DNA of 64,000 nt. Origin: Raillietiella orientalis (taxonomy: Eukaryota). The notes below the pieces were generated by a model. It saw only the letters and a program-made list of their open reading frames with translations, was not told where the DNA came from and made no database searches. Below, one piece after another: positions 1 to 64,000 of this stretch; the stretch's first letter is position 1, and every line of letters starts with the position of its first letter. The position numbers and the translations under genes are program-made. The DNA is taken from contig JAYWIR010000003.1 in assembly GCA_036172245.1 (NCBI GenBank), positions 6,138,001 through 6,202,000 on the forward strand, in the 5' to 3' direction.

Positions 1-3000
1 GCGCGAGGCGGCGGAGGTGGAAGCAAAGATGAAATTGGGCGTCTTCCCCCCCCCTCCCTCAGCAGCGACTCGCGTCTGGACCTGCTCGAGACTCCCACGG
101 CGGAGTTGTTCCGTCACGCAGTCTCTCGGAGGAGGCCTTCAACATCCACCTGAAAAGGTCGGCCCCCGGCACACGCGCGCGCTGGCGCGTGCCGCGGGCG
201 AACCGGCAGCCGTGCCGGCCGGCGTCGTACAATCCCTGCCGGGCGCTCGACGGTGCCTCGGCGGTCCCTCGCGGGAGCGCGTGGCAGGCAGGCAGGCTCC
301 TCGCTTTTCCCTTGAGCGGCTCCGGGGTGTGGCACAGAGGCGGCGGCGGCGGAAACCTCAGGCATTTTCCTGCTTATTCATGGAGGGTATCCGCCAGGAC
401 CGAATTCGTGGCTCTGGCACGGCAGCTTAGCAACCGCGCCCAGAACGAGCTCGTTCCTCTCGCTGCTTGCACGAAGGCCGCACTGATTCGGACGTCTGCC
501 CGGTCGTGATCGGCGGCACTCGAGAGGCGGCTGGAAAAGCGGCTCCCTCGCCTCGCTCCTCCCCCGCAAAATCCGCCTGTCCAGACAAACAAACAAACGG
601 AGGGGGGAGGTCGCAAAACAAACAGACGAAAAGATGGCGCGCGCGGTTCGTGAAGCAGCTGCGGAGCCACCGCCGTCAAGTGGGCACTGTCCCCTACCAC
701 GCGGCGGCGATGACGAGGGGACCTGGTCCCACCCGCGAGACCCGACGATGCTTTGCCGCTGTTCGGGAAGGACACGGCGCTGCCCCGGACACCGCTGAGC
801 AGGACGATCCCTGATCCCGGTGCGTTCGGCGTCCTACCGGACGGGACATCCTGGGGGTTGTCCCTTGGAGCAAAAGCGCTAACAGCCCAAATAGCCGGGG
901 AGATAAGAGGAGGAACTCGTCCCCCAGATGGTCACGTCAGCTGATCAGCACCCTCCATCCTTTCGAAAGGAGATCGCCGTGACCGGCTGCCACCTACGCT
1001 CCAGAAATTTTCCCGGGAAAAGGGCAAACGCAAGGGTTGGCAGGGAGGACAGTCCGCACGGTGCTAAGGTCGGAGGTCAACGGTTGGAAACCTCGACCGC
1101 CGCACCGCGCCGTTGACAGTCCTTCAGCGCCGCAGCTTCCGCTGACAGCACCTCTTTGCTCGGGGGGCGGACCCGCGCTTGCAGAGCCTGCGAAATCCCC
1201 GCGGCTGCTCTGGACGTCGTCGGGCGCTCCGGGCTTCTTCGCCGGCAGCTAGCGGGCGTGTGGCCGGGGAAAAAAAATCTCGCTGGGGATTTTTCCTCCT
1301 CGGACCCTGGGGGTCTCGAAGGAGGCGCGCAGGCTCCGAGGGCGGCAAGTGAGCGCGGCTCCTTTATCCCCCTCGCGCTGCCACCGCCGCCACCGGGACC
1401 TGCGGCGCTCTCCTGGACTCTCACGAGTCGACGTCACGGCCTGGCGGTTCCCAATGGAGTTATCCGAAGGCACTCTTTGTGGTGGGGTGCGGAGAGGCGC
1501 CACCCGGCGGACCGCCGGAGAGGAGGCGCAAAAGTAGCAGAGTGAAGCGATATGGTCATCTGATCTCGGGAGGAAACAAAAGCAGCGGGAGCTGCCTAGG
1601 GAGATGGTTAATGGTGCGGAACGCGTGCGAGTTCCTCTGGGCAAGGCGAGTGAGCACGCGTCCTGAGCGACCGGCCTCCTCGGGTCGGTTGTCCCGCTTG
1701 CCTGTGGACGGGCGGGAAAATTCCGTCCCCGGCGCAGCCGCTGCTGCTCCGGGGACGGCCGACTGCGTGGCACGGCACACTGCCGAGGGCGTCGCTGGCC
1801 CCAAGGAAAAAGGGGGGTCCCTTTCGACTCCCGGCGCCCTGGGAAAAAAACGTTCGCAGCCAAAGTTTCATTTTCGCGGAGCTTCCCTCCGGTCCGAGGA
1901 CCCCCCTCTATCTGTGCCCGCCTTCCCCGCGAGGACCCCCGCGCGGGAACGGCAGAAGCGCGCGCCGAGCGCTCGGCAGCGCCTCGCGGAAAATTCGAGG
2001 CTTCTCGAGCGAAACGCCGGAACGAGAGATACGGAGAGAAAGAAGACGAAAAGAGAAGAGAAAAGAAAAGGAAGAAAGCCCTACCTCGTTCAGCCAAGGA
2101 GTGCAGCTTCACCAAGCAGCATATCCAGAATATGATCCTCGTCATCTTGGGCACCAAACATTCCTGCTGCGTTCCCTGCTGCACTCATATTTCGAACACA
2201 TCAACGCGAACACGGCAACCCTCTACATGCTTCCCGTGTCGTGTGGATACTTATGCTCACTCAGGTCGCTGATTGAAGGCTAGGCAACTTTTTCCTGTAA
2301 ATGCCTCGAGGGGCAAAATCCGCTTTCGTTTTTTTTTTTTTTCTTTCCTTCTCTCTTCTCTCTCCCCCCCTCCCGTTCTGCGCTCGCGCAGCGCGGACTG
2401 CGGTCGCCGCGCGGCACCGCGAGGCTCGCGGGCGCGCGGAGCTGGCGAAACGGAAACGCGGAAGTTTCGAAAAAGGGTCTCCGAGCCAGAAGCCCGCTGG
2501 CGGCGCGCGCGTGCGGGGTGGTGAGTTTTGGCCCCAGGAAGGGAGGCGAGCGAATTGCCGGATCCCCGCTCGAGAGGGCGCTGCAAATGGAGGGACCTGC
2601 GGCTGGGAGGTCACGGAGAGACCCTCAGCCGAAAGAGCGAGGTCTGCACTCTCAACTGCCGACCAGCGACTCGCGAGCAGCTTCCTCCGACCGACCAGGA
2701 GAAGACCAGGAAGGGGGAATTCCGCAAAAGTTCCCTCCGACCGGTTGGGGCAAGGGGGGCGCGCGCAATCCGCACTAACGACCGTTTCCCCCAAGGGCTC
2801 GCCCGCGGCTTCAGGGACCGATTTCGGAGGCAGCAGTCAAAGGGAGAGGAGAAGGAACCCTCTTTTTCCTCCCAAGAGCCCTCTTCCTCCCTCCCCCTAG
2901 GCAGGTGTGCGAATGCTGCCGAGAGATCTCCGCACTCGTGTGCCTGCGAGCGAAGCGCGGGCGGAGGGCGACAGCGCACACGCGAGGTGTCGCGACCGCA

Positions 3001-3470
3001 CCGCCCACAGGAACGCCTCGGTTCACATCATCTGCTCATACGCGACCTCAGTGGTAGTCGCGCCGTCTCTTCGAGAAGCGACGAGTCCAGGAAGAGGAGG
3101 GCCAGTGGTAATGGGAGTGGAGATGGAAAGGCACCTGGGGATCCTTCGAGGGCGAGTACATCTTTCCAGCGGAGAAGGCAAGGAGAGGAGATAGGGGAGC
3201 GTGGGTACCACCACGGACCCGTACTCCACGAAGGTCCTTACTCCTCGGAAGAGGAGTAAGGACCTTCGGAAGAGGAAGCATCCGCTAGCGGAGGGACACG
3301 AGCTGGAGCGACTCGTAGGTGGTCCAGCATGTGAACTTTGGGATGGACCTGAGCTGGGAAAGGTCGGCGTTGGGAAAAACCGCTGGCTCCTCGCCTTGTT
3401 GTCCTGCGCAGCACTGCCGCGCGCTCCTGCCTTTGGTGGCGAAACAACCAAATCTCCCTTCTACCTCGCA

Positions 3471-4350
3471 TGGCGTCCACGGACCCTGGAGGCCAGCCGT
3501 GGACGTAACCAGGTCCCCCCAAGAGGACAGCGCCCACAGGATTCCCTCTTTCCCTAGCCGTCACCCATCACCACCCTTCCTTACGGCAACCAGCGCACGG
3601 GAAACGGAGGGGGAGCCACTGGGGGTCTCCCGTTGTCTCGCCCGGAGGCTTTCTCGGTCGGGCGCAGGCGGCCGTTCTCTCCGCCCCCTGAAGCGGAAGA
3701 GCAGCTGCACTCGCGAGCGTCGACAGCGGTGCGCGCCCGAATCGCCTCGACGGCAGCGGTCCGGGGGGGAGGGGGGAGGGAGGGAGGAAGCTGCGACGCG
3801 GCGTGTGCTGCCACCCCGCGACAGCACGCGGTCCGGCACCTCCTCTTCCTCCCGACTGGAGGCCGTCGCCCCACTGGGCCGGCGATCCGAAGCGACACAA
3901 CCAAAAGTGAAAGACACGGAGGACGCACGCGCACGCCCTGGCAGCTTGCGGAAGAGCCGGGCAGACGCAGCCGCCGCCGTCCGCAGTTCACGCAGCAGAA
4001 GCGTTTGCTTGGCGCGCACGTGCGAGTGAGCAGGTGGACGAGCGGAGCGTGGACAGCCACTACACATCCTCTTCTTGCCTGGAAGGAAACGCGGGCTGGG
4101 CGTGGTCTGGGAGATGAGGGGGTCCCGGTGTTCCCGTGACGTCGCCCATGACGATGCGGAGTCTGAAGCCACCCGCCCTACGGTGGCCGTGCGACCCGCA
4201 GCGTCCCACCGGAAAAGAAGACGAAGAAGAAGAAGGAAGCCTAAAGCAAAAAAAACGGGTCCGGAATCGGATTGTCTGGAAGCGTTTTCATCTTTTTCTC
4301 CCGCTCCTCCCTCCTTTCCCCCCTGCTGGAAGCGCGAGGCTTCCAGAGCA
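3471..4350 (+). repeat. ~880-bp young dispersed direct repeat, copy 1
   Basis: Near-identical to 21692-22570 (about 15 differences by manual comparison). Starts TG, ends CA, with a hairpin near each end. Confidence 0.95.
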
Positions 4351-6149
4351 TCTCCACTAGTGGCACAAGGGCGTGCCAGAAGGCTGCTCCAGGCAGGACC
4401 TCCAGCATTACTTTTCAGGCGTCGAGGGGGGTCCCCCTTCCCCAGGTGCGCGGGGACATCTGGGCTAGTGGTGCACCTCCCTTCACCATCTTTTTCTCTC
4501 TGTTTCCTCTTCAGGAGGTTGGCACCAGGACAGCGGAGAAGCAACTGGCCTGGGCGGGAGGTCTTTTGTCTGCTGCTCCTCTGGCTCCCGTCTTCCTACT
4601 CCTCTCTCCTGAGGGTGCGCCTGAGTGGCGCTGGTCAGGAAGGGGGCGCTACCACGCGATTCTAGACCGTTTCCTGCAAAGTGCGCTCGAAGGTGCACAT
4701 CCAGATGGTCTGTCGAGGGAGGAAGGCGGGGGAGCATTCCCCAGCGAACCTTCCCTTTGTTCTTTTGAAGACGGGTGGATTACCTCTTCCGGCAGTCGTT
4801 GACCGGGAGTGGAGGGGACGGATGTGACCCCTCTCACAGGTGTCCCGCAGGTGAGCGTGCGGGCCTCGGAAACTCCTTTCGGAAGGAAACCGTGCGAGGA
4901 AAGCGGGAGAGGGGAGGCTACTCTGCCAGATGGGGTCTTCGTTGACGTCCCCGGCGTCCCCTTCCCCTCCTCCTTTGCACGCGACCGCAATGCAGAGTCC
5001 CTCCGGAGAACTCGTGCTGACCTTCATCCGGCCCCTTCACTCTCTTCCGTCCCTTCATTCGCTGAACTTTCCCTCCAAGGAAGGACTCTGGACTTCGGCC
5101 AGCCACCGCTCAAAGGACGGCAGCTCCCGCCTTTCCTCAAGGGGGTTGCAGTCTTACGTGGCATCCAGTTCCCCCCTGGGCAAGAAAAGGAACAGAAAGA
5201 AAAAAAGGCCACCTTGAAGTGGAGTCACGAGGCTGGCGTGCGAATCTGCGATGGGCCCTGAGGCAAACGGACGTTGTGCCTGTGGGGGATGATCCGAGAA
5301 AGGGGAAGAGGAAAACGACGATGTTCTTCTGGGAGACTGCTGCGCGGTCTCCTATGAAGGGGTGCGTCCTTTCGTAGAAAACTTTCGGCGGCAAAAGGGT
5401 AAGTTGCAGAGGAAGGGGGAAGGGAACGACCTCACGCAGGGTGAGAGGACGTCTGCGGTGGTTTTCCGGTCCTCTCTTGGCAGCAGCCTTATACCCACGG
5501 GGCGAGTCCCCCACAAGCGCTCGGTAGGTGACTTCTCGGTGCAAACGTCTCCCTCCGCCAGTCCCCCTCCTCCCGACAAGTTCAGGAGGAAGCAGGGAGG
5601 CGGAGCGCACCCCCTCCCTCCCACCCTAAACCCACCGTCGGGGAGCAGGGCGTCCCTCGTGTCCGGGAAGAGTCCCGCCCCTTGGCGGCCGAGGCCCATT
5701 TCCTCCTGAACACTCCCGTGTCAGGAACCGGGTCGCCTCTGGTCCTCCTCGAAACCGCGCTGGGCCTGCCCGGGAACGTCCCCAAAGCTCCAAGAAATGT
5801 GTCGTCGCCGACGGTTCCTCTGATTTCACACTCCTTTCCCTTCGTGACCTCCGAGCTGCCCCCTCCTGCGAACCTCCGTGGACCGAAAGGTCATCTCTGC
5901 TGACCGTTTTCCCACCGAGGTTCAGCTCCAGATGTGCGCCAATTACCTGTCGAGGACGGCGCTCTTCGGTTGGGCCTCTTCCGCCCAAACCCTCTCCTCC
6001 TCCCTCCTTCCCGAGAACTTCCCCCGAGAACTCGGCCACTTCGGATGGCTTCCCGGATTTTCGTCCGAACTCGGTGGAGTCGGAGGGCGCAACTTCCGAT
6101 CGGCCGCTTCTTTCGGTGCTTGGGAGGGAGACATATCGGTTTGCTTAGA

Positions 6150-6540
6150 AACGCACCACTACCACCCTCCATCCTCTTCTCGTTCCTCGTTTCCCTCTTA
6201 TCCCTCCCTTCCTTCCTCCCGATCTGCCCCTCCTCTTCCTTCTCTCATCCTGCCGTTGATCTCCGCCTCCTCTTTCTCTCCCTTTCCTCCTCCTCCTCAA
6301 AGAAGCCCGTCCGCCTCTTCGAAGGACACACTCCGCCTCGGTTCTCCCCGAAGAACGAAGATGATTTCCGGATCCCTTCCTCCTCTTCTTCCTCCCTTGC
6401 TCTTCCCTTCCTCCTTCTCCTTCCTTTCTCTCTTCTTTCTGCAGCTCCCTTCCTGCTTCTCCCTAAAGACGCACGTCCACCTCCTCGAAGAACCGCACTC
6501 TGCCTCGACCTCTCTCCCCACGCTTCTCGGTTTCTCCTGA
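6150..6540. repeat. Polypyrimidine (CT/CCT-rich) low-complexity tract
   Basis: About 390 bp dominated by C and T on + with short purine interruptions. Confidence 0.85.
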
Positions 6541-6569
6541 GCGAGAGGGCGTCGGACCACGGAGTGCTC

Positions 6570-7140
6570 GAATGGCACAGACACCCGCTGCCGCTGTCAC
6601 GGGGACTTCTATTTCTTCACTCCTCGGGTACTGGAGTGGTCGATCTGGCTTTCGAGGAGGTCCCCTCCCCCTCCCCCTTGTGATCCATGGAACCCTCGCC
6701 CCGATGGCGCACTCTGATTTTCTTCTTTGCTGCCGCCGCCTCACCCGTGCGACGAAGGTGAAAGGGTGAGAGGGGGGCCGTGGGTCTCCTTGGTGCCGCT
6801 ACTTCGCACGCCCCCGATCTCGTTACCCTCCCAACCCCAGGGTGAAGACCAAGGAGGCGGAGAAGAAGAAAAGAGCAAGCGAGCGAGAGAGGCGGACCCG
6901 ATGCGAGGTTTCCCCCATCTTATCCGTCGAGCCATCTCCTTGGTGACGGCGCTCTTTCCGAAAGGCTTCCTCTCCGGCAGGAGCCAACGTAGCTGCTGGC
7001 TGCAAGGGTTGTTGGCCGCGCTCGAGGGCGTGCTTTCCCGAACTTCCCCCTCTTCTACCCATATCGATCGCATTCTGTCGATTCACCTTCTCCCCTTTCT
7101 CCCTGCTCCGTTTTTCCCAGCAGACGCGCGCCATTCGGCT
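6570..7140 (+). mobile_element. Decayed non-LTR retrotransposon RT fragment (approximate limits)
   Basis: In order: GRSGFRGG (like QSGFR.G), GFLSGRSQR (like SFLS.R.QRV), FFPADA (like LFADD); frame-shifted and interrupted. Confidence 0.4.
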
Positions 7141-8094
7141 CCGTGCTGCAGCTTCCTGAATTGGTCGCCATCGACCCACCCTCCCTTTCCTACCTTTGCC
7201 AAGCGGTCAAATCCTCCTCCTCCTTTTTCCTCTCTTCCACCTTTACCCTCTTCCTCTGGAGGAGGCTGAAAGGAAAGGACCGCCCTCAAACGGGACGGGG
7301 CGTAGACGGAGGGGATCTTTGATGGCATCGAGGGCGCACGTCTGGGGTGGTCCTCACGCGGATGGTAGGCGGAGGCGAGTGAGAAAGGCAGCCGGCTGCT
7401 GCACCTCCGACTGTCGTCTCGACCTTCGCAGCCTCCGGCCGGCGAAGCAGTTGCGAGAGGGCGCTCTTCCGAGGAGGCGGAGGTTTGCTGACTGCAGGAG
7501 TGTGGAACAGCGATTTCCACGGGGACGGCGCCTCCCAGTCCCTTGCGAGGGAGGCCAACTCGGATGCCAATGGTGCGCTCCCGGCATCTCCTCTTCTGCG
7601 GTATAGTCCGTGCAAGACTACGCGACAGGAGGTCATCCGAGGCGGAGCATCCAGAGTTCGTAGAGCATCCCGGATAGGGGTGCCCCGCGGAAGTCGCTGA
7701 GGCTCTTTCCTCTCTTTCTCTCTCCCCTCTGTGCCACGGCCTCTCGCCTCCGCGCATGCACGCGCCTCCTCGCTTCCTCCGGAGAACGCGTGCTCAGGAT
7801 GCCGGCATCCTCCACCGGGTTCTCAAAGTGCCCTTTTTCTAAAATGGTGCACGTGTTTTCAGGAGCATTTTCTGGAGCTCTCCCTCGCAGACTCCCCTCC
7901 TGCTTGCGACATCTCCCGGTTCACCGCTCGCCCTCTTTCTTGGCGTCTCTCGTCCTCACCCACTACCTCGTTCCAAGGACGAGGCTGCCCAGGAGAGAGG
8001 CAGGAAAGAGTAGGGAGATCTCTGTTGAGGTTCGTCCTTCCGAGGAGAGCGATCCCAAGAAAGGGCGAGGGAACCCAGGTGGTCCAGAGGTGCA

Positions 8095-8820
8095 GCGACT
8101 CCTGGGAGACTTTCGGTTTTGCTCTCTCCTCCATTTCTCTGCCTCTCCTCCTCGTCCCGATGTCGCTTCTTGTTTCTTGGGAGTGGACGGGAGCCTGCGT
8201 GGGGGAAGCAGCCATAGCATCTCGGGGGCGCAAGGGAGGGAAGGAGGAGGCTCCCTGCCTCCCAACGATGAGTGGCCTCTGCTTTCTGAGCTGCAAGGGA
8301 AGACTCTGAAGCGGCGGTGGAGGTGTTGGTGGTCTTCACGAGGAGCACCATCACCTCCTCCCAAGTCCCCCACACTCCCACGCACCGACCTCCTTACCCA
8401 ACCATGGAGCGAACGGTTTCCGAGAATCTGGAGCGGCAAGAGGGCGGCGCAGGGATGGCAGCTGGCCGTATGTGGAAGGGAGCGGCTGCGGAGCTTGGAA
8501 AGAGAGAGTTGCTGTCCGGAGAGGGCGTGTGAGCGTTCTCGCTAGCGTCCGTATGGTCATGGCATCACCGCGCGACACCCAGCGTGCAGAGTTCATGAAG
8601 GCGGTCGGTGCCGAGGGGCTGGATGCGTCGATGCTCTCGGGCCTCTGGAGAATGGCCCAAAGACACCTCCGGATCTCGGCTGTGGATTGAAGGGATGCCA
8701 CGCAGCACGATACTCCGTCGACAGGCCGGGAAGTTGACCCTTCGGAGAGCGTTGGGCAAGTGAACGTGGGGGAAGAACCTTGCCAGCTTCCACGTGGCAG
8801 GAGTTGCCAAGCCGTTCCGA
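8095..8820 (+). mobile_element. Decayed LINE ORF2 fragment (endonuclease end to RT start; approximate limits)
   Basis: LLGDF (like GDFN), KAVGAEGLDASML (like KAPGPDGI.AE.L), KNLASFHVAGVAKPF (like NYRPISLL...K.F), in the expected order. Confidence 0.45.
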
Positions 8821-9339
8821 CGTCCCGAGGGGGTAAAAAAACGTTTCTTAAGTAAGTAAAGAACCGTAAGGGAAAAAAAAGATGCTAGAAGGACAGGGAA
8901 AGAAGTGAAGATTCAGTGGATTTCGGATTTCTTCAGGATTCAGTGGCAATCGTTTCTTGCGGCAACGATTGCTAATGATTTTTTTTTTGTTTCGAAAAAA
9001 AAAAAAAAAAAGAAAGCCAGAGGAGTCTGTCGTTCCCTATCCTATTCCTCCCTCTCTGTCATCTCACCTCCTTCATTGTATCCCCTAGCAACGAGGTTTT
9101 CGATGTTTGTTTTCAGAGGTTGCTACGTGTGAGGCCTGCCTGTGCAACGCGAGGTCAGGCAAGCAGGCAGTCCGAGTCCTGTGCTGAACGCATACAGGAG
9201 TGCCATAGAGGTCCTACCCTTTTTCCTGAGGCTCACAGAGATCCCCTGTAGGCGGCACAATGAAGTATCATGGCGGCGGGCCTAAGGGGAACTTCTGTCT
9301 CTCTTGGCTGCGGCTGGACTGCCCCACAGAGGATGCCTT

Positions 9340-10600
9340 CTGCCTCGGTTCCTTGTAGGCGATTGCCTCCTGCCGAACAGATTCCGTTGTGGGACACCTT
9401 TCCTGCCCTACGGCCCTGTTTTCTATGCCCTCTTCGCCTCCCTTAGGAGCGAAGCGGAAGACCGACGAGCTCTCGAGAAAGGCGCTCGGTGGTGCGCTGC
9501 AAGATCGCCTTCTCGAGAGAAGATGCCCAACACCAAGGCCAAAGAGGATGGAACTCTGTCTCCATCTCGGAAGAATGGTCGTGACAGCTGAGGAATGAAT
9601 GTAGCCGAACCGGTTGATGCCTCTTCTCACGCGGCTTTCCGCAGCTCGCGGTCGGTTTTGAGGCACCAGCCTTTACTTCACTGCAACATCAAAAAGATGC
9701 CAAGATGCCCGCCTTTCAGGAAAGCATCCTGAGATCCTCTGCCGCCCCAGGAGCTCAAAGTCATGGCGGCAAGTGGCAATCAACACATGGGTGTACGTCA
9801 CTAGGACAAGCCCAAGGTCGCTTCGTCTCATCCGGAGCGCAGGAAGAGTTGCCGTACAGGAGGTCCAGCACGACTCGAAGAGGCGGATCCGGACTGCTGC
9901 CACTTTGCCCTCAGTGCTGCCCTCGCTGAGGGAGGAGCTGCCAAGCGGAGGAACAGAGAAACTTCTGCAGGAAGGTCCAAAGAGGCAGCCACCAGCACCT
10001 GCTCCAAAAGACTTTTCTGTGTTGAGCCTCTGGGATTCCACAGTGAACCCTGTGGTTCTCCCGACGTCTCCCGACAGCTTCATGCTCCTCCCAGACTGAA
10101 TTCACTCATCTTGCATCGTGGTTTCCCATGCAGCGAACGCCAGCACAGCTGGACAGCTAGAGAGGCTCTTTCCCCTGAGCTGAGCCAGATGCACGGACGC
10201 TACCACGTTCTTGAACCTGCCCGTGGACTACGGTGCTCTTCGTAGCGGCTGGGAGCGCCTCGAGACTACCCTGCTTCACTGTGAAGGTCCTCGAAGGACG
10301 CTGCTATGAGGCTGTTTCACTGGAGACGAATTTCCTCCGACTTCTCCAATCTCAACTCTGCATTGCACCAGCAAGGCAGGGCAGGACAGGCGCTGCCCAC
10401 TGCGCGAAGAAGCTGCGCCAGAGGCCATGCCAGACGCTTCACCCCATTGATGCTGAGGAGGATGGACCGGGCTGGCTCGGTTCGAAACGAGCAGCGACGA
10501 GGAATGCTGCTGGCATCACACAAGGGGCTGCCAAGGACGGTCCTCTGTGCCTCTCCTTGGGAATTCCCGCGGACGGGTCCCCAATCACCCAATTCCTTCA
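9340..10600 (+). mobile_element. Decayed LINE ORF2 relic (approximate limits)
   Basis: FLVGDCLLP; LFPLS*A; SRLPCFTVKVLE..YE (like ISLLP..SKVLE..VY); HQQG..G...TA; LMLRRMDRAG; KGLPR, in RT order across frames. Confidence 0.45.
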
Positions 10601-11099
10601 ACCGTCCCAGTCTTCGGCCACCCTGCGAGTCGATGGCTCAGATTCCTTCCCGAACTGCGAGTGTGGCATAGCAACCAACTTCCTTAGCCTATCTTTCTGA
10701 ATAAACTCCTCCGCGTGACTCTCACATCCCGCGCTGTCCCGAACGATCCATTTAGAGTAAATACATGACATTTGTACAGCTGGAGGAGGGAAGTGTCCTG
10801 GTCCGAAGCCAAAGTAAGCACCCTGGATGGGGGAGGAAATAAGGGGGAAATAGAGGGAGAAACAAAAAATTAATAGTGAATGAGATAGTACTCATTGTGA
10901 TTCCCGGAGATCCGCTTAGGAAAAGATCTCACATCTTTTATTGGACCATTTCGTCGCCGTTGGCTATCACCCATGATGGCGATAGCCAACGGCTTCCCGG
11001 GACAACGGCAGCCGCTCCCTTCCTCCATCTCGGTGGTCTCCGTTGCTCTCAAGTGGCGGAAAATCGCCAGCGAGGAAGAAGCAGTTGGCATCCGTTTAA

Positions 11100-11620
11100 T
11101 CGGTAGCTGCGGGGCGGTGTCGGTCAAGTAGTGTCCTCAGCGATGCTCTTTGGTCCCTGACGCAGCCTTCGGAGTTCAGACAGCAAGTGCGGCAGGGTTG
11201 CCACTATCCCGCGGCGGGTGCACCGTCCTCCGCTGCCACGTGGTGACATTCGTCGTTACGGGGCAGGGTCTAGTGTACCGGCAAGATAGCTACGAAACGA
11301 CGGCTGCTAACGTGGAGGGAGGATGGAAGCGTCCACTTGGAAGTCCATGTTCTCAAAGTTTCCACGGAGAACGCCAAGAAATTCCATCCACCTTTGCGGA
11401 CCCTTGGCGAGGTTTCTAGCAAGACTTCGTTCGCGAGCCGAGATGGCTCCCGTTGCGCGACGGACTTGGCGACCCCTGCGGGCTGGTGGCCAACTCCCAC
11501 CCTGCAGGAGCATCCACCTCTTCTTCCTCCCATCGATGCAGCAGGGGAGACGTGGATGACCTGTAAGTGGATCCTGGGGGCAGGAGGGCTTGGTCGCGTA
11601 CCTCGCCAAGGAGGAATTTT
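11100..11620 (-). mobile_element. Decayed LINE RT fragment (approximate limits)
   Basis: CPQDPLTGHP.L...ID (like VPQGSVLGP.LF..IND), ETLRTWTSKWTLP (like L..W...W.L), GCVRDQRASLRT (like GV.ID..LSF), in order on -. Confidence 0.4.
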
Positions 11621-12238
11621 TTTCGGTCGTTTGGGAGCGCTGTGGTTGAGGAGCATTGGAACTTCCCGGGCGCCTCCACGTTTCCAGAGATTCCTGTCTT
11701 CATGCGTCTCCGTCAATTGAGCGGCAGGGTGTACGCCCGTGGTCCTGCAGAAGCGGGTGGGGCGCGACTGAGCGGAGCAGGCAGCACTGACCTCGCCCTC
11801 GCATGCGGTTGCGCGAAGGGATGGACGAGCGCGCCCCTGGCAGCCCGATGCATTCCTCGTAAGAACGCGAGAAGAAAGACGCCCGCGGGCGTTCCACCGC
11901 CTCGCCGTAAGAGTCAACTTCCGGAAACGATGCCCGCATCCGCATTCGCTCAGCGGAGGAGTTCAGCTCCCCGCCTTGGCGCAGGAGAGAACAAGTCCTT
12001 CAGTCGACCTTGGATCTGGTAGAACCCCACGGGGATTTTAAGCACCAGACCGGCGACCGGAGGGGGAGCCCGGCGGTCTTTGGGGTCAACAGGGAAAAGA
12101 GAGCAGCCGGAAGAGAGCAGCGACGAAGATGTTTCGATCTTGACCCCTCGGGCAACAGAGGTGTCGAAAATGCCTCTGCAACCACACTAGCTGGACGGGC
12201 ATGACTTCTCTAGGGCAGAACAGACCCATCCGTGATTA

Positions 12239-12818
12239 TTCAAGTTAGGAGGTACCCCGCGAGGGAACCACCCTATGAATTCAGGAAGGACTCCGGAGGA
12301 AGGGGTCGATTCCCTCTCACGCTTGGGGAAGGGGGAACCTCGAATTGACCCTCTTCCTTATTTTCTCCGGAGGGGTTGGTCCCCCGGAGAGAACCGCTCT
12401 TATTTCTTCTGCGAAGGGAACCCGAAAAACATGCGCTCCTGGTTTCCTCCTCTGAGGAGAACCCCGAGAGGGCGCTTCCCGAAGGAAGCAGCGCGCTTGT
12501 TGACACTCTGGAAAGGCAACATCAATCCATCAGATTCACAACCAGAGGGAACCGCCGCTCCTTTATTCCTGGGAGGATCCCGGAGAGTCAACTTCCAATC
12601 GTGGCCAGTCGACGGGGGCGTCCGGTATGGAGGTTTCCATCGGTGCCACCGCATCTCGAAGCCATTGGAGGCCCACCAGCGTCATCCTGAGGGAGGGATC
12701 CGAAACCCACGACGCACCCCCCGTTCTAGTCGCCGTCACTTCCCCGGGCGGGATTTGAACCCGCGACGCTTGGTGCCACGTGGCATGGAGACGACAGCCA
12801 TGTGACCGCCAACGCAGG
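12239..12818 (-). mobile_element. tRNA-derived SINE-like element, copy 1
   Basis: Minus-strand head GCGTTGGCGG...GGGTTCAAATCCC (A/B-box-like); shared body motif cctatgaat(c/t)caggaaggactc and shared end ttcaagttag. Confidence 0.7.
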
Positions 12819-13251
12819 CAGCAATGGGGCCGTCCACGGGGATTCCCAAGGAGGGCCGCTCACTCCCCCTCTGCCAACGAAGCGGATACGGAGATTTTCG
12901 AGTTGTTGACCTCGGAGTCACCGGATGTGAACCCCCGCAGCACCTGCACATGGATGGCAGGCACCCGAGGGGAGGGAGGGTGGGACTCATCAAATGCACC
13001 CGTGAGGTCCTCCGGAGGATGGACTCTTCCTTCTCCTTTCCTTCCTTCTTCGCGAAGGGACTATCGATCCGGGAAGCGGGGAGGATGCGCTCCACTCGGG
13101 AAGGGAGTCCATAGAGCAGCTCCCTCGTATCCTCTGGGCGCCTCCTTCCTGATCTCTCAGCAGCGTCCGGACCGCCTCACTCCGGCGCCCCCTCACTCCG
13201 GCCCCCTACGCCCTCTCTGTCCTTTCCTTCTGTTGTGCGGATCTTGCATCG

Positions 13252-13348
13252 GCTGGGGGAGGAGGAGGCCGGGCCTTCCAGCGGGAAGAGGGGGCAGGGA
13301 AGAGGAAAGGGAGGGAAGAGGAAAGGGAGGGAAGAGGAGAGGGAGGGA
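13252..13348. repeat. Polypurine GGGA/GGAA low-complexity tract
   Basis: Repeated gggaagaggaaagggag units. Confidence 0.8.
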
Positions 13349-14879
13349 TGCTTCCTGGGCGCTGCCGCGGATCTCCACGATCTCCAGCCTCCCCCTGGAG
13401 CCGCCCTCCCTGCTGCTCCGTCCCTCGCAGCCTCCGGCATCTTTCTGTTTTTTTTCCGTCTCAGGGCGTCCCTAGGGAGAGCCACGGCTAGCGCGCGAGA
13501 ACAGGAAGGGGGGAGGGGAAGGAAGTAGGGGAAAGAGACGGGCTCCCTGCCCCGCGCGGGGGGCACCCGGACAGCGTCGCGCACGCGTGAGGGCGGAGCA
13601 GAGACTTGCGGTAGCCACCACCAGCCCCTTCCTGCCTTCCCCTTCCGCTGTCTCCTCCCTTCGACACCGTTCCCAAGGCAACGGCTGTCAAGGGTTGCTG
13701 CTCTCTCGGCTTCCCCTGCACCTCGGAGGGCCGGCACTCTCTCTCCGGGTGGTGGCGCGCCGGAAGGCGGGCCCGCGCGGCTCGCCGTTGCGCAAGGGAG
13801 GACGAGGAGGAGGGAGAGAGGAGGGGGAGGGGGAGGAGCACGCTTTGCTGGCTGAGTAACGAGCGCGCATTATTCCCCGGGGTCTCCCCACGACTTTCCC
13901 CAGGCGCAGCCTTCAATTAGGCGGGGTCGCGCCCCCATTAGCCGCCTAATGGACGCTCTGGGAGCCGCCGCTGCCGCCGCCGGACCACGGGCACGCCGGA
14001 AGAGAAAGCGATCCAATGACCCCCCCCCCTCCTTTCCTCTCCTCCCTGAGGTGGAGGAGGGGTACGGGATGGCAGGCAACACGCTTTGCTACCCTCCCCC
14101 TCCCTACCCTCGGGATCGGAACGTCCAGCCGCGCGCGGGCCACTCGATCGGCCCGGGAAATGGACTGCGCATGCCCGGCCGCGGAGAGGCTCCCGGAAGG
14201 GGTAGCAACAAGACGCAGGAGGAAGGTGGGGGTTTGGCTTGAAGTTTCCGGGACAACGACGTCAGGAGGTGCTTTGCCTTCCTTCACTCGCCTGACCGCT
14301 GGCCGAGTCATCAGGCGCTCTCCAAGAGAGGGCGCTGGACTTCTCCTGTCGCCTTCCCTCTGCAGCCGTCATGATCGCTGCTGGCGCCCCGAGTTGTCAG
14401 AAGCTGGGAGCTCCCTAATGGATCGGCTCGTAACGGCTCCCTAGTGATCGGCACTCTCTCTGTCCACCCGGGAAGGCGCTGAGGGGTGGACGCCCTTCCC
14501 TCTGGCTGTCCACCTAGACGGCCCTCAGCCTACAGCGGAGAGCGCGAACTGGAGGGGGAAAGGGAAGAGGATCGAACGGCGTTGTCTTGGAAACGGATTG
14601 CTCCATCGCACAGCTGATAAGGAGGCCGAATGAACCCCAGCCAATTGACCCAGAGGTCACCTGCCAGGCGGCGCGCGCCGGGCACGGAGCAATCCACTTC
14701 GAAGGAGCGTTGCGGAGTCCGGGGACTGCTCTGGACCGTTGAGAGGTAACAGCCCGACTCTCGCGGGTCCAGGAGGAAGGAGAGAGAAAAACGCGGCTTG
14801 GGAAATTCGGGGGGTCGCGCCGCTGAAGGCGTCCCTCCAGCGGTTGCGAGGCGCGTCGCCGGCGCCAGGGTGCTCGCTC

Positions 14880-14952
14880 GTGACGTCACTTCCGATCCAC
14901 TGCACTCCGAGACGCGCGGATGGCAAATAGCGCGACGCGTCACGCATGCGCA
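14880..14952. promoter_or_regulatory. Overlapping CRE-ETS motif plus NRF1-like motif (candidate promoter/enhancer)
   Basis: GTGACGTCACTTCCG at 14880-14894 and CGCATGCGCA at 14943-14952. Motif match only; no linked gene seen. Confidence 0.25.
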
Positions 14953-15879
14953 CAGGCGGTTGAGCGCGTCGTGCTCAAAGCTGAGCGTATCGCATCGAGA
15001 GAAGCGCAAGAGAGGGAGGAAGGGGGGAAGAAAAAGGGGAGGAGACTCCGCCATAGGTCACGCCAAAATGAAGGGAGAGAGGGAAGGGGAAGGGGGAAAG
15101 ATACGGGGAAAAAGCCAGAGATTCGAGGATGAGTGAGCGGGAGGTCGATGGAGTGCGGGTTGTCCTCTTTGCGCGCAGCTGGGTGGCGGAAATGAGGGAG
15201 ATGGGATCAGGAGTGATCCAGGGGAGAAGAGGGAGGGCGAGACTCCTTCTTCTCCTCCAGCTGAAGCTCCTTGGCTGGCGAGGACACGGTAGCGGAGCGG
15301 GAGACTGGCGTCGCCCTGGTGAGCAGGCCGTCCCCAGCCGCCGCGGCCTTCCGGACGAGCGGCGGCCGCAGCCACTCGCGCGCGCACAAGCGGGCTGCCG
15401 ACTTCGGTGGGGGGAAAAAGGTCAATCGTTGCCACCAACGGCTATCACTTTCGTGATGGATGACTCACCCCGGAGGGCAGCTCCGGAAACTTTCTGACCC
15501 CACGCCGCTGTACGAAGTGGGAGGAGGGCGAAAGGCGGATGCGGTTGCCAAGGGACCGGACCGCCGCAGGGCGGAAGGGGCGCTTGTGGGGCGAGGAGAT
15601 GACTGTCAGTAGAAAAAAAAAAAAGAAGCAATCCCTGGGGCTCACTCCGTTTTGAGGATGCGGGTCCTTGCTCCGCCCCACCCTCTTGCCCCACGAGGCG
15701 CATGAACCTCTACCGACCGCCGGACTCCCCCAGAGCTTCTGGAAAGGCGGGAGCTTCGTGAGGATCATGGCGGTTCTCGCCCCTTCGGCCCCCGAAGGGG
15801 TGGAGAGGCAGAGAGAGGTCTGGAGAGAGCTCACCCCGGCGCACCCCACACAGAGAGGGAGGAGAGAGTGCGCGGAGCC

Positions 15880-16800
15880 CCGGACGACAGGGAAGGCGGG
15901 GCCTCCCGAGGGCCATCCTCAACTCCCGGCAGTGCGCCGGAAACTCTCCGCTGCCAGGCAGCCGGGAAGCCTACCCGGCAGAGAGGAGCCACTGCGCTGT
16001 CAGCTCCCAGGACTGAGCCGCCTCGAAGGGGAGGCGAGGGGCAGTTCCGAGGGCGCTCCGCACTCCGCCTCCGCGCCCTCGCCTCGCTTTCGTCCCCTCC
16101 CCCGTCTTGGTTGCTGTCACGACGGCGCCAAGGACGTCCTCGAGTGCACGCCCCTGCGCGGCCGCTGCCCGGGAGACGCGCCGCGCGAACTGGAGCAAAA
16201 AGCCTGCTGTTTGCACACGCCCCCGGGCTGGTTTTCGGGTCGTCTCGCCGCCGACGGCCCGGAAGAGCGAGCAAGGAGGAACGCGGGGGATGGGGAGGGA
16301 GGGAGGGCGATCGAGAAGGCGTGCGGTCCTCGGAAGGGGCGGATGCGCGTCTCTGAGGAGAAAGGGGAGAGCTGTGGGGCGTGAGGGACCTCCGCGGCTC
16401 TCCTCGAGGAACGAGAGGAGGGCCGAAGGAGAGGTGCGGCGGACCAGCGGGCTGCTCGGCTGCCCAAAGCCACAGTTGCGCGTGCAGAAGCACGGAAGAG
16501 AAGGCGTCGCTACCAGATATGGCCGCGTCTTCGTGGAGCTTCTCGTCCCCCTCTTCTCCCTCCAGGCCTCCGCACGGTTCGGTGGCAAGCCTCGGGTACG
16601 AATTAGCGGAAATGCCGTCTCTCGGATACGGATGCTGCGGTGGAGCTACCAGGGCTCTGTGCCATTGCCCGGCTCCCTTCGAGTTTCCCCCGACGTCGGC
16701 CAGAAGATGCCTCTCCTGTCCACCCGCCTGGTCGAGGGAGTGCACACTGGTGAACGGAGCTATTGAGAAGAGCATGTAGACGCGCGCTCTGCTCCATGGC
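15880..16800 (+). mobile_element. Decayed RTE-like LINE RT relic (approximate limits)
   Basis: GKAGPPEGHP (like KAPGPDGIP), GAKDVLECTPLRG (like KGD...C.NYRG), RAGFR, RVRISG..S.......QGSVPLP (like VR..G..S......QGSVLSP), in order. Confidence 0.55.
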
Positions 16801-19199
16801 AACGAGACGAGGAGGCGAGGTCGTCTCCAGCGCTCGCCGCCGCTCTGGAGGACGTTCCCCGACCGCAGAGCAGTGGCCGCTGCCGTGGGACGCTCCCTCA
16901 GGCGTTTCTGAGGATGCTGTCGCCTCGGTATCCCATTCACCAGAGGGGGAACCGGGAAGAGAAAGAGGCTGAAAGAGGGGACTGACTCCTCGGCTCGCCT
17001 GCTCGACAATCCCTGCAAAAGAGGGGGAGGAAGGGCTTCCGGAAGTCCCTGCAGAGGTCCGGGGAGCGACGCATCAGACGGATATATTCTTCTCACCTCC
17101 CGTTCCCTTTTTCGATCCCAGGATATGCTGGATGGCCGCGGCGCGCTGCTTGCCGCGACGGCAGGAGGCGGCTACACGCTCCGTCCGCCTGGAAGGCGTC
17201 GAAGAATGCGCGTCCCTGATTGGCTGCTTTCTCCCCGCTGAATCCGCTCCTTCCGCCATTTTGCCTCCCCTCCCTCCCCCCCTCCTTCCCTCGGACAGCC
17301 GCCTCCTCACGAACGACCTCTCTTCCTCTCCGGCTGTTCCCAAGTCCCCTCCTCCCTTCGGCCGGCCCGTGCTGACTCCCATTCAGCCCAAGTCACGTTT
17401 CGGCCGGAGGGACCGAATTAACGGGCGCCTCATCTACTGATGACTCGGCGCATCCGCTTCTTCTCTGAAAATCGCGCGCTCCTCGGGGAGGATGCCTTCG
17501 TGGGGAGGGGGAGGCAGTCGCCTCTCCCCCCCTCCGTCTCGCTCGCGAAAGCACCGGCACGGCCGGTCGGCGGCACTGTGGTCTCGATTTCGTGATTGCG
17601 GTGCCAGCCGGGAAGGTGGAGGGGAGGGAGGCGATTTCTCAAAGGGAAGCAGCCCCAGAGACGGGGGATGGTGGGCGGGGACGCCTCTCCTTCCCGGGGT
17701 CTTCGCCCCGTTGCACACGCGCTCCGCGTCCGAGCCCCGCAGCTCGTCCCTCGATCAGCCTCGGTGCCGCTGCTCCTGGGGTCTGGCTCCCTGCGAGCTG
17801 ACCCCACCACACACAGGGTTGCTCCGGAGTCAATTGACACTTTCCGGAGGTTAGAATTCGAACGAGTCGGATCCGCTCAGCATCTTTCCTCCGCAGTGCT
17901 GAACCCCGGGATTCTCTCTGGAAGAGGAAAGGGGAGAGGGACGAGAGGCTTGCTTGGTTGCCTTGGATCCCCTTGTCCCAGTGACCAGAGTCTCCGAGGC
18001 AACCGGGGAAACTCCTCTCCCTCCCTTCCCTCAAGAGGGGGGGAGCAGATGCTCTTGCCGCCTTCATGCCTTTCTTGCCTTCGCGATGCAGCTTCCGGGG
18101 AGGAAGAGGAGTGGGGAGGATGCTGGCCCCTCTGGAGGCGGAGCCGCCGAGTCCTCCTACAGGATCGGCTGCGCATGGCGCGAAGGGGGAGACTGCTGCA
18201 GGTCGCGTTTCCTCGCATCCGCTTCGCATTGGCATTGTGCCAGAGGGTGCCTCTCCTTTGCCCGCGGGGCAGAGGGCTGCTTCCCCGTATCAGCCATCCC
18301 CGGGGGTTCAAAGGGAACACGGCTCTCCCACTCCGCCCACGCGCTGTCGCTAGGTCCGCACTTGGGAAGGCGGGACGGCAGCGCTTCTCCCTCCCATCCC
18401 TGTCCACCCTCCCGAGCAGCCGCCACAGGGCTGCCAGTTCCCGGGAAGCGTAGCTGCTGTCTCCCGCCGATGCAAGTGGGACAGGGGCGGAGGCGGGACG
18501 AACGCTTCCGGCCCTCACTCTGGAGCCGCTTGCGCGAGGTCGTCTTCCCACTGAGCTCTCGAGGAGCTCCAGAGTGAGGAACCGGGAGAGGCGAAAAGGA
18601 GAGGAAGAAAAGGAGAAGGAAAAAGCCGGACGGGGGCGGCAAGCAGCGGACGAGGAGTCACAGCAGCTGAGAAGAGTCGGAGGGTCTTCGATGACCCCGG
18701 TGCCTCGGGGGCTGCTCCTGAGACCACTGACTGCCTCCCACGCGTCTCGTGGGCGGAGAGCGGGGGAACAGGTCGAACCACGAGGTCCCGCCCATGCCCG
18801 CAGACTCCCGGCGGCCTGATGCCACCGCACCACCCATGTTGATTTCCTCTCACCATGGTGCAGCTGATCGCCCGAGGGGCAGGGAGGCAGGCAGCAGTGC
18901 TTCCATCCCTTCCGGTTTCATATCGTGGGAGTGGGGTCGGGGGAGGGAAGCAGTGGACCCTCCGGCGCTCCGACCCGTCGGCGGCGGCTCTGGAGAGCTC
19001 CCGCAGGCGCTCTCTGCGGAAAGGGAAGGGTCGCGAGTGCCTCTCGCTGGGAGGTCCCGCTCTGATCCTCCCTGAGATTTCTCCGGAAGCAGTAGGGATC
19101 TCCTTGAATGACCCAGTGGCCGCGAGCCTCCGAATCGACGGTCCTTCGCGACGCCTGCCGGAAGCCCAGCTGGCCAAGAGCGCGACCTCTCCCGGCAGC

Positions 19200-19650
19200 C
19201 GGGGCCACCACTAGGGGTGGCTCTCTCCCACCGAATCGGTGCAAGGGGACAAAACAGGGGTTGCGGAGGCCGGAGAAGGAGGAGGCTCCGTCCCATTTCG
19301 ACCCCTCCATGCCGCACAGGGGTGTGGTAGGGACGAAGACTGGAGAAGTCCTCTTCTCGACTGGAAGGAGACGGAAGGGGTGCTCCATCGGTACCGTAAG
19401 GGAGGGGCAGATGGGAAATCCGGGTGGTTCTGGGAAATGACAGTTCCTTTCTGGGAAGCTTCTCAGTTTCCGCACCTGCTCGGAGTGGATGTCCTTCGAG
19501 GAACACTCCCTCGAGGGCAGCCACCCACCCCTGAGGCTCAGAGGAGACATCGCAAGGAAGGTCCTGTGCGAGGGCCACGGAGTCCTCTTCCAGCCGCGCT
19601 TTGTACCGCAAACGTCCCCTCGACAACCAAGGGGTCGGTTTCCCTCAGGA
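19200..19650 (+). mobile_element. Decayed LINE RT C-terminal/thumb fragment (approximate limits)
   Basis: QGDKT, SQFPHLLGVDV (like FKYLGV), SFEEH, LFQPRFVP (like LY...VRP). Confidence 0.35.
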
Positions 19651-20499
19651 CGGCTCCCTGGATACGGTCCCCGCAACAACGCTCAAACCGTGGTCTCCGG
19701 GGTCTCTTCGAGGGAAGTCATCGCAGCGCGACCCTCCGGCACCACTCAGACCACAGAAGACAGGACAGGCGTGGTCGACCACCACAGCTCTGGACAAAGG
19801 CCACCCGCTGTCTCTGAAGAGAAGACGTGAGAGTCAGCAGGGAGAGCTGGGAGTGCGGCTGCATGAGGGGGGCGAAGAACCCCTGCGGCAGTCTTCGAAG
19901 GGCGGAGCAAGGAGTGGCCGGCCGGGTCCAGGTGGAAGAAGCGAAAGCAGGTAACCAATGGAGACGGGCGGGAAGAGCGAATGCACGAGTGCACGAGTAT
20001 CGTGCGCACATGAGCAAGCGCCACGCACACGCATCGACGCGTGAACGCACGTGCTCACGGGGCAACGGGGAGCTCTCCCTGGAGGAGCGCTCCACGATTG
20101 CCTCTTCCGTCTGGATGAAACCGGAAATGCGACGCCGCGAACGGCACCCTTTCGGACCCATCCAGGACTTATCCACCGCTCCTCGAGAGAGCGAGAGAGG
20201 AGGAGGCGCACCCTGAGGGAACCGCAAGAGCCGCCGCCCAGGCGCTCCGAAACATCTCTGGGGCCTCGGATCGTCCTTCTAGGGAGGGAGGAACTCCAAA
20301 TAAAGCTCAACTATATTTTGTTATTAACCCTCTCCTGCTCTCCGGAGGAGTCTTCCCGGGCAGAGCATTTTTTTTTTTCTGACACCGCCCCGACGGTATC
20401 TCCCGGAACACGGAAGATTGGAGATTCGGCTCCGAGGCGCCGGATCTCTTCTGGAGGATTTGCGAGCTCACAAGTCCAGACCTAGGAGTCCTTGAAGGT

Positions 20500-21500
20500 G
20501 CACGCTCCCCTTCCGATCCTTACTTTCCTTGGACTCTTGGGGAAAGCATACGAGGTGCTGCTTTCCTTCAAGGCTGACCTTCTTTCTCCTCCTGAGACGG
20601 GTTCTTCGACCGCCTGGGAATTTGGGGTGGGTGGGGGATGGGAAGGGTTTTGCTGGTAGGGGCAGAAGAGATTCAAGAAGAGAGGTCACCTACCCGAGAG
20701 GGTGCATTTGGGGGCGACGGCGGAAGAGAGCTCGCGTGCTGTCGACCTCAAGGTGCTTGACCACCTCCGCGGAAACCTCGTCTTCCCCCTCCCTCCCTCC
20801 TCTTCCTCCAAGAGGCTCTCCCTTGTTTCTTGAGGAGGGAATCTGGAAGATCGGACGCAGCCTCCCCTTCCTGCGTTCTTCTGGGAGGCCGAGGACGTTG
20901 CAGCAACACCCGCGACCCGGGCGACACCCTTCCGGGTGTCCTGCCTGGGGCCTTTCGCCGCCACATCCTCCCATTCCCACCTCACCTTCCTCTCTCCTCG
21001 GCATGAGCACCCGAAGCAGGAGGAGAAGGTAGGAGGGGGCTGGTACAGGCAGGGGGGGACAGAAGAGCAAGACACCTGGGAAATGCCCTTAGGCGTGCAA
21101 GCCACGGAGCTTCCGGTCAGGGAAAGTGAGGCGCGTAGGGAGTGCACGCTCCAGACGACCTCAAAATCGGAGGAACCACAAGAAGTGCCGGCAGAGTTTG
21201 CAGAGGCTCCTCAAACGTGAGTTGACCCAACTAGCGATCCAGGAGCGGTCCTGAAGGGGCGCTGCCAACGCTTCGGAGGAGGACGCTGCCCGCCCGAGCG
21301 TCCGAAGAAGGTGCCAGCATGCGGACCGGCATGAACCTCGAATTGGAGTCTCTCCAGCCACTTCGGTCCGAGGTCCAGACCCCGAGACCTCAGGCTGGGG
21401 AGGGTAGGAGACCGAATGGGGTTCCACCCGCATCTGTAAGACCAAGACCCAGGAAACGGCAACACTCTCCCTTCGCTCTTCCCACGCATTCCCTAACTTT
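20500..21500 (-). mobile_element. Decayed LINE RT relic (approximate limits)
   Basis: On -: LGPKWLERL (like L.K.LER), HAGTFFGRS (like QAGF..GRS), KGISQVSCSS (like GVPQGS.LS), HPKFPGG (like PKYLGV), in order. Confidence 0.45.
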
Positions 21501-21691
21501 TTAAGATTCATTCATTCACCTAAAACAAGCCATCGTGTCAGTAAGGGAAGGTCACTCCCCCCCCCACCTCCTGACTACCCAAATGACACCTTCAGACTTC
21601 CTCTTTCGTTTTCTTTCAATTTTTCATTCGCTTTTGTTTGGGCAGCGCAGTCCCTCATCGTGGAGCTGCGTAGCACCTTCGGCCGCACGCG

Positions 21692-22570
21692 TGGCGTCCA
21701 CGGACCCTGGAGGCCAGCCGTGGACGTCACCAGGTCCCCCCAAGAGGACAGAGCCCACAGGATTCCCTCTTTCCCTCGCCGTCACCCATCACCACCCTTC
21801 CTTACGGCAACCAGCGCACGGGAAACGGAGGGGGAGCCACTGGGGGCCTCCCGTTGTCTCGCTCGGAGGCTTTCTCGGTCGGGCGCAGGCGGCCGTTCTC
21901 TCCGCCCCCTGAAGCGGAAGAGCAGCTGCACTCGCGAGCGTCGACAGCGGTGCGCGCCCGAATCGCCTCGACGGCAGCGGTCCGGGGGGGAGAGGGGGGG
22001 AGGGAGGAAGCTGCGACGCGGCGTGTGCTGCCACCCCGCGACAGCACGCGGTCCGGCACCTCCTCTTCCTCCCGACTGGAGGCCGTCGCCCCACTGGGCC
22101 GGCGATCCGAAGCGACACAACCAAAAGTGAAAGACACGGAGGACGCACGCGCACGCCCTGGCAGCTTGCGGAAGAGCCGGGCAGACGCAGCCGCCGCCGT
22201 CCGCAGTTCGCGCAGCAGAAGCGTTTGCTTGGCGCGCACGTGCGAGTGAGCGGGTGGACGAGCGGAGCGTGGACAGCCAATACACGTCCTCTTCTTGCCT
22301 GGAAGGAAACGCGGGCTGGGCGTGGTCTGGGAGATGAGGGGGTCCCGGTGTTCCCGTGACGTCGCCCATGACGATGCGGAGTCTGAAGCCACCCGCCCTA
22401 CGGTGGCCGTGCGACCCGCAGCGTCCCACCGGAAAAGAAGACGAAGAAGAAGAAGGAAGCCTAAAGCAAAAAAAACGGGTCCGGAATCGGATTGTCTGGA
22501 AGCGTTTTCATCTTTTTCTCCCGCTCCTTCCTCCTTTCACCCCTGCTGGAAGCGGGAGGCTTCCAGAGCA
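21692..22570 (+). repeat. ~880-bp young dispersed direct repeat, copy 2
   Basis: Near-identical to 3471-4350. Confidence 0.95.
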
Positions 22571-23499
22571 CCTCCTCTCTGCATCTCCCCTCCTCGCCAC
22601 TTCGTCCGGCAGCTTCGCTAGCAGCTCTCTGCTGCCTGCGCGGGATCCCCGCTGCCTGGAGCGACGCAAGAGGAGCGCACAGCGTCAGGGGGAGACATCG
22701 ACTCCGCTGTCCGACTCATGAGAATGTCAACGAGATGGTCCCGCCTGAAGCACTGCATAAAATAACATGAGCTTGCAAACATCCTTCGAAGGATGCAGAG
22801 GACCGCCCCCAGCAGAGAACGATGGGGCCTTCTCGCACCCCGCAGATGTGTTTATTTATTTTTTTGTTTTTTTTCTTCTTTTTGCTTGCCCCTTTCCCTT
22901 CTGCTGCCGTGGCGGACCTCGCCGGTCTGCGTATTGGTAACCCGCCAGGCTCCCGTTAAATTGCACGTGGTTGGTCCAACCACAGAAACCGTGGCAGTTT
23001 ATTTTTTCTGCGTGAAAATAAACGCCCCGACGCAACCGGGACAATCCAGAGCACCTCTTCTAGTGGAGCAGGAGTGCGCTGGGGCTCCTCCAGCACGCCT
23101 ACAAAACGGGTCCGGAATAGAGGCGCTCTGTGGAAGCTCCCCGGCTGCTCCCGAAGGATCCTTTCGCAGAACGGCCGGGAAGGCTGCGCGCCCTGCCGCT
23201 TGCTGCCGTTCCTTACCCGGAATCCGTCGAGCGCTCAGCATGCGGCACTGCGCGCGTGCCGAGTGGGAGGGACGTGGCACGCGTGCTCGGACTGCGAACG
23301 GCCCTGCACGCGCACACACCATGCCCCGTAGGCTGCAAGGTGGACAAGAGGGCACGCACCCTGCACCAGGGGGGGGGGAGGTCACGCCTATGACCTCGTC
23401 TGCCTCTCCTTTTCCTGCTTCACGTTCGAATCTGAAGGGACGTCCAGGAAAAAAACGCTTTCCCCTCTTGTGGATGACTCGTGTTCCTACGACCCAGTC

Positions 23500-25900
23500 T
23501 CACCACTGGCTACTACTGGTGACCCCAGCCAACATGCCATCATCAGCGCTGTCATCGTCAAGCAGCAGCGCACGTGCTGGCGACTTGCTCGGGGCTCTGC
23601 TCATGGGATTTCCGGGACGTCTGTTGGGTTCTGGGCTCCGTGGTCTTCTGGCGCGTCCTTCTGCGGCGGCCGCGAGGGAGTCCCTCCGCACGGCAGCGCG
23701 GCCAGAACGCGGGGCCGCTTCCCAGGACACCACGGCACACAAGGGAAGGCAGGAGCACGAACGACCAGGAAGAGGACTTCCCTGCCCTTTCCCGGTCGCT
23801 GGAGCTGCTGTTGACCAAGACCCTGCCGCCGCCGTCTGCGTGTCCCGGTTTGTAGTCCATCGGGGAAGAGCTGGAGAAAGCAGAGCACCTGGCCGGTTAT
23901 GAAAGCAGGAGATTTCAGTCCAAATCATATTCTTCGGCATGTGCGTTCTGAGAAAACAACCTCCGAGGCCATTTCGAGCGGGCGATTAGGGAAATTGTGG
24001 CTTTCCCGGAGAGATTCGAGCGTCCTGAAATGCTCTCAGCGGGGTGCGCGCGCGCGCCTCTCCCGGGACGGAGCTGGGAAAGCGCTCCGGGGCTCGCGGC
24101 GTCCGCTGCAACAGGCGGAAGCCGCAGGTCTCTCCACGCTCTCAGGAGGGAGCGAAAGGCTTGCTCGGAGGATGTTCTGGTGATGCCGCGGACACCTCAG
24201 GAAGTGAGGAAGGACTTGGTGCTGGAGGCGGTGACTGAGAGGGACAAACGCACGCGCGCATCGTCCGGTGAATGGGGTCGAACCAAGGGTGGACTTTCAG
24301 GTGGGCGTTTTCGCGACCTACTGCTTCGCATCCTCTGACCTTGGAAAAGCCCCTCGTTCCAGCCTCTGCCTTCCCAAGGGATCCCGTTCCCTCAGAGTCA
24401 GACTTCCGTTCGGGATGCGGCAGGATCCCTGCTCTCGTGTCAGCAAAGAGAGAAGCGGCCCTCTGGCACGCGTTTTACAAAGTCATGCATCCGTCAGGTT
24501 GGACAATCTGGATCTCCAAGGTGGAGGAGCACCGCTTTTCCCTGCTTCTTCTAGTGAGCCATCACGTCAGCTTTCCGGAAGCGCCTAGAAGGGTAGTTGA
24601 AGGGCTAAACTGGAACAGGTCCATCGGGAAGACGCCATCCGATGGCGGGTGGAGCGGTGAGGAACGGCGAGCGTCTCCGCTCTTTCCTGGGAGACATGGA
24701 AACCGGTCACTTCTTCTTCACCTCTTTGGGAACCACTGCCAGAACCAGGAGCGAAGAGCAGATGGACACAGAGGTTATTAACATCTTCCTCGTCAGAACC
24801 GGAGGAAGGAGACGGGGGCGGAAGAGGTGTCCCATACGGGAGGAGGGGGAGGGATGATTCAAGCATTCGCCGAATGGGCAGCAAGGAGCCCGGTCTCTTC
24901 CCTCTCCGATGAGCGTTTCTCTGCCCGGAGAGAACCCGCCGAGGTCATCCTTTTTCCACAAGAGAAATCCCCGAGCATGGAAGCCTGCACCTACCCACTC
25001 CGACGAACCCGGGGTCGAGCGGCTCTTCTTGCCTCGTTCCTCGCCTCACCAGCAGGGTTTCTTCCTGCAGGGAGGCGGCTCCTGTCCTCGCAGGCCGGCA
25101 TCTCGCTTCAGTGACTTCCTGCTGCTGCTCGTCTCCCGGCTGGCATGGCACGGCGATCCTCGGCGGTGACGACTGACGGGCAGCGATGGACAAGAGAACC
25201 AACTGCCCCAACATCCCTTTTTCAGGCGGTTCGGGGACTCCTTTTGGGGATCAGGGATCGTCTTTAGGGGCCCAATGTGGCAGCATCCTGCTACACCGAG
25301 CTCTTCAAGAGAGATCTCTTTTCCGGTTGCAAGAAACATCCTCAAACAGAGTGGAAGGGCTCCGCTCGAATCGAGCCACGCTCGCACGCGCTTCCGAGGT
25401 CTCGGCGTCCTCTACGGAACTCGCTGGGATATCAAAAAATCCTTCTTCCTGTCTTCAGCAGTGCAGCAAACTTCCAAAGCGATCGGAAATGGATTCGAAG
25501 CCGCGTCCGGAAGCCGGCGCCGTCCAGCCCCTAGGTCCTTGGAGCTGGACCCAGTCCTGCCGGGTCGGTGTCGCTCACGTTGTTTCTTCCCGTTGCACTG
25601 GAAAATGTGCTGGTGCGGAGCGCAAAGAAACGCTTCGAGGATCCCTGCGAAGAGAAGGACTGGTGAGAGGGCTGCAAGAATCTGGACCGGGGAAACGAAC
25701 CGCGCGGGTCCTGCCGACGGATCAGGGAACGATGAGTCCGGAACGGACGGCGGGAGACACAGGACGGGGGAATCCCCTACGGGCAAAGTACCTCTGCACT
25801 CGGCCGTCTTTCACATCTCGACCTCGGAAAGCATCTGCTTCTACCGCTTGCGGCACTTGCCGAAGCCAAGAACGGAGCGGGTCTCATCGTTGCTCGCCAT
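23500..25900 (+). mobile_element. Decayed, internally deleted CR1/L2-like LINE ORF2 (endonuclease, RT, C-terminus; approximate limits)
   Basis: Ordered relics across frames: SLELLLT, FFFTSLG, EVINI, SLSDERFS....AEVILFP.EK, PHQQGF, LVSRLAWHG, QGSSLG, FRGLGVLYG, AQRNASRI, LPKPRTER. No YADD survives. Confidence 0.6.
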
Positions 25901-27283
25901 TCCCAGGCTCGGCGGACATCGGTCTGAAGAGTGTCAGCTTTTTTCTTCTTTCGGGAGAATAACCCACTGACCTCAGAGTCCGCTCCGACTTCCCAACTCC
26001 CGTTTCACTGATGTCCCTGTTCCTTGCAAAATCACTCTCCCTAGCCCCAAGAGTGAGTCTCTTTGGCCCCCATCCCTGCATCATTCGTCGCGCTCAGGAT
26101 TCCCTGCGACACAACCCTGGAAGCATCGGATCTCTCCCCGGAATAAGCGGGACGATCTCTGGAGGCGTGACCTCTTCCCATGCTTCCCATCCTTTTGAAA
26201 CAGGAATACACCTCCCCTCCCTTCCCGCGCGGGCGCCCTGCTGAGATCCTTGGCAAGGACGGGACATAGCCAGAGAGCGGAGGTGGCCATCACCCGGCAT
26301 GGCCGCGCATGTTCCTGAGCTCCCGCGAGCAGGCGGCAGCCAGACTGTGGCAAGACACGGATGTTGCCCAGACACGGTCTTTGCCCTGGCTGCAAGAAAA
26401 GAGAAAGCAGTGCCAACAACTGGGACCGAGGTTCCACCGGAGAATGCGGGGTCGTTATGTTGCAGCAGCAGCAACGGAGAGGATGAATGCCCCTGGGGAG
26501 CGATCCCTCACATGACGGTGGTTGCTGGCTGCCCAACGGCTGCAAATCACCTCGAATAAAATGGCATTAGGCAGCGTCACTTCCGTTTATAGGAAGCCGA
26601 ATTCTTTCGGAAAGAAAATTACAGGTGTTTAGAGGGGGTGTGACCCGCGCGCTACCTCGCCGTTTCAGTGTTCTCAGAACCTCCCCCTGTGTTTCATAAT
26701 GACTGTTTCATAAGAACCTCTGACTGCGCTGATGTAAACATTGCATGGTTCCCAGATCTGCGCTGATTGTCTCCGGGGTGCCTCGTCGCCCCCTTTCACC
26801 CTCCCACTCGAACGCGGGAAAACACGAGCCGAGTGCGTCGGAACACACAACAGTGTATCAGAAGTGGTCGCGAAGCACTTGTGCTGATCTCTCAGTCCTT
26901 TCTTCTGGCCGAGCAGATCAACTGATCGAGTGCATTCCTCGCCACGAACTGCACTGCCTCTCCCCTCCCCCTCCCCGTGACTGCATTTCGAAAAGAGCAG
27001 TTTTCCTCATTGCGCCGCTCCGTGCAGCTTTCCTTTGAAGTGTCCAGGATAAGCGCCGTGAGAAGAGAGCGACTTTCGTGGGCTCGCCTTTGTTTGATTT
27101 GTCACCAGCCAGCCTCAGTCATTGACGAGATGGCCAATTAAGTGGATACGAAAAATTCCACCTTTCTAGAGGGAGAAAGGAAGCCGAGACGTCGATCCAG
27201 ATTTGAAAACCTGTGTTTTTCTTCCACGTGATAGCTCTGAGAGCTTTCAAATGACAGCTGATTCGCTCCTCGCTTCCATTCAC

Positions 27284-27326
27284 TCACGCACGCACGCACA
27301 CACACCACACACACATGCACACACAC
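27284..27326. repeat. Imperfect (CA)n/(CACG)n microsatellite
   Basis: cacgcacgcacgcacacacaccacacacacatgcacacacac. Confidence 0.85.
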
Positions 27327-27939
27327 GTCGGGCTCATCAACACGACGACGCTCCTCGGCGTGTCGAAACGTCGCTGATTTCTGTTGTGTTCGAACGGATC
27401 TGGAAAAGTTTGCCCTCTTCTCGACTCGTGCACTCGACGCGGGCCACTCCACTTTTGTTCGCCGCCGAGGAAGTCACGACTTCCCCGGCGGTACTTTCCA
27501 TGCTTCTTCTTCTTGCCTTTGAAGAATCACTCAACTCTCTCTCCGGTAGAAATCTGGGTTTCAGGAAAACGTGAGAGCGGCCGCCCTGATCGGGCGATCC
27601 CCGGGACTCCCCAAATAGGCTCCAATTCAGAGGATGAAGAGTGGGCAGCATCGTGGAACCGCCAGAACCGCTCAGCAAGGGAGGCCGCCTTCCTTTCCTT
27701 CTTTCGCACCACCCGGCGTCGGGAATCCGGCTGGAAGTTTGCCCGAAAAGCACGCAGCCGCGCTCGTGAGCTCGGGCGAGCGCTTCTCCAGGAAGCGTCC
27801 CTACGACCAGTTTCGGGATCCCTTGGCATCCATGCGCTTGTGAATATATGAATGGCAAAGGGGTGCCGAAAATTCCAGCTCGTCCTTCCAGCAGGCACCT
27901 ATGCAGATGCCGACTTTGGTACCACTAGGACGCCTGCAC

Positions 27940-28150
27940 GCTCTCGTCCCGATCTATGGATGCGATCTCACAGCTTCGGTCCGAAGACATCAAGCTTTAT
28001 TTGCAAACTGCGTTCGAGCGTGGCAGCAGCAGAATTGGACAGCTCACTTTGGGTCGTCTTCCTCCGAGGCATGCCCTCGCCTCCATGTGCGCAGTGCGGT
28101 CCATTCGGCTGAACCTGGAAGCGCCGCTGGCTGCTTTCTGCAAAGCCAGA
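27940..28150 (+). mobile_element. Decayed L1/Tx1-type ORF2 C-terminal zinc-binding (zf-RVT-like) fragment
   Basis: DLW......PKTSSFICKL....PPCAQCG followed, after a frameshift, by NLEAPLAAFC. Confidence 0.35.
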
Positions 28151-29901
28151 GTCCGCACGCACGTCCTTTAGCCAGACAGTCGGCACCGCGCGCATTTGGT
28201 GATCGCTGGGATTGCCCATCCCTGCTTGTTTGGAGGTCCCGTTTGCATCTCTTTGCACCTGGCGCATCCCTTACATTGTAAGCTTTCCCATTTTTCCGTG
28301 TATCCGCCCACGCTGTTCCGACGGCAGAAGCAGAGCCCCCCCGCTTTGACTAATGGGAATTCCCAGAGCAACAGCACTCGGGAGTACGCGCCGGTCAGCA
28401 CCCTCTAGCTTCACTGCCCCGAACTATCGCGGACAGCAGCGCGCGTCGCAATTTTGTTTTTTAGTGCACTTTCTCGACGCAGTTCGTACATCTTTTAGGA
28501 TTCTTCCATGTACAAAAACCAGATATATATAAAATTACACTACTGGACACTAGGACAACGGCGCATTAGACAATGCAAACGGTTGCTCCGTGTCTAAGGA
28601 GTGTCTAATACTCCTGCTCCAGAGCATCCCAAGTCGAACTTGAGTTTCTCTCTCTGGTGAGACCCCTGCAGGGCATGAAGTTCTTGCCCTGCTGCTCCTT
28701 CATTCGACGTACCTTCTTCTTCTCTCCTACCTCCTCCCCAAGGGACGTCGCTCGTGTGTTTCCTCAGACGTCTGTCCTCTCCTCCTTCTTTTTTAACTCA
28801 GACCAACAGATCGACCTTGGTCAGCCAGGTTGCAAATCCCTCCCTCCAATGGAAGCGCTTCAGGAGTACCATTCTTGCATCCCAGACCATATCCTGCGCC
28901 AAGATTCCCTTCCCAGTACATCGCATCCTGGATCCTGTCTGCTTTTCAGTATGATGTCTTCGTGCCTTCCTGATACTGCTTCTCCTGAGCACCCTGAACC
29001 GAGAATCCTTGTTCTGCGCGCCGCGAGGACAGCAGTGCTATTCCCTTCTGTTCCGCGTGCAGGTGACGCTGGAAACACGGCGGCGCTGTGGTAATCGCAG
29101 AAGAATCACAATCCTGCGAGCTCGGTCGACCCCAGGGTTGGGTTGGTACCCAACCCTGGTTCTCCGAGGGAAGGACCGGCGTTGTCTTCAAGCCAGCTGA
29201 GGATTCTTGTGCGTCCCGGAGCGGTGGGACAGAGGGCACGTTGCACTCCCGAAGACAGTGAATACGTAACGAAGACCACAAGAGGGCAGAGAAAAATCCG
29301 GAAAGATGGCGAACTGCTCTATTGTGCGACAAGCAGCATCGCCGCTCAAGGAAGATCCTACTTAGAGGATCATCAGGGGAGAATCCAAAAAATCGGAAAC
29401 GGCACTAATTTCTGTATAGGGAGAGGACAGGGGGGACGGAGGTACCAAGCTGAAGGAGGTCACCCGTGTCCGAAAACCAATGAATGCAAGAAAAAGAGAC
29501 GAAACCAGAGCTGCTCTGGTGCTCTTTGCCAAAAAAAAGAAAAAGGAGCAGCAACACTCCATTCTGAGGATGGACGTTTTTATGAAGAGGATGGGAGGCA
29601 GCTTGGGGTGGGAAGGAAGACGTTTTCATTGCCCTAAAGTTTTCCGAGAGCAGAAGATTTCGAGACGGAAGTTCCTACCTTCCTCGAGATCCACGGAAGT
29701 AAAAATCTTGCACCGAGAGAATCTTGGTTTCGATGGATACGGGGGTTTCCGGATAACGGAAGAGAAGATGCAGATTGATTCGCAAAGTTGAGCTCTCTTT
29801 TTTTTTTTCGATTCGCGAAGTACTCGGGAGCCGTGCGCCTGGAGGTTTACGAAGCTCTTGAGCTCTGCCCACGCCACCCGATGTCACCGTGTGTGGTGAC
29901 T

Positions 29902-30356
29902 CTTCAAGTTAGAGGGGATCCCAGTTGGGGAACACCCTCTGAATCCAGGAAGAGTTCCGGAGGAAAAAGTCCGTTCCTATTACTCTTGGGAGGGAACCCC
30001 GAGGGGAACCTCTCCTTGTTTCCTCCGCTGAAGAGAGCCCTCAAGAGACGCTTCCCAGTACGCGATGGTACGGCTCCTTTTTCACAACCGGAGGGGAGCC
30101 CCGGAAGGCCCCTTGATTTCTGGAAGATCCCGGAGGTTCCACTTCCATTCTCGGATGGCCAACGGGGACATCCGGCTTGCACCAGTGCCACACCCGAATA
30201 GGACAACCAGCATCATCCCGCGGGACGACTCGAAACAACACGACCCCCCCCCCCTTCCCCATTTCTCGGAGTCGATTCTTCCTCGGGTGGGATTCGAACC
30301 TGCAACGCACGGTGCCACGCGCAAAGGCCGCAGCCACACAGCCGCCAACGCGGGCC
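29902..30356 (-). mobile_element. tRNA-derived SINE-like element, copy 2
   Basis: Minus-strand head GGCCCGCGTTGGCGGCTGTGTGG...GGTTCGAATCCC; same body and end as the other copies. Confidence 0.75.
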
Positions 30357-30917
30357 ACTCCTCGATTCGGGGGATCAGTGGTAGAGGCGCTGATCCACCA
30401 AACACTGAAACAGTCGAATCCTGGGAGCATCAGCGGACGAGACACTAGCCCGGGAAGAGCAATTCATCTGTCTCTTGTGGAGGGCCAGAAGTCTTCCTTA
30501 GAAGCGCCCGCTCTCGCCTGCGCATTTGAAGAGGATGCGAGCGCCGCCCAGGCGCCGAGTGCCTGGCGCTTTCTGCAACCGACGTACAGCTTGGACGTCA
30601 TCTCCAGCACGCGGGATCGGCCTAGGATGAGCGTCAAAAGAAGAACCGAGAAGTCAGTGACAGACTGAGACACAGGGCAAGTGGCTTCTTAGGAAGAACA
30701 CTGGAAGGATTCAGTCTGTCCTCCGGGGCAGCGTTTCAAAAAATTATCTTACGACGGAGCACTTCACAAATCCTGAAATTTTAACGGAATGCCTTGGTTA
30801 TTTTATATATTTTATAGGGGGTGGAAATCCTTCTTTTCCTGGTTGATGATGGAAATCCTGCTTTTCTGTCTTCGCAGTTCTTCGACACGGTTCCACGCCC
30901 CCCAGTGGTGGGTAATT

Positions 30918-31548
30918 CTTCAAGATAGGGGGGACCCCGGGAGGGATCCGCCCTATGAATCCAGGAAGGACTCGGAGTCCGTTCCTCCCACGCCTGGGGA
31001 GGGATCCCCACAAATGGAGATCGCCTCCACCCTGGTTGTCTCCTAAGGGGAATCCAGAAGGGAATCTCCTTCCTTATTCTCTCCGAAGAGACCCTTGGAG
31101 GGGTTCGCTCCAGTTTTTCTTCTCTGAAGGGAACCCGGAAGGAATCCGATCCTGTTTTTACTCCTGTGAAGAGAACCCAGAAGGTGACGCTCCCGAAATT
31201 CAGAAGGACGCAGCTTCCCCGAAGGGATCGGCCCGCGTCTCTGCACTCTCTGGAGAGGTGGTGGCGACACACCTACTCCATCAGTACGACGCGGAGGGTT
31301 CCCCCGGGATGGGGGGGGGGTCCGCTCCTTCACAACTGGAGAGGGAATTACCCGCTCCTCGATTCCTGGAAGGACTCGGTGGTCGACTCCCATTTGTCGC
31401 GGCCCTCATCGGGGGGGCATCCGGTTTTAACCGCTGCCAGTGCCGCACCCGGATGAATGCAGGCCAACCAGAGTCCTCTTGTGGGGTGAACTCGGAACCC
31501 AAGACGCGTCGATTCCTTCGGGGTATTCGAACCCACGACGCATGGTGC
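30918..31548 (-). mobile_element. tRNA-derived SINE-like element, copy 3 (head truncated)
   Basis: B-box remnant GGGTTCGAATACC near 31525; body motif ccctatgaatccaggaaggactc; internal ~40-bp subrepeats. Confidence 0.7.
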
Positions 31549-31867
31549 ATGTAATTAATCATAAACAAATTGAGCAAGTAAATATAAGAGTTCAGAAAGC
31601 AAAGCAAACAGTTATTCCCGAATTTTGTTTATGTAAAATTTTCATAGTTTTCCACGGAACACTTTCGAGTTTCCGCAGTGTTCCGCGGAACACCGTCTGG
31701 GAAACGCTGCTCCAGGAAATGCTTCCGCATCTGCTGCTTGTCTTCAGGGGCTCAGGAGCTTCCGGGAGTGCTGCTCGCCTGAAGTGCGCCAGCGTGACTC
31801 CCTCGGTGAAAGGGCTGGGTTCATCCGATTTCCCTCGAGAGTCTTTGCAAACTTCCGGCGAAAACTT

Positions 31868-32054
31868 CGGAAAGCCCGACATCGAAATGGACCGGTTCAA
31901 AATGGGGTACATGGGTTTCCCTTGCATTCTCAAACTGTATTGTCCCTTGGAAGCCCAATTCCGACACACATTGAAATGCACTCTCTTTTTCCAGCAGGAG
32001 CTGATAATAGCTCATCTCTTCACCCACAGCTCATTATACTGCAATAGAGTGGAC
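31868..32054 (-). pseudogene. Inverted partial duplicate of V-ATPase a exon 1 with the start of intron 1 and 33 bp of upstream sequence
   Basis: The reverse complement matches 34162-34316 (EEMSYYQ...QFEN identical in protein) and 33819-33851, joined at a GTGA microhomology. The start codon region is missing and the donor is changed GT to GC. Confidence 0.9.
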
Positions 32055-33129
32055 CGAAAACAGCAATACGAGCTCAAACAATTCCATTTATAGATGAAAA
32101 AAATCATCAGGATTCCATCCATGATAAAGATGGGAGTCTTTATAGAAATTCATGCCCGCAAAAGATAAAGCAGAATTGAAAACGAAACGGCGTTTACAGC
32201 CGTTTTGGCAAACCGCTCATTGACTGAACGAAAGGAAGGAAAAGTTGGCACTACTCATAGGGTGCAATGGACGGAAAGTTCTCCGGTTTCATATATCCGG
32301 AAATGTGAAGGCCTTGGAAATTCACGAGGACGTTCTGGTATAGGAAGAGGCCGAAAAATAGAACGAAATCACCCGAAGGTTTGTATCCTTATCGAAACTT
32401 TTGTGCCATTTCAGAGTTGGCGTGTGTGCTCACACTGTGATCGCTAAGCTTACACTCAGTGCTGCCAAAGTAATTGGAATCATGTACAATTCAAATTATT
32501 CTACTCAGTCCATCAGGTTATCTTATGGAGATTATTGTGTCTCCCCAATACATAAACAATACAGTATCACTCAAATACAAAAGAATTCGCCAAAGAAATG
32601 TAATTCCAAGTTGATGAACATTTGGTCTCGATATACAAATGGCAGCCTGACTTACTTTCCACGACTATGAAGCAGAAAACAAGTCAACTGTAGTCACATT
32701 GGCGAAGTTCAGAGTCGTCAAAACTCTCCAGGCGGCGTGGTTGCAGAGCAAGGAGCATCCAGCAGCCCCGTTTCACTGCTGCTTCCACGTCTTCAGGCAC
32801 TTGGAATCCAGGTTTGCCTTTTGGCATCCTGGAGACCACCCTGTTTTTGAGCACTCGACCATTTGCTGCCAGAGGAGAAGTGATTCTTGAACTTGTCCCT
32901 TTGGGGCAGTTGGCGGGGCTTCACCAAGTAAACATCCTTTCTCCTGGCGATCAGGAGGACTCCTTGGCGATCCTCGGAGACCAGCACTTTTGAAAAACTG
33001 GCCAGTTGCGCGGTGCAGATCGAAGGGCATCCTCCCAAGTTGGGGCTCGCGCGGACCTTTCGCTCCGCACAGGAAAGATGGCACTCCAGGAAGCTGCGCT
33101 CCGCCACTCCCAGAGAGCACAGGAGACGT

Positions 33130-33700
33130 GCTGCTGCTCCAGACGTCGCGTTCCGCTTCCGCTTCCTCGCAGGATGGCTGGGCTCTCTTCGTGGCGTAAG
33201 GAGGCCCTTCAAAGCTGCCCGTATGTGCACCAGGAGCCGAGCGTGTCCTGCTCGTCTCTTCCGCACTGCCCAATGGGCGTATCCTCTCACCAGGGCGCTG
33301 AATATGAGGAAGGAAGCCCTCTGCCCCGTGCCCTCCCAGAGGGCAGGTTTCTTGCCTGATCAAGCGGATTCTACGAAGGCACCTCCTCTTCGGCTTTGCG
33401 CTGCCTCTCTTCGAGGGCCCTTCGGACCTCCGGTCTTCACCCGGTAAGAAACTTCCGGCAGAACCGGACTCGTCTCGGGAGAGAGCTCCCAGACACCCCC
33501 GCGCCAGCGGGCGCTCACCTCACTCCGACGAAGAACAGGATGCTTTGGACTGCACACATCCACTTTCTTCCGGGAGGGAGCGACGGCTTCCTTCGGCCTT
33601 CACGGATCTCCCGACCTCAGGATCTGCATGGGCAGGTTACCACCAGATCCTGGGAGTATCACTGTCCGGCCACCTCCCTCCCTCAAAGCCCGCAGGTTTC
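33130..33700 (+). mobile_element. Decayed LINE RT fragment just upstream of the V-ATPase gene (approximate limits)
   Basis: YPLTRALNMR (like YKI.T..L..R), SQRAGFLP...ST (like Q.GF.PGRST), ATASFGLHG (like A.V.VNG). Confidence 0.4.
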
Positions 33701-34142
33701 CACCTCTGGATGCGAGTGGCAACTTGGAGCCGCGTCTCGGCGCGCCAGGGGAATTTCCTCCATGCGGTGCTACGGCATCCTCCGAGCAGAACTCCCCTCT
33801 CTTTAGGGAGCTTTCAGAGTCCACTCTATTGCAGTAATGGACTGTGGGTGATTCTCCCATTTTTTTTTTTCTTTTCTTTTCAAGCAAGCGCATTTGTTTA
33901 TTATTCTATTTTTTTTCTATAAATCGGGAAAGGCCCTGCCGAGTTGATTCGGGAGAAGCGCTTTGGCAGCTCCGGCTGATCTTCAAAATGGCAGCCTTCT
34001 ATTTTTAGTGGCTGTCCATTGTTGCGTGGAACGGGGGTGTTTGGATTTTTCTCTCCTCGAGGGGCAGAGGGGGGGGGGGCGAGAGCTCAGAGTACAGTAA
34101 TGTTATGTAATCCCGGAGGAATGGGACGAGCTCTCCGCTGAC

Positions 34143-34259
34143 ATGACTTGGATTTTCCGAAGTGAAGAGATGAGCTATTATCAGCTCCTGCTGGAGAAAG
34201 AGAGTGCATTTCAATGTGTGTCGGAATTGGGCTTCCAAGGGACAATACAGTTTGAGAAT
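34143..34259 (+). CDS. ATP6V0A: V-ATPase subunit a coding exon 1
   Basis: [39 protein letters not shown] matches the family N-terminus (FRSEEM...CVSELG..G.VQF.D); donor GTAAGG at 34260. Confidence 0.93.
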
Positions 34260-36409
34260 GTAAGGAAGCACATGTACTCCATTTTGAATCGGTCCATTTC
34301 GACGTCGGGCTTTCCGGTGCAAATAAGAATATGCAAAGCGTTCTTTTGTTGAAACAGTGCTAATGATCACAAATAATAATTAAAAGTTTTGGAAATTTTC
34401 GTTTGCATTTCAGCTCGGGAGCACGAGATGTCCGGTGTCCTAGAAAAGCTCTGTTTCCAGAACGTTCGCGCAATTTTCTAAAGGGTGCGAAAAAAATTGC
34501 ACAATGCGTAATTTCTGGAGAAGAAAGTGCGCGCAACACGCAATGCAATGGGATGTAACGAAATCAGTTCACGTTTTGTGGATCTTTCCTAAAGGATGCG
34601 CGATTCAGCATGAACGCGTGGATTCGTACTCTGAGCGACGGACGTGCAAATGGTCGTGCAAGGATGCTGCTGTACATGATCGTACGCTCGCGGACGCGCG
34701 TGCGAGGTTGCCGGGACAACGCCGTCGGGTTCGAAGGGTCGATGGATGCCGTGTACCATCCCCGCGTAGAAAGATGGACTGACAGTGTCCGTTGCTTTGG
34801 CTCGCAATTCACGCTGGCTCGGTGTGTTTCGTGTCTGATGTGCCTCACCGTGTGGTAGACCTCGGTCCTCTGTGGTTTTTGGAAAGTGGACGAGAAACCC
34901 AATGAAAATGGAATGCAGACAGCCTTTGGGCCGACCGCGCTCGGAAAAGAGGTGCGCGCCCTCAAGAAATAATGTACGCTCTTTAAGTCGATTTTGCTGA
35001 AAATCGAACAGAAGCATTTTAGATGATGGGCTGAAAAATTTTCTGCTCGCGATAACATAAACTTTCACTCGAAAGGAACTTTAATCGCTATTTCGTTTCC
35101 ACAGATTATCTTAATACTTAGTACTTGCCCAATAGCAAACACACACACAAAAAAAAAATGAATCAATTCCACTTGAGCTTTTAAAAGTCTGTTGTGTCTC
35201 GGGTAATGGGATACGCTTAAAAAGAAGAAGAAGAAGAAAAAAAAAAAAAGATTGTAGATTCCATAAAATGGGCAAAAATAATTGTGTGTTTAGCAGGAGA
35301 ACGCAGCGTCAATGAAATCTCTTCTCGAAATGGCCGCTCGGGGAGTGGGAGGCTCGGAAAAGTTGACGGATTGAATTTCGAATCTGGCAGTTGGGGGGGG
35401 GGGGGGAGGAGGAACCAAAAACAACAGGTGCGAACTTTTTCGTTCTGGAATTGCAGGTCAACTCTGAAGGATGTCCTCTGAATCGCAAGTTCACCGCTTG
35501 CATAGAGAGATGCGTCAAACTGGAGCAGCACCTCCAGTTCCTGAAACAGCAGTGCGATGCTTTGCAGATTCCCACCCGGAAGCCCACCCAAGAGGAAGCT
35601 CAAAGGGTTCCTTCCCCATCATTCCTGGAGGGCCTCGCAGTGAGTTTGAGAAGTACTTGGGCTGGTGGGAGCGAAAGGGCTTTCGGAACGATGGGTGCAT
35701 CGCATTCCAATGCAAGCAGAAACGCTGATAACCGCCCTTGGCGCGGTTATGCACTCTGAGTGGACTGTGAATATGTCACTCTTCGTCCTTCCCTGAAATC
35801 GGAATTCTCAGATTGAGTTTGAGAGTTATAGAGTTTAGAGTTTACTTCTCTACGCGGATAACGATGCCATACCGAATACACATTAAAAAGTTGGTCATTC
35901 CACTTTTAATGGAAACGTTCAAATGCTTTGGGGTAAGGCACCCTTTTCGGAAGGGGGGGGGGGGAGGGGGGAAATCATGCGAAGCATTCAGATGTACTTT
36001 GAGAATTCTTTTTCGAAATAGGAAAGTTTGCAATTCGTCCCACCGATTTCTTGAATGTACAGAAAGTGGGAATTTGCAAGTTGGAAAGGAAGAAAAATAC
36101 CGATGTAGCTTATTGGATGCACAATAGCGAGATTGGCATCTTCCTTTCTCACTTGCCTTCTTCCCTTCTGTTCATCATTGATCATCATCATTATTATTTG
36201 GTGCAATCTGTTTCCCCATTTGCGTTCTTTGTACACGGTTTGCGAACATTCTTAAAATGTGAACTTTTCGATCGCTGCCACCGACTCACCATTTCTTTGA
36301 ATTGAAATTCAATTTTCAAAGGTTATCCCTATCACAAAAATTCGACCTGAAAAGTCATCCCCCAAGGTGGATGCACTGAATTCAAAGGATTCATTCGTTA
36401 CCTTCTGTT

Positions 36410-36440
<31 letters not shown>

Positions 36441-39400
36441 AATGAAAACAAATTGACCTGTGCTTTGTTTCCGATGTTATACTTTCTGTTTGTTTATTCA
36501 CGAATGCCACTTGAAGATCTCCTCCATTTCATTAAAGGGTGACCGATATGGATCTCAAGTTCTGCTTTGATGCTGCATCATCGATTACCGTCCGAATATT
36601 TCTCCTTCCATTCTCCGTTTCGAGATGCTCGAACTCGGTCCACCGTGCACTTTTTTTCCGTGACGCATTTCAGCGCGGATGACGTCATCTCATCCGGAAT
36701 TCAAAGATTCTCAGCAAACGATTCCCAACATTTCCGACAGAATGCTTCTCGCGATATGAGAAATTTCAATTGGCCTTTTTCCCTTTAGGCATCGTTCTGA
36801 AAACGTCTGCATGCATATAAATTTGGACATGGTTTTGTTCATTCTGTGGAACCAGTGCGGTACGATGGAAGGTTGCGTCAATCACGAGCCTAAAAGTAAA
36901 AGAAATTTCCAACTTGAATTGGCCGGAAGAGACCCACAAACGCAGCATAGATTAGGCACAATAGAAGTTGAGAATGGGTCCATTCCGGGAGGGGAAACAA
37001 GTCCAGTTTCCGTATGCAGATTTTTTTTTTTTTCCCCCGATATTCAACACGAAATTAGGGGTCAAGGGACGAAGGTGGGATGCGATTCCACAATATTCCC
37101 TGCGGCCATTCTTATTCGGGATATCAACCGAAAAGGTCTCCGAAAAGAGCGATTCGACGAGCCTATCCCGACGAGTGGCACTTTTGAAAATACATTGCCG
37201 TCTCGAGATCGACTTCTCAGGATGAAACTCTCGAGGGCAGGCGAGACCGCCAGCTTCTGAAAAAAAAAAAAAAAAAAAAAAACAGTCTTCCTGCTGAATC
37301 ATTCAAGTAGGATATATTTGTTATTAGAAAATGATTGCGCAAATAGTTGAGGATTAATCCACAAGGCACTCGCTTTGTGCATCGACTTTATCGCGTTGTC
37401 GTCTTAAAGGAATGCGCAAACGCAATCCGTTATTTTGCGGGCAGTCAATTCGTTGCATCAATTCGATGTTCTTCGTGCAGAAAAAAAATGTCCTTTACAC
37501 GGAAACGGCCGTTGCACGGTGGACGCTTCTATTTGTTTTTGGTTTTCGATCCCAGGCATCGGATTTTCTCCCTATCCCAAGCGCGGGATAAGGTGTGGTG
37601 AATTCTTCCCGACTGCCGGTTAATCTCCCAATCGTTCCGAGATTTTTGATGAAAGTTTGGCAGAGCAGCAGCATATCTGCTCGGGAATGCTTCAGCATGC
37701 TCAGAAACAGAATGCTTTTCTTTTTTTGCAAATCTTAATTGCAAAATCTTTTTTTTTTTTTTTTTTTTCTTCAAATAGCAAGATCTAAGATATCTAAATG
37801 GGTATTACATTTATTGGAACCACGCAAAGCTTGTTGAGCATCATGAAATTCGTAAGATGATTAATTCGGAATTCATCACGTGATTATCAACTTCTGATGA
37901 AGCGCGATGAACTGACACCAAGCAGATTTGTACTTTCGTGATCCCTCGTGAAAAAAAAAAGAAAAAAAAGGAAGAAAAAAATCTTTCGAATATCCGCCAT
38001 TTTGTTTCTTAGTGTTGAGAACATCAATAGCAATGATTTTCGTAGAAACGGCAATTTATTTCCACGTGTTAATATCCGTATTAGTATTTTGTCATGTATT
38101 AATTTGTGGTCCGGATTTTTCAAACAAACATGAAAAGCATATTGCTAATGAGATTGTTTTTTTCTCTCGAGACAAAGGCTAAGTGATACCATTTGCACGC
38201 ACTTTCGAAAGCTGCTCGTGATTAATTGATCCTGAGTCACTTCCTTTCCCTTCTCCCTTTCTGGCCATAGGGCAAATCCAAAAGTTCCATTCCTGCTTTC
38301 CATTTCTAAACTGATTTCCAAAGTGAATGGATAGTTGTCCGTTTCGAGTTTGCGCTCTCTAAACATTTAACTTAGAATTTTCTCCTTGACATGTTTCTCT
38401 TGAGCTGACAGCTTCGCTTTGGGGTCCCTGGGATTATGATGATGATGGTGATGCTTCTTTGAAGTACATCCCCACATCCAACTGATCGCTTTTCGTACCA
38501 CACTCAGCACACAACGACTTTTCACATCGATGCTTCTTTTTTTCTTCTTTTTTTTTTTTTCGTACCCATTTGCACGTGAAATTTCGGTTTGCCATCATCT
38601 TCTAATAAAGCTGACTTGGTTGCTCTTCTTGCCGATGGGACTTTCAGTTCCCAATAAACTAAGAGTGCGATTATTGAGTTTTGCGCTGCCGCACTGTGGT
38701 TGCTTTTCAGCCTCGGTTTCTTCCTTTTCAAAACATCAGTCCCAAGGTTTGCCCCGTTTTCCTCAGCCAGGATACTCTCATAGTTTTAACACTGACTGAC
38801 TTCTCGAAAGTATATTCTGCCTCCCCTTTCGAGAGATTGATTGGATCTTTTGTTTCCAAAGCTTCTTCTCTACAGAAACAACCGAAAATCGTTTCCCCTG
38901 ATACCGCTTAACTGATTTCGAGTGCTTTACCATTATAAGGCTTCATTCACTCTGACAGTCTTCCATAGAGGTTTGTTGTTTATCGAAGTATTTATGCAGA
39001 AGATGTATCTTTAAAATAATGGATAACATTCAATGTCGTGTTTTGTTTTTGAACTGAGCAGCCGGAAATTTCACTAAGATGACCCCAGGATTGAACCGAG
39101 AAAAATGCAGCTGCAGATAAAGCTTTCCTCCTTCGTCATTTGCTCCGAATGAGGAAGCATGTTTCACTCATATGTCCCCGGATGTGCAAGATTCGTGTTC
39201 ATTTTCTCAGTACATTGTGGCTGCTTTTCCGAGAGAGCCACGTTATGTTCATTTTTTACCACATCCTGTACCATAACATGAGGGCATTGTACATTATGAT
39301 GTCTCTCTTCAGAACCAAGAGTGGGAAGCATTTTTAGATATTCTTTTTTGAAACACCGAGTTCCATACACTGCAGCTCTCTCGAGGAATGTTTATTTGAA

Positions 39401-42400
39401 TCTTTCTATTCATCCGAAGAGCAAATTTCATATTTCATCTTTCATTAAAAGGGGGATTAGGAACCGCTTCGGGATTCCCTCGGCGATGCTGGCTTCTCTC
39501 AGCAAAGAAAAAAATCCCCGTAAGTGTAGGATCGGCAGAATTTTCGATCCCGAGAACCACTTCAAGCATTTCTTTCACTGCTGCCGCGCTGATTATTATC
39601 GTAGATGTCAGCAATTTTCCACTGCGACACAGTATCTTTCACGATCACTATGGGTTCATGGAGGCTTCAATCATTCGGTAGGCTTCTCTCGGCACGATGA
39701 ACTCTGCAATCCGTTGCTTTCCTGAGTCTGAGGTTTTTTTCGTTTTGGTTCTCTTGCATTAAGCACTTTTGTGTTCATGATCTGCCGTCCTCATTTTGAA
39801 AAATTTCGTCATGCTTCCTTTGGAAGTTACTCTCTTTTATTTTTACTTGTCTCAGCATCTGCATGAAACGACCATCATCTGGCGCAAGAGAACGATGTGC
39901 TTCACAAATGGCAAAATCTCCGCTTTGTGGTTACATACACATGCACTATTTGAGCTTGAGCAATGACCATTGCATTTCTTCTCATACATCTGTGAATGGC
40001 CCAAATGTTCTTGGAATAAATGTATGCAACAAGAGCTCGTAAATGCATGACAATTTCTTTGAGAAGATTCATCAAGATGTGATCTTCCCTGAGTGCCGCC
40101 GAATGATACTAACACAAATATCGATTGAATCACAAAATAAACGATGATATTCGCTGGTTGATACTGGTAAACAATCATAAGTTGCATAAAGAAAGACTGT
40201 AATAATAATGATAATAATAATTCGAGCAAGCCATAATCGTAATTTTGCTTAAAAGTAAGCTATCTTAAAAGAAAAAGCGAAAGTCGCTCACACTGTGAAG
40301 AGACAAACCCCTGTTTCAATTTCAGTCTTTTTAAATGTGCTCGTGCATGATGAGGAATCCCTTACTTTCTTCCTCTTTGTTATCGAAATTTTGCACCATT
40401 TAGACGAATTCATATTTTTCATGAAATTGTCGCAAGTGATACGTATCACTTTGTGTTTGTTAACAGATATGCAATCGAGCGCTAATGGTTTATCCAAATT
40501 ATCTTCAGTTTCCTATCAAGAGAGCACATTTTCCGAGATATTCTCTCTTGCGATTGATTAGCCTTAGAACTGGGAAGTGTGAGATTTCTCGTTTCTTTCA
40601 ACTCTCCTCGGAAAAAGGGTTTCCTTGTGTGTGTTTTCCCTCGAACACGAATCCATTAAGAAACATGTAATCAGTAGCTTTTGAAATTTTGCGTAATCAG
40701 CTTTGAGTTTTTGTGATCAGCAGCTTCAACAGTAATTTGCAAATACTACTTACAGTGCAAGATCGTGGAAAGGTCACGTGCTGCGGAGGAGAGGACATAG
40801 TAATCGTGGAAGCTTCGAGAAAAATTTTTCAAAAGTTGTGTTTTTGAGGATGCATGGTGGTTTAGAACAAGTTTTTCGTTGGGGTAACAAAACTGGGAAA
40901 GAAGAATTGAATGATTCGGTTTTCAACTCTGTAAATATTTGTTTGGAGAAGATTCATATAAATGATGTTTTTTTTTCAAAAAAAAAAAAAATAATAATAA
41001 AAGGAGCATCGTATGCATACCGATGAGCTTATTTCCTCCTGTGGAATAATCTATACATCAATAATACCCTCTATCGCAGTCATCGCTTCTATCCCTCCCA
41101 TTTACAATCCCGAATAAGCTCCATTTCTTTGATGATTCGTTTGCTGCCAAATCTGTTAGATTCTGATCATTTTAGTTGATCCTGATGAAAATCTCGTGCT
41201 TTCTAAACAGAGATCGTGTGTGTTCGAGACACCTTCTAAGTACAAACAGTGTGATGAAACGTGTAAGCTAATTAAATGAATAAATGCCCAGCCACCTGTA
41301 TGCATTTCTTTGATGAATATTATTTAATTTAATTAGATCTGCACAACGTGTACATACATGCATTTATGTGTATTTAATGTAAACAATCTAAACATATCTT
41401 GTTCTTCGCGTGATTCCCGAATTCTCAAAGACTCTCGGAGATGACTATTTCTCTCGTGGATAACTCGAGAATCCTCAGAAACCTAAACAGTTATAGCATC
41501 GCTCCATACTTAATCTCTTGAAAGTTTCAGATTCATTTCATTGCAACGAGAAAAAATTGCCAAGTCGCGAAGAGAACAGCACAACAGGGTGGGGATTTTA
41601 AAGCATCGTATTTTTCGTCCTTGGAAACTCTTAATGGGGCAGTGCAAAAATTTGTGGAATTGCATAGTTGATCTAATGTTTAAGGTGATGACTCATCGTT
41701 GCCTGTTGCAAAAGGGATGACATAAAAAATAGACTTTTGCACATAATGTGCTACTATAAATCCCTTTAGGAAGAAAAAAATCATTTCTCTTCCAGTCAGC
41801 GAATCGGCTTTTTCTTCATAAGACTCGTAAAGGTCAATGTCGCCATTGTCTGTAGCAAGTTTCTCTTTTCTCTGCCGGCCCTTCCAGACCATCCGGATAT
41901 ACATGAATGCAAGAGTGGAAAACAAAACAAACTATCCGGATGTACAGGAGGTCATTTCGCTGCAAGAACGGCTCCAGAATAGCATTCCTCCGGTGCTTGA
42001 GGAGAGCAAGAAAACCTCGGTTTTTGCAGACAATACCCGCAAACTACCGGTCAAGCGATAAGCGAGTCGCAAGTGCACCAGTGCAATGACTACAATACAA
42101 TGGCTACAGTCACGTGTACATTTTGTATCCATGTACACTTGTAGATTTCTCATGCACATGCAAAGCTGTCACATGATTAATCAGTGCTTTATCTCTCTCT
42201 AATCATGCGTTCCATCCTCGGTTACAGGATCAAGGAGTCATCTGAGTCATCGTAACTATATAGAAAATAATTCGAGCCCACACCACATTCTGCAAAACTG
42301 CTGACTTATTAATGCACCCTGTGATAAACAAGAGCCCTGGAAAGAGCAGTCCAAGTTCTCCTTGAACTGGGCTTATTTTCACTTGAACGATTTTCGATAC

Positions 42401-45400
42401 TTAATGCGGAAGTGGGAAACGATCCCCTGCAACTCCAAATCAGACCTCTTTGCAGGATTTCCACACACTTCACAGTGCTTTTCCGATGACCTGCTTTGCT
42501 TTTGCACAGTGAGATGCAGAACTGCTTTCAGGTGGTGCTACCATGAAACAGACCATACTGAAACACTCGGTCAAGTTTCCTATTGAGTTTAAAAAGGAAG
42601 CATCAGGAAGCTTTTCTTCTCTGTTTGGTTTGCGGGACTTTTTTTTTTTTTGTATGAAATGCTTTTTTTTCGGAGAACTCGTGGTTTGCATGGCGGACTC
42701 GATAGAATGTTCATTTGTACCGTGACTCAGCCAAGATTTGCAGATGTCTATACCGAATCCATCGTGTAGAGAAAACTTCGTCCTATGTGCATATTTGCAC
42801 TTTGCAACCTCATCTGGTCGAGTGCGCTCAAATTTCGGAAGTTTAACCACACTGTACAGCTCACATCTTTTACCGGGGCGAAGTTAATTTTTCAAACAAA
42901 TTTCAATGAACGATAATTTCAAAACATAAAAGCAATTTCCAAACAAACATTATTCAGTCTTTAATTTTGGTGCAAATACTTGGCAAAAACCTTTTTGCCT
43001 CATTCGTTCTTGGTTTCGCCGTTAGTTTAAATGTGATGCGTAAATTATTTACTAAAACAAAAAGTTTATGTATCACGTTCAGAGTGTGAACCCTACTCAA
43101 GTATGATTCAAAATTCAGTCTCTCTCTTCAGTTCACAATTCACAATTTTGTTACGCTTCTGATCACACAAAACCCACATGCAAACACATTTCCCGTATTC
43201 CTGAAATAACTTCATTTTCATGGTTTTGGATTCGTACACATCTCTGTCCGCGTACCGTTGAAACGTTTTTAGAAACATATAGAATCTATCGCAAGAATTT
43301 TTTTTTTCCTTACGTGTTTGGTAATCGTGTGCTCATCAGGATGCATTCTGGAATAGGGGATTTTATTATAAGGCTACGAGTCGTAGCGACAGAAAATAAG
43401 GAATTACTATTTTCACTTCACTATCCAAAATGCAATACGACCTCTTCTGTGCTTTACGACTTTTATTATTTCATTCGAGAAGAACCATTGGCTCTTCCAC
43501 TCGAAGTATTTGAGTTATAACTCAGTTATGTGACTTTCTGTTCGACTCCTATATCAAAGAATGGTTCCATTCAATTCCTGTTACGCCCGAAATTTTGATT
43601 TCAACACTTTCAGACAACTGCAAGAGTAGCTTGAAGAGATGACTATTCCGTGAAAACTATTTGCCTTCTGTATTAAATACTGTATCGGAATGATAGCGTG
43701 ACACGAAATTTGTATCATTATTTCTTTGTACCAAGTAAGCTATTATTCCTTTCTGATGAAATAAGCTGGCATCTCGGATTCTTAACAGGATGATTTCTCG
43801 AGCTTCATGCTGCCGAAATGCATATTCTTTCGCATGTTACCTAAATAGAAGAGAGTAACCTATTTCACGGTTATTCTGCTATGGAACTGTAGTATTTACT
43901 ATCCGTTCATCAACATTACGCAACGAAATTTTTCAAGATGGACCCTAACGGTGCTCCTCGCTGGCAAAGCTAATCGGAAACTCCATAACGTTACTGTGAA
44001 ATTCAACGTTGGTTAACCATCACATGGCAAAAATGCCTTATTGACATTAATGTGTAGACGTCCACGTGCTATAATGATCACCTTTATCGCTTTTTTTAAG
44101 AGGGCACCCTCTTTTCCATGTTGAGTTTTTTCGGAACTGCCAGGCGCAGGAGCGAGAAAGACACAATGATAAAGCGTACCAGTTACCAGCTATAAGCAAT
44201 TTTTTTTTTTCTTCCAGTCATTACTTCTGCTGCTGCTTCATCCTTTTCTTCTTTCACTGTTCTAACATCTGAAGCAAGTGATCGTATCTAATTTTACTTT
44301 GTGTTTCTTAGGCTGAAGTAGAGGAGATGGCAGAGGAGATCCAGATGCTGAACAAAGGAACAAGAGCACTAGAGAAAAAATTGATGCACCGATATGAATA
44401 CCGAGAAATTTTGCAAAGATCTAAAAAGTATTTGAAAAAGGTATATGTTTTTTCAGAAATCTGACTCATGTTGTGGATAAGGCATGTCAGAGCTTTGTAC
44501 AACTCGTTTATTGTAGACTGATTCAAGACCTGAAGGAATTTCACAAAATCTTGAAAAATTCATTTTCTGTTGTTTGAAAATGCGACCCGACGGCGGTGTC
44601 AGCATAGTATAGTACAGCATTGAAAATACATAATATTCATATTTGAGTAAAGCAAAAAGATGGCTTCGAGAATGGAAGCAAACATTTTGGTTTCGTTTTT
44701 GTTTCACATGGCGTCAAGTTTTGTATAGTACAGCAGATTCAGAGAGCTGCCGAGTTTATTTTTTCAAGTAACTCTTTCTGATGGTTGGATTGCTGGAGTA
44801 ATGGAGCGTTCGCCTATCGCTGTGCAAAAAAGCATTTTCCAGTTTGTGCCAAGCATTAGCATTTCTTATCAGATTATTTACAATGATACTGAAGCTTATC
44901 TGAGTATCCCAAGGAATCTTTATCCAAATCAAGCATCATAAAAGCTGGACGAAGTGCTCAAGAAGCTTCTGCCCAAATACAAGGAAATTTTACTCGCAGA
45001 TTTTAGATGAAAATTTCATCATCGAGTGCAAATTATTTTGGGGAACTGAAACTTTAATTTGCTTCGCAACCGCCAAGTAGAGTTTGCAGATTCGGCAGCT
45101 GTGTTGCAATTTGGTTTCTTTCTGGATTTTACATTCTGTACACGTTGTCTGTGAACGTGCTTCATTTACAAGCGGAGGATCGGTGCGTTCGCATTCAGCT
45201 TTTAGATCATTCTTTTGAAAATTCCTCAACTTCCCAACTCATCCCATAATGCAAACTGTTTTTGAATTCTTAAAATAACGTTAAACGTGGAATCTGAATT
45301 TTGAAACGCTAGATTCGCAGCTCGCTTATGCTCACCAGGTGATACGATTGAGAAGACGTACCACACCATTTCACTGGAGCAAAATGGGTGCATTAATGAA

Positions 45401-48400
45401 TAAAAACGTCAGAGCAGCAACGCCAAAATGAAATGTGGATTGTGTGAGGGAAATCTGAACACTGAAATCAGACACCTGATTTCATCTTGTTCATGTTTCT
45501 GGAAGTTCAGTTTCACTTTCGTTCCGTTGCTGATAGCCTCCTCATTGCAGAGCAATCGCAATTCTGCTTTCTTCAATGCTTCCAAGCGACGGGTTGAGAC
45601 ACCTCAAAGGAAATGATCTCACTTCGAAAATTATAAATCATTGGGCTCTAGAAAAGGAAAGATTTCAATTATTCGCAACGGATTATCCTCCCTCCCCCCA
45701 TGAAATTCCGCTCCTGGTTTTCTCCCTAAACTTTACTCAACTGCAACTTAAAGGAATTTCTTTCTTATAGAGGAATAATTTTATGACAGCTCAAGAGAGT
45801 GTGATATTGAGAATGTTTTTCTTTGAAAACGTCGTTTTTTTGTAATTTAGTTTGAAACTTTTCGAGCATCTGAGTGCAAGTTTTTTTTCTTGATTCCATG
45901 CTTTGGAATTACATCGTTTCAAGGAATTGGAGTTGTTCACGTAATATAAGAAACCGAAATGGACATACAGAGGGAAAGACTCCAAATACGGGAAGAATGA
46001 AATCATTTATGCTCCTCAGAAACAGCTTCAGAATCTGTTGTTCACTCGAAATATTTGTGAAAGATAATTCAATCTCCTAAGGAAACACACATATTTTTCA
46101 AGTGTTCATCTCCGATAAGGAGAAAGTCAAATAATTGCACACAATGCCTGATAGAATGAAGCTATTTGCGCGTTATTTGGATTATGACGGTATCATACTC
46201 TGAATGAAAGTATTAAACAAATAATACTGATTGCAATGTAATCTCATTAAATGATATTCTGTTCGAAAAGTTCGTTGCATTCATGTGCTAAGTACTTGAA
46301 GTAACAACTAAAAATATTTAGTTGTAGGTGGACTTGTGTGAGTTTGACGGAGAAAATTTTGAAATGCTAAAGCTCTCCATAACTAATGCTTTCTAACCAA
46401 ATAGGAAAATATTGGGATGGCAAGGTTTGATAACTTCAATGTGATAACTCCAGACAACTGAAAAGTTGTCCAATCTAAACTCGCAGAACTTATAGATGTT
46501 TTTGCATTGATCTCCGGAGGAAATTATATCTTTATTCACGATATGAGTAGAAAAAAAAAAAAAAAAAATCACGTGAATGGTATCTTCACGTAGATGTAAT
46601 ATCATTTTCAGGAAAATGGAAAGCATCTCAGGGAGCTTTCCAAATTAGCATCTGATAGTAATCCGTTTTTGTGTTGCTTAGCATAAGTTTAGCCGTGTTC
46701 AGGATTTATTGCTTAGAGCATCTTCAACATACCAGTGAATGTTTTCTCTCTGATATTGAAATGAAAAAAAAAAAAGGAAACCCCTTTTTCTGTTATTTTC
46801 TGATATGGATTAAACTTGGGAAAAAATTGGGGAATGCTTTGGGGAATCAAGTGAACTTTCAATACATGACATCGCGAAAGTTCACGTATGAATAAGCTTT
46901 AGAAGCCACTGTGTTAAAATATTCTTCAGTTGATTACATATAATGTAGAATATGGATATAGAACCTATTTCAAGAACATAAACTGAAATAAATAAACTGT
47001 ATACTTTTTGTATAACGAATGAGTATGCGTTAGAAATGCATTAGAAAAATAAGCCGAAAAACCGTACTCTTCAAGGAATGAGGCATAGAAAAAAGCATAA
47101 GATAAGAGAGCACGATGGGAACGTAATTATAAAAGTCGATGCTCAAATCAATTTTACGAAATTAAGAAATAAAACAAAGGGTTGGGGAATCGAAAGTTGT
47201 CCTGTGAAAGAGGAAAGGACATGTCCTGAAAGAGAAGTGCACGTGGTCCTGAGATGCTTAAACCTGCACTGATTATTACATCTCAAATGCAGATTAATGC
47301 TTTAAATATTGATACAACATCACTTGGTGGAACATATGAAAAATTTCCATTACACCATGAGCAAGTGATTTCATAAAACACAATTTTGCACATTGTAAAC
47401 AACGGTGATTTAAACATTCAGCCAAGTTTCTCGACACAATTTTTTCTTTATGAATCTGCATGTCCTCTATCAGAAATATTAATTCGTATTTCGGTCAATG
47501 TTTCCATAAAGTCGAAATCGAGTGAAATAAACACAAACTGAGATATTCTGATTGATTTCTTAGACTGGAAACGTTGTGGTACTCAGATTTAGTGTTTCTG
47601 TAGGTCCACATGGCTGCTGTCATTTCCAACAGGGCATTTCGAAATCATAATACTGATGAGAAACTTCTTCCACTCATTTGCATACTTTACAAACTTTTTG
47701 GGAATTTTTCGTGACTCTGTCAACCAAAATCACTAGAAAAGATCGCGCAAAGCATTCAGCTGAGAATTTCAGCGGTAACTGCAGCAAATCTTTCAAAATA
47801 TCTAGAATCAATAGATCAAAGACTATCGTATTTTCTAATGCTCATGACGATGTTTTTGTGCTAACACTAATGTGATTACCTATTATACTTCAGAGAATAT
47901 GTCGCTCCGAAAGGAATATTCTTCAGATAAATCCTAATTCTTCTATCCAATATTCTTTTTTGTATGTGAAAATATCTTCGTTTCATAAAAATGCAATAAT
48001 TGTGCTTTTTAAGATAAGACTACCATTCTCAGGTAAACTCATGTAATACGGCATAGTTTCCTCTTGTTTTTGCCAGGCAGGGAAATTCAGTTCTAACGAT
48101 GCCTATTCAGAAGTGACAGAGGCACAGCCAGATGAGAAATTACTCTTATTAGCAGAAGAAGAGATGACTACTTGTAGGTCAGTAACTAAGACATAAATTT
48201 TCAAAATCAAATGTGAACAATCTAAGTTTCTCACAGTACTCCCACCCAGCTGAAAAACCGATTTTTGATCTGTAGAACGGCTATGCATTTCACCAGGCAT
48301 CAACATAAATACTCCACTTTTTGCACTTTGGAGGATCGATGAGAATAGGTTTCAGTTTCCGCTTGGTACAGAGAATGGATGTTGTTAGGATCTCTCTTGA

Positions 48401-51400
48401 AATACTGAAGGAAAAAAACACTGTCGTATATCATACATACTAAAGAGCAAAATTTTCGAGATTTCAAGTATTTTATTTTATTTTTTTCTTTTAAATGCTT
48501 ATGACGAGGTTTTAGGATCATTTTTTCAGGACTTGAAATGTCGCAATGTCGCAAAATATTCATTCAGTGGAATGTCTATGTAAAGCATTCTGTCTTCTAT
48601 ACAGATTTTTGTAATTTATGTAGATGCACTCATTATCTTTCTTCAATATGCTACCAAAGGTTTTATCAAAAGTTTTTTCTTATTTATATCCTTAGCCGGA
48701 AGAAGAAAGCGAAGATGCTGCTATCGCTGTTTCCAGTGTATCCTTAGACGTGTTATCTTCCAGGCATACGAACAAGTTCAAGCAGTTAGGGTCAGTATTT
48801 TTATACCAGAAGGCTACAGATAGAAAGAAATTCATACCGAATGCATTAGGTAACAAATAGGACAAAGCTGATTCCGTTTAGGGATGTATACACTAATTGA
48901 TTACAGTGGATCCTTGTTCAATCCTTCATTTCCTGATCTGAATTCCTATCGTGTGACTGAGTAAATATATTTATTTGCAATTTATTCCATAGGTTTATAA
49001 CAGGTATCATCGACCGCTGCAGGGTCGTGGCGTTTGAAAGAATGTTGTGGAGAATAAGTCGTGGAAACATTTACTTCGTACATGAAGACACCGAAGAGAT
49101 AGTCTTTAGAACGAAAGTACGAATCTTTCAATATACAGTTTATTCCAATAGTTTTATCCAGAAATCATCATTAGGTGTGAAGAGGTCATTCTTCATCGCA
49201 AGTTACGTTGGAAGACAAATGTCTATCAAGGTAGAAAAAGTATGTGAAGGTTTTCACGCTTGCACATACGAGTTACCTAAATCGTTATCCGAAGAGCAGA
49301 AAACAGAAACTGAAACGGAGGAATTAATACGGGATTACACATTTGTGAGTTTATTTTATAAACAGGCATTCGTTACTTGAAATTCCAATTTCGTGAAATA
49401 ATTCATAAGCACTTTTACCTTTTAAATGACGAAGCATTTCGAATATCAAGGGGAACAAACTGCTCAAGAATCATGAGGTGGACTAAGTTTGATTATGCGA
49501 TTCTTAAAACCCAAAGCTTATTTATGGGTTTAAGCATTCTTATTTATCGTTACAAAAGGATTCAATGCCACTGTTAAAACATCAACGAGCAATAGGCAAA
49601 TACGTGAAATGAATGTTGCAGATGTCCGATTCATTGAAAGCTTCGGTATGGATTTTTCGTTGAACTGTACGATGAGCGAATTTAATTCACTTAAGAAAAG
49701 CGGCACAGACTCAATGCATCTGCTGCTTTTGCGCGAAAGCAGCAATTAAACCGAGTGGAAAGAAAGTCCCAACTGCTTTCGCAAGCAGCTTTGCAAGACA
49801 AACGTCTCTCAAGGCACAAAAGATATGTGCAAAGGTTCTCATGGTGGCACATACGAGTTGCCTAAATCGTTCTCCGGAATATCTTTCTACGGAAATCGAA
49901 ACGCAACTTCAATCCCAGCCTTTCCTTCCTGTGGGTTTAGAGAAACGCAACGTCCAGGATGCAAGACATTCTCTGCCTGCCGGCCGTGCCATCTCTTCTC
50001 CTTCAGCTTGACACTGACTGTTTGCAACCCGCCCGCTGTGCGTGTGCCTGCCGTGTTTTGGCTTTGCGTGTTGGGTTCCATCGGGAATCGAACCCGCTCG
50101 AGTTTTCCGGACGGTCCGCTTTACTGCTTCTCGCAGACGTCCGGTTGTGTTACAAAATCAAATCGAGGAAATTCCACTTGCTTCAAATAAAGACGAGCTC
50201 TTCCAGCAGCCTCAAGCACGATCGGAAAGAGCGGAATCCATGTTGGTTCAAATAGAATCGGTAGGTGGAAAAAAAATCAAAATTCAAATTGGTTCACTAA
50301 TAATCCTGGAAAATAAACCTATCAACGATGATGACTTCATTCAGCAAAAGAGTTTTTGCTATTTTCTTTTTGATACCCCTGCTTTCACGTTTTGAAAATC
50401 TCTGCAAAGAACTCGTGTTGTCGCCTTACGATTTCGAAAGCCCGTGATTGTATTCACTCTCTTCCAAGTTAGTACTGATTGTGCTCGAAGGTTAGTTTCA
50501 AGAGATTCCTTATGTGGGCGTAAGCTTCCAAAAGATGGTTCCCCAAATCCTCTGATTCACTTTATGCTTGAAAAATGCAAAGTAATTGCGGATTGCTTTC
50601 AATAATTCATAAAGTGAAAATCATCGTCCACTCTTGATAAGAATTACCTCATCGTCATAGCTCAAGTTCATATTTCATCAAACGCTCACTCAAAGAATCA
50701 TGTCATCAGCATCCTCCTGTTTCGAATCGGAATTTCAAAGTGGTTTCCTTCTGTCGTTTTTTTCTCACCTTGATCTTAGCCAAAAGGCCGAGAAGAGATA
50801 TTTTCACCATGGAAGATGGAGAAGGCTCATTGCGCCGAAAATTCGGTAATATTCGCTGTTGGCTTGCTAGGTAAAAACTTTGGGTGCGGGGACAAGCAAA
50901 CAAGAGCAAAATACAAACAAGTGATTTGTTTTCAAGTAAGAATTTGTTTTGCCTCCTCCTCCCCTTCTCAATTTCAATTTTAAGCTCCATCTCACTGATC
51001 AAGGATTCGAAAAATTCAAGGCCCAATGCATCATCTGTTTTTCGATCCGTGTCATGATTACCGTTAGCGAAGCATCCTGGAGATCAGACTGGACTCTCGT
51101 TTTCGAAGGAAAGCAGAACCGAAATTTTTTCTCAAAGAAACAAAAAAAACAGACATTTTGATTCTTATTTTGAAATCTAAAACTATACTATAAGGAATAA
51201 TTAGTATAAACCAAACCTTTTGAAAATCGAAAGCATTGATAATTTGTTGCACATAGCCGAATCAAAAAAGCCAAACAAAAACAATTCATGAGAACGAGTA
51301 GTAAGCTTAAGAATAGCCCGAGAGAAATAATTTGTTTTAGGGTTCCTATTGCTCAGCTTAGTCGGTTTCTTTTCGAAGAAGAATGAAATTGTCAATCTTC

Positions 51401-54400
51401 TGCAACACGCAGAATTCAGTAAAATTCTTCATGTTATCGATTCCTTGCAGTTCTTGATTTCTTTATACTTTGGAATTTTATGATTGTTCTTAAAGTATTC
51501 AAATGACTGCAGTACTCTGTTTTTGTAGGATTGAACGGTTTGGAACAAGAACACAGTATAAGAAAACCAAGTCGCGTATTTTGGTTTAAGGGCTCAGTAT
51601 ATAATTGTATTTTTTTTTTTTTTTTTTTTTTAAAGGGGGAAAGTCATTTATTGGAAATTATGGAATCCATATTAACTCCAACTGAGCTAATGCTGAGTCT
51701 TTCCTGATTTAGTTAGCAGTTTTTCTCAATAGTACTTTTAGTTTCTAATAAGATAAAAAAATAAATGCTAAAAGAAAACATAGATGGACACAATACATTA
51801 CTATTCCTCAAGTTCTTGGTCGCAAACTTCCAGGAAAAGCCTCAAGAAAAAAATGAGTATGAAACTCGTCTGATACGGTCTGGCAGAAAAGAGTCTTTTA
51901 ATCTTGATGCTGACAAGAAGTGATTTTTATTGACCCGTTGGTTGTCTGCAGGAATGAGCACTTTGATCAGACTAGAACGTGTAAATAAAAAAGAGTGAAC
52001 GACAAGAAACTTTAAGGGAAATAAAGCAAGACTCTGGATAACCGTCTTGGCAAAGCAAACAGAGGAAGCAAATAGAGTCCAGCATCTCAGAGTGGATGTA
52101 GCAAACATGAAAATGTATACGGTCCATAAAGGCGAACGAAGAGAAAACGGTGGTCACATTTTGTTCCAGCAGCACCAAACAAATGGATCATCATGTGCAT
52201 AGAAATAAGAATAATCAAATGGTGAAACCATATTCATACGAAACTCAAAATGCATTTTCAATGTGCTATCATACGACTTCGTATTATTATACAAAGCGTA
52301 CATCAAGCATGATGGGAAACAGCTTAATGAAATGGTGCTTTAAACTGAAAACCGGTACCTGTAACAAAAGTTCTGCAGGTAAGTAAAAAATACTCACAAT
52401 CTTTATATTTTCAAAACATAAAGATCTTGTTGAACGGGATTTTCGAATTCTGAGCAGTACCCCCAGGAGGGGTAACCCTAATTGCAACCGGCTGATAGGG
52501 ACCAAATGACACATTGGGAGTTTGCCTAAATTTTTATCATAAGAAAAAAAAGCAGGAACGTTCTTGGAAGGTTTTCCAAGTAGATTTTTCTTCTTGGTTA
52601 ACTCCCTCTGATCACCGTCGAGTTCAATAAAGTTGAAACGTAAAAACAAAAACGAACAAACAAACCTACCAATAGAATTGCTAGACGCTAATCTGCTCAA
52701 TCCAAGTCACACGTCTTCAAATCATAGCAACAAAGTTCATTAATTACCTGAATCCTATATATTTCTTCTCGATCATCATTAGGACATCAACGAATACTGA
52801 CCTCCGAAAAATTAGCCATCTTTCCGAATAATAGGAGCAGACAACTTTGTGTTACTTGAGATTCGAAATGTTTTATTTATAGTCGATCAGAATGTATAGC
52901 ATGCAAAGTTGGCTCACATTAGAAAGGAGAAATATAAATTTCTTCTCAAAATTCACTTCAGCTATTATGTAATGGAATATAAGTTTGGTTTCTTTTCTTT
53001 GTTCATTATCTTATGATTACTAACAAAGATGTCTCCAAGAACTTATTCACCTCACATGTACTAGTACTTAGAAGAGAACGAAAAGTTCAGAAGGAAACTG
53101 CTCGTTAGAGTATCTCATGACCTCTGTCAATGGCTTCTGTTTGTGCTGAGAGCAAAGAAGACATATGCAGTTCTGAATATGTGTCAACACGTCTACATCA
53201 AGAAATACATCGAAATCGAATGTTGGATTCCGACAGAGGAAGTACCAGCAGTGCAAGCTTCACTTATGAAAGCATTTGTCAGTAGTAATTAACATGGATA
53301 ACATCAACTGATTTTGCAGAAAGAAAGTGAAACGACGTCGATGCCGGTCTTGCTGAAAATGCAGACCAACAAAGCCCCTCCCACATTTATTCGCAGCAGT
53401 AAGTTTACAAAAGCATACGTTGAACTTATCCACATGTACGGTGTGGCGTCATATCAAGAGATCCATCCAGGTCGGATTAACTAATCGCAGAACTTAATGT
53501 TTCAAGGGATTCAGCAACCGTTACCAGCATCACATTTCCTTTTCTGTTTGCCCTTATGTTCGGAGATGTTGGTCACGGCATAATTCTGCTAATTGTCGCA
53601 TCATATCTCATAGTACACGGAAAACATACAGGGTGGATTTACAAATCAGAAGTATATGCAACATTTGTGACCATTTAAAACACCAGCTTATTAGATTGGA
53701 AGTTGGTGCTTGACTGGACGCTACATGTTACTGTTGATGAGCCTATTCTCGATTTATTGTGGGTTGATATACAATGAATTCTTCTCCAAAGCTATAACAT
53801 TTTTTCCTACAGCATGGAAAAGCTACTTATCGTATGTATGTATGAATTTATTACATAATATGGAATCCTTTCAGTGCTGCGGAGATCATGAAAAACCACA
53901 TCATCGAGCTTGATCCTGTTACTGATTTTAATGATTCCCTAACATACCCCTTCGGAATGGACCCGATCTGGGGTTTTGCACTTAACTCAATCCAGCATTC
54001 CAACTCTTTTAAAATGAAGATAGCATTTATATTTGGTTTTCTGCACATGGCTCTGGGATTATCAATCAATTTCTTTAACTGTTTACATTTTAAAGAGCAC
54101 ATACGTATAATGGCTCAATTTTTCCCTTGTGTGCTTTTTTTCTGCTGTATGTTTGCCTATCTCGTTCTTATCATCATTATCAAGTGGATCAGTTACTCTG
54201 GACACATAATAGATAAGAACAGAGGAAGCCAATGTGCACCTTCTCTGCTTCTCACTTACATCAATATGCTGCTATTTAAAAAAGAATCGAATCCTTGTGG
54301 ACCTATGTTTGGAGCACAACAACAAATTCAGTACACAATTGTGATCTTGGCAATCATATCTGTTCCATGGATGATGTTCGCAGATTTGTTCTGGGCCATG

Positions 54401-54865
54401 GCAAATAGGAAAACGATCAACACAGAGTCTGTTATGCAAAATGTTATTACTGCCATAGAATTCAGTCTTGGCTGCATCTCTCATGCAGCTTCATACCTCC
54501 GTTTATGGGCTCTGTCCTTGGCTCATGCTGAAATGAGTGATGTAATATGGGTCATGATAATGAGGCCGGCTTTGCAAACACCTGGTTTCACAGGATCCAT
54601 CATGACATTTGTGGTATTTGCTTGCTGGGCTTTGCTGACCGCTGGCATGCTAGTTTGCCTTGAAGGTCTTTCAGCCTTCCTGCATACATTGCGTTTACAC
54701 TGGTAAACTACATTACTCAAAGATACTTGTGCACATCTGTGTTTCAGGGTAGAATTCCAAAGTAAATTTTACAGAGGACGAGGAACCAAGTTTCAACCAT
54801 TTACGTTTGATAACCTGGAATCAGCATGCTACCCAGATGGAGCTACAACTGCACATAAGCACTAG
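34143..54865 (+). CDS. ATP6V0A: V-type proton ATPase V0 subunit a (116 kDa; Vph1/Stv1/Vha100 family), divergent paralogue; 12 coding exons, 806 aa
   Basis: Manually joined exons 34143-34259, 35457-35639, 44312-44440, 48077-48177, 48993-49116, 49162-49344, 53065-53277, 53320-53470, 53515-53651, 53695-53831, 53875-54702, 54748-54865 (2421 nt). All introns are GT-AG with consistent phases. Family motifs: [66 protein letters not shown] (essential Arg), [23 protein letters not shown]. Confidence 0.95.
35457..35639 (+). CDS. ATP6V0A: V-ATPase subunit a coding exon 2
   Basis: ttgcag acceptor, GTGAGT donor; [29 protein letters not shown]...PSFLEGLA aligns with family LN..V..FQRKFV.EVRRC.EMERKLR.L. 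Confidence 0.88.
44312..44440 (+). CDS. ATP6V0A: V-ATPase subunit a coding exon 3
   Basis: cttag acceptor, AG|GTATAT donor, 43 codons in phase 0; [43 protein letters not shown] fits the N-terminal coiled-coil segment. Confidence 0.8.
47130..47272 (+). mobile_element. AT-rich decayed LINE ORF2 C-terminal fragment in intron 3
   Basis: KLR....GIE....[15 protein letters not shown] resembles the L.IE.....ER.C....E.E.H....C tail of non-LTR ORF2. Confidence 0.3.
48077..48177 (+). CDS. ATP6V0A: V-ATPase subunit a coding exon 4 (variable linker)
   Basis: tttttgccag acceptor, AG|GTCAGT donor; stop-free acidic linker [33 protein letters not shown]. It supplies the phase 0 to phase 2 change needed to reach exon 5. 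Poorly conserved region, so less certain. Confidence 0.65.
48993..49116 (+). CDS. ATP6V0A: V-ATPase subunit a coding exon 5
   Basis: [28 protein letters not shown], hallmark FERMLWR..RGN motif; ccatag acceptor, GTACGA donor. Confidence 0.9.
49162..49344 (+). CDS. ATP6V0A: V-ATPase subunit a coding exon 6
   Basis: [33 protein letters not shown] corresponds to family KSVF.....G......V.KICEGF.A..Y..P; atccag acceptor, GTGAGT donor. Confidence 0.88.
49779..49876 (+). pseudogene. Degenerate direct duplicate of part of V-ATPase a exon 6 inside intron 6
   Basis: aagacaaacgtctctcaagg...gcacatacgagttgcctaaatcgttctcc resembles 49196-49292 (translates ..[12 protein letters not shown] vs [12 protein letters not shown]); contains indels and has no matching splice sites. 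Confidence 0.75.
53065..53277 (+). CDS. ATP6V0A: V-ATPase subunit a coding exon 7
   Basis: W...V...K..Y..LNMC......IE.ECWIP pattern; 71 codons; ctag acceptor, GTCAGT donor. Confidence 0.88.
53320..53470 (+). CDS. ATP6V0A: V-ATPase subunit a coding exon 8
   Basis: [17 protein letters not shown]...[11 protein letters not shown]; flanked by 42- and 44-nt GT-AG introns. Confidence 0.92.
53515..53651 (+). CDS. ATP6V0A: V-ATPase subunit a coding exon 9
   Basis: [21 protein letters not shown], first transmembrane helices. Confidence 0.93.
53695..53831 (+). CDS. ATP6V0A: V-ATPase subunit a coding exon 10
   Basis: [25 protein letters not shown] motif; 43-nt introns on both sides. Confidence 0.93.
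53875..54702 (+). CDS. ATP6V0A: V-ATPase subunit a coding exon 11 (membrane domain)
   Basis: [51 protein letters not shown]; donor TG|GTAAAC. Confidence 0.96.
54748..54865 (+). CDS. ATP6V0A: V-ATPase subunit a coding exon 12 (terminal)
   Basis: gtttcag acceptor; (W)[20 protein letters not shown]...; TAG at 54863-54865. Confidence 0.93.
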
Positions 54866-55712
54866 AATTTATTGTTACTGGGTCTGCCCATAATCCATAG
54901 CAGAGGATTCGTTGTTTCCACATGGACAGAACTGCACTCCTCTTCATACTTGTTTGATGTGCTGATACAGTGACCATAAGACAGCTCATGGTTATCTGTG
55001 CTGTTCTGTAGCTCAACTTCCTTTCAGTTGTTACTTACTTAGATTCCATCGAAGTCCTGTAGTGCTGACTTTCTGACATTTCTCCCCTATTGGAACAAGA
55101 CCACAGTGTTCCTGCAGCCAAGACTGAGGGATATGAATAACATGCTTTCCTGGCCAAAGGATCCATGAAATGGCTTCAGGACTATAAAGAAAAACAGACT
55201 CCATGTTTAGACACTTTGATGCCTTGAACAAGACATGGATATTGCCAAATAAATGGTCCAGACGACCTGAAGCTGAGTCAAATACTAGGATATGTTCCAC
55301 TGAAGACTGTGGATTGCAAGTAGTTTGACCATGAACTATCTTCAAAGCTTTGAAAAAGTCTGTTTCATCTTGATCTGGAGTGACCACGATCTGACAGTCA
55401 TGCATACAAAAGTGCTTGAGCACATCAGGAGAGACAGAATCAAAATCTCCAGAAACAATGTGTGGATTAGCCAAACCTAATGACTCTCGCACATGAAGAA
55501 ACTCATTGCATCCACCATCTACACATACACGGATATGGGCTGAAGCAAAAGGAGATGTGAGGAAATAAATTTCAGCACAACTTACCATGATTCCAAAGCT
55601 CAGCTGCTGTTGTGTTCATTTTGAATGTGTTTAACAAAATTGCACACATTTTTGTTGAATCATTTTCTGTATCCAACACAGATGCAGGGAACCACAGTTT
55701 CTCAAATGTCAT
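54862..55712 (-). CDS. TPK1: Thiamine pyrophosphokinase 1; 3 coding exons (55712-55586, 55539-55039, 54995-54862), 253 aa
   Basis: Motifs ILLN, ELWN.A.IRVCVDGG.N, GDFDS, PDQDETDF.KAL, GRLDHLFGNI, CGLVPIG, TTGLRWNL, ISTSN, VETTNPLLW.M. Two introns (46 and 43 nt) with GTAAGT donors and CAG acceptors, frame-consistent. Confidence 0.95.
54868..54873 (-). terminator. Candidate polyadenylation signal AATAAA embedded in the last codons of TPK1
   Basis: The minus strand reads aac AAT AAA ttc TAG. Confidence 0.45.
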
Positions 55713-57534
55713 GTTTCCACGGCTACAATTCGTAGGAGAGGCAAAAATAAAATGTTAATAAATCTAAAGTATAGACCAAGTTGTTGTTGCTCATGGTATA
55801 CACAGTACACTGGCAAGAATGTGCAGTACTCATATGATGGTCATATGCTGGTGGTCTATCTGTTTGATATGAATGTTAGAAAATGGTCATATTATGAAAC
55901 ACATCAATACAGCTGTGCAGTATTCCATATGCTGTGCAAGTCTCTCATGAATTCCAAATACCTTGTAGCTCAGGAAAACAAAACAAAACAAAACGAAACA
56001 CGAAAACTGTAACTGCTAATGGACAACTAATTTGGTTGTGAATGTATCTGAAAAATGTTTCAATCTGAGTAAAAGTCTAAACATCATCTATTCCAAATCT
56101 GTACAGAACAAATATTGAAAACAGACCTTTGGGAAACATATCCATGTCAAATACACGAGCCCATGTAAACATTTTACGAAATTGCAAACTAACACGAAGA
56201 TTACTAATCTCTACATGTACAAAACTAGAAACAGCTTTTTCGTAACAGATAGGCCATCAAGGGCTGAAATACTAAAACCTTATTTGCAATCATCTGCTGC
56301 TGGACCCGGCACAAATCACAACCAATACCTTGCATAGTACGGCAAGTGACTTACAAGAAGTACATTGCAACTTAGCACTACCTCTCATGTCCATTGTTTA
56401 CAGAATAAACAATCATGCATGTTTTCATCAACTGAAAAACTCTTTCTCGATAATAGACCAGCTGAACACGCCAATAAATGTCTTTCGAATTAAGATGGCC
56501 ACATATTGTCTTATTGCTTAAATAAACAATGGGTTACTGGTTAGTCCATGTAATACTGCTGCTATGCTTTAAACACATTCGGATTTTAAAACTTGATGAA
56601 TGTTGTCATCTATTGTAACGAAAAAAAATTGACAACGCTTTCAAATACTCTGGTAAATTTTTATTAGAAAAAATGGTTTAAGCTCTGTGCTTGTTTAGTG
56701 AACAGATTATTCTGATGAATGAAACTGACAAAACTCCACTACAAGATCAACACTCTCACGAGGTTACACACTAGGGAGGAATTCAAATCTTGAAATTTCC
56801 TCACGAAAGTTCACTGCATTAAAGCCATAACTTAAATTGGATCTGGATTTGGTGATTTCCCTGATTATGTTGTTTATATGACAACGGGGGAAAATCCACT
56901 TCTCCACACTCGCAGCAACATGGAATTCCACCGACTTCGCTTTACGGATCACGCGTTTCCCACGCTTGACCGTTTTGTTTTTGTTTAGAAGGGAAGGAAA
57001 AATGCTTAAAACAAAGCAATCTGTTGTGAAAACTTTTTGCACACTGTGAGTAAAATACAATTTATGCTATTCAGGGCCCTTTTTTCTAAGAGTGGTTTTG
57101 CGAACGTTTTCCTCATTGCTATTATGTAAAGTGCTTCTGTGAACAAAAATAGCGATGTTCCCCTCTTTTTGCTTCATACTTTTTCTTCTTTACGTTCTCA
57201 AATTTTTTTTCCTTTCTGACTAAAAGTGTCCACTGGTTTCCTTAAACACTGCCAAACTCAATGCTCTCCTACAGAACGGGACGACTAAAGGTGTTAAGAT
57301 GTTAGTGACATGAAGCTCTCATTTTGTTGTGCATATCAAAAGTTTTAAAATCAATCTACGTTTAACTGGGTCCGACCGTTATGAGACAATCTCGTCAAAT
57401 TGCTTTTGTACAGTACAAGAGACTTTCACGGTAAGTACGGATACTTCAGGATTGCTCCAGAACCTCATTAACACTGATATGAAATTTCATCATGGAACTG
57501 AGCTGCTATCTAAGGTCGATAAAACTTGGGTGAC

Positions 57535-58057
57535 ATGGAGCACATAGAAGTCTTCCTATGTGAATCCGTCAATTCATATCTTTAGACGCCTTCCAATTTT
57601 AGATATTTGGGAAATATCTGCGCACACAGTTTCAACAGTCTACGGATGCAGGTGTACGTAATTTTCATCATCTCGTGAACTAGAGAACAATTTCCTCAGG
57701 AATGTGACGACTTTTACGGGTATATTACAGCAAGTGTTGCAACGATGGTATCTTCTAGCGGATTTGGTACTACTTCTGAATGGAATTCCTTCTACTGCTA
57801 TAGACTTTGAGGGGACTCGTGTGAGAGGTGACGAGTGCTCTTGGGCGCCACAGCAGCAGCCAGAAGGGAGCGGAGCGGGCAGGAAGCGTCCGAGAAAAAT
57901 GAGTCCAGAGATTACCGGAAGACGAAACGCGGTAGAAATAAAAGTAAATAAAAAAAAACAAACAAACTCACGGAGGCTTATTTCAGCCTCCAATGTTTCG
58001 TTTCACCATTCAGCAGAAATTCAATCTCCGAATTCGTATGATGAATTATTGTTTTGA
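57535..58057 (+). CDS. Hypothetical small spliced orphan ORF (exons 57535-57559, 57603-57651, 57700-58057; 143 aa)
   Basis: Two GT-AG segments of 43 and 48 nt (close to the genome's minimal intron size) join into one open frame from gacATGg; contains RKRPRK. Donors are weak (GTGAAT, GTGTAC) and no homology is recognised. Confidence 0.25.
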
Positions 58058-60372
58058 TGGCTGCCTCCGTCATTAAGTAATTCCAACGCGAATATTATTT
58101 CCAAACACCTTTTTGATCACTATGTGCTTGAAGGTAAGGAAGCTCTTCTTCTTCGAATTTGCAAGGAACAATTTAAAAATGCTGCTCGACACTTTCATTT
58201 GTTTTTACGTTTTCGTGTTAGAATGGGAAGTTCCTGAAACGAATCGTGTTTCGTGTCTGACTGACTTAAGGGCCTCCCCCAGATCTGAAATTCGGAAACT
58301 TCCACTTGGGCACGTGTTCCAGTAAGCTGAACCATCTGTAACCTACGAAACTTTGCAAGGCAGGCAAGGATTACATTTCTGCTCCAATCAATCAGTTCCT
58401 ACAACACTCGCGCACGGTGACACTGCTTTTGACAAATCATTGCATGGCTCCGCTTAATCATCCTAGAACAAGACCTGGAGTTTTTTTTTCTTTTTTTTGC
58501 AAAGGAGTAACGTATTTCACTTCAGGAAACCGCTGAGCATAAAGACATGTATAAGGAGAGGAGGAAGATTGCAATGTTTCACATAGTGATCAGCGCTTAT
58601 AGAAGCTAAAAGTAAGCGCCTTGTTTTCGTAGGTGAATCATGATTGCCAAGTGTTGTAACTGTTTGTCATGCATTTGGTGAAAAAAAAGCGTGAAAAGCA
58701 CGAATGCTTTTCCAAAATTTCCGTCATTGAGATCAATTCATGCATGCATTCATGCTAGCTGCAATGTTTCGTACGCTTAGTACTTGGAACATGCTTGCCA
58801 GCAGCATTGGGTCGTGGTTATCGTCGGAAGGCAAACACTTTTGAACAAAAGCAATTTTCAGGTAATAATTGCTACGCGCAATAATCTGATTTCGAGCATT
58901 TAAACGTTACGTCAGGCATTGTACTTCACACTTACACATTATGTTTCATAATTGAATAGCATTGCATTGCATATTAGTTAGTTTTAAGAATGGCGCATAT
59001 CGATTATTGGTAAATTTTTGCAACATATAGCGCAAACATGCCTCATAAAACGTTTGTCGTTTTCATGGAATACAGAAGATATTTTGTAAAAGCGATACAT
59101 ATGCTGGAGGAAAACATGAAAACTCAGAAACACATATGTTCACAAGAGAATATTCAGTTTCTCCTGCTGAAACGAGCAGAAATTTCGATACGAGATATTT
59201 CGATGTGTAAAAAATTATGTGCAATTTTCCTTAGGCAACATCTTTTTTTGTTTCTAATTCTTCTGTTCGAAACGTAGTGGATATTTTGAAAGTAAAAACG
59301 TGACTTAACTGATATCCGCTAACTAATTTGAAGCTCATGGGACTCCTACACTAGCTTTCTTCCCACACTTCCTGAAGACTTTCTCAAAAGAGTCAAAACG
59401 AGAACAAGAAAGAAAAAGAGTCAATTTGCAAATGAAGGCTCGTGTGTCTGTCCGCCAACCTTTGTATCTCCAAAGGGCGAAAATTTCGGAAAAAAATGTG
59501 TGCACAGGCGTTTATGGAGTAAGCAAAAGATGTATGCATGTGCGTCTCTTTAAGATCCATGCTCGAATAGCACGCCGTGAACTTTGTCCATGTCCTCATA
59601 AAATGACGCAGAAGACTTGTACGCAAGAACTGACGTACGGACTCGGTGACGTAACGAAAGTTCGGTGAATTCAACTCATATGTTGGCGGCAAACACCTCG
59701 TTGAAGTTCATTTTGTGTACTTGGATTTTGACCGAGAACGAGGCGGCTACCGAAAGTCTCAGCATATAATTACCATACTCGTTCCAGGTTTTCCTCCCCT
59801 CCCCCCCCCTTTTCGCCCCCTTTTTCATTCCGACTGGAACTGATGCTGCATACCCTGAACATGCCAAAGAGAAAAAGTTCATAACGTACCTGCAGACTCG
59901 ACGAGCTCGAGGGAATTCGCTCTATCAGTAAAGACAGCAAGCAAACTGCATCCAGCTATTTAGAGACAAAAGCGGTCATTTATCCTGCCCGCGCACCGCA
60001 AATTTTGTGACTACCGATAAAATTAGCTACGACATTCACAAGGACTCCTCACTACCATTGGTGCTTGAGGCCTGGCTCGTCTCAATAGATAGGGTCGTTC
60101 GTTCACCTTTCCTGAGGGAAAGTTTTCACCTTGTTTGGCGGGGCGGGCCGTAAACTGTGTAGAATTTCTACACGCAGCGGGCAACCCTGCCAAATCAGCT
60201 GTTTGTTCGCGCGCGCTTTGCAACAATCGCTCGCAACAACGCGCTTCGGGCGAGCATAATCCACATGTACGCATATGTAATTTACTTGTAATGGAGAATC
60301 GACACACGGGCTATAAATGAAAGCACAAGAGTGATTCCAGCTTTGATTCAGCTTTTGGGTGCCTCATGACGA

Positions 60373-60393
60373 GTGTGTGTGTGTGTGTGTGTG
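60373..60393. repeat. (GT)n microsatellite followed by poly-T
   Basis: gtgtgtgtgtgtgtgtgtgtg. Confidence 0.9.
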
Positions 60394-62409
60394 TTTTTTT
60401 TTCCCCAATGTGTTTTGAAAAGCTTTGGCATCCGCTTTCGTTGCTCGTACGAAAATACACGTCAGCTTGCGGCAAGCTCCGGGAGGGGGAAGGAATGTGG
60501 CTGGCTGCGACTGAGTGAAGGGTTGCTTTCCATAGCCCGGGGCCGAGCACAGGTCGAGGGCCACCCCAAGGTACTGGGAAACTCCAGGGGGCGGACGCCC
60601 CTGCCCTTCGTTCGTTCCTGCTTCCGGCTACGTGCTCCTGCCGGCGGCGCGCGTTCCTGGAAACGCGACAGTCGGCTCACCCCTGGAGTCACCCATCCCG
60701 TCTTCCGGAATATTTCTAGGTTTTCTAAGAACCAACTCAGCAGGCGCATGGCGTGCCAAGGGGGGGGGGGGAGTGACGCGTGTTTTTTCCCGTGCATAAT
60801 GGTTCCTTGGACCCAGGTTCAGCGTCGGCATGGGACTATTCGTTCCAGGCTGGAACCTCGAGATTCGCGCCGACCCTGTTTTTCTTCTCTTTTCTTTTCT
60901 TGCAGCGCCTTGACACTTGCAGAGTTATTGTGTGACTTCCTCGGTGTGTGGGTGGTGTGTGGTTCTTGGTTAGCTTGCGGAGAGGGCTCGCCACTGCTGC
61001 ACATTGGGACTCGGAAATCGGCAATTCTGAATGCGCAGAGCTCTTTTTTTCCCTCTTCCTTTCTGGAAAACGATAAAAATTTCCTCCTTGGGGAAAATGA
61101 AGAAGAACTGGGAGAAGATGGAAGACACGAGAGCAAACTCTCTGGGCTCACCTCCTGCCGAGTCCACGGAATGTGTTAAAGATGATTTCCGTGCTTTCGT
61201 ACGCTATGCACATTCCGTACGCTGCGAGGGTTGCTTTTCGTATGTTCAATTGCTCTTGCATGCGTGTGCAAGAGTACACCGAGTTGACCAGCAGAAATCA
61301 CCCAAGCAGCACATTCTTCGGATGGCTCCCGCCTGCAAGAAACCTAGTGCATGTGCACTCTTTTTTTTCTCCTTTTTTTTTTTTACACATACACACACGG
61401 TACACCTCCGCGAATCTGCGTTCAGTTACGTAGAACCTTCGAAACTCAGTTATGGATCACCTGATCAAGGACACGCAAAGATCTGAAAAGGCGCGAGGCA
61501 CCTCCAAACCAAAAATGCTCTTAAGAGAACCTGGTTGCTCAGTTCCATCTATCCACAAACACCCTCGAACACACCGAAGGCTGCGTTAGCTGAGCGAAAA
61601 CCGAGTTCCAAGCATCTCTTTGGGCAGCTTTCGTCAGTTGGTTTCAAGAACGTACGACGCAATATCGGCTTCCTGCTTCTAATTCCTGTGTGACAGACGT
61701 GAATGAAACACTAATGGATATGCAAGCGAAAGTCTGCTTAAAGAAATCGATTAGCAAATCTCGATTCATTATCGACAGCAACGTCTAATGGACTTTGATA
61801 GTAATGCGGTGCGTTTATATCCGCCTCACCTGAGTCTAAAAATCCTTTATCCACCCATGAATGTCTTTGAGTGCACCGAAGGCCGCTTCCGATTGGTGGG
61901 TTTGAACCCGGTCAGGCAGGGACGTTTCTTAAAAAGCACAAACAAACCAGATATGCCGGGACGCAGCTCCCAAAGTGAGACAAAACGGAGTTCGTGGGGA
62001 AGGCTCACCGATACGCAGGTCGGTTGCTGAAGAAGTTCGGACGGAGAAGGAGGGGAAGGGAGAGTAAACAAATAAGGAAAGAGGAAGGGTAGGGACTTTG
62101 GCAGTAGCCGCTCCTTCCTTCTCAGAACTGGCGCAGAATGCTGGCGATCGCACGATTTCCTCTTCCAGGTGCTGCCAGCTCTCAGGGGTGAGCCCCCTCT
62201 GGTAGGCAGCTGCCACGCAGGTGGCCTCCCTTTGCCCCGCCCGAGACTCTGGCACATGGCGCGGGCTGCGACGATGGCGCGGATGCAACCACCCATCGAT
62301 GCAATCACGGCGCCTGCTGAACGCCCACCGCGTGCGGAAAATCGTTTCAGCAAGTCCTTGGCTGTGTCCTCCGTGTTCAGGACCGCCCCGATGCCGGCCT
62401 CCGCCACGG

Positions 62410-62500
62410 TCAATGGAGGGCACGGCAGTCCAAAAGCAGGTGAGGGAATGATTCCGCCGTCCCGCGCCTGGAAATCCCAGTGCAGGAACTGCACCACCTC
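62410..62500 (-). mobile_element. Non-LTR ORF2 C-terminal CCHC zinc-finger relic
   Basis: Minus frame 62493-62425 reads CSSC-x13-H-x4-C (CSSCTGISRRGTAESFPHLLLDC), then a stop and W. Confidence 0.5.
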
Positions 62501-62680
62501 GTTCGTCGACTCGGACGGGACCGCTGCAGCGTCCATACGCAAGGAGGGACAAAAAGGGACAACCTGTTCCTCATCCATTGGGTTTCCTTTTTTGTGGCTC
62601 GCTAGGGGCTGGAGAACCGCTCAGGAGGAGGTCTCGAAGCTCTCAAACATTGTTCACGCCGCCCGAGGGTGAGTGACAAT

Positions 62681-63352
62681 CTTCAACTTACAGGGGGTAA
62701 CCCCCACCTGTAATCTGAAGAGGAGACCTATGGAAGGACTACCTATGAATCCAGGAAGGACTCCGGTAGAAGGAGTCCGTTCTTCTCTTAAGCTTGGGAG
62801 GGAATCCCGAAAAGAACCTCTTCCTTATTCTCTCCAGAGGGAGCCCCCGTAGGGGCCTCCCCTGGAATTTCTTCTCCGGAGGAAACTTCCAAGGGAACCG
62901 CTCCTTGTTTCCTTCTCCGGAGAGAATCCCGAAGGGGCGCTCCCGAATTTTGTCTGAAGGGTTGCTCCCGAAGGGAGCAGAGCGCTTCTTCACACTCTGG
63001 AGAGGTGTCAATCCACCAGCTCCATGGTACGAGATGATACGAGGGGAGGAGGGGGAGGGACGACTACTCCATTTTCACAACCGGAGGTTGAGGAGGGGAA
63101 TGGCTGCTTGATTCCTGGAAGGACCCCGGAGGGTCCACTTCCAGTCTCGGCCGGTCAACGGGAGCATCCGGCTTTCATCGGTGCCACACCCGAAGCCCGT
63201 GGGCCAACCAACGTTATTTTGTCGGGAGACTCGTAACCCACGACGAGCTCATTTTTAGGGGTCGATGCTTCTCACCGGACGGGATTCGAACCCTCAACGC
63301 TTGCTTCCGTGCGCGCGGACGCAGCGCAGTTGCAAGGCCACCAACGCGGTCT
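62681..63352 (-). mobile_element. tRNA-derived SINE-like element, copy 4
   Basis: Minus-strand head CCGCGTTGGTGGCC...GGGTTCGAATCCC; body motif cctatgaatccaggaaggactccgg; most subrepeats of the four copies. Confidence 0.75.
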
Positions 63353-64000
63353 CCAAAGGCTCGCTTGCTGACAAGTAGGGCAGAGTGAAATGGAAAGTCG
63401 AGGCAGTCGCGTCAACAAAATTCGGAGCTTTCCGGCGTGTGTCAGCTCTCCAGAAGGAAGCGCAAGTTTCCTCGTGCATTCCTGACCGGCAGACGGCAGC
63501 CCTGCGTGAGCGGGGGGTTTCCGTCTCTTTGGTGCTTTATGCTGAGCGCGCCATGTTCCGAAGGCGTCCTCTCCCCTCCCCCCCTCCACTTTTCATGCGT
63601 GCAGCCGTGCAACTGCACGAACCATCTTTAAAGATGTGCGCATCCTTCCCCCTGGCACACATGTGAAAATGAATGGTGCGTGTAGTGCATGGTGGACGGA
63701 AGGCTGCATTGCACCAATTGCATCTGTGCCATGCTCCACGTGGAGCACGAGCTCATGTGCATTTACCTCAGTCTCCGGACCAAGAGCCGGACGTGCCCTC
63801 CCCTTCTTTCCTGAGGACACAGAGCCACACATCCACTTGATTTATTTTTTACCTCTTTTCCTAAAAATCAAGGTGGGAAGATTCGGGCTCGAAGGCACTG
63901 CCACAGCACACATCAGTTTTCTACCAAACCCTGATGAGGCTTCCATTTGCGCGTGTCATGGATCTCGGATACGCACATCTTCCTCTCCGCTCCCACTGGA

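Follow-up and report, generated by a model that had tools for sequence, protein, structure and literature searches.

The 64,000-nucleotide stretch of Raillietiella orientalis contig JAYWIR010000003.1 analyzed here (the window) carries a gene for V-ATPase subunit a and, 1.8 kb upstream of it, an inverted 187-base piece of the start of that same gene. This copy is probably an ordinary, functionless scar of DNA repair or replication. Its composite structure, sharp borders, internal microhomology and flanking direct repeat, together with the gene parts that it lacks, make a neutral, non-functional inverted templated micro-duplication (a pseudo-exon) of the template-switch, MMBIR-like kind the likely explanation.

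Parent gene

The translation of exon 1 aligns to residues 3 to 38 of solved a1 chains (E 2e-6), and its alignment to solved and full-length subunit a proteins begins at residue 1 to 3. Because the N terminus aligns from there, we set the coding exon at 34143 to 34259, so that it begins before 34162, the first position of the parental arm in a preliminary description of this DNA. The acceptor of exon 2 at 35455-35456 makes intron 1 the segment 34260-35456. The parent is ancestral, since its FRSEEM motif aligns with solved and full-length homologues while the copy is devoid of FRS. Protein searches with the 286-aa C-terminal exon gave best matches only 40 to 45% identical, in proteins of similar length and longer ones alike, and an exact 42-mer of exon 1 had no match in metagenome contigs. 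Another partial exon copy, an older one, is present in the same gene (49196-49291 and 49779-49876, 80.6% identity, with a 2-nt indel), so that small copies recur at this locus. The features of the parent gene and of the copy are as follows.

33819..33851, forward strand: parental source of the second copied piece, upstream of the gene
33852..34161, forward strand: parental segment missing from the copy (310 bp, with ATG 34143 and the coding sequence of MTWIFR(S))
34143..34259, forward strand: coding exon 1 (39 codons, phase 0), followed by donor GT 34260-34261
34162..34316, forward strand: inverted-repeat arm in the parent (exon 1, 98 nt; intron 1, 57 nt)
35457..35573, forward strand: start of exon 2 (acceptor AG 35455-35456, phase 0; the coordinates cover the exon start, not its 3' end)
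31859..31865, no strand: left direct repeat CGAAAAC (7 nt), followed by TT and then the insert
31868..32023, reverse strand: inverted arm
31868..31925, reverse strand: intron-derived part of the copy (58 nt; donor GC, not GT)
31926..32023, reverse strand: exon-derived part of the copy (98 nt; one difference from 34162-34259)
32020..32054, reverse strand: second copied piece (35 nt, collinear, from 33819-33851; 88.6% identity, E 3e-5)
32055..32061, no strand: right direct repeat CGAAAAC (7 nt), immediately after the insert

Anatomy of the copy

The two arms are reverse complements over 156 columns with 94.9% identity (BLAST, E 1.9e-65) and lie 2138 nt apart, which bears out the arm coordinates and the spacing of about 2.1 kb reported previously. 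A base-by-base list likewise reproduced the earlier counts of one exonic and seven intronic differences, with the splice donor changed from GT to GC. The exonic difference (34196 G/A, GAG to GAA) is synonymous. Those in the intron, relative to 34260-34316, comprise six substitutions (parent/copy: 34261 T/C, which is the donor change, 34268 G/A, 34270 A/C, 34278 T/C, 34289 T/C and 34303 C/T) and a 1-nt insertion of G at 34263^34264. Five of these seven fall within intron positions +2 to +19, and identity breaks exactly at the exon-intron boundary, with no differences along 64 nt (34197-34260) and then five in 18 nt.

The exon-derived part corresponds to codons 7 to 39 of subunit a (EEMSYYQ...QFEN) and was also detected by tblastn, at 32021-31926, with full-length homologues as queries. 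It starts inside codon 7, so that the copy is devoid of the true ATG, and contains an internal ATG at 32015-32013 on the reverse strand. Its GC donor comes after AAT.

The preliminary description had captured the main inverted arm and missed both the second piece and the 310-bp skip. This second piece differs from its source by a TA insertion and a GA/AG swap, and its 17-mer core is exact, occurring at only two sites in the window (none of 100 shuffles gave two matches). The source carries a 4-codon mini-ORF, from the ATG at 33837 to the TGA at 33851. The two pieces overlap at a 4-nt microhomology, GTGA (32020-32023). No trace of the skipped 310 bp was found near the copy, where scores were not above those of shuffles, nor was decayed homology found beyond the insert borders (the observed scores were reached by 26 and 132 of 200 shuffles). 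At the outer junctions, 31867 to 31868 (J1) and 32054 to 32055 (J3), there is no clear microhomology; a flank match like the 7-nt direct repeat occurs at 276 of 63780 window positions (0.43%). A copy of a dispersed repeat (30912-31506) ends 361 nt to the left of the insert, perhaps by coincidence, and Tandem Repeats Finder reported one unrelated 16-nt array.

Probable origin by template switching

As we infer the order of events from this anatomy, a DNA end near 31867 would, in the course of replication or of break repair, have copied the opposite strand of the nearby start of the subunit a gene, first from 34316 down to 34162. It would then have jumped over 310 bp via the GTGA microhomology, copied 33851 down to 33819, and finally returned, a few bases back, to the template that it had left, which produced the 7-nt direct repeat. 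This would give a 187-nt insert some 1.8 kb upstream of the sequence from which it was copied. Having neither the 310 bp next to the promoter nor an authentic start codon nor a GT donor, the insert would then decay, and it is from these missing parts that we infer its neutrality.

PMC2621351, on the MMBIR model, gives in its abstract discontinuous, inverted and microhomology-joined products as traits of template-switch rearrangements. Such events are also characterized by endpoints close to pre-existing repeats, and the nearest candidate here is the dispersed-repeat copy 361 nt to the left, whose position may be a coincidence. The copy resembles MMBIR/FoSTeS events in being a duplication of two collinear parental pieces, inverted and with 310 bp skipped, in the 4-nt microhomology at its internal junction and in a template only about 2 kb away. 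However, it differs in its size (187 nt, versus the kilobase-to-megabase events of human copy-number variants), and two of its three junctions are without clear microhomology of 2 to 5 bp. It is also an old event, 5 to 12% diverged, so that a template-switch mechanism is not directly observable. Among partial-gene pseudogenes (unprocessed duplicated fragments) the copy is typical in its truncation, its retained intron sequence, its sharp borders and the loss of both start codon and canonical donor. Less usual are its shortness, its inversion and its make-up of two pieces.

One other account of its structure was discarded: the 310 bp are not a later insertion into the parent, as that segment encodes the conserved FRS of FRSEEM. 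Capture by a transposon (Pack-MULE or Helitron type) is not supported, since the insert ends are not reverse complements, as judged by eye, and the flanks are unique within the window.

Exon and intron divergence

A Fisher test, as had been proposed previously, gave P = 0.0043 for one difference in 98 exonic columns against seven in 58 intronic ones (0.010 with substitutions only), so that the asymmetry is nominally real and the earlier suggestion of selection on the copy or gene conversion is partly supported. The earlier argument took it that the exon should share in all of the divergence, and the Fisher test likewise ignores the constraint on the parental exon, in which only 18% of sites are synonymous. 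When about half of the non-coding divergence was assigned to the parental lineage, a null of neutral copy and constrained parental exon gave a probability of 0.031 to 0.068 for at most one exonic difference. The deficit is therefore marginal under the neutral-copy null and also post hoc, the case having been chosen for its asymmetry. This marginal deficit and the abrupt break in identity at the exon-intron boundary are points against a neutral copy. Hypermutability of CpG was rejected as the source of the intronic differences (CpG observed/expected 0.87; by eye, only 34303 C/T, one of the seven, lies on a CpG), and a literature search on exon-biased identity in inverted pseudogene copies retrieved organelle papers only.

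Under a null in which both exon lineages are constrained or homogenized, a single exonic difference is fully expected (P 0.40 to 0.52). Intrachromosomal gene conversion between the arms, or the copying of a divergent allele, could thus have produced the asymmetry in a copy without function, and an inverted arrangement of close arms (2.1 kb) with 95% identity suits conversion. Under this unlikely scenario, the exon part would have been recently homogenized or both lineages would have been functional alleles before copying, variants to which we likewise give little probability. Against conversion, the 156-nt block of homology is short for such a process, and a conversion tract is not demonstrable from one sequence pair. 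In any case, conversion or divergent alleles would refine the template-switch explanation and do not replace it. The exon part seems to be better kept mainly through an immutable parental exon and small-number noise, perhaps with some gene conversion.

Possible antisense or hairpin regulation

A plus-strand transcript through the copy would be the complement of exon 1, and might act as an antisense or hairpin regulator, a role that we regard as improbable. The transcript could pair in trans with the mature subunit a mRNA, giving rise to siRNAs or masking the start region, or it could read on into the gene and fold back over exon 1 and its 5' splice site, again with siRNAs or masking as the effect; both routes seem doubtful. 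The fold-back proposed previously is physically possible as a predicted duplex, the 156-nt arms pairing at a computed -290.6 kcal/mol as plus-strand RNA. When 31868-34316 is folded to minimum free energy, 149 of the 156 bases of the first arm are paired with the second. Five of the six transition differences are still G-U pairs on the plus strand, whose RNA has a fold 15 kcal/mol more stable than that of the minus strand, although this excess of wobble pairs falls short of significance (one-sided P 0.11). Selection for pairing with the spliced mRNA would leave just such an abrupt break in identity at the splice junction, but the asymmetry behind it is post hoc with P 0.03 to 0.07. With a single additional arm, a hairpin would depend on transcription that starts at a putative promoter further upstream and continues across the promoter of the gene itself. 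A V-ATPase subunit a gene, moreover, could probably not be silenced constitutively without cost.

In Drosophila simulans, hairpin RNA loci arose beside the progenitor gene from an inverted exon fragment, according to PMC10317233. The copy is similar to such hpRNA/endo-siRNA hairpins in being an inverted exon fragment near its progenitor gene with a long, near-perfect predicted duplex. Known hpRNAs, in contrast, have a transcript of their own that contains both arms and gives rise to Dicer-dependent siRNAs (small RNAs of about 21 nt), whereas in the duplex predicted here exon 1 of the gene itself would form one arm and the loop would include the promoter region of the gene. A rather improbable candidate role suggested by this comparison is that of a nascent trans-acting antisense or siRNA source against the mature subunit a mRNA. 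RNA over 31868-32054 would then be complementary to exon 1 only, and selection for pairing would keep the 98 nt nearly identical while the intron-derived part decayed from the splice junction onward.

Other origins and coding content

An RNA-mediated origin, in which a fragment of unspliced or aberrant pre-mRNA was reverse transcribed and inserted by LINE-type machinery, is very unlikely. It would account for the 7-nt flanking direct repeat, from which AA separates the sense-oriented copy at its 3' end, and a reverse transcriptase jumping along its template might have produced the 310-bp skip. Nevertheless, LINE-mediated retrocopies are marked by intron removal at the canonical borders, a 3' poly(A) tract and a target-site duplication. 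The copy retains 57 nt of intron 1, shows the 7-nt direct repeat but only AA and no poly(A) tract at its 3' end, and the skipped 310 bp have no GT-AG reading, for which reason they were also rejected as an intron. Insertion about 1.8 kb from the source would, moreover, be very unlikely for a dispersed retrocopy and expected for local DNA templating. Equally hard to credit is a chimeric or fold-back join in the assembly. Fold-back artefacts are near-identical and adjacent, while these arms differ by seven substitutions and one indel, and the copy carries an internal 310-bp skip and is flanked on both sides by unique sequence, at a distance of 2.1 kb from its source.

Finally, a minus-strand coding mini-gene or alternative first exon, an idea raised previously, now appears extremely improbable. 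An in-frame ATG (32015) does open a 64-codon frame, and all 32 complete codons common to both arms specify the same residues. However, the copy does not look like a functional V-ATPase subunit a exon 1: it is without the true start at 34143 and the conserved FRS, its donor is a GC after AAT, and there is no exon-2-like or downstream V-ATPase-like match on the minus strand. The 64-codon frame had no Pfam match, and among 27 ORFs around or across the copy (E <= 1) there was no V-ATPase, the sole match being DUF719 below the cut-off (E 0.17). A 220-aa plus-strand ORF across the copy had no homologues among 1.84 billion representatives. Further upstream, 150 stop-to-stop ORFs of at least 90 aa (window positions 2-19072) gave no families at E <= 0.001, and 125 of at least 80 aa (18.7 to 34.2 kb) gave one sub-threshold match, to SYNE1 (E 0.0044), so that by Pfam on ORFs no neighboring gene or transposon protein was recognized upstream of the gene. 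Rfam (gathering thresholds) and ARAGORN gave no matches in the whole window.

Implications

If the copy did act on the subunit a mRNA, it would represent a regulator of hpRNA type at the moment of its emergence, for which the exon of its target might serve as the other arm. It would then show how a hairpin or antisense regulator begins to arise out of a gene's own first exon. If it is neutral, as the template-switch explanation holds, it would be a small and clear-cut case of an inverted, composite templated insertion next to an essential gene. Its value would then be mainly as a caution: a contrast between exon and intron identity in the copy of a gene fragment is by itself no sign of selection on that copy, since next to none of the divergence comes from the parental exon.

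The V-ATPase subunit a gene

Plus-strand ORF pieces between 35367 and 54862 matched Pfam V_ATPase_I (PF01496) in profile order, with up to 290 bits (53846-54703). In alignments, the peptide of 34143-34259 covers residues 3-38 of a1 subunits with solved structures (E 2e-6), and against complete animal homologues its match begins at residue 1-4, which places coding exon 1 at the following position.

34143-34259, + strand: coding exon 1 (39 codons, phase 0; donor GT at 34260)
35457, + strand: start of exon 2, 3' of exon 1 (after ttgcAG, phase 0)

The most conserved C-terminal exon (53846-54703, +) was just 40-45% identical to the best among several thousand database relatives. These best relatives were all ordinary subunit a proteins, mostly from animals, and the low identity may mean that the lineage is divergent or that the gene is a paralogue evolving fast. 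The gene start is located on a sharp compositional transition (GC of 0.56-0.66 over 1-28 kb versus 0.33-0.41 over 36-60 kb, rising again past 60 kb), with a CpG observed/expected ratio of 0.87 in both parts. Upstream of the gene, the ORFs tested across 1-34 kb gave no credible Pfam domain, and searches of the whole window for Rfam families and tRNAs found none.

An inverted and composite copy of exon 1

The preliminary description had reported an inverted copy of exon 1, and our searches confirmed it. The arms, 31868-32023 and 34162-34316, formed a single BLAST match (156 columns, 94.9% identity, E 1.9e-65) with a spacer of 2138 nt; a repeat search divided it into 31920-32023/34162-34265 (98% complementary) and 31868-31920/34264-34316 (91%). 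Among the 10 repeat pairs of the window self-comparison (E <= 1e-6) this was the only substantial inverted one, the other inverted match being a 40-nt local palindrome (3229-3268). The repeat is not due to chance. The same comparison included a direct repeat of 892 bp (3467-4358/21688-22578, +, 98.1% identity, 18 kb apart in the GC-rich region) and a dispersed family at 67-78% identity (12232-12483, 29936-30353, 30912-31506 and 62742-63349) with no recognised protein domain, whose third copy stops 361 nt before the left end of the inverted insert.

The anatomy of the copy goes beyond that description, as follows.

31868-32054: insert of 187 nt, bordered by a 7-nt direct repeat, CGAAAAC
31859-31865: left CGAAAAC, followed by TT before the insert
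32055-32061: right CGAAAAC, abutting the insert end
32020-32054: second copied piece, equivalent to 33819-33851 and inverted with respect to the parent (BLAST 88.6%, E 3e-5), adjoining the first piece

The 17-mer core of the second piece has just two sites in the window, and two matches appeared in 0/100 shuffles. The two pieces overlap by GTGA, and the parental 33852-34161 (310 bp) is skipped between them. Wherever its borders are placed, the gap never reads GT...AG (the options are GT..AA, TG..AG, etc.), which excludes a spliced intron. Within exon 1 the repeat begins in codon 7, at 34162, and both the real ATG and the conserved F-R-S of FRSEEM are missing from the copy; since the skipped 310 bp encode this FRS, the parent is ancestral and the deletion lies on the copy side. 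Past the copy borders, residual homology did not exceed shuffles (local alignment scores equalled in 26/200 on the intron side and 132/200 on the upstream side). In a post hoc check, a common 7-mer was found in the flank pairs of 276/63780 window positions (0.43%).

The second piece differs from the parent by a TA insertion and a neighbouring GA/AG swap. In the copy, the insertion creates a TATAAT some 20 nt ahead of the internal ATG, and both versions, 33837-33851 (+) and 32036-32020 (-), keep a 4-codon mini-ORF (ATG ... TGA) for which the GTGA junction supplies the stop; both features are probably fortuitous.

Exonic and intronic differences

The exonic part (98 nt) carries a sole difference, the synonymous 34196 G/A (GAG/GAA), versus seven in the intronic part (58 nt): the substitutions 34261 T/C (donor position +2), 34268 G/A, 34270 A/C, 34278 T/C, 34289 T/C and 34303 C/T, and a G insertion at +4/5. 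Five of the seven crowd into +2 to +19, straight after 64 identical bases. CpG decay was rejected as their cause (CpG observed/expected 0.87; by our own reading, one of the seven lies on a CpG).

This asymmetry had been taken as a sign of selection on the copy or gene conversion, and a Fisher test does give P = 0.0043 (1/98 versus 7/58), with P = 0.010 for substitutions only (6/57 intronic) and 0.0034-0.013 with the second piece counted in. However, the plain Fisher test is the wrong null, because in non-coding sequence both lineages diverge freely and their changes add up, whereas the parental exon is free only at synonymous sites (17.7/96, 18%). With a neutral copy and a constrained parental exon, the expected exonic share of differences is 0.40-0.50, and the probability of one or fewer exonic differences becomes marginal, 0.031-0.068 depending on what is counted. 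It is 0.40-0.52 if both lineages were constrained or homogenised (functional copy, gene conversion or divergent-allele copying). The data lean weakly against pure neutrality, on tiny counts and in a case picked for this very contrast.

Coding and pairing potential

The case for the minus-strand N-terminal fragment of subunit a proposed earlier is weakened: the copy retains an ATG inside the exon part (32015) that opens a frame of 64 codons, but the true N-terminus is absent, the frame has no Pfam match and no exon-2-like match was found on the minus strand. The donor reads AAT|GCAAGG. A 220-aa plus-strand ORF spanning the copy had 0 homologues among 1.84 billion representatives.

As RNA, the arms are predicted to pair at -290.6 kcal/mol in the plus strand versus -275.4 in the minus strand, and the minimum-free-energy structure predicted for 31868-34316 has 149 of the 156 bases of arm 1 paired with arm 2. 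Five of the six transitions still allow G-U pairing in plus-strand RNA, a bias that does not reach significance (one-sided P 0.11). Work on Drosophila simulans includes the observation that an inverted exon fragment can give rise de novo to hairpin-RNA loci (hpRNAs) beside the progenitor (PMC10317233), and the present copy, if functional, would resemble such loci. Unlike them, it has a single extra arm, and the would-be loop would hold the promoter region of the gene itself. A comparable regulator seems improbable here, although we keep it in consideration because identity drops abruptly at the splice junction, as would be expected under selection for pairing with the spliced mRNA.

Origin of the copy

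The copy is most likely a neutral relic left by template switching. An insert that is composite, inverted and locally templated fits such a process in the course of replication or break repair, as do the internal microhomology junction and the sharp borders. Traits described for MMBIR, a template-switch rearrangement model, include junction microhomology of 2-5 bp and discontinuous duplications that occur together with deletions and inversions (PMC2621351). Retroposition is argued against by the retained intron, the absence of poly(A), the non-canonical 310-bp gap and the proximity of the source (about 1.8 kb), which favours DNA templating. The arms differ by substitutions and are 2.1 kb apart, and the copy has its internal skip and unique flanks, all of which make an assembly artefact unlikely.

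The gene holds an older second partial exon copy in direct orientation (49196-49291/49779-49876, 80.6% identical), so small fragment copies recur at this locus. Its source (+) is part of a coding exon of subunit a, in ORF 48961-49377, which matches positions 159-261 of the Pfam profile; the diverged copy (+), 583 bp downstream, has its frame broken by a 2-nt indel and is more probably a pseudo-exon within the following intron than an alternative exon.

Follow-up and report, generated by a model that had tools for sequence, protein, structure and literature searches.

Convergent genes that share their stop codons in CTAG are textbook in prokaryotes. Any of four tetramers, namely CTAA, TTAA, CTAG or TTAG, can end two convergent genes, according to the cited portion of a study of prokaryotic four-base overlaps (PMC2174442). 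The convergent partial overlap is the leading class among overlapping genes of human, mouse and fly, overlaps are mostly species-specific, and within Metazoa CDS/CDS overlaps are strongly under-represented, as far as the cited portion of that survey extends (PMC2330155). Thus, for animals in general, a neutral origin of a CDS/CDS overlap is not to be taken as the default. Giardia muris, a compact eukaryote, provides a further point of comparison, as 9.5% of its genes overlap and its poly(A) signal overlaps the stop codon, according to the part of the genome report cited (PMC7641422).

We analysed a window of 64,000 nucleotides (the whole stretch of DNA considered here), in which a gene for V-ATPase subunit a on the plus strand and a gene for thiamine pyrophosphokinase (TPK1) on the minus strand converge on one CTAG. 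The two genes are on opposite strands, with facing 3′ ends and genomic overlap at 54862-54865, as in a 3′-cis-NAT. Like the overlapping gene pairs described in the metazoan survey, they are antiparallel, convergent and partially overlapping, the commonest retained class, but they fall in its rare CDS/CDS class, by only 4 nt (PMC2330155, cited portion). As in the four-base overlaps of prokaryotes, a single tetramer (CTAG) holds both stops. Unlike the intron-less prokaryotic genes, however, both genes have GT-AG spliceosomal introns of 42-46 nt (V-ATPase a is additionally split by multi-kb introns) and need cleavage and polyadenylation, and the consequences are for mRNA 3′ ends rather than terminators (PMC2174442, cited portion).

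Few-base overlaps between neighbours and a poly(A) signal that overlaps or abuts the stop codon are shared with Giardia muris, although its whole genome is compact, whereas here only a 2.65-kb block is compact, amid introns of several kb and tens of kb where we found no gene (PMC7641422, cited part). Drosophila 3′-cis-NAT-siRNA loci such as AGO2/CG7739 resemble the locus in being pairs of protein-coding genes on opposite strands with facing 3′ ends, in their complementary mRNA 3′ ends and in an arthropod-like lineage. In the sections of that work cited, the overlap lies in 3′ UTRs and siRNAs were sequenced; here the coding sequences meet, and one UTR is predicted to pass through coding exons of the partner (PMC4079977). 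In the Drosophila pair ppk29/sei, a convergent 3′ UTR antisense to the neighbour is likewise the proposed regulatory route. That route was established by genetics and depends on the siRNA pathway, according to the cited section, whereas for V-ATPase a and TPK1 it is a possibility only (PMC3953951).

Earlier work has thus already described convergent overlap, what may follow from it and the geometry of a shared CTAG, and on present evidence the locus is a tidy example rather than a new phenomenon: two intact housekeeping genes that do overlap tail to tail, in an ordinary manner. Provided that both are expressed as modelled, it would show cleanly, in a natural setting, how far a gene pair of animal type can be compressed (a 4-nt CDS overlap, a poly(A) signal in Asn-Lys codons, and one 3′ UTR through the partner's exons). 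It would also be handy for testing polymerase collision, the choice of 3′ ends and the production of small RNAs from a cis-NAT.

Two intact genes that end in one CTAG

Exons of V-ATPase a were located by tblastn with homologues and by hmmsearch of a 60-sequence profile against all ORFs. The gene models are as follows.

34143..54865, plus strand: V-ATPase subunit a gene, CDS span (tblastn with homologues, hmmsearch, PF01496, GT-AG enumeration)
34143-34271, plus strand: V-ATPase a exon 1
35457-35609 and 44312-44437, plus strand: weak candidate exons of V-ATPase a (E 0.029 and 0.1)
48991-49302, 53071-53277, 53320-53470, 53515-53651, 53695-53831, 53875-54702 and 54748-54865, plus strand: remaining V-ATPase a exons
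54703..54747, plus strand: last V-ATPase a intron, 45 nt (CTG/GTAAAC...GTTTCAG/G), splitting a Trp codon TG/G
54748..54865, plus strand: V-ATPase a terminal exon, PF01496 profile positions 796-815 of 815
54862..54865, no strand: CTAG palindrome, by direct reading
54862..54995, minus strand: TPK1 terminal exon (exon 3), PF04265 profile positions 36-67 of 67
54996..55038, minus strand: TPK1 intron 2, 43 nt (A/GTAAGT...CACAG/AT), phase 1
55039..55539, minus strand: TPK1 exon 2, catalytic domain and start of the thiamine-binding domain (PF04263, 6.1e-25; PF04265, 8.9e-08)
55540..55585, minus strand: TPK1 intron 1, 46 nt (G/GTAAGT...TTCAG/CC), model checked by translation
55586..55712, minus strand: TPK1 exon 1, an ORF with its ATG at 55712-55710, aligned with the homologues' N-terminus (W.P...LN.P...LWN.A)

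PF01496 (V_ATPase_I) was identified in V-ATPase a with E-values of 3.6e-86, 8.2e-19 and 1.8e-10. The scores were 290.3 bits on 53846-54703, 67.5 bits on 48961-49377 and 39.9 bits on 53065-53289, above the curated cut-off of 30.7. The located exons, including the two weak ones, account for profile positions 1-88, 99-140, 175-262 and 279-832; positions 88-99, 140-175 and 262-279 were not located when the 60-sequence profile was searched against all ORFs. All 67 columns that are invariant across the window and 12 homologues are kept, and the terminal exon keeps 13 of 13 invariant columns (alignment A1). In the conserved membrane-domain motif of this subunit, we take the Arg to be the essential proton-path residue.

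Six frame-preserving, stop-free GT-AG options exist for the last V-ATPase a intron, and only 54703-54747 restores the LRLHWVEFQSKF junction. The VEFQ.KFY residues at this splice junction are invariant in alignment A1; alternative acceptors would delete residues of the motif and were rejected. The initial annotation had the feature begin at 54748, which is the first base of the terminal exon, directly after the 45-nt intron.

V-ATPase a is 40-49% identical to its homologues over 275 residues. Over the same residues, an ant and a chytrid fungus share 51%, and a turtle and a fluke 56%, so that by these identities the copy is apparently unusually divergent or fast-evolving. Separately, an inverted partial copy of exon 1 is present 2.1 kb upstream.

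TPK1 is a thiamine pyrophosphokinase gene of three exons, with a spliced CDS of 762 nt that encodes 253 aa and has a single terminal stop. The catalytic family PF04263 scores 87.8 bits (curated cut-off 30.7), and the B1-binding family PF04265, split over two exons, scores 32.1 and 25.4 bits (curated cut-off 22). Exon 2 keeps 22 of 22 invariant columns, including DG, GDFDS and Q..TD..K (alignment A3), and exon 3 keeps the invariant columns G, S, T, S and N, STSN included (alignment A2). There are no frame breaks in any located exon of either gene.

Direct reading of the junction shows that the CTAG at 54862-54865 provides the stop codons of both convergent genes. The plus strand ends ...CAT AAG CAC TAG (TAG at 54863-54865) and the minus strand ...AAC AAT AAA TTC TAG (TAG at 54864-54862), with a CDS overlap of 4 nt; no larger palindrome was seen around the junction on direct reading. 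The gene identities, both stops and the 4-nt overlap had been proposed in the initial annotation, and sequence reading, Pfam and the homologue alignments agree with every coordinate. CTAG is scarce between 36 and 60 kb (19 observed, 84 expected from base composition). By simple reasoning, an ORF reading into a convergent TAG-ending gene would stop in the same tetramer in about 1 in 12 cases (1/4 for the flanking base multiplied by 1/3 for the frame). Thus, the exact palindrome is not improbable once the spacer is gone, and the non-random feature at the junction is the missing spacer itself.

Local compaction and predicted 3′ ends

Two intact nuclear genes genuinely overlap tail to tail at this locus, and we consider that their shared CTAG is probably a passive outcome of local compaction, an end-point rather than a device built for a purpose. 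Between 53071 and 55712, a block of 2.65 kb, all seven introns fit 42-46 nt: by GT-AG enumeration the 3′ introns of V-ATPase a are 42, 44, 43, 43 and 45 nt, and those of TPK1 are 46 and 43 nt. This range is partly a matter of choice, as four of the five short V-ATPase a introns were picked among several frame-preserving GT-AG options of 28-109 nt. The 5′ introns of V-ATPase a are about 1.2 to 8.7 kb. Given seven introns of this size in the block, the zero spacer matches the local compaction. The packing had initially been described as odd and phage-like; the zero spacer stands, and the oddity is less than stated since the 3′ block of both genes is compact.

We infer the compaction history, as a narrative, from this one locus. 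The spacer between the two genes would have been lost, and both frames would have extended a few codons past the usual ends of their homologues, to end in the one tetramer that gives TAG on both strands. Sharing it would cost no more than a C at the end of each gene's last sense codon. Without a spacer, indels at the junction would hit a coding tail or a 3′ processing signal; such damage would keep the junction frozen, also where other DNA of the locus expands.

The formation of 3′ ends would likewise rely on signals in coding DNA. The candidates are the following.

54868..54873, minus strand: AATAAA, predicted poly(A) signal of TPK1, exactly its last Asn-Lys codons
55183..55253, plus strand: first usual poly(A) hexamers on the V-ATPase a strand, TATAAA (55183-55188) and AATAAA (55248-55253), predicted to be used

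TPK1 would use the AAUAAA of its own Asn-Lys codons, with cleavage near 54850. A CA at 54851-54850 lies 18 nt downstream of this hexamer and is followed by a GU-rich GUUGUAG (54849-54843). Such a canonical AATAAA/CA/GU-rich site predicts that the 3′ UTR of TPK1 is about 12 nt long and that its overlap with the V-ATPase a mRNA would amount to about 16 nt. The density of AATAAA is 0.00106 per nt per strand between 36 and 60 kb, so that P is about 0.04 for a given 40-nt window.

On the plus strand, a scan for 14 hexamer variants found no usual poly(A) hexamer between the V-ATPase a stop and 55183. About 0.4 plus-strand AATAAA are expected in 383 nt, and thus the absence of AATAAA there is unremarkable. 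Both TATAAA at 55183 and AATAAA at 55248 are antisense to TPK1 exon 2 (55539-55039). The V-ATPase a mRNA would cross TPK1 in antisense, first exon 3 and intron 2 and then some of exon 2, and end after 55183 or 55248, giving a predicted 3′ UTR that covers about 320-415 nt of TPK1.

Because the stops are shared and there is no spacer, any 3′ UTR is antisense to the partner's coding exon. The initial annotation had argued as much, and the sequence geometry bears it out. The minus-strand AATAAA that it assigned to the Asn-Lys codons of TPK1 is at 54873-54868, and the first plus-strand AATAAA after the V-ATPase a stop is, as it said, at 55248-55253 within TPK1 exon 2, with the TATAAA variant occurring earlier, at 55183. 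In a cell where both genes are active, the two RNAs would be complementary over 16 to about 400 nt, and V-ATPase a polymerases would traverse most or all of the 0.85-kb TPK1 gene. We infer that mutual interference would be mild at most.

Alternative readings of the overlap

The overlap could instead be a selected regulatory device, in which a long V-ATPase a 3′ UTR acts as natural antisense RNA on TPK1, or the reverse, and the two genes are coupled or anti-coupled via dsRNA, Dicer-2/AGO2 endo-siRNAs, editing or transcriptional interference. We consider this unlikely, although it is the best of the alternatives. The geometry forces mRNA-mRNA complementarity, and in the TPK tree the window falls within a clade of 36 rows that has 96% support and in which 13 of 13 named members are arthropods, suggesting that the host of the locus is an arthropod-like eukaryote. 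In Drosophila, 371 convergent 3′ pairs yield cis-NAT siRNAs (PMC4079977) and the 3′ UTR of ppk29 controls the convergent gene sei (PMC3953951), and in yeast, convergent genes with short spacers make mRNA duplexes (PMC6993858), all according to the portions of these sources cited. By analogy, dsRNA, endo-siRNA, editing and polymerase collision may be regarded as possibilities with arthropod precedent (PMC4079977 and PMC3953951, same portions). However, Drosophila cis-NAT pairs without siRNAs are at least as numerous as those with them at every expression level, in the data cited (PMC4079977). Overlaps are also poorly conserved among animals, according to the cited part of the survey (PMC2330155), and there is no evident link between the functions of V-ATPase a and TPK1.

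A stronger form of this idea is doubtful. Here, two essential genes of an animal-type nuclear genome would be expressed without dedicated non-coding DNA between them and with all of their 3′ signals in coding sequence (TPK1 in its own, V-ATPase a in its partner's). This obligatory sense-antisense pair would be kept by selection as a switch connecting thiamine cofactor supply with a tissue-restricted paralogue of V-ATPase a.

Another improbable reading is that the 3′ end of one of the gene models is in error, with a different terminal exon or an unseen splice moving the stop off the CTAG, so that there is no true CDS overlap. The C-terminal tail of V-ATPase a is about 4-8 residues longer than in 8 homologues (alignment A1), that of TPK1 is at the long end of the range among 9 homologues (alignment A2), and both tails are unconserved sequence. 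Against this, the Pfam profiles are matched to their last positions inside these terminal exons (815/815 for PF01496 and 67/67 for PF04265), and both stops lie within a few residues of the homologues' C-terminal ends (A1, A2). Without these TAGs the frames would extend 35 and 10 codons more, further off the family norm, and tails of homologue length would still leave a spacer of less than about 30 nt, so that UTR overlap stays. Use of TAG as a sense codon was also rejected, since at these TAGs both alignments come to their end, close to the C-termini of the homologues.

It is very improbable that the junction is an artefact or a dead locus (an assembly error that removed the spacer, or an unexpressed pseudogene or paralogue remnant): the divergence of V-ATPase a, the three stretches of its N-terminal half that were not located and the inverted exon 1 copy point that way, but the invariant columns are kept (67/67 in V-ATPase a and 22/22 in TPK1), the located exons have no frame breaks, and clean termination of both frames in a palindrome would be rare from random deletion.

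Relatives and flanking DNA

The best TPK matches are 43-44% identical (67 of 77 candidates passed), and BLASTP gives about 45% identity for the best V-ATPase a matches; these searches turned up no relative above 43-49% identity. Of 589 confirmed metagenome loci with V-ATPase a, the best 80 were retained, all at 45% identity or less. A TPK was found in 0 of these 80 best loci (tblastn with 67 TPK proteins), which is weak evidence since most of the contigs are of about single-transcript length; sequence of at least 1 kb downstream of the V-ATPase match is present in only 24 of them.

No further protein families were identified in 113 ORFs of at least 75 aa between 34 and 64 kb. The DNA around the gene pair had been described as gene-free, and we found no protein-coding gene in its GC-rich parts, where nine long ORFs have no Pfam family. 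There were no tRNA or Rfam matches, and a bacterial or contaminant origin of the GC-rich flanks is unsupported (no Pfam family in the nine long ORFs, no tRNA or Rfam match). No tandem repeats were found. Within the window, 6% of 1-34 kb is self-similar, as is 3% of 60-64 kb, values that give little backing to a later, repeat-driven expansion of the flanks. The ORFs in the GC-rich flanks overlap on both strands, as in non-coding GC-rich DNA.

Stop codons and terminal exons of the two genes

The gene for V-ATPase subunit a (+ strand) and the thiamine pyrophosphokinase gene TPK1 (- strand) converge, and their stop codons lie within a single CTAG. Direct reading gives ...GCA CAT AAG CAC TAG for the end of V-ATPase a (stop at 54863-54865, + strand) and ...AAC AAT AAA TTC TAG for the end of TPK1 (stop at 54864-54862, - strand). 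Thus, the two coding sequences overlap by 4 nt. All coordinates reported for this junction in the initial annotation proved correct when both strands were read. The only constraint imposed by the common tetramer is that the last sense codons (CAC for His in V-ATPase a and TTC for Phe in TPK1) end in C.

Features of the convergent V-ATPase a and TPK1 genes
From 34143, + strand: V-ATPase a gene, spanning 20.7 kb, exons located by homology
54703-54747, + strand: last intron of V-ATPase a, 45 nt, GT-AG
From 54748, + strand: terminal exon of V-ATPase a, directly after the 45-nt intron
54862-54865, both strands: CTAG palindrome containing the stops of both genes
54995-54862, - strand: TPK1 exon 3 (terminal)
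55038-54996, - strand: TPK1 intron 2, 43 nt, phase 1
55539-55039, - strand: TPK1 exon 2
55712-55586, - strand: TPK1 exon 1

PF01496 (V-ATPase 116-kDa subunit a) matches 53846-54703 (3.6e-86), and the terminal exon covers positions 796-815 of the 815 in the profile. Only one of six frame-preserving, stop-free options for the last intron (54703-54747) restores the LRLHWVEFQSKF junction; the other five fail to do so. In an alignment with eight homologues, none of the 13 invariant columns (VEFQ.KFY among them) is lost in the terminal exon, and the protein ends 4-8 residues beyond the ends of these homologues. The membrane part has 67 invariant columns in common with 12 homologues, including a 14-letter motif. 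Three short stretches in the N-terminal half were not located in a search of the window. The closest matches in protein collections are ~45% identical, and identity to homologues is 40-49% over 275 residues (53876-54700, + strand). For comparison, an ant and a chytrid fungus are 51% identical over these residues, so the copy in the window, at 43-49% to animal homologues, is the more divergent. It is either a fast-evolving paralogue or a member of a fast-evolving lineage.

For TPK1, two thiamine pyrophosphokinase families were identified: PF04263 matches 55034-55615, and PF04265 matches 54865-55023, up to profile position 67 of 67. Translation of the three spliced exons (762 nt) gives 253 residues and a single terminal stop. 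Exon 2 has 22 invariant columns in common with 15 homologues, and the terminal exon retains STSN and ends at the long extreme of the range of nine homologues. No frame breaks occur in any located exon of either gene. The closest TPK protein match is 44% identical; neither protein has a close relative in the collections searched. A maximum-likelihood tree, built quickly from 64 TPK proteins, places the window sequence on a long branch (0.99). This branch lies within a clade (96% support) of 36 rows, 13 of which are named, all of them arthropods; its grouping with a barnacle and two crabs is only weak (81). The source is taken to be arthropod-like, with no finer placement.

Predicted 3' ends and proposed origin of the overlap

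We scanned both strands for 14 hexamer variants of the poly(A) signal. On the - strand, the AATAAA at 54873-54868 is formed by the Asn-Lys codons of TPK1, and the next candidate after 54868 on that strand (CATAAA) is 355 nt on. With 0.00106 AATAAA per nt locally, a given 40-nt window would contain one with P ~0.04. Found 3' of the TPK1 hexamer are, in order, UUCUAG, a U/GU-rich stretch, CA (54851-54850, 18 nt past the AATAAA) and GUUGUAG. Canonical animal poly(A) sites have a hexamer, then CA, then GU-rich sequence, and the motifs at the end of TPK1 match this layout. Cleavage is predicted near 54850, giving a UTR of ~12 nt and ~16 nt in common with the V-ATPase coding sequence.

On the + strand, the first hexamers after the V-ATPase a stop are TATAAA at 55183 and AATAAA at 55248, with none earlier. 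This gap alone is unremarkable because only ~0.4 AATAAA are expected in 383 nt. The predicted V-ATPase a UTR (~320-415 nt) would be antisense to exon 3, intron 2 and part of exon 2 of TPK1, and transcription of V-ATPase a probably traverses most or all of TPK1. At a minimum, the two mRNAs each contain sequence complementary to the partner. The reading in the initial annotation is supported in part: its geometry and obligatory complementarity stand, and a regulatory role is a possibility.

Even with ends of homologue length, the spacer between the genes would be < ~30 nt, and therefore both genes long had to share 3' sequence. A deletion would have removed the rest of the spacer. Both frames would then extend into unconstrained tail codons, terminating in the one tetramer that carries a stop on either strand. 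By simple counting, an ORF reading into a convergent TAG ends in the same tetramer ~1 time in 12. As there is no non-coding base at the junction, insertions are not tolerated, and thus the junction would persist whatever the flanks do.

Comparison with known overlaps

Among overlapping protein-coding genes of human, mouse and fly, the leading class is the convergent partial overlap; these overlaps are mostly species-specific, and those between two coding sequences are strongly under-represented (PMC2330155). The V-ATPase a/TPK1 pair falls in this rare sub-class, by four bases only. Its junction tetramer is among the four in which a pair of convergent prokaryotic genes can both stop (PMC2174442). 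Overlaps involve 9.5% of the genes of Giardia muris, where the stop codon is itself overlapped by the poly(A) signal (PMC7641422). Duplexes form between convergent yeast mRNAs when the spacers are short (PMC6993858), and ppk29/sei is a convergent pair with proven regulation (PMC3953951). In Drosophila, 371 convergent 3' pairs give AGO2-loaded siRNAs, but pairs without siRNAs equal or outnumber them at every expression level (PMC4079977). Literature searches on overlap classes turned up no published V-ATPase a/TPK1 pair.

Compact block and surroundings

The region 53071-55712 contains nine exons and seven introns, and the introns all fit 42-46 nt with GT-AG ends. The zero spacer accords with this compact style, and the packing is less unusual than had been suggested. 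Intron length inside V-ATPase a is strongly bimodal: the 5' introns are ~1.2 to 8.7 kb, whereas the last five fit 42, 44, 43, 43 and 45 nt (four chosen among 28-109-nt alternatives). CTAG is ~4-fold under its base-composition expectation in 36001-60000 (19 seen, 84 expected).

Two stretches that resemble parts of V-ATPase a were also identified. An inverted duplication (156 nt, 94.9% identity, arms 98% and 91%) pairs 31868-32023 (- strand) with 34162-34316 (+ strand). The copy, 2.1 kb upstream of exon 1 and on the opposite strand, takes in most of that exon together with ~45 bases from the start of intron 1. It resembles a partial duplicate left stranded, as no further V-ATPase a exons follow it. 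An ORF at 49750-50187 (+ strand), in the intron following exon 48991-49302, includes a 25-residue stretch (...C.G.H..TYELPKS.S) that matches the end of this exon at 48% identity (E 8e-06, single comparison). Either a duplicate that has decayed or an alternative exon could account for this stretch.

GC content is 0.51-0.66 in 1-34 kb, 0.33-0.41 in 36-60 kb and 0.50-0.57 in 60-64 kb. The steps are sharp, and both genes are in the AT-rich island, with V-ATPase a exon 1 at its boundary. Among 113 ORFs of >=75 aa in 34-64 kb, Pfam matches were confined to V-ATPase exons, apart from one to LRR_5 that fell under the cut-off. No Pfam families were identified in nine long ORFs of the GC-rich parts, no gene was found in this DNA, and searches for tRNAs, Rfam families and tandem repeats were negative. 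An 889-nt direct repeat (98.2% identity, left edge sharp) occurs in the GC-rich flank at 3467-4355 and 21688-22575, 18.2 kb apart. The copies might mark the ends of one large element or reflect a segmental duplication; five long ORFs between or across the copies have no Pfam family. Both flanks of the island also contain members of a short, GC-rich family of interspersed repeats (60-85% identity), at ~12232-12648, 29896-30198, 30912-30973 and 62719-63194. Self-similarity within the window is low, covering 6% of the sequence in 1-34 kb and 3% in 60-64 kb.
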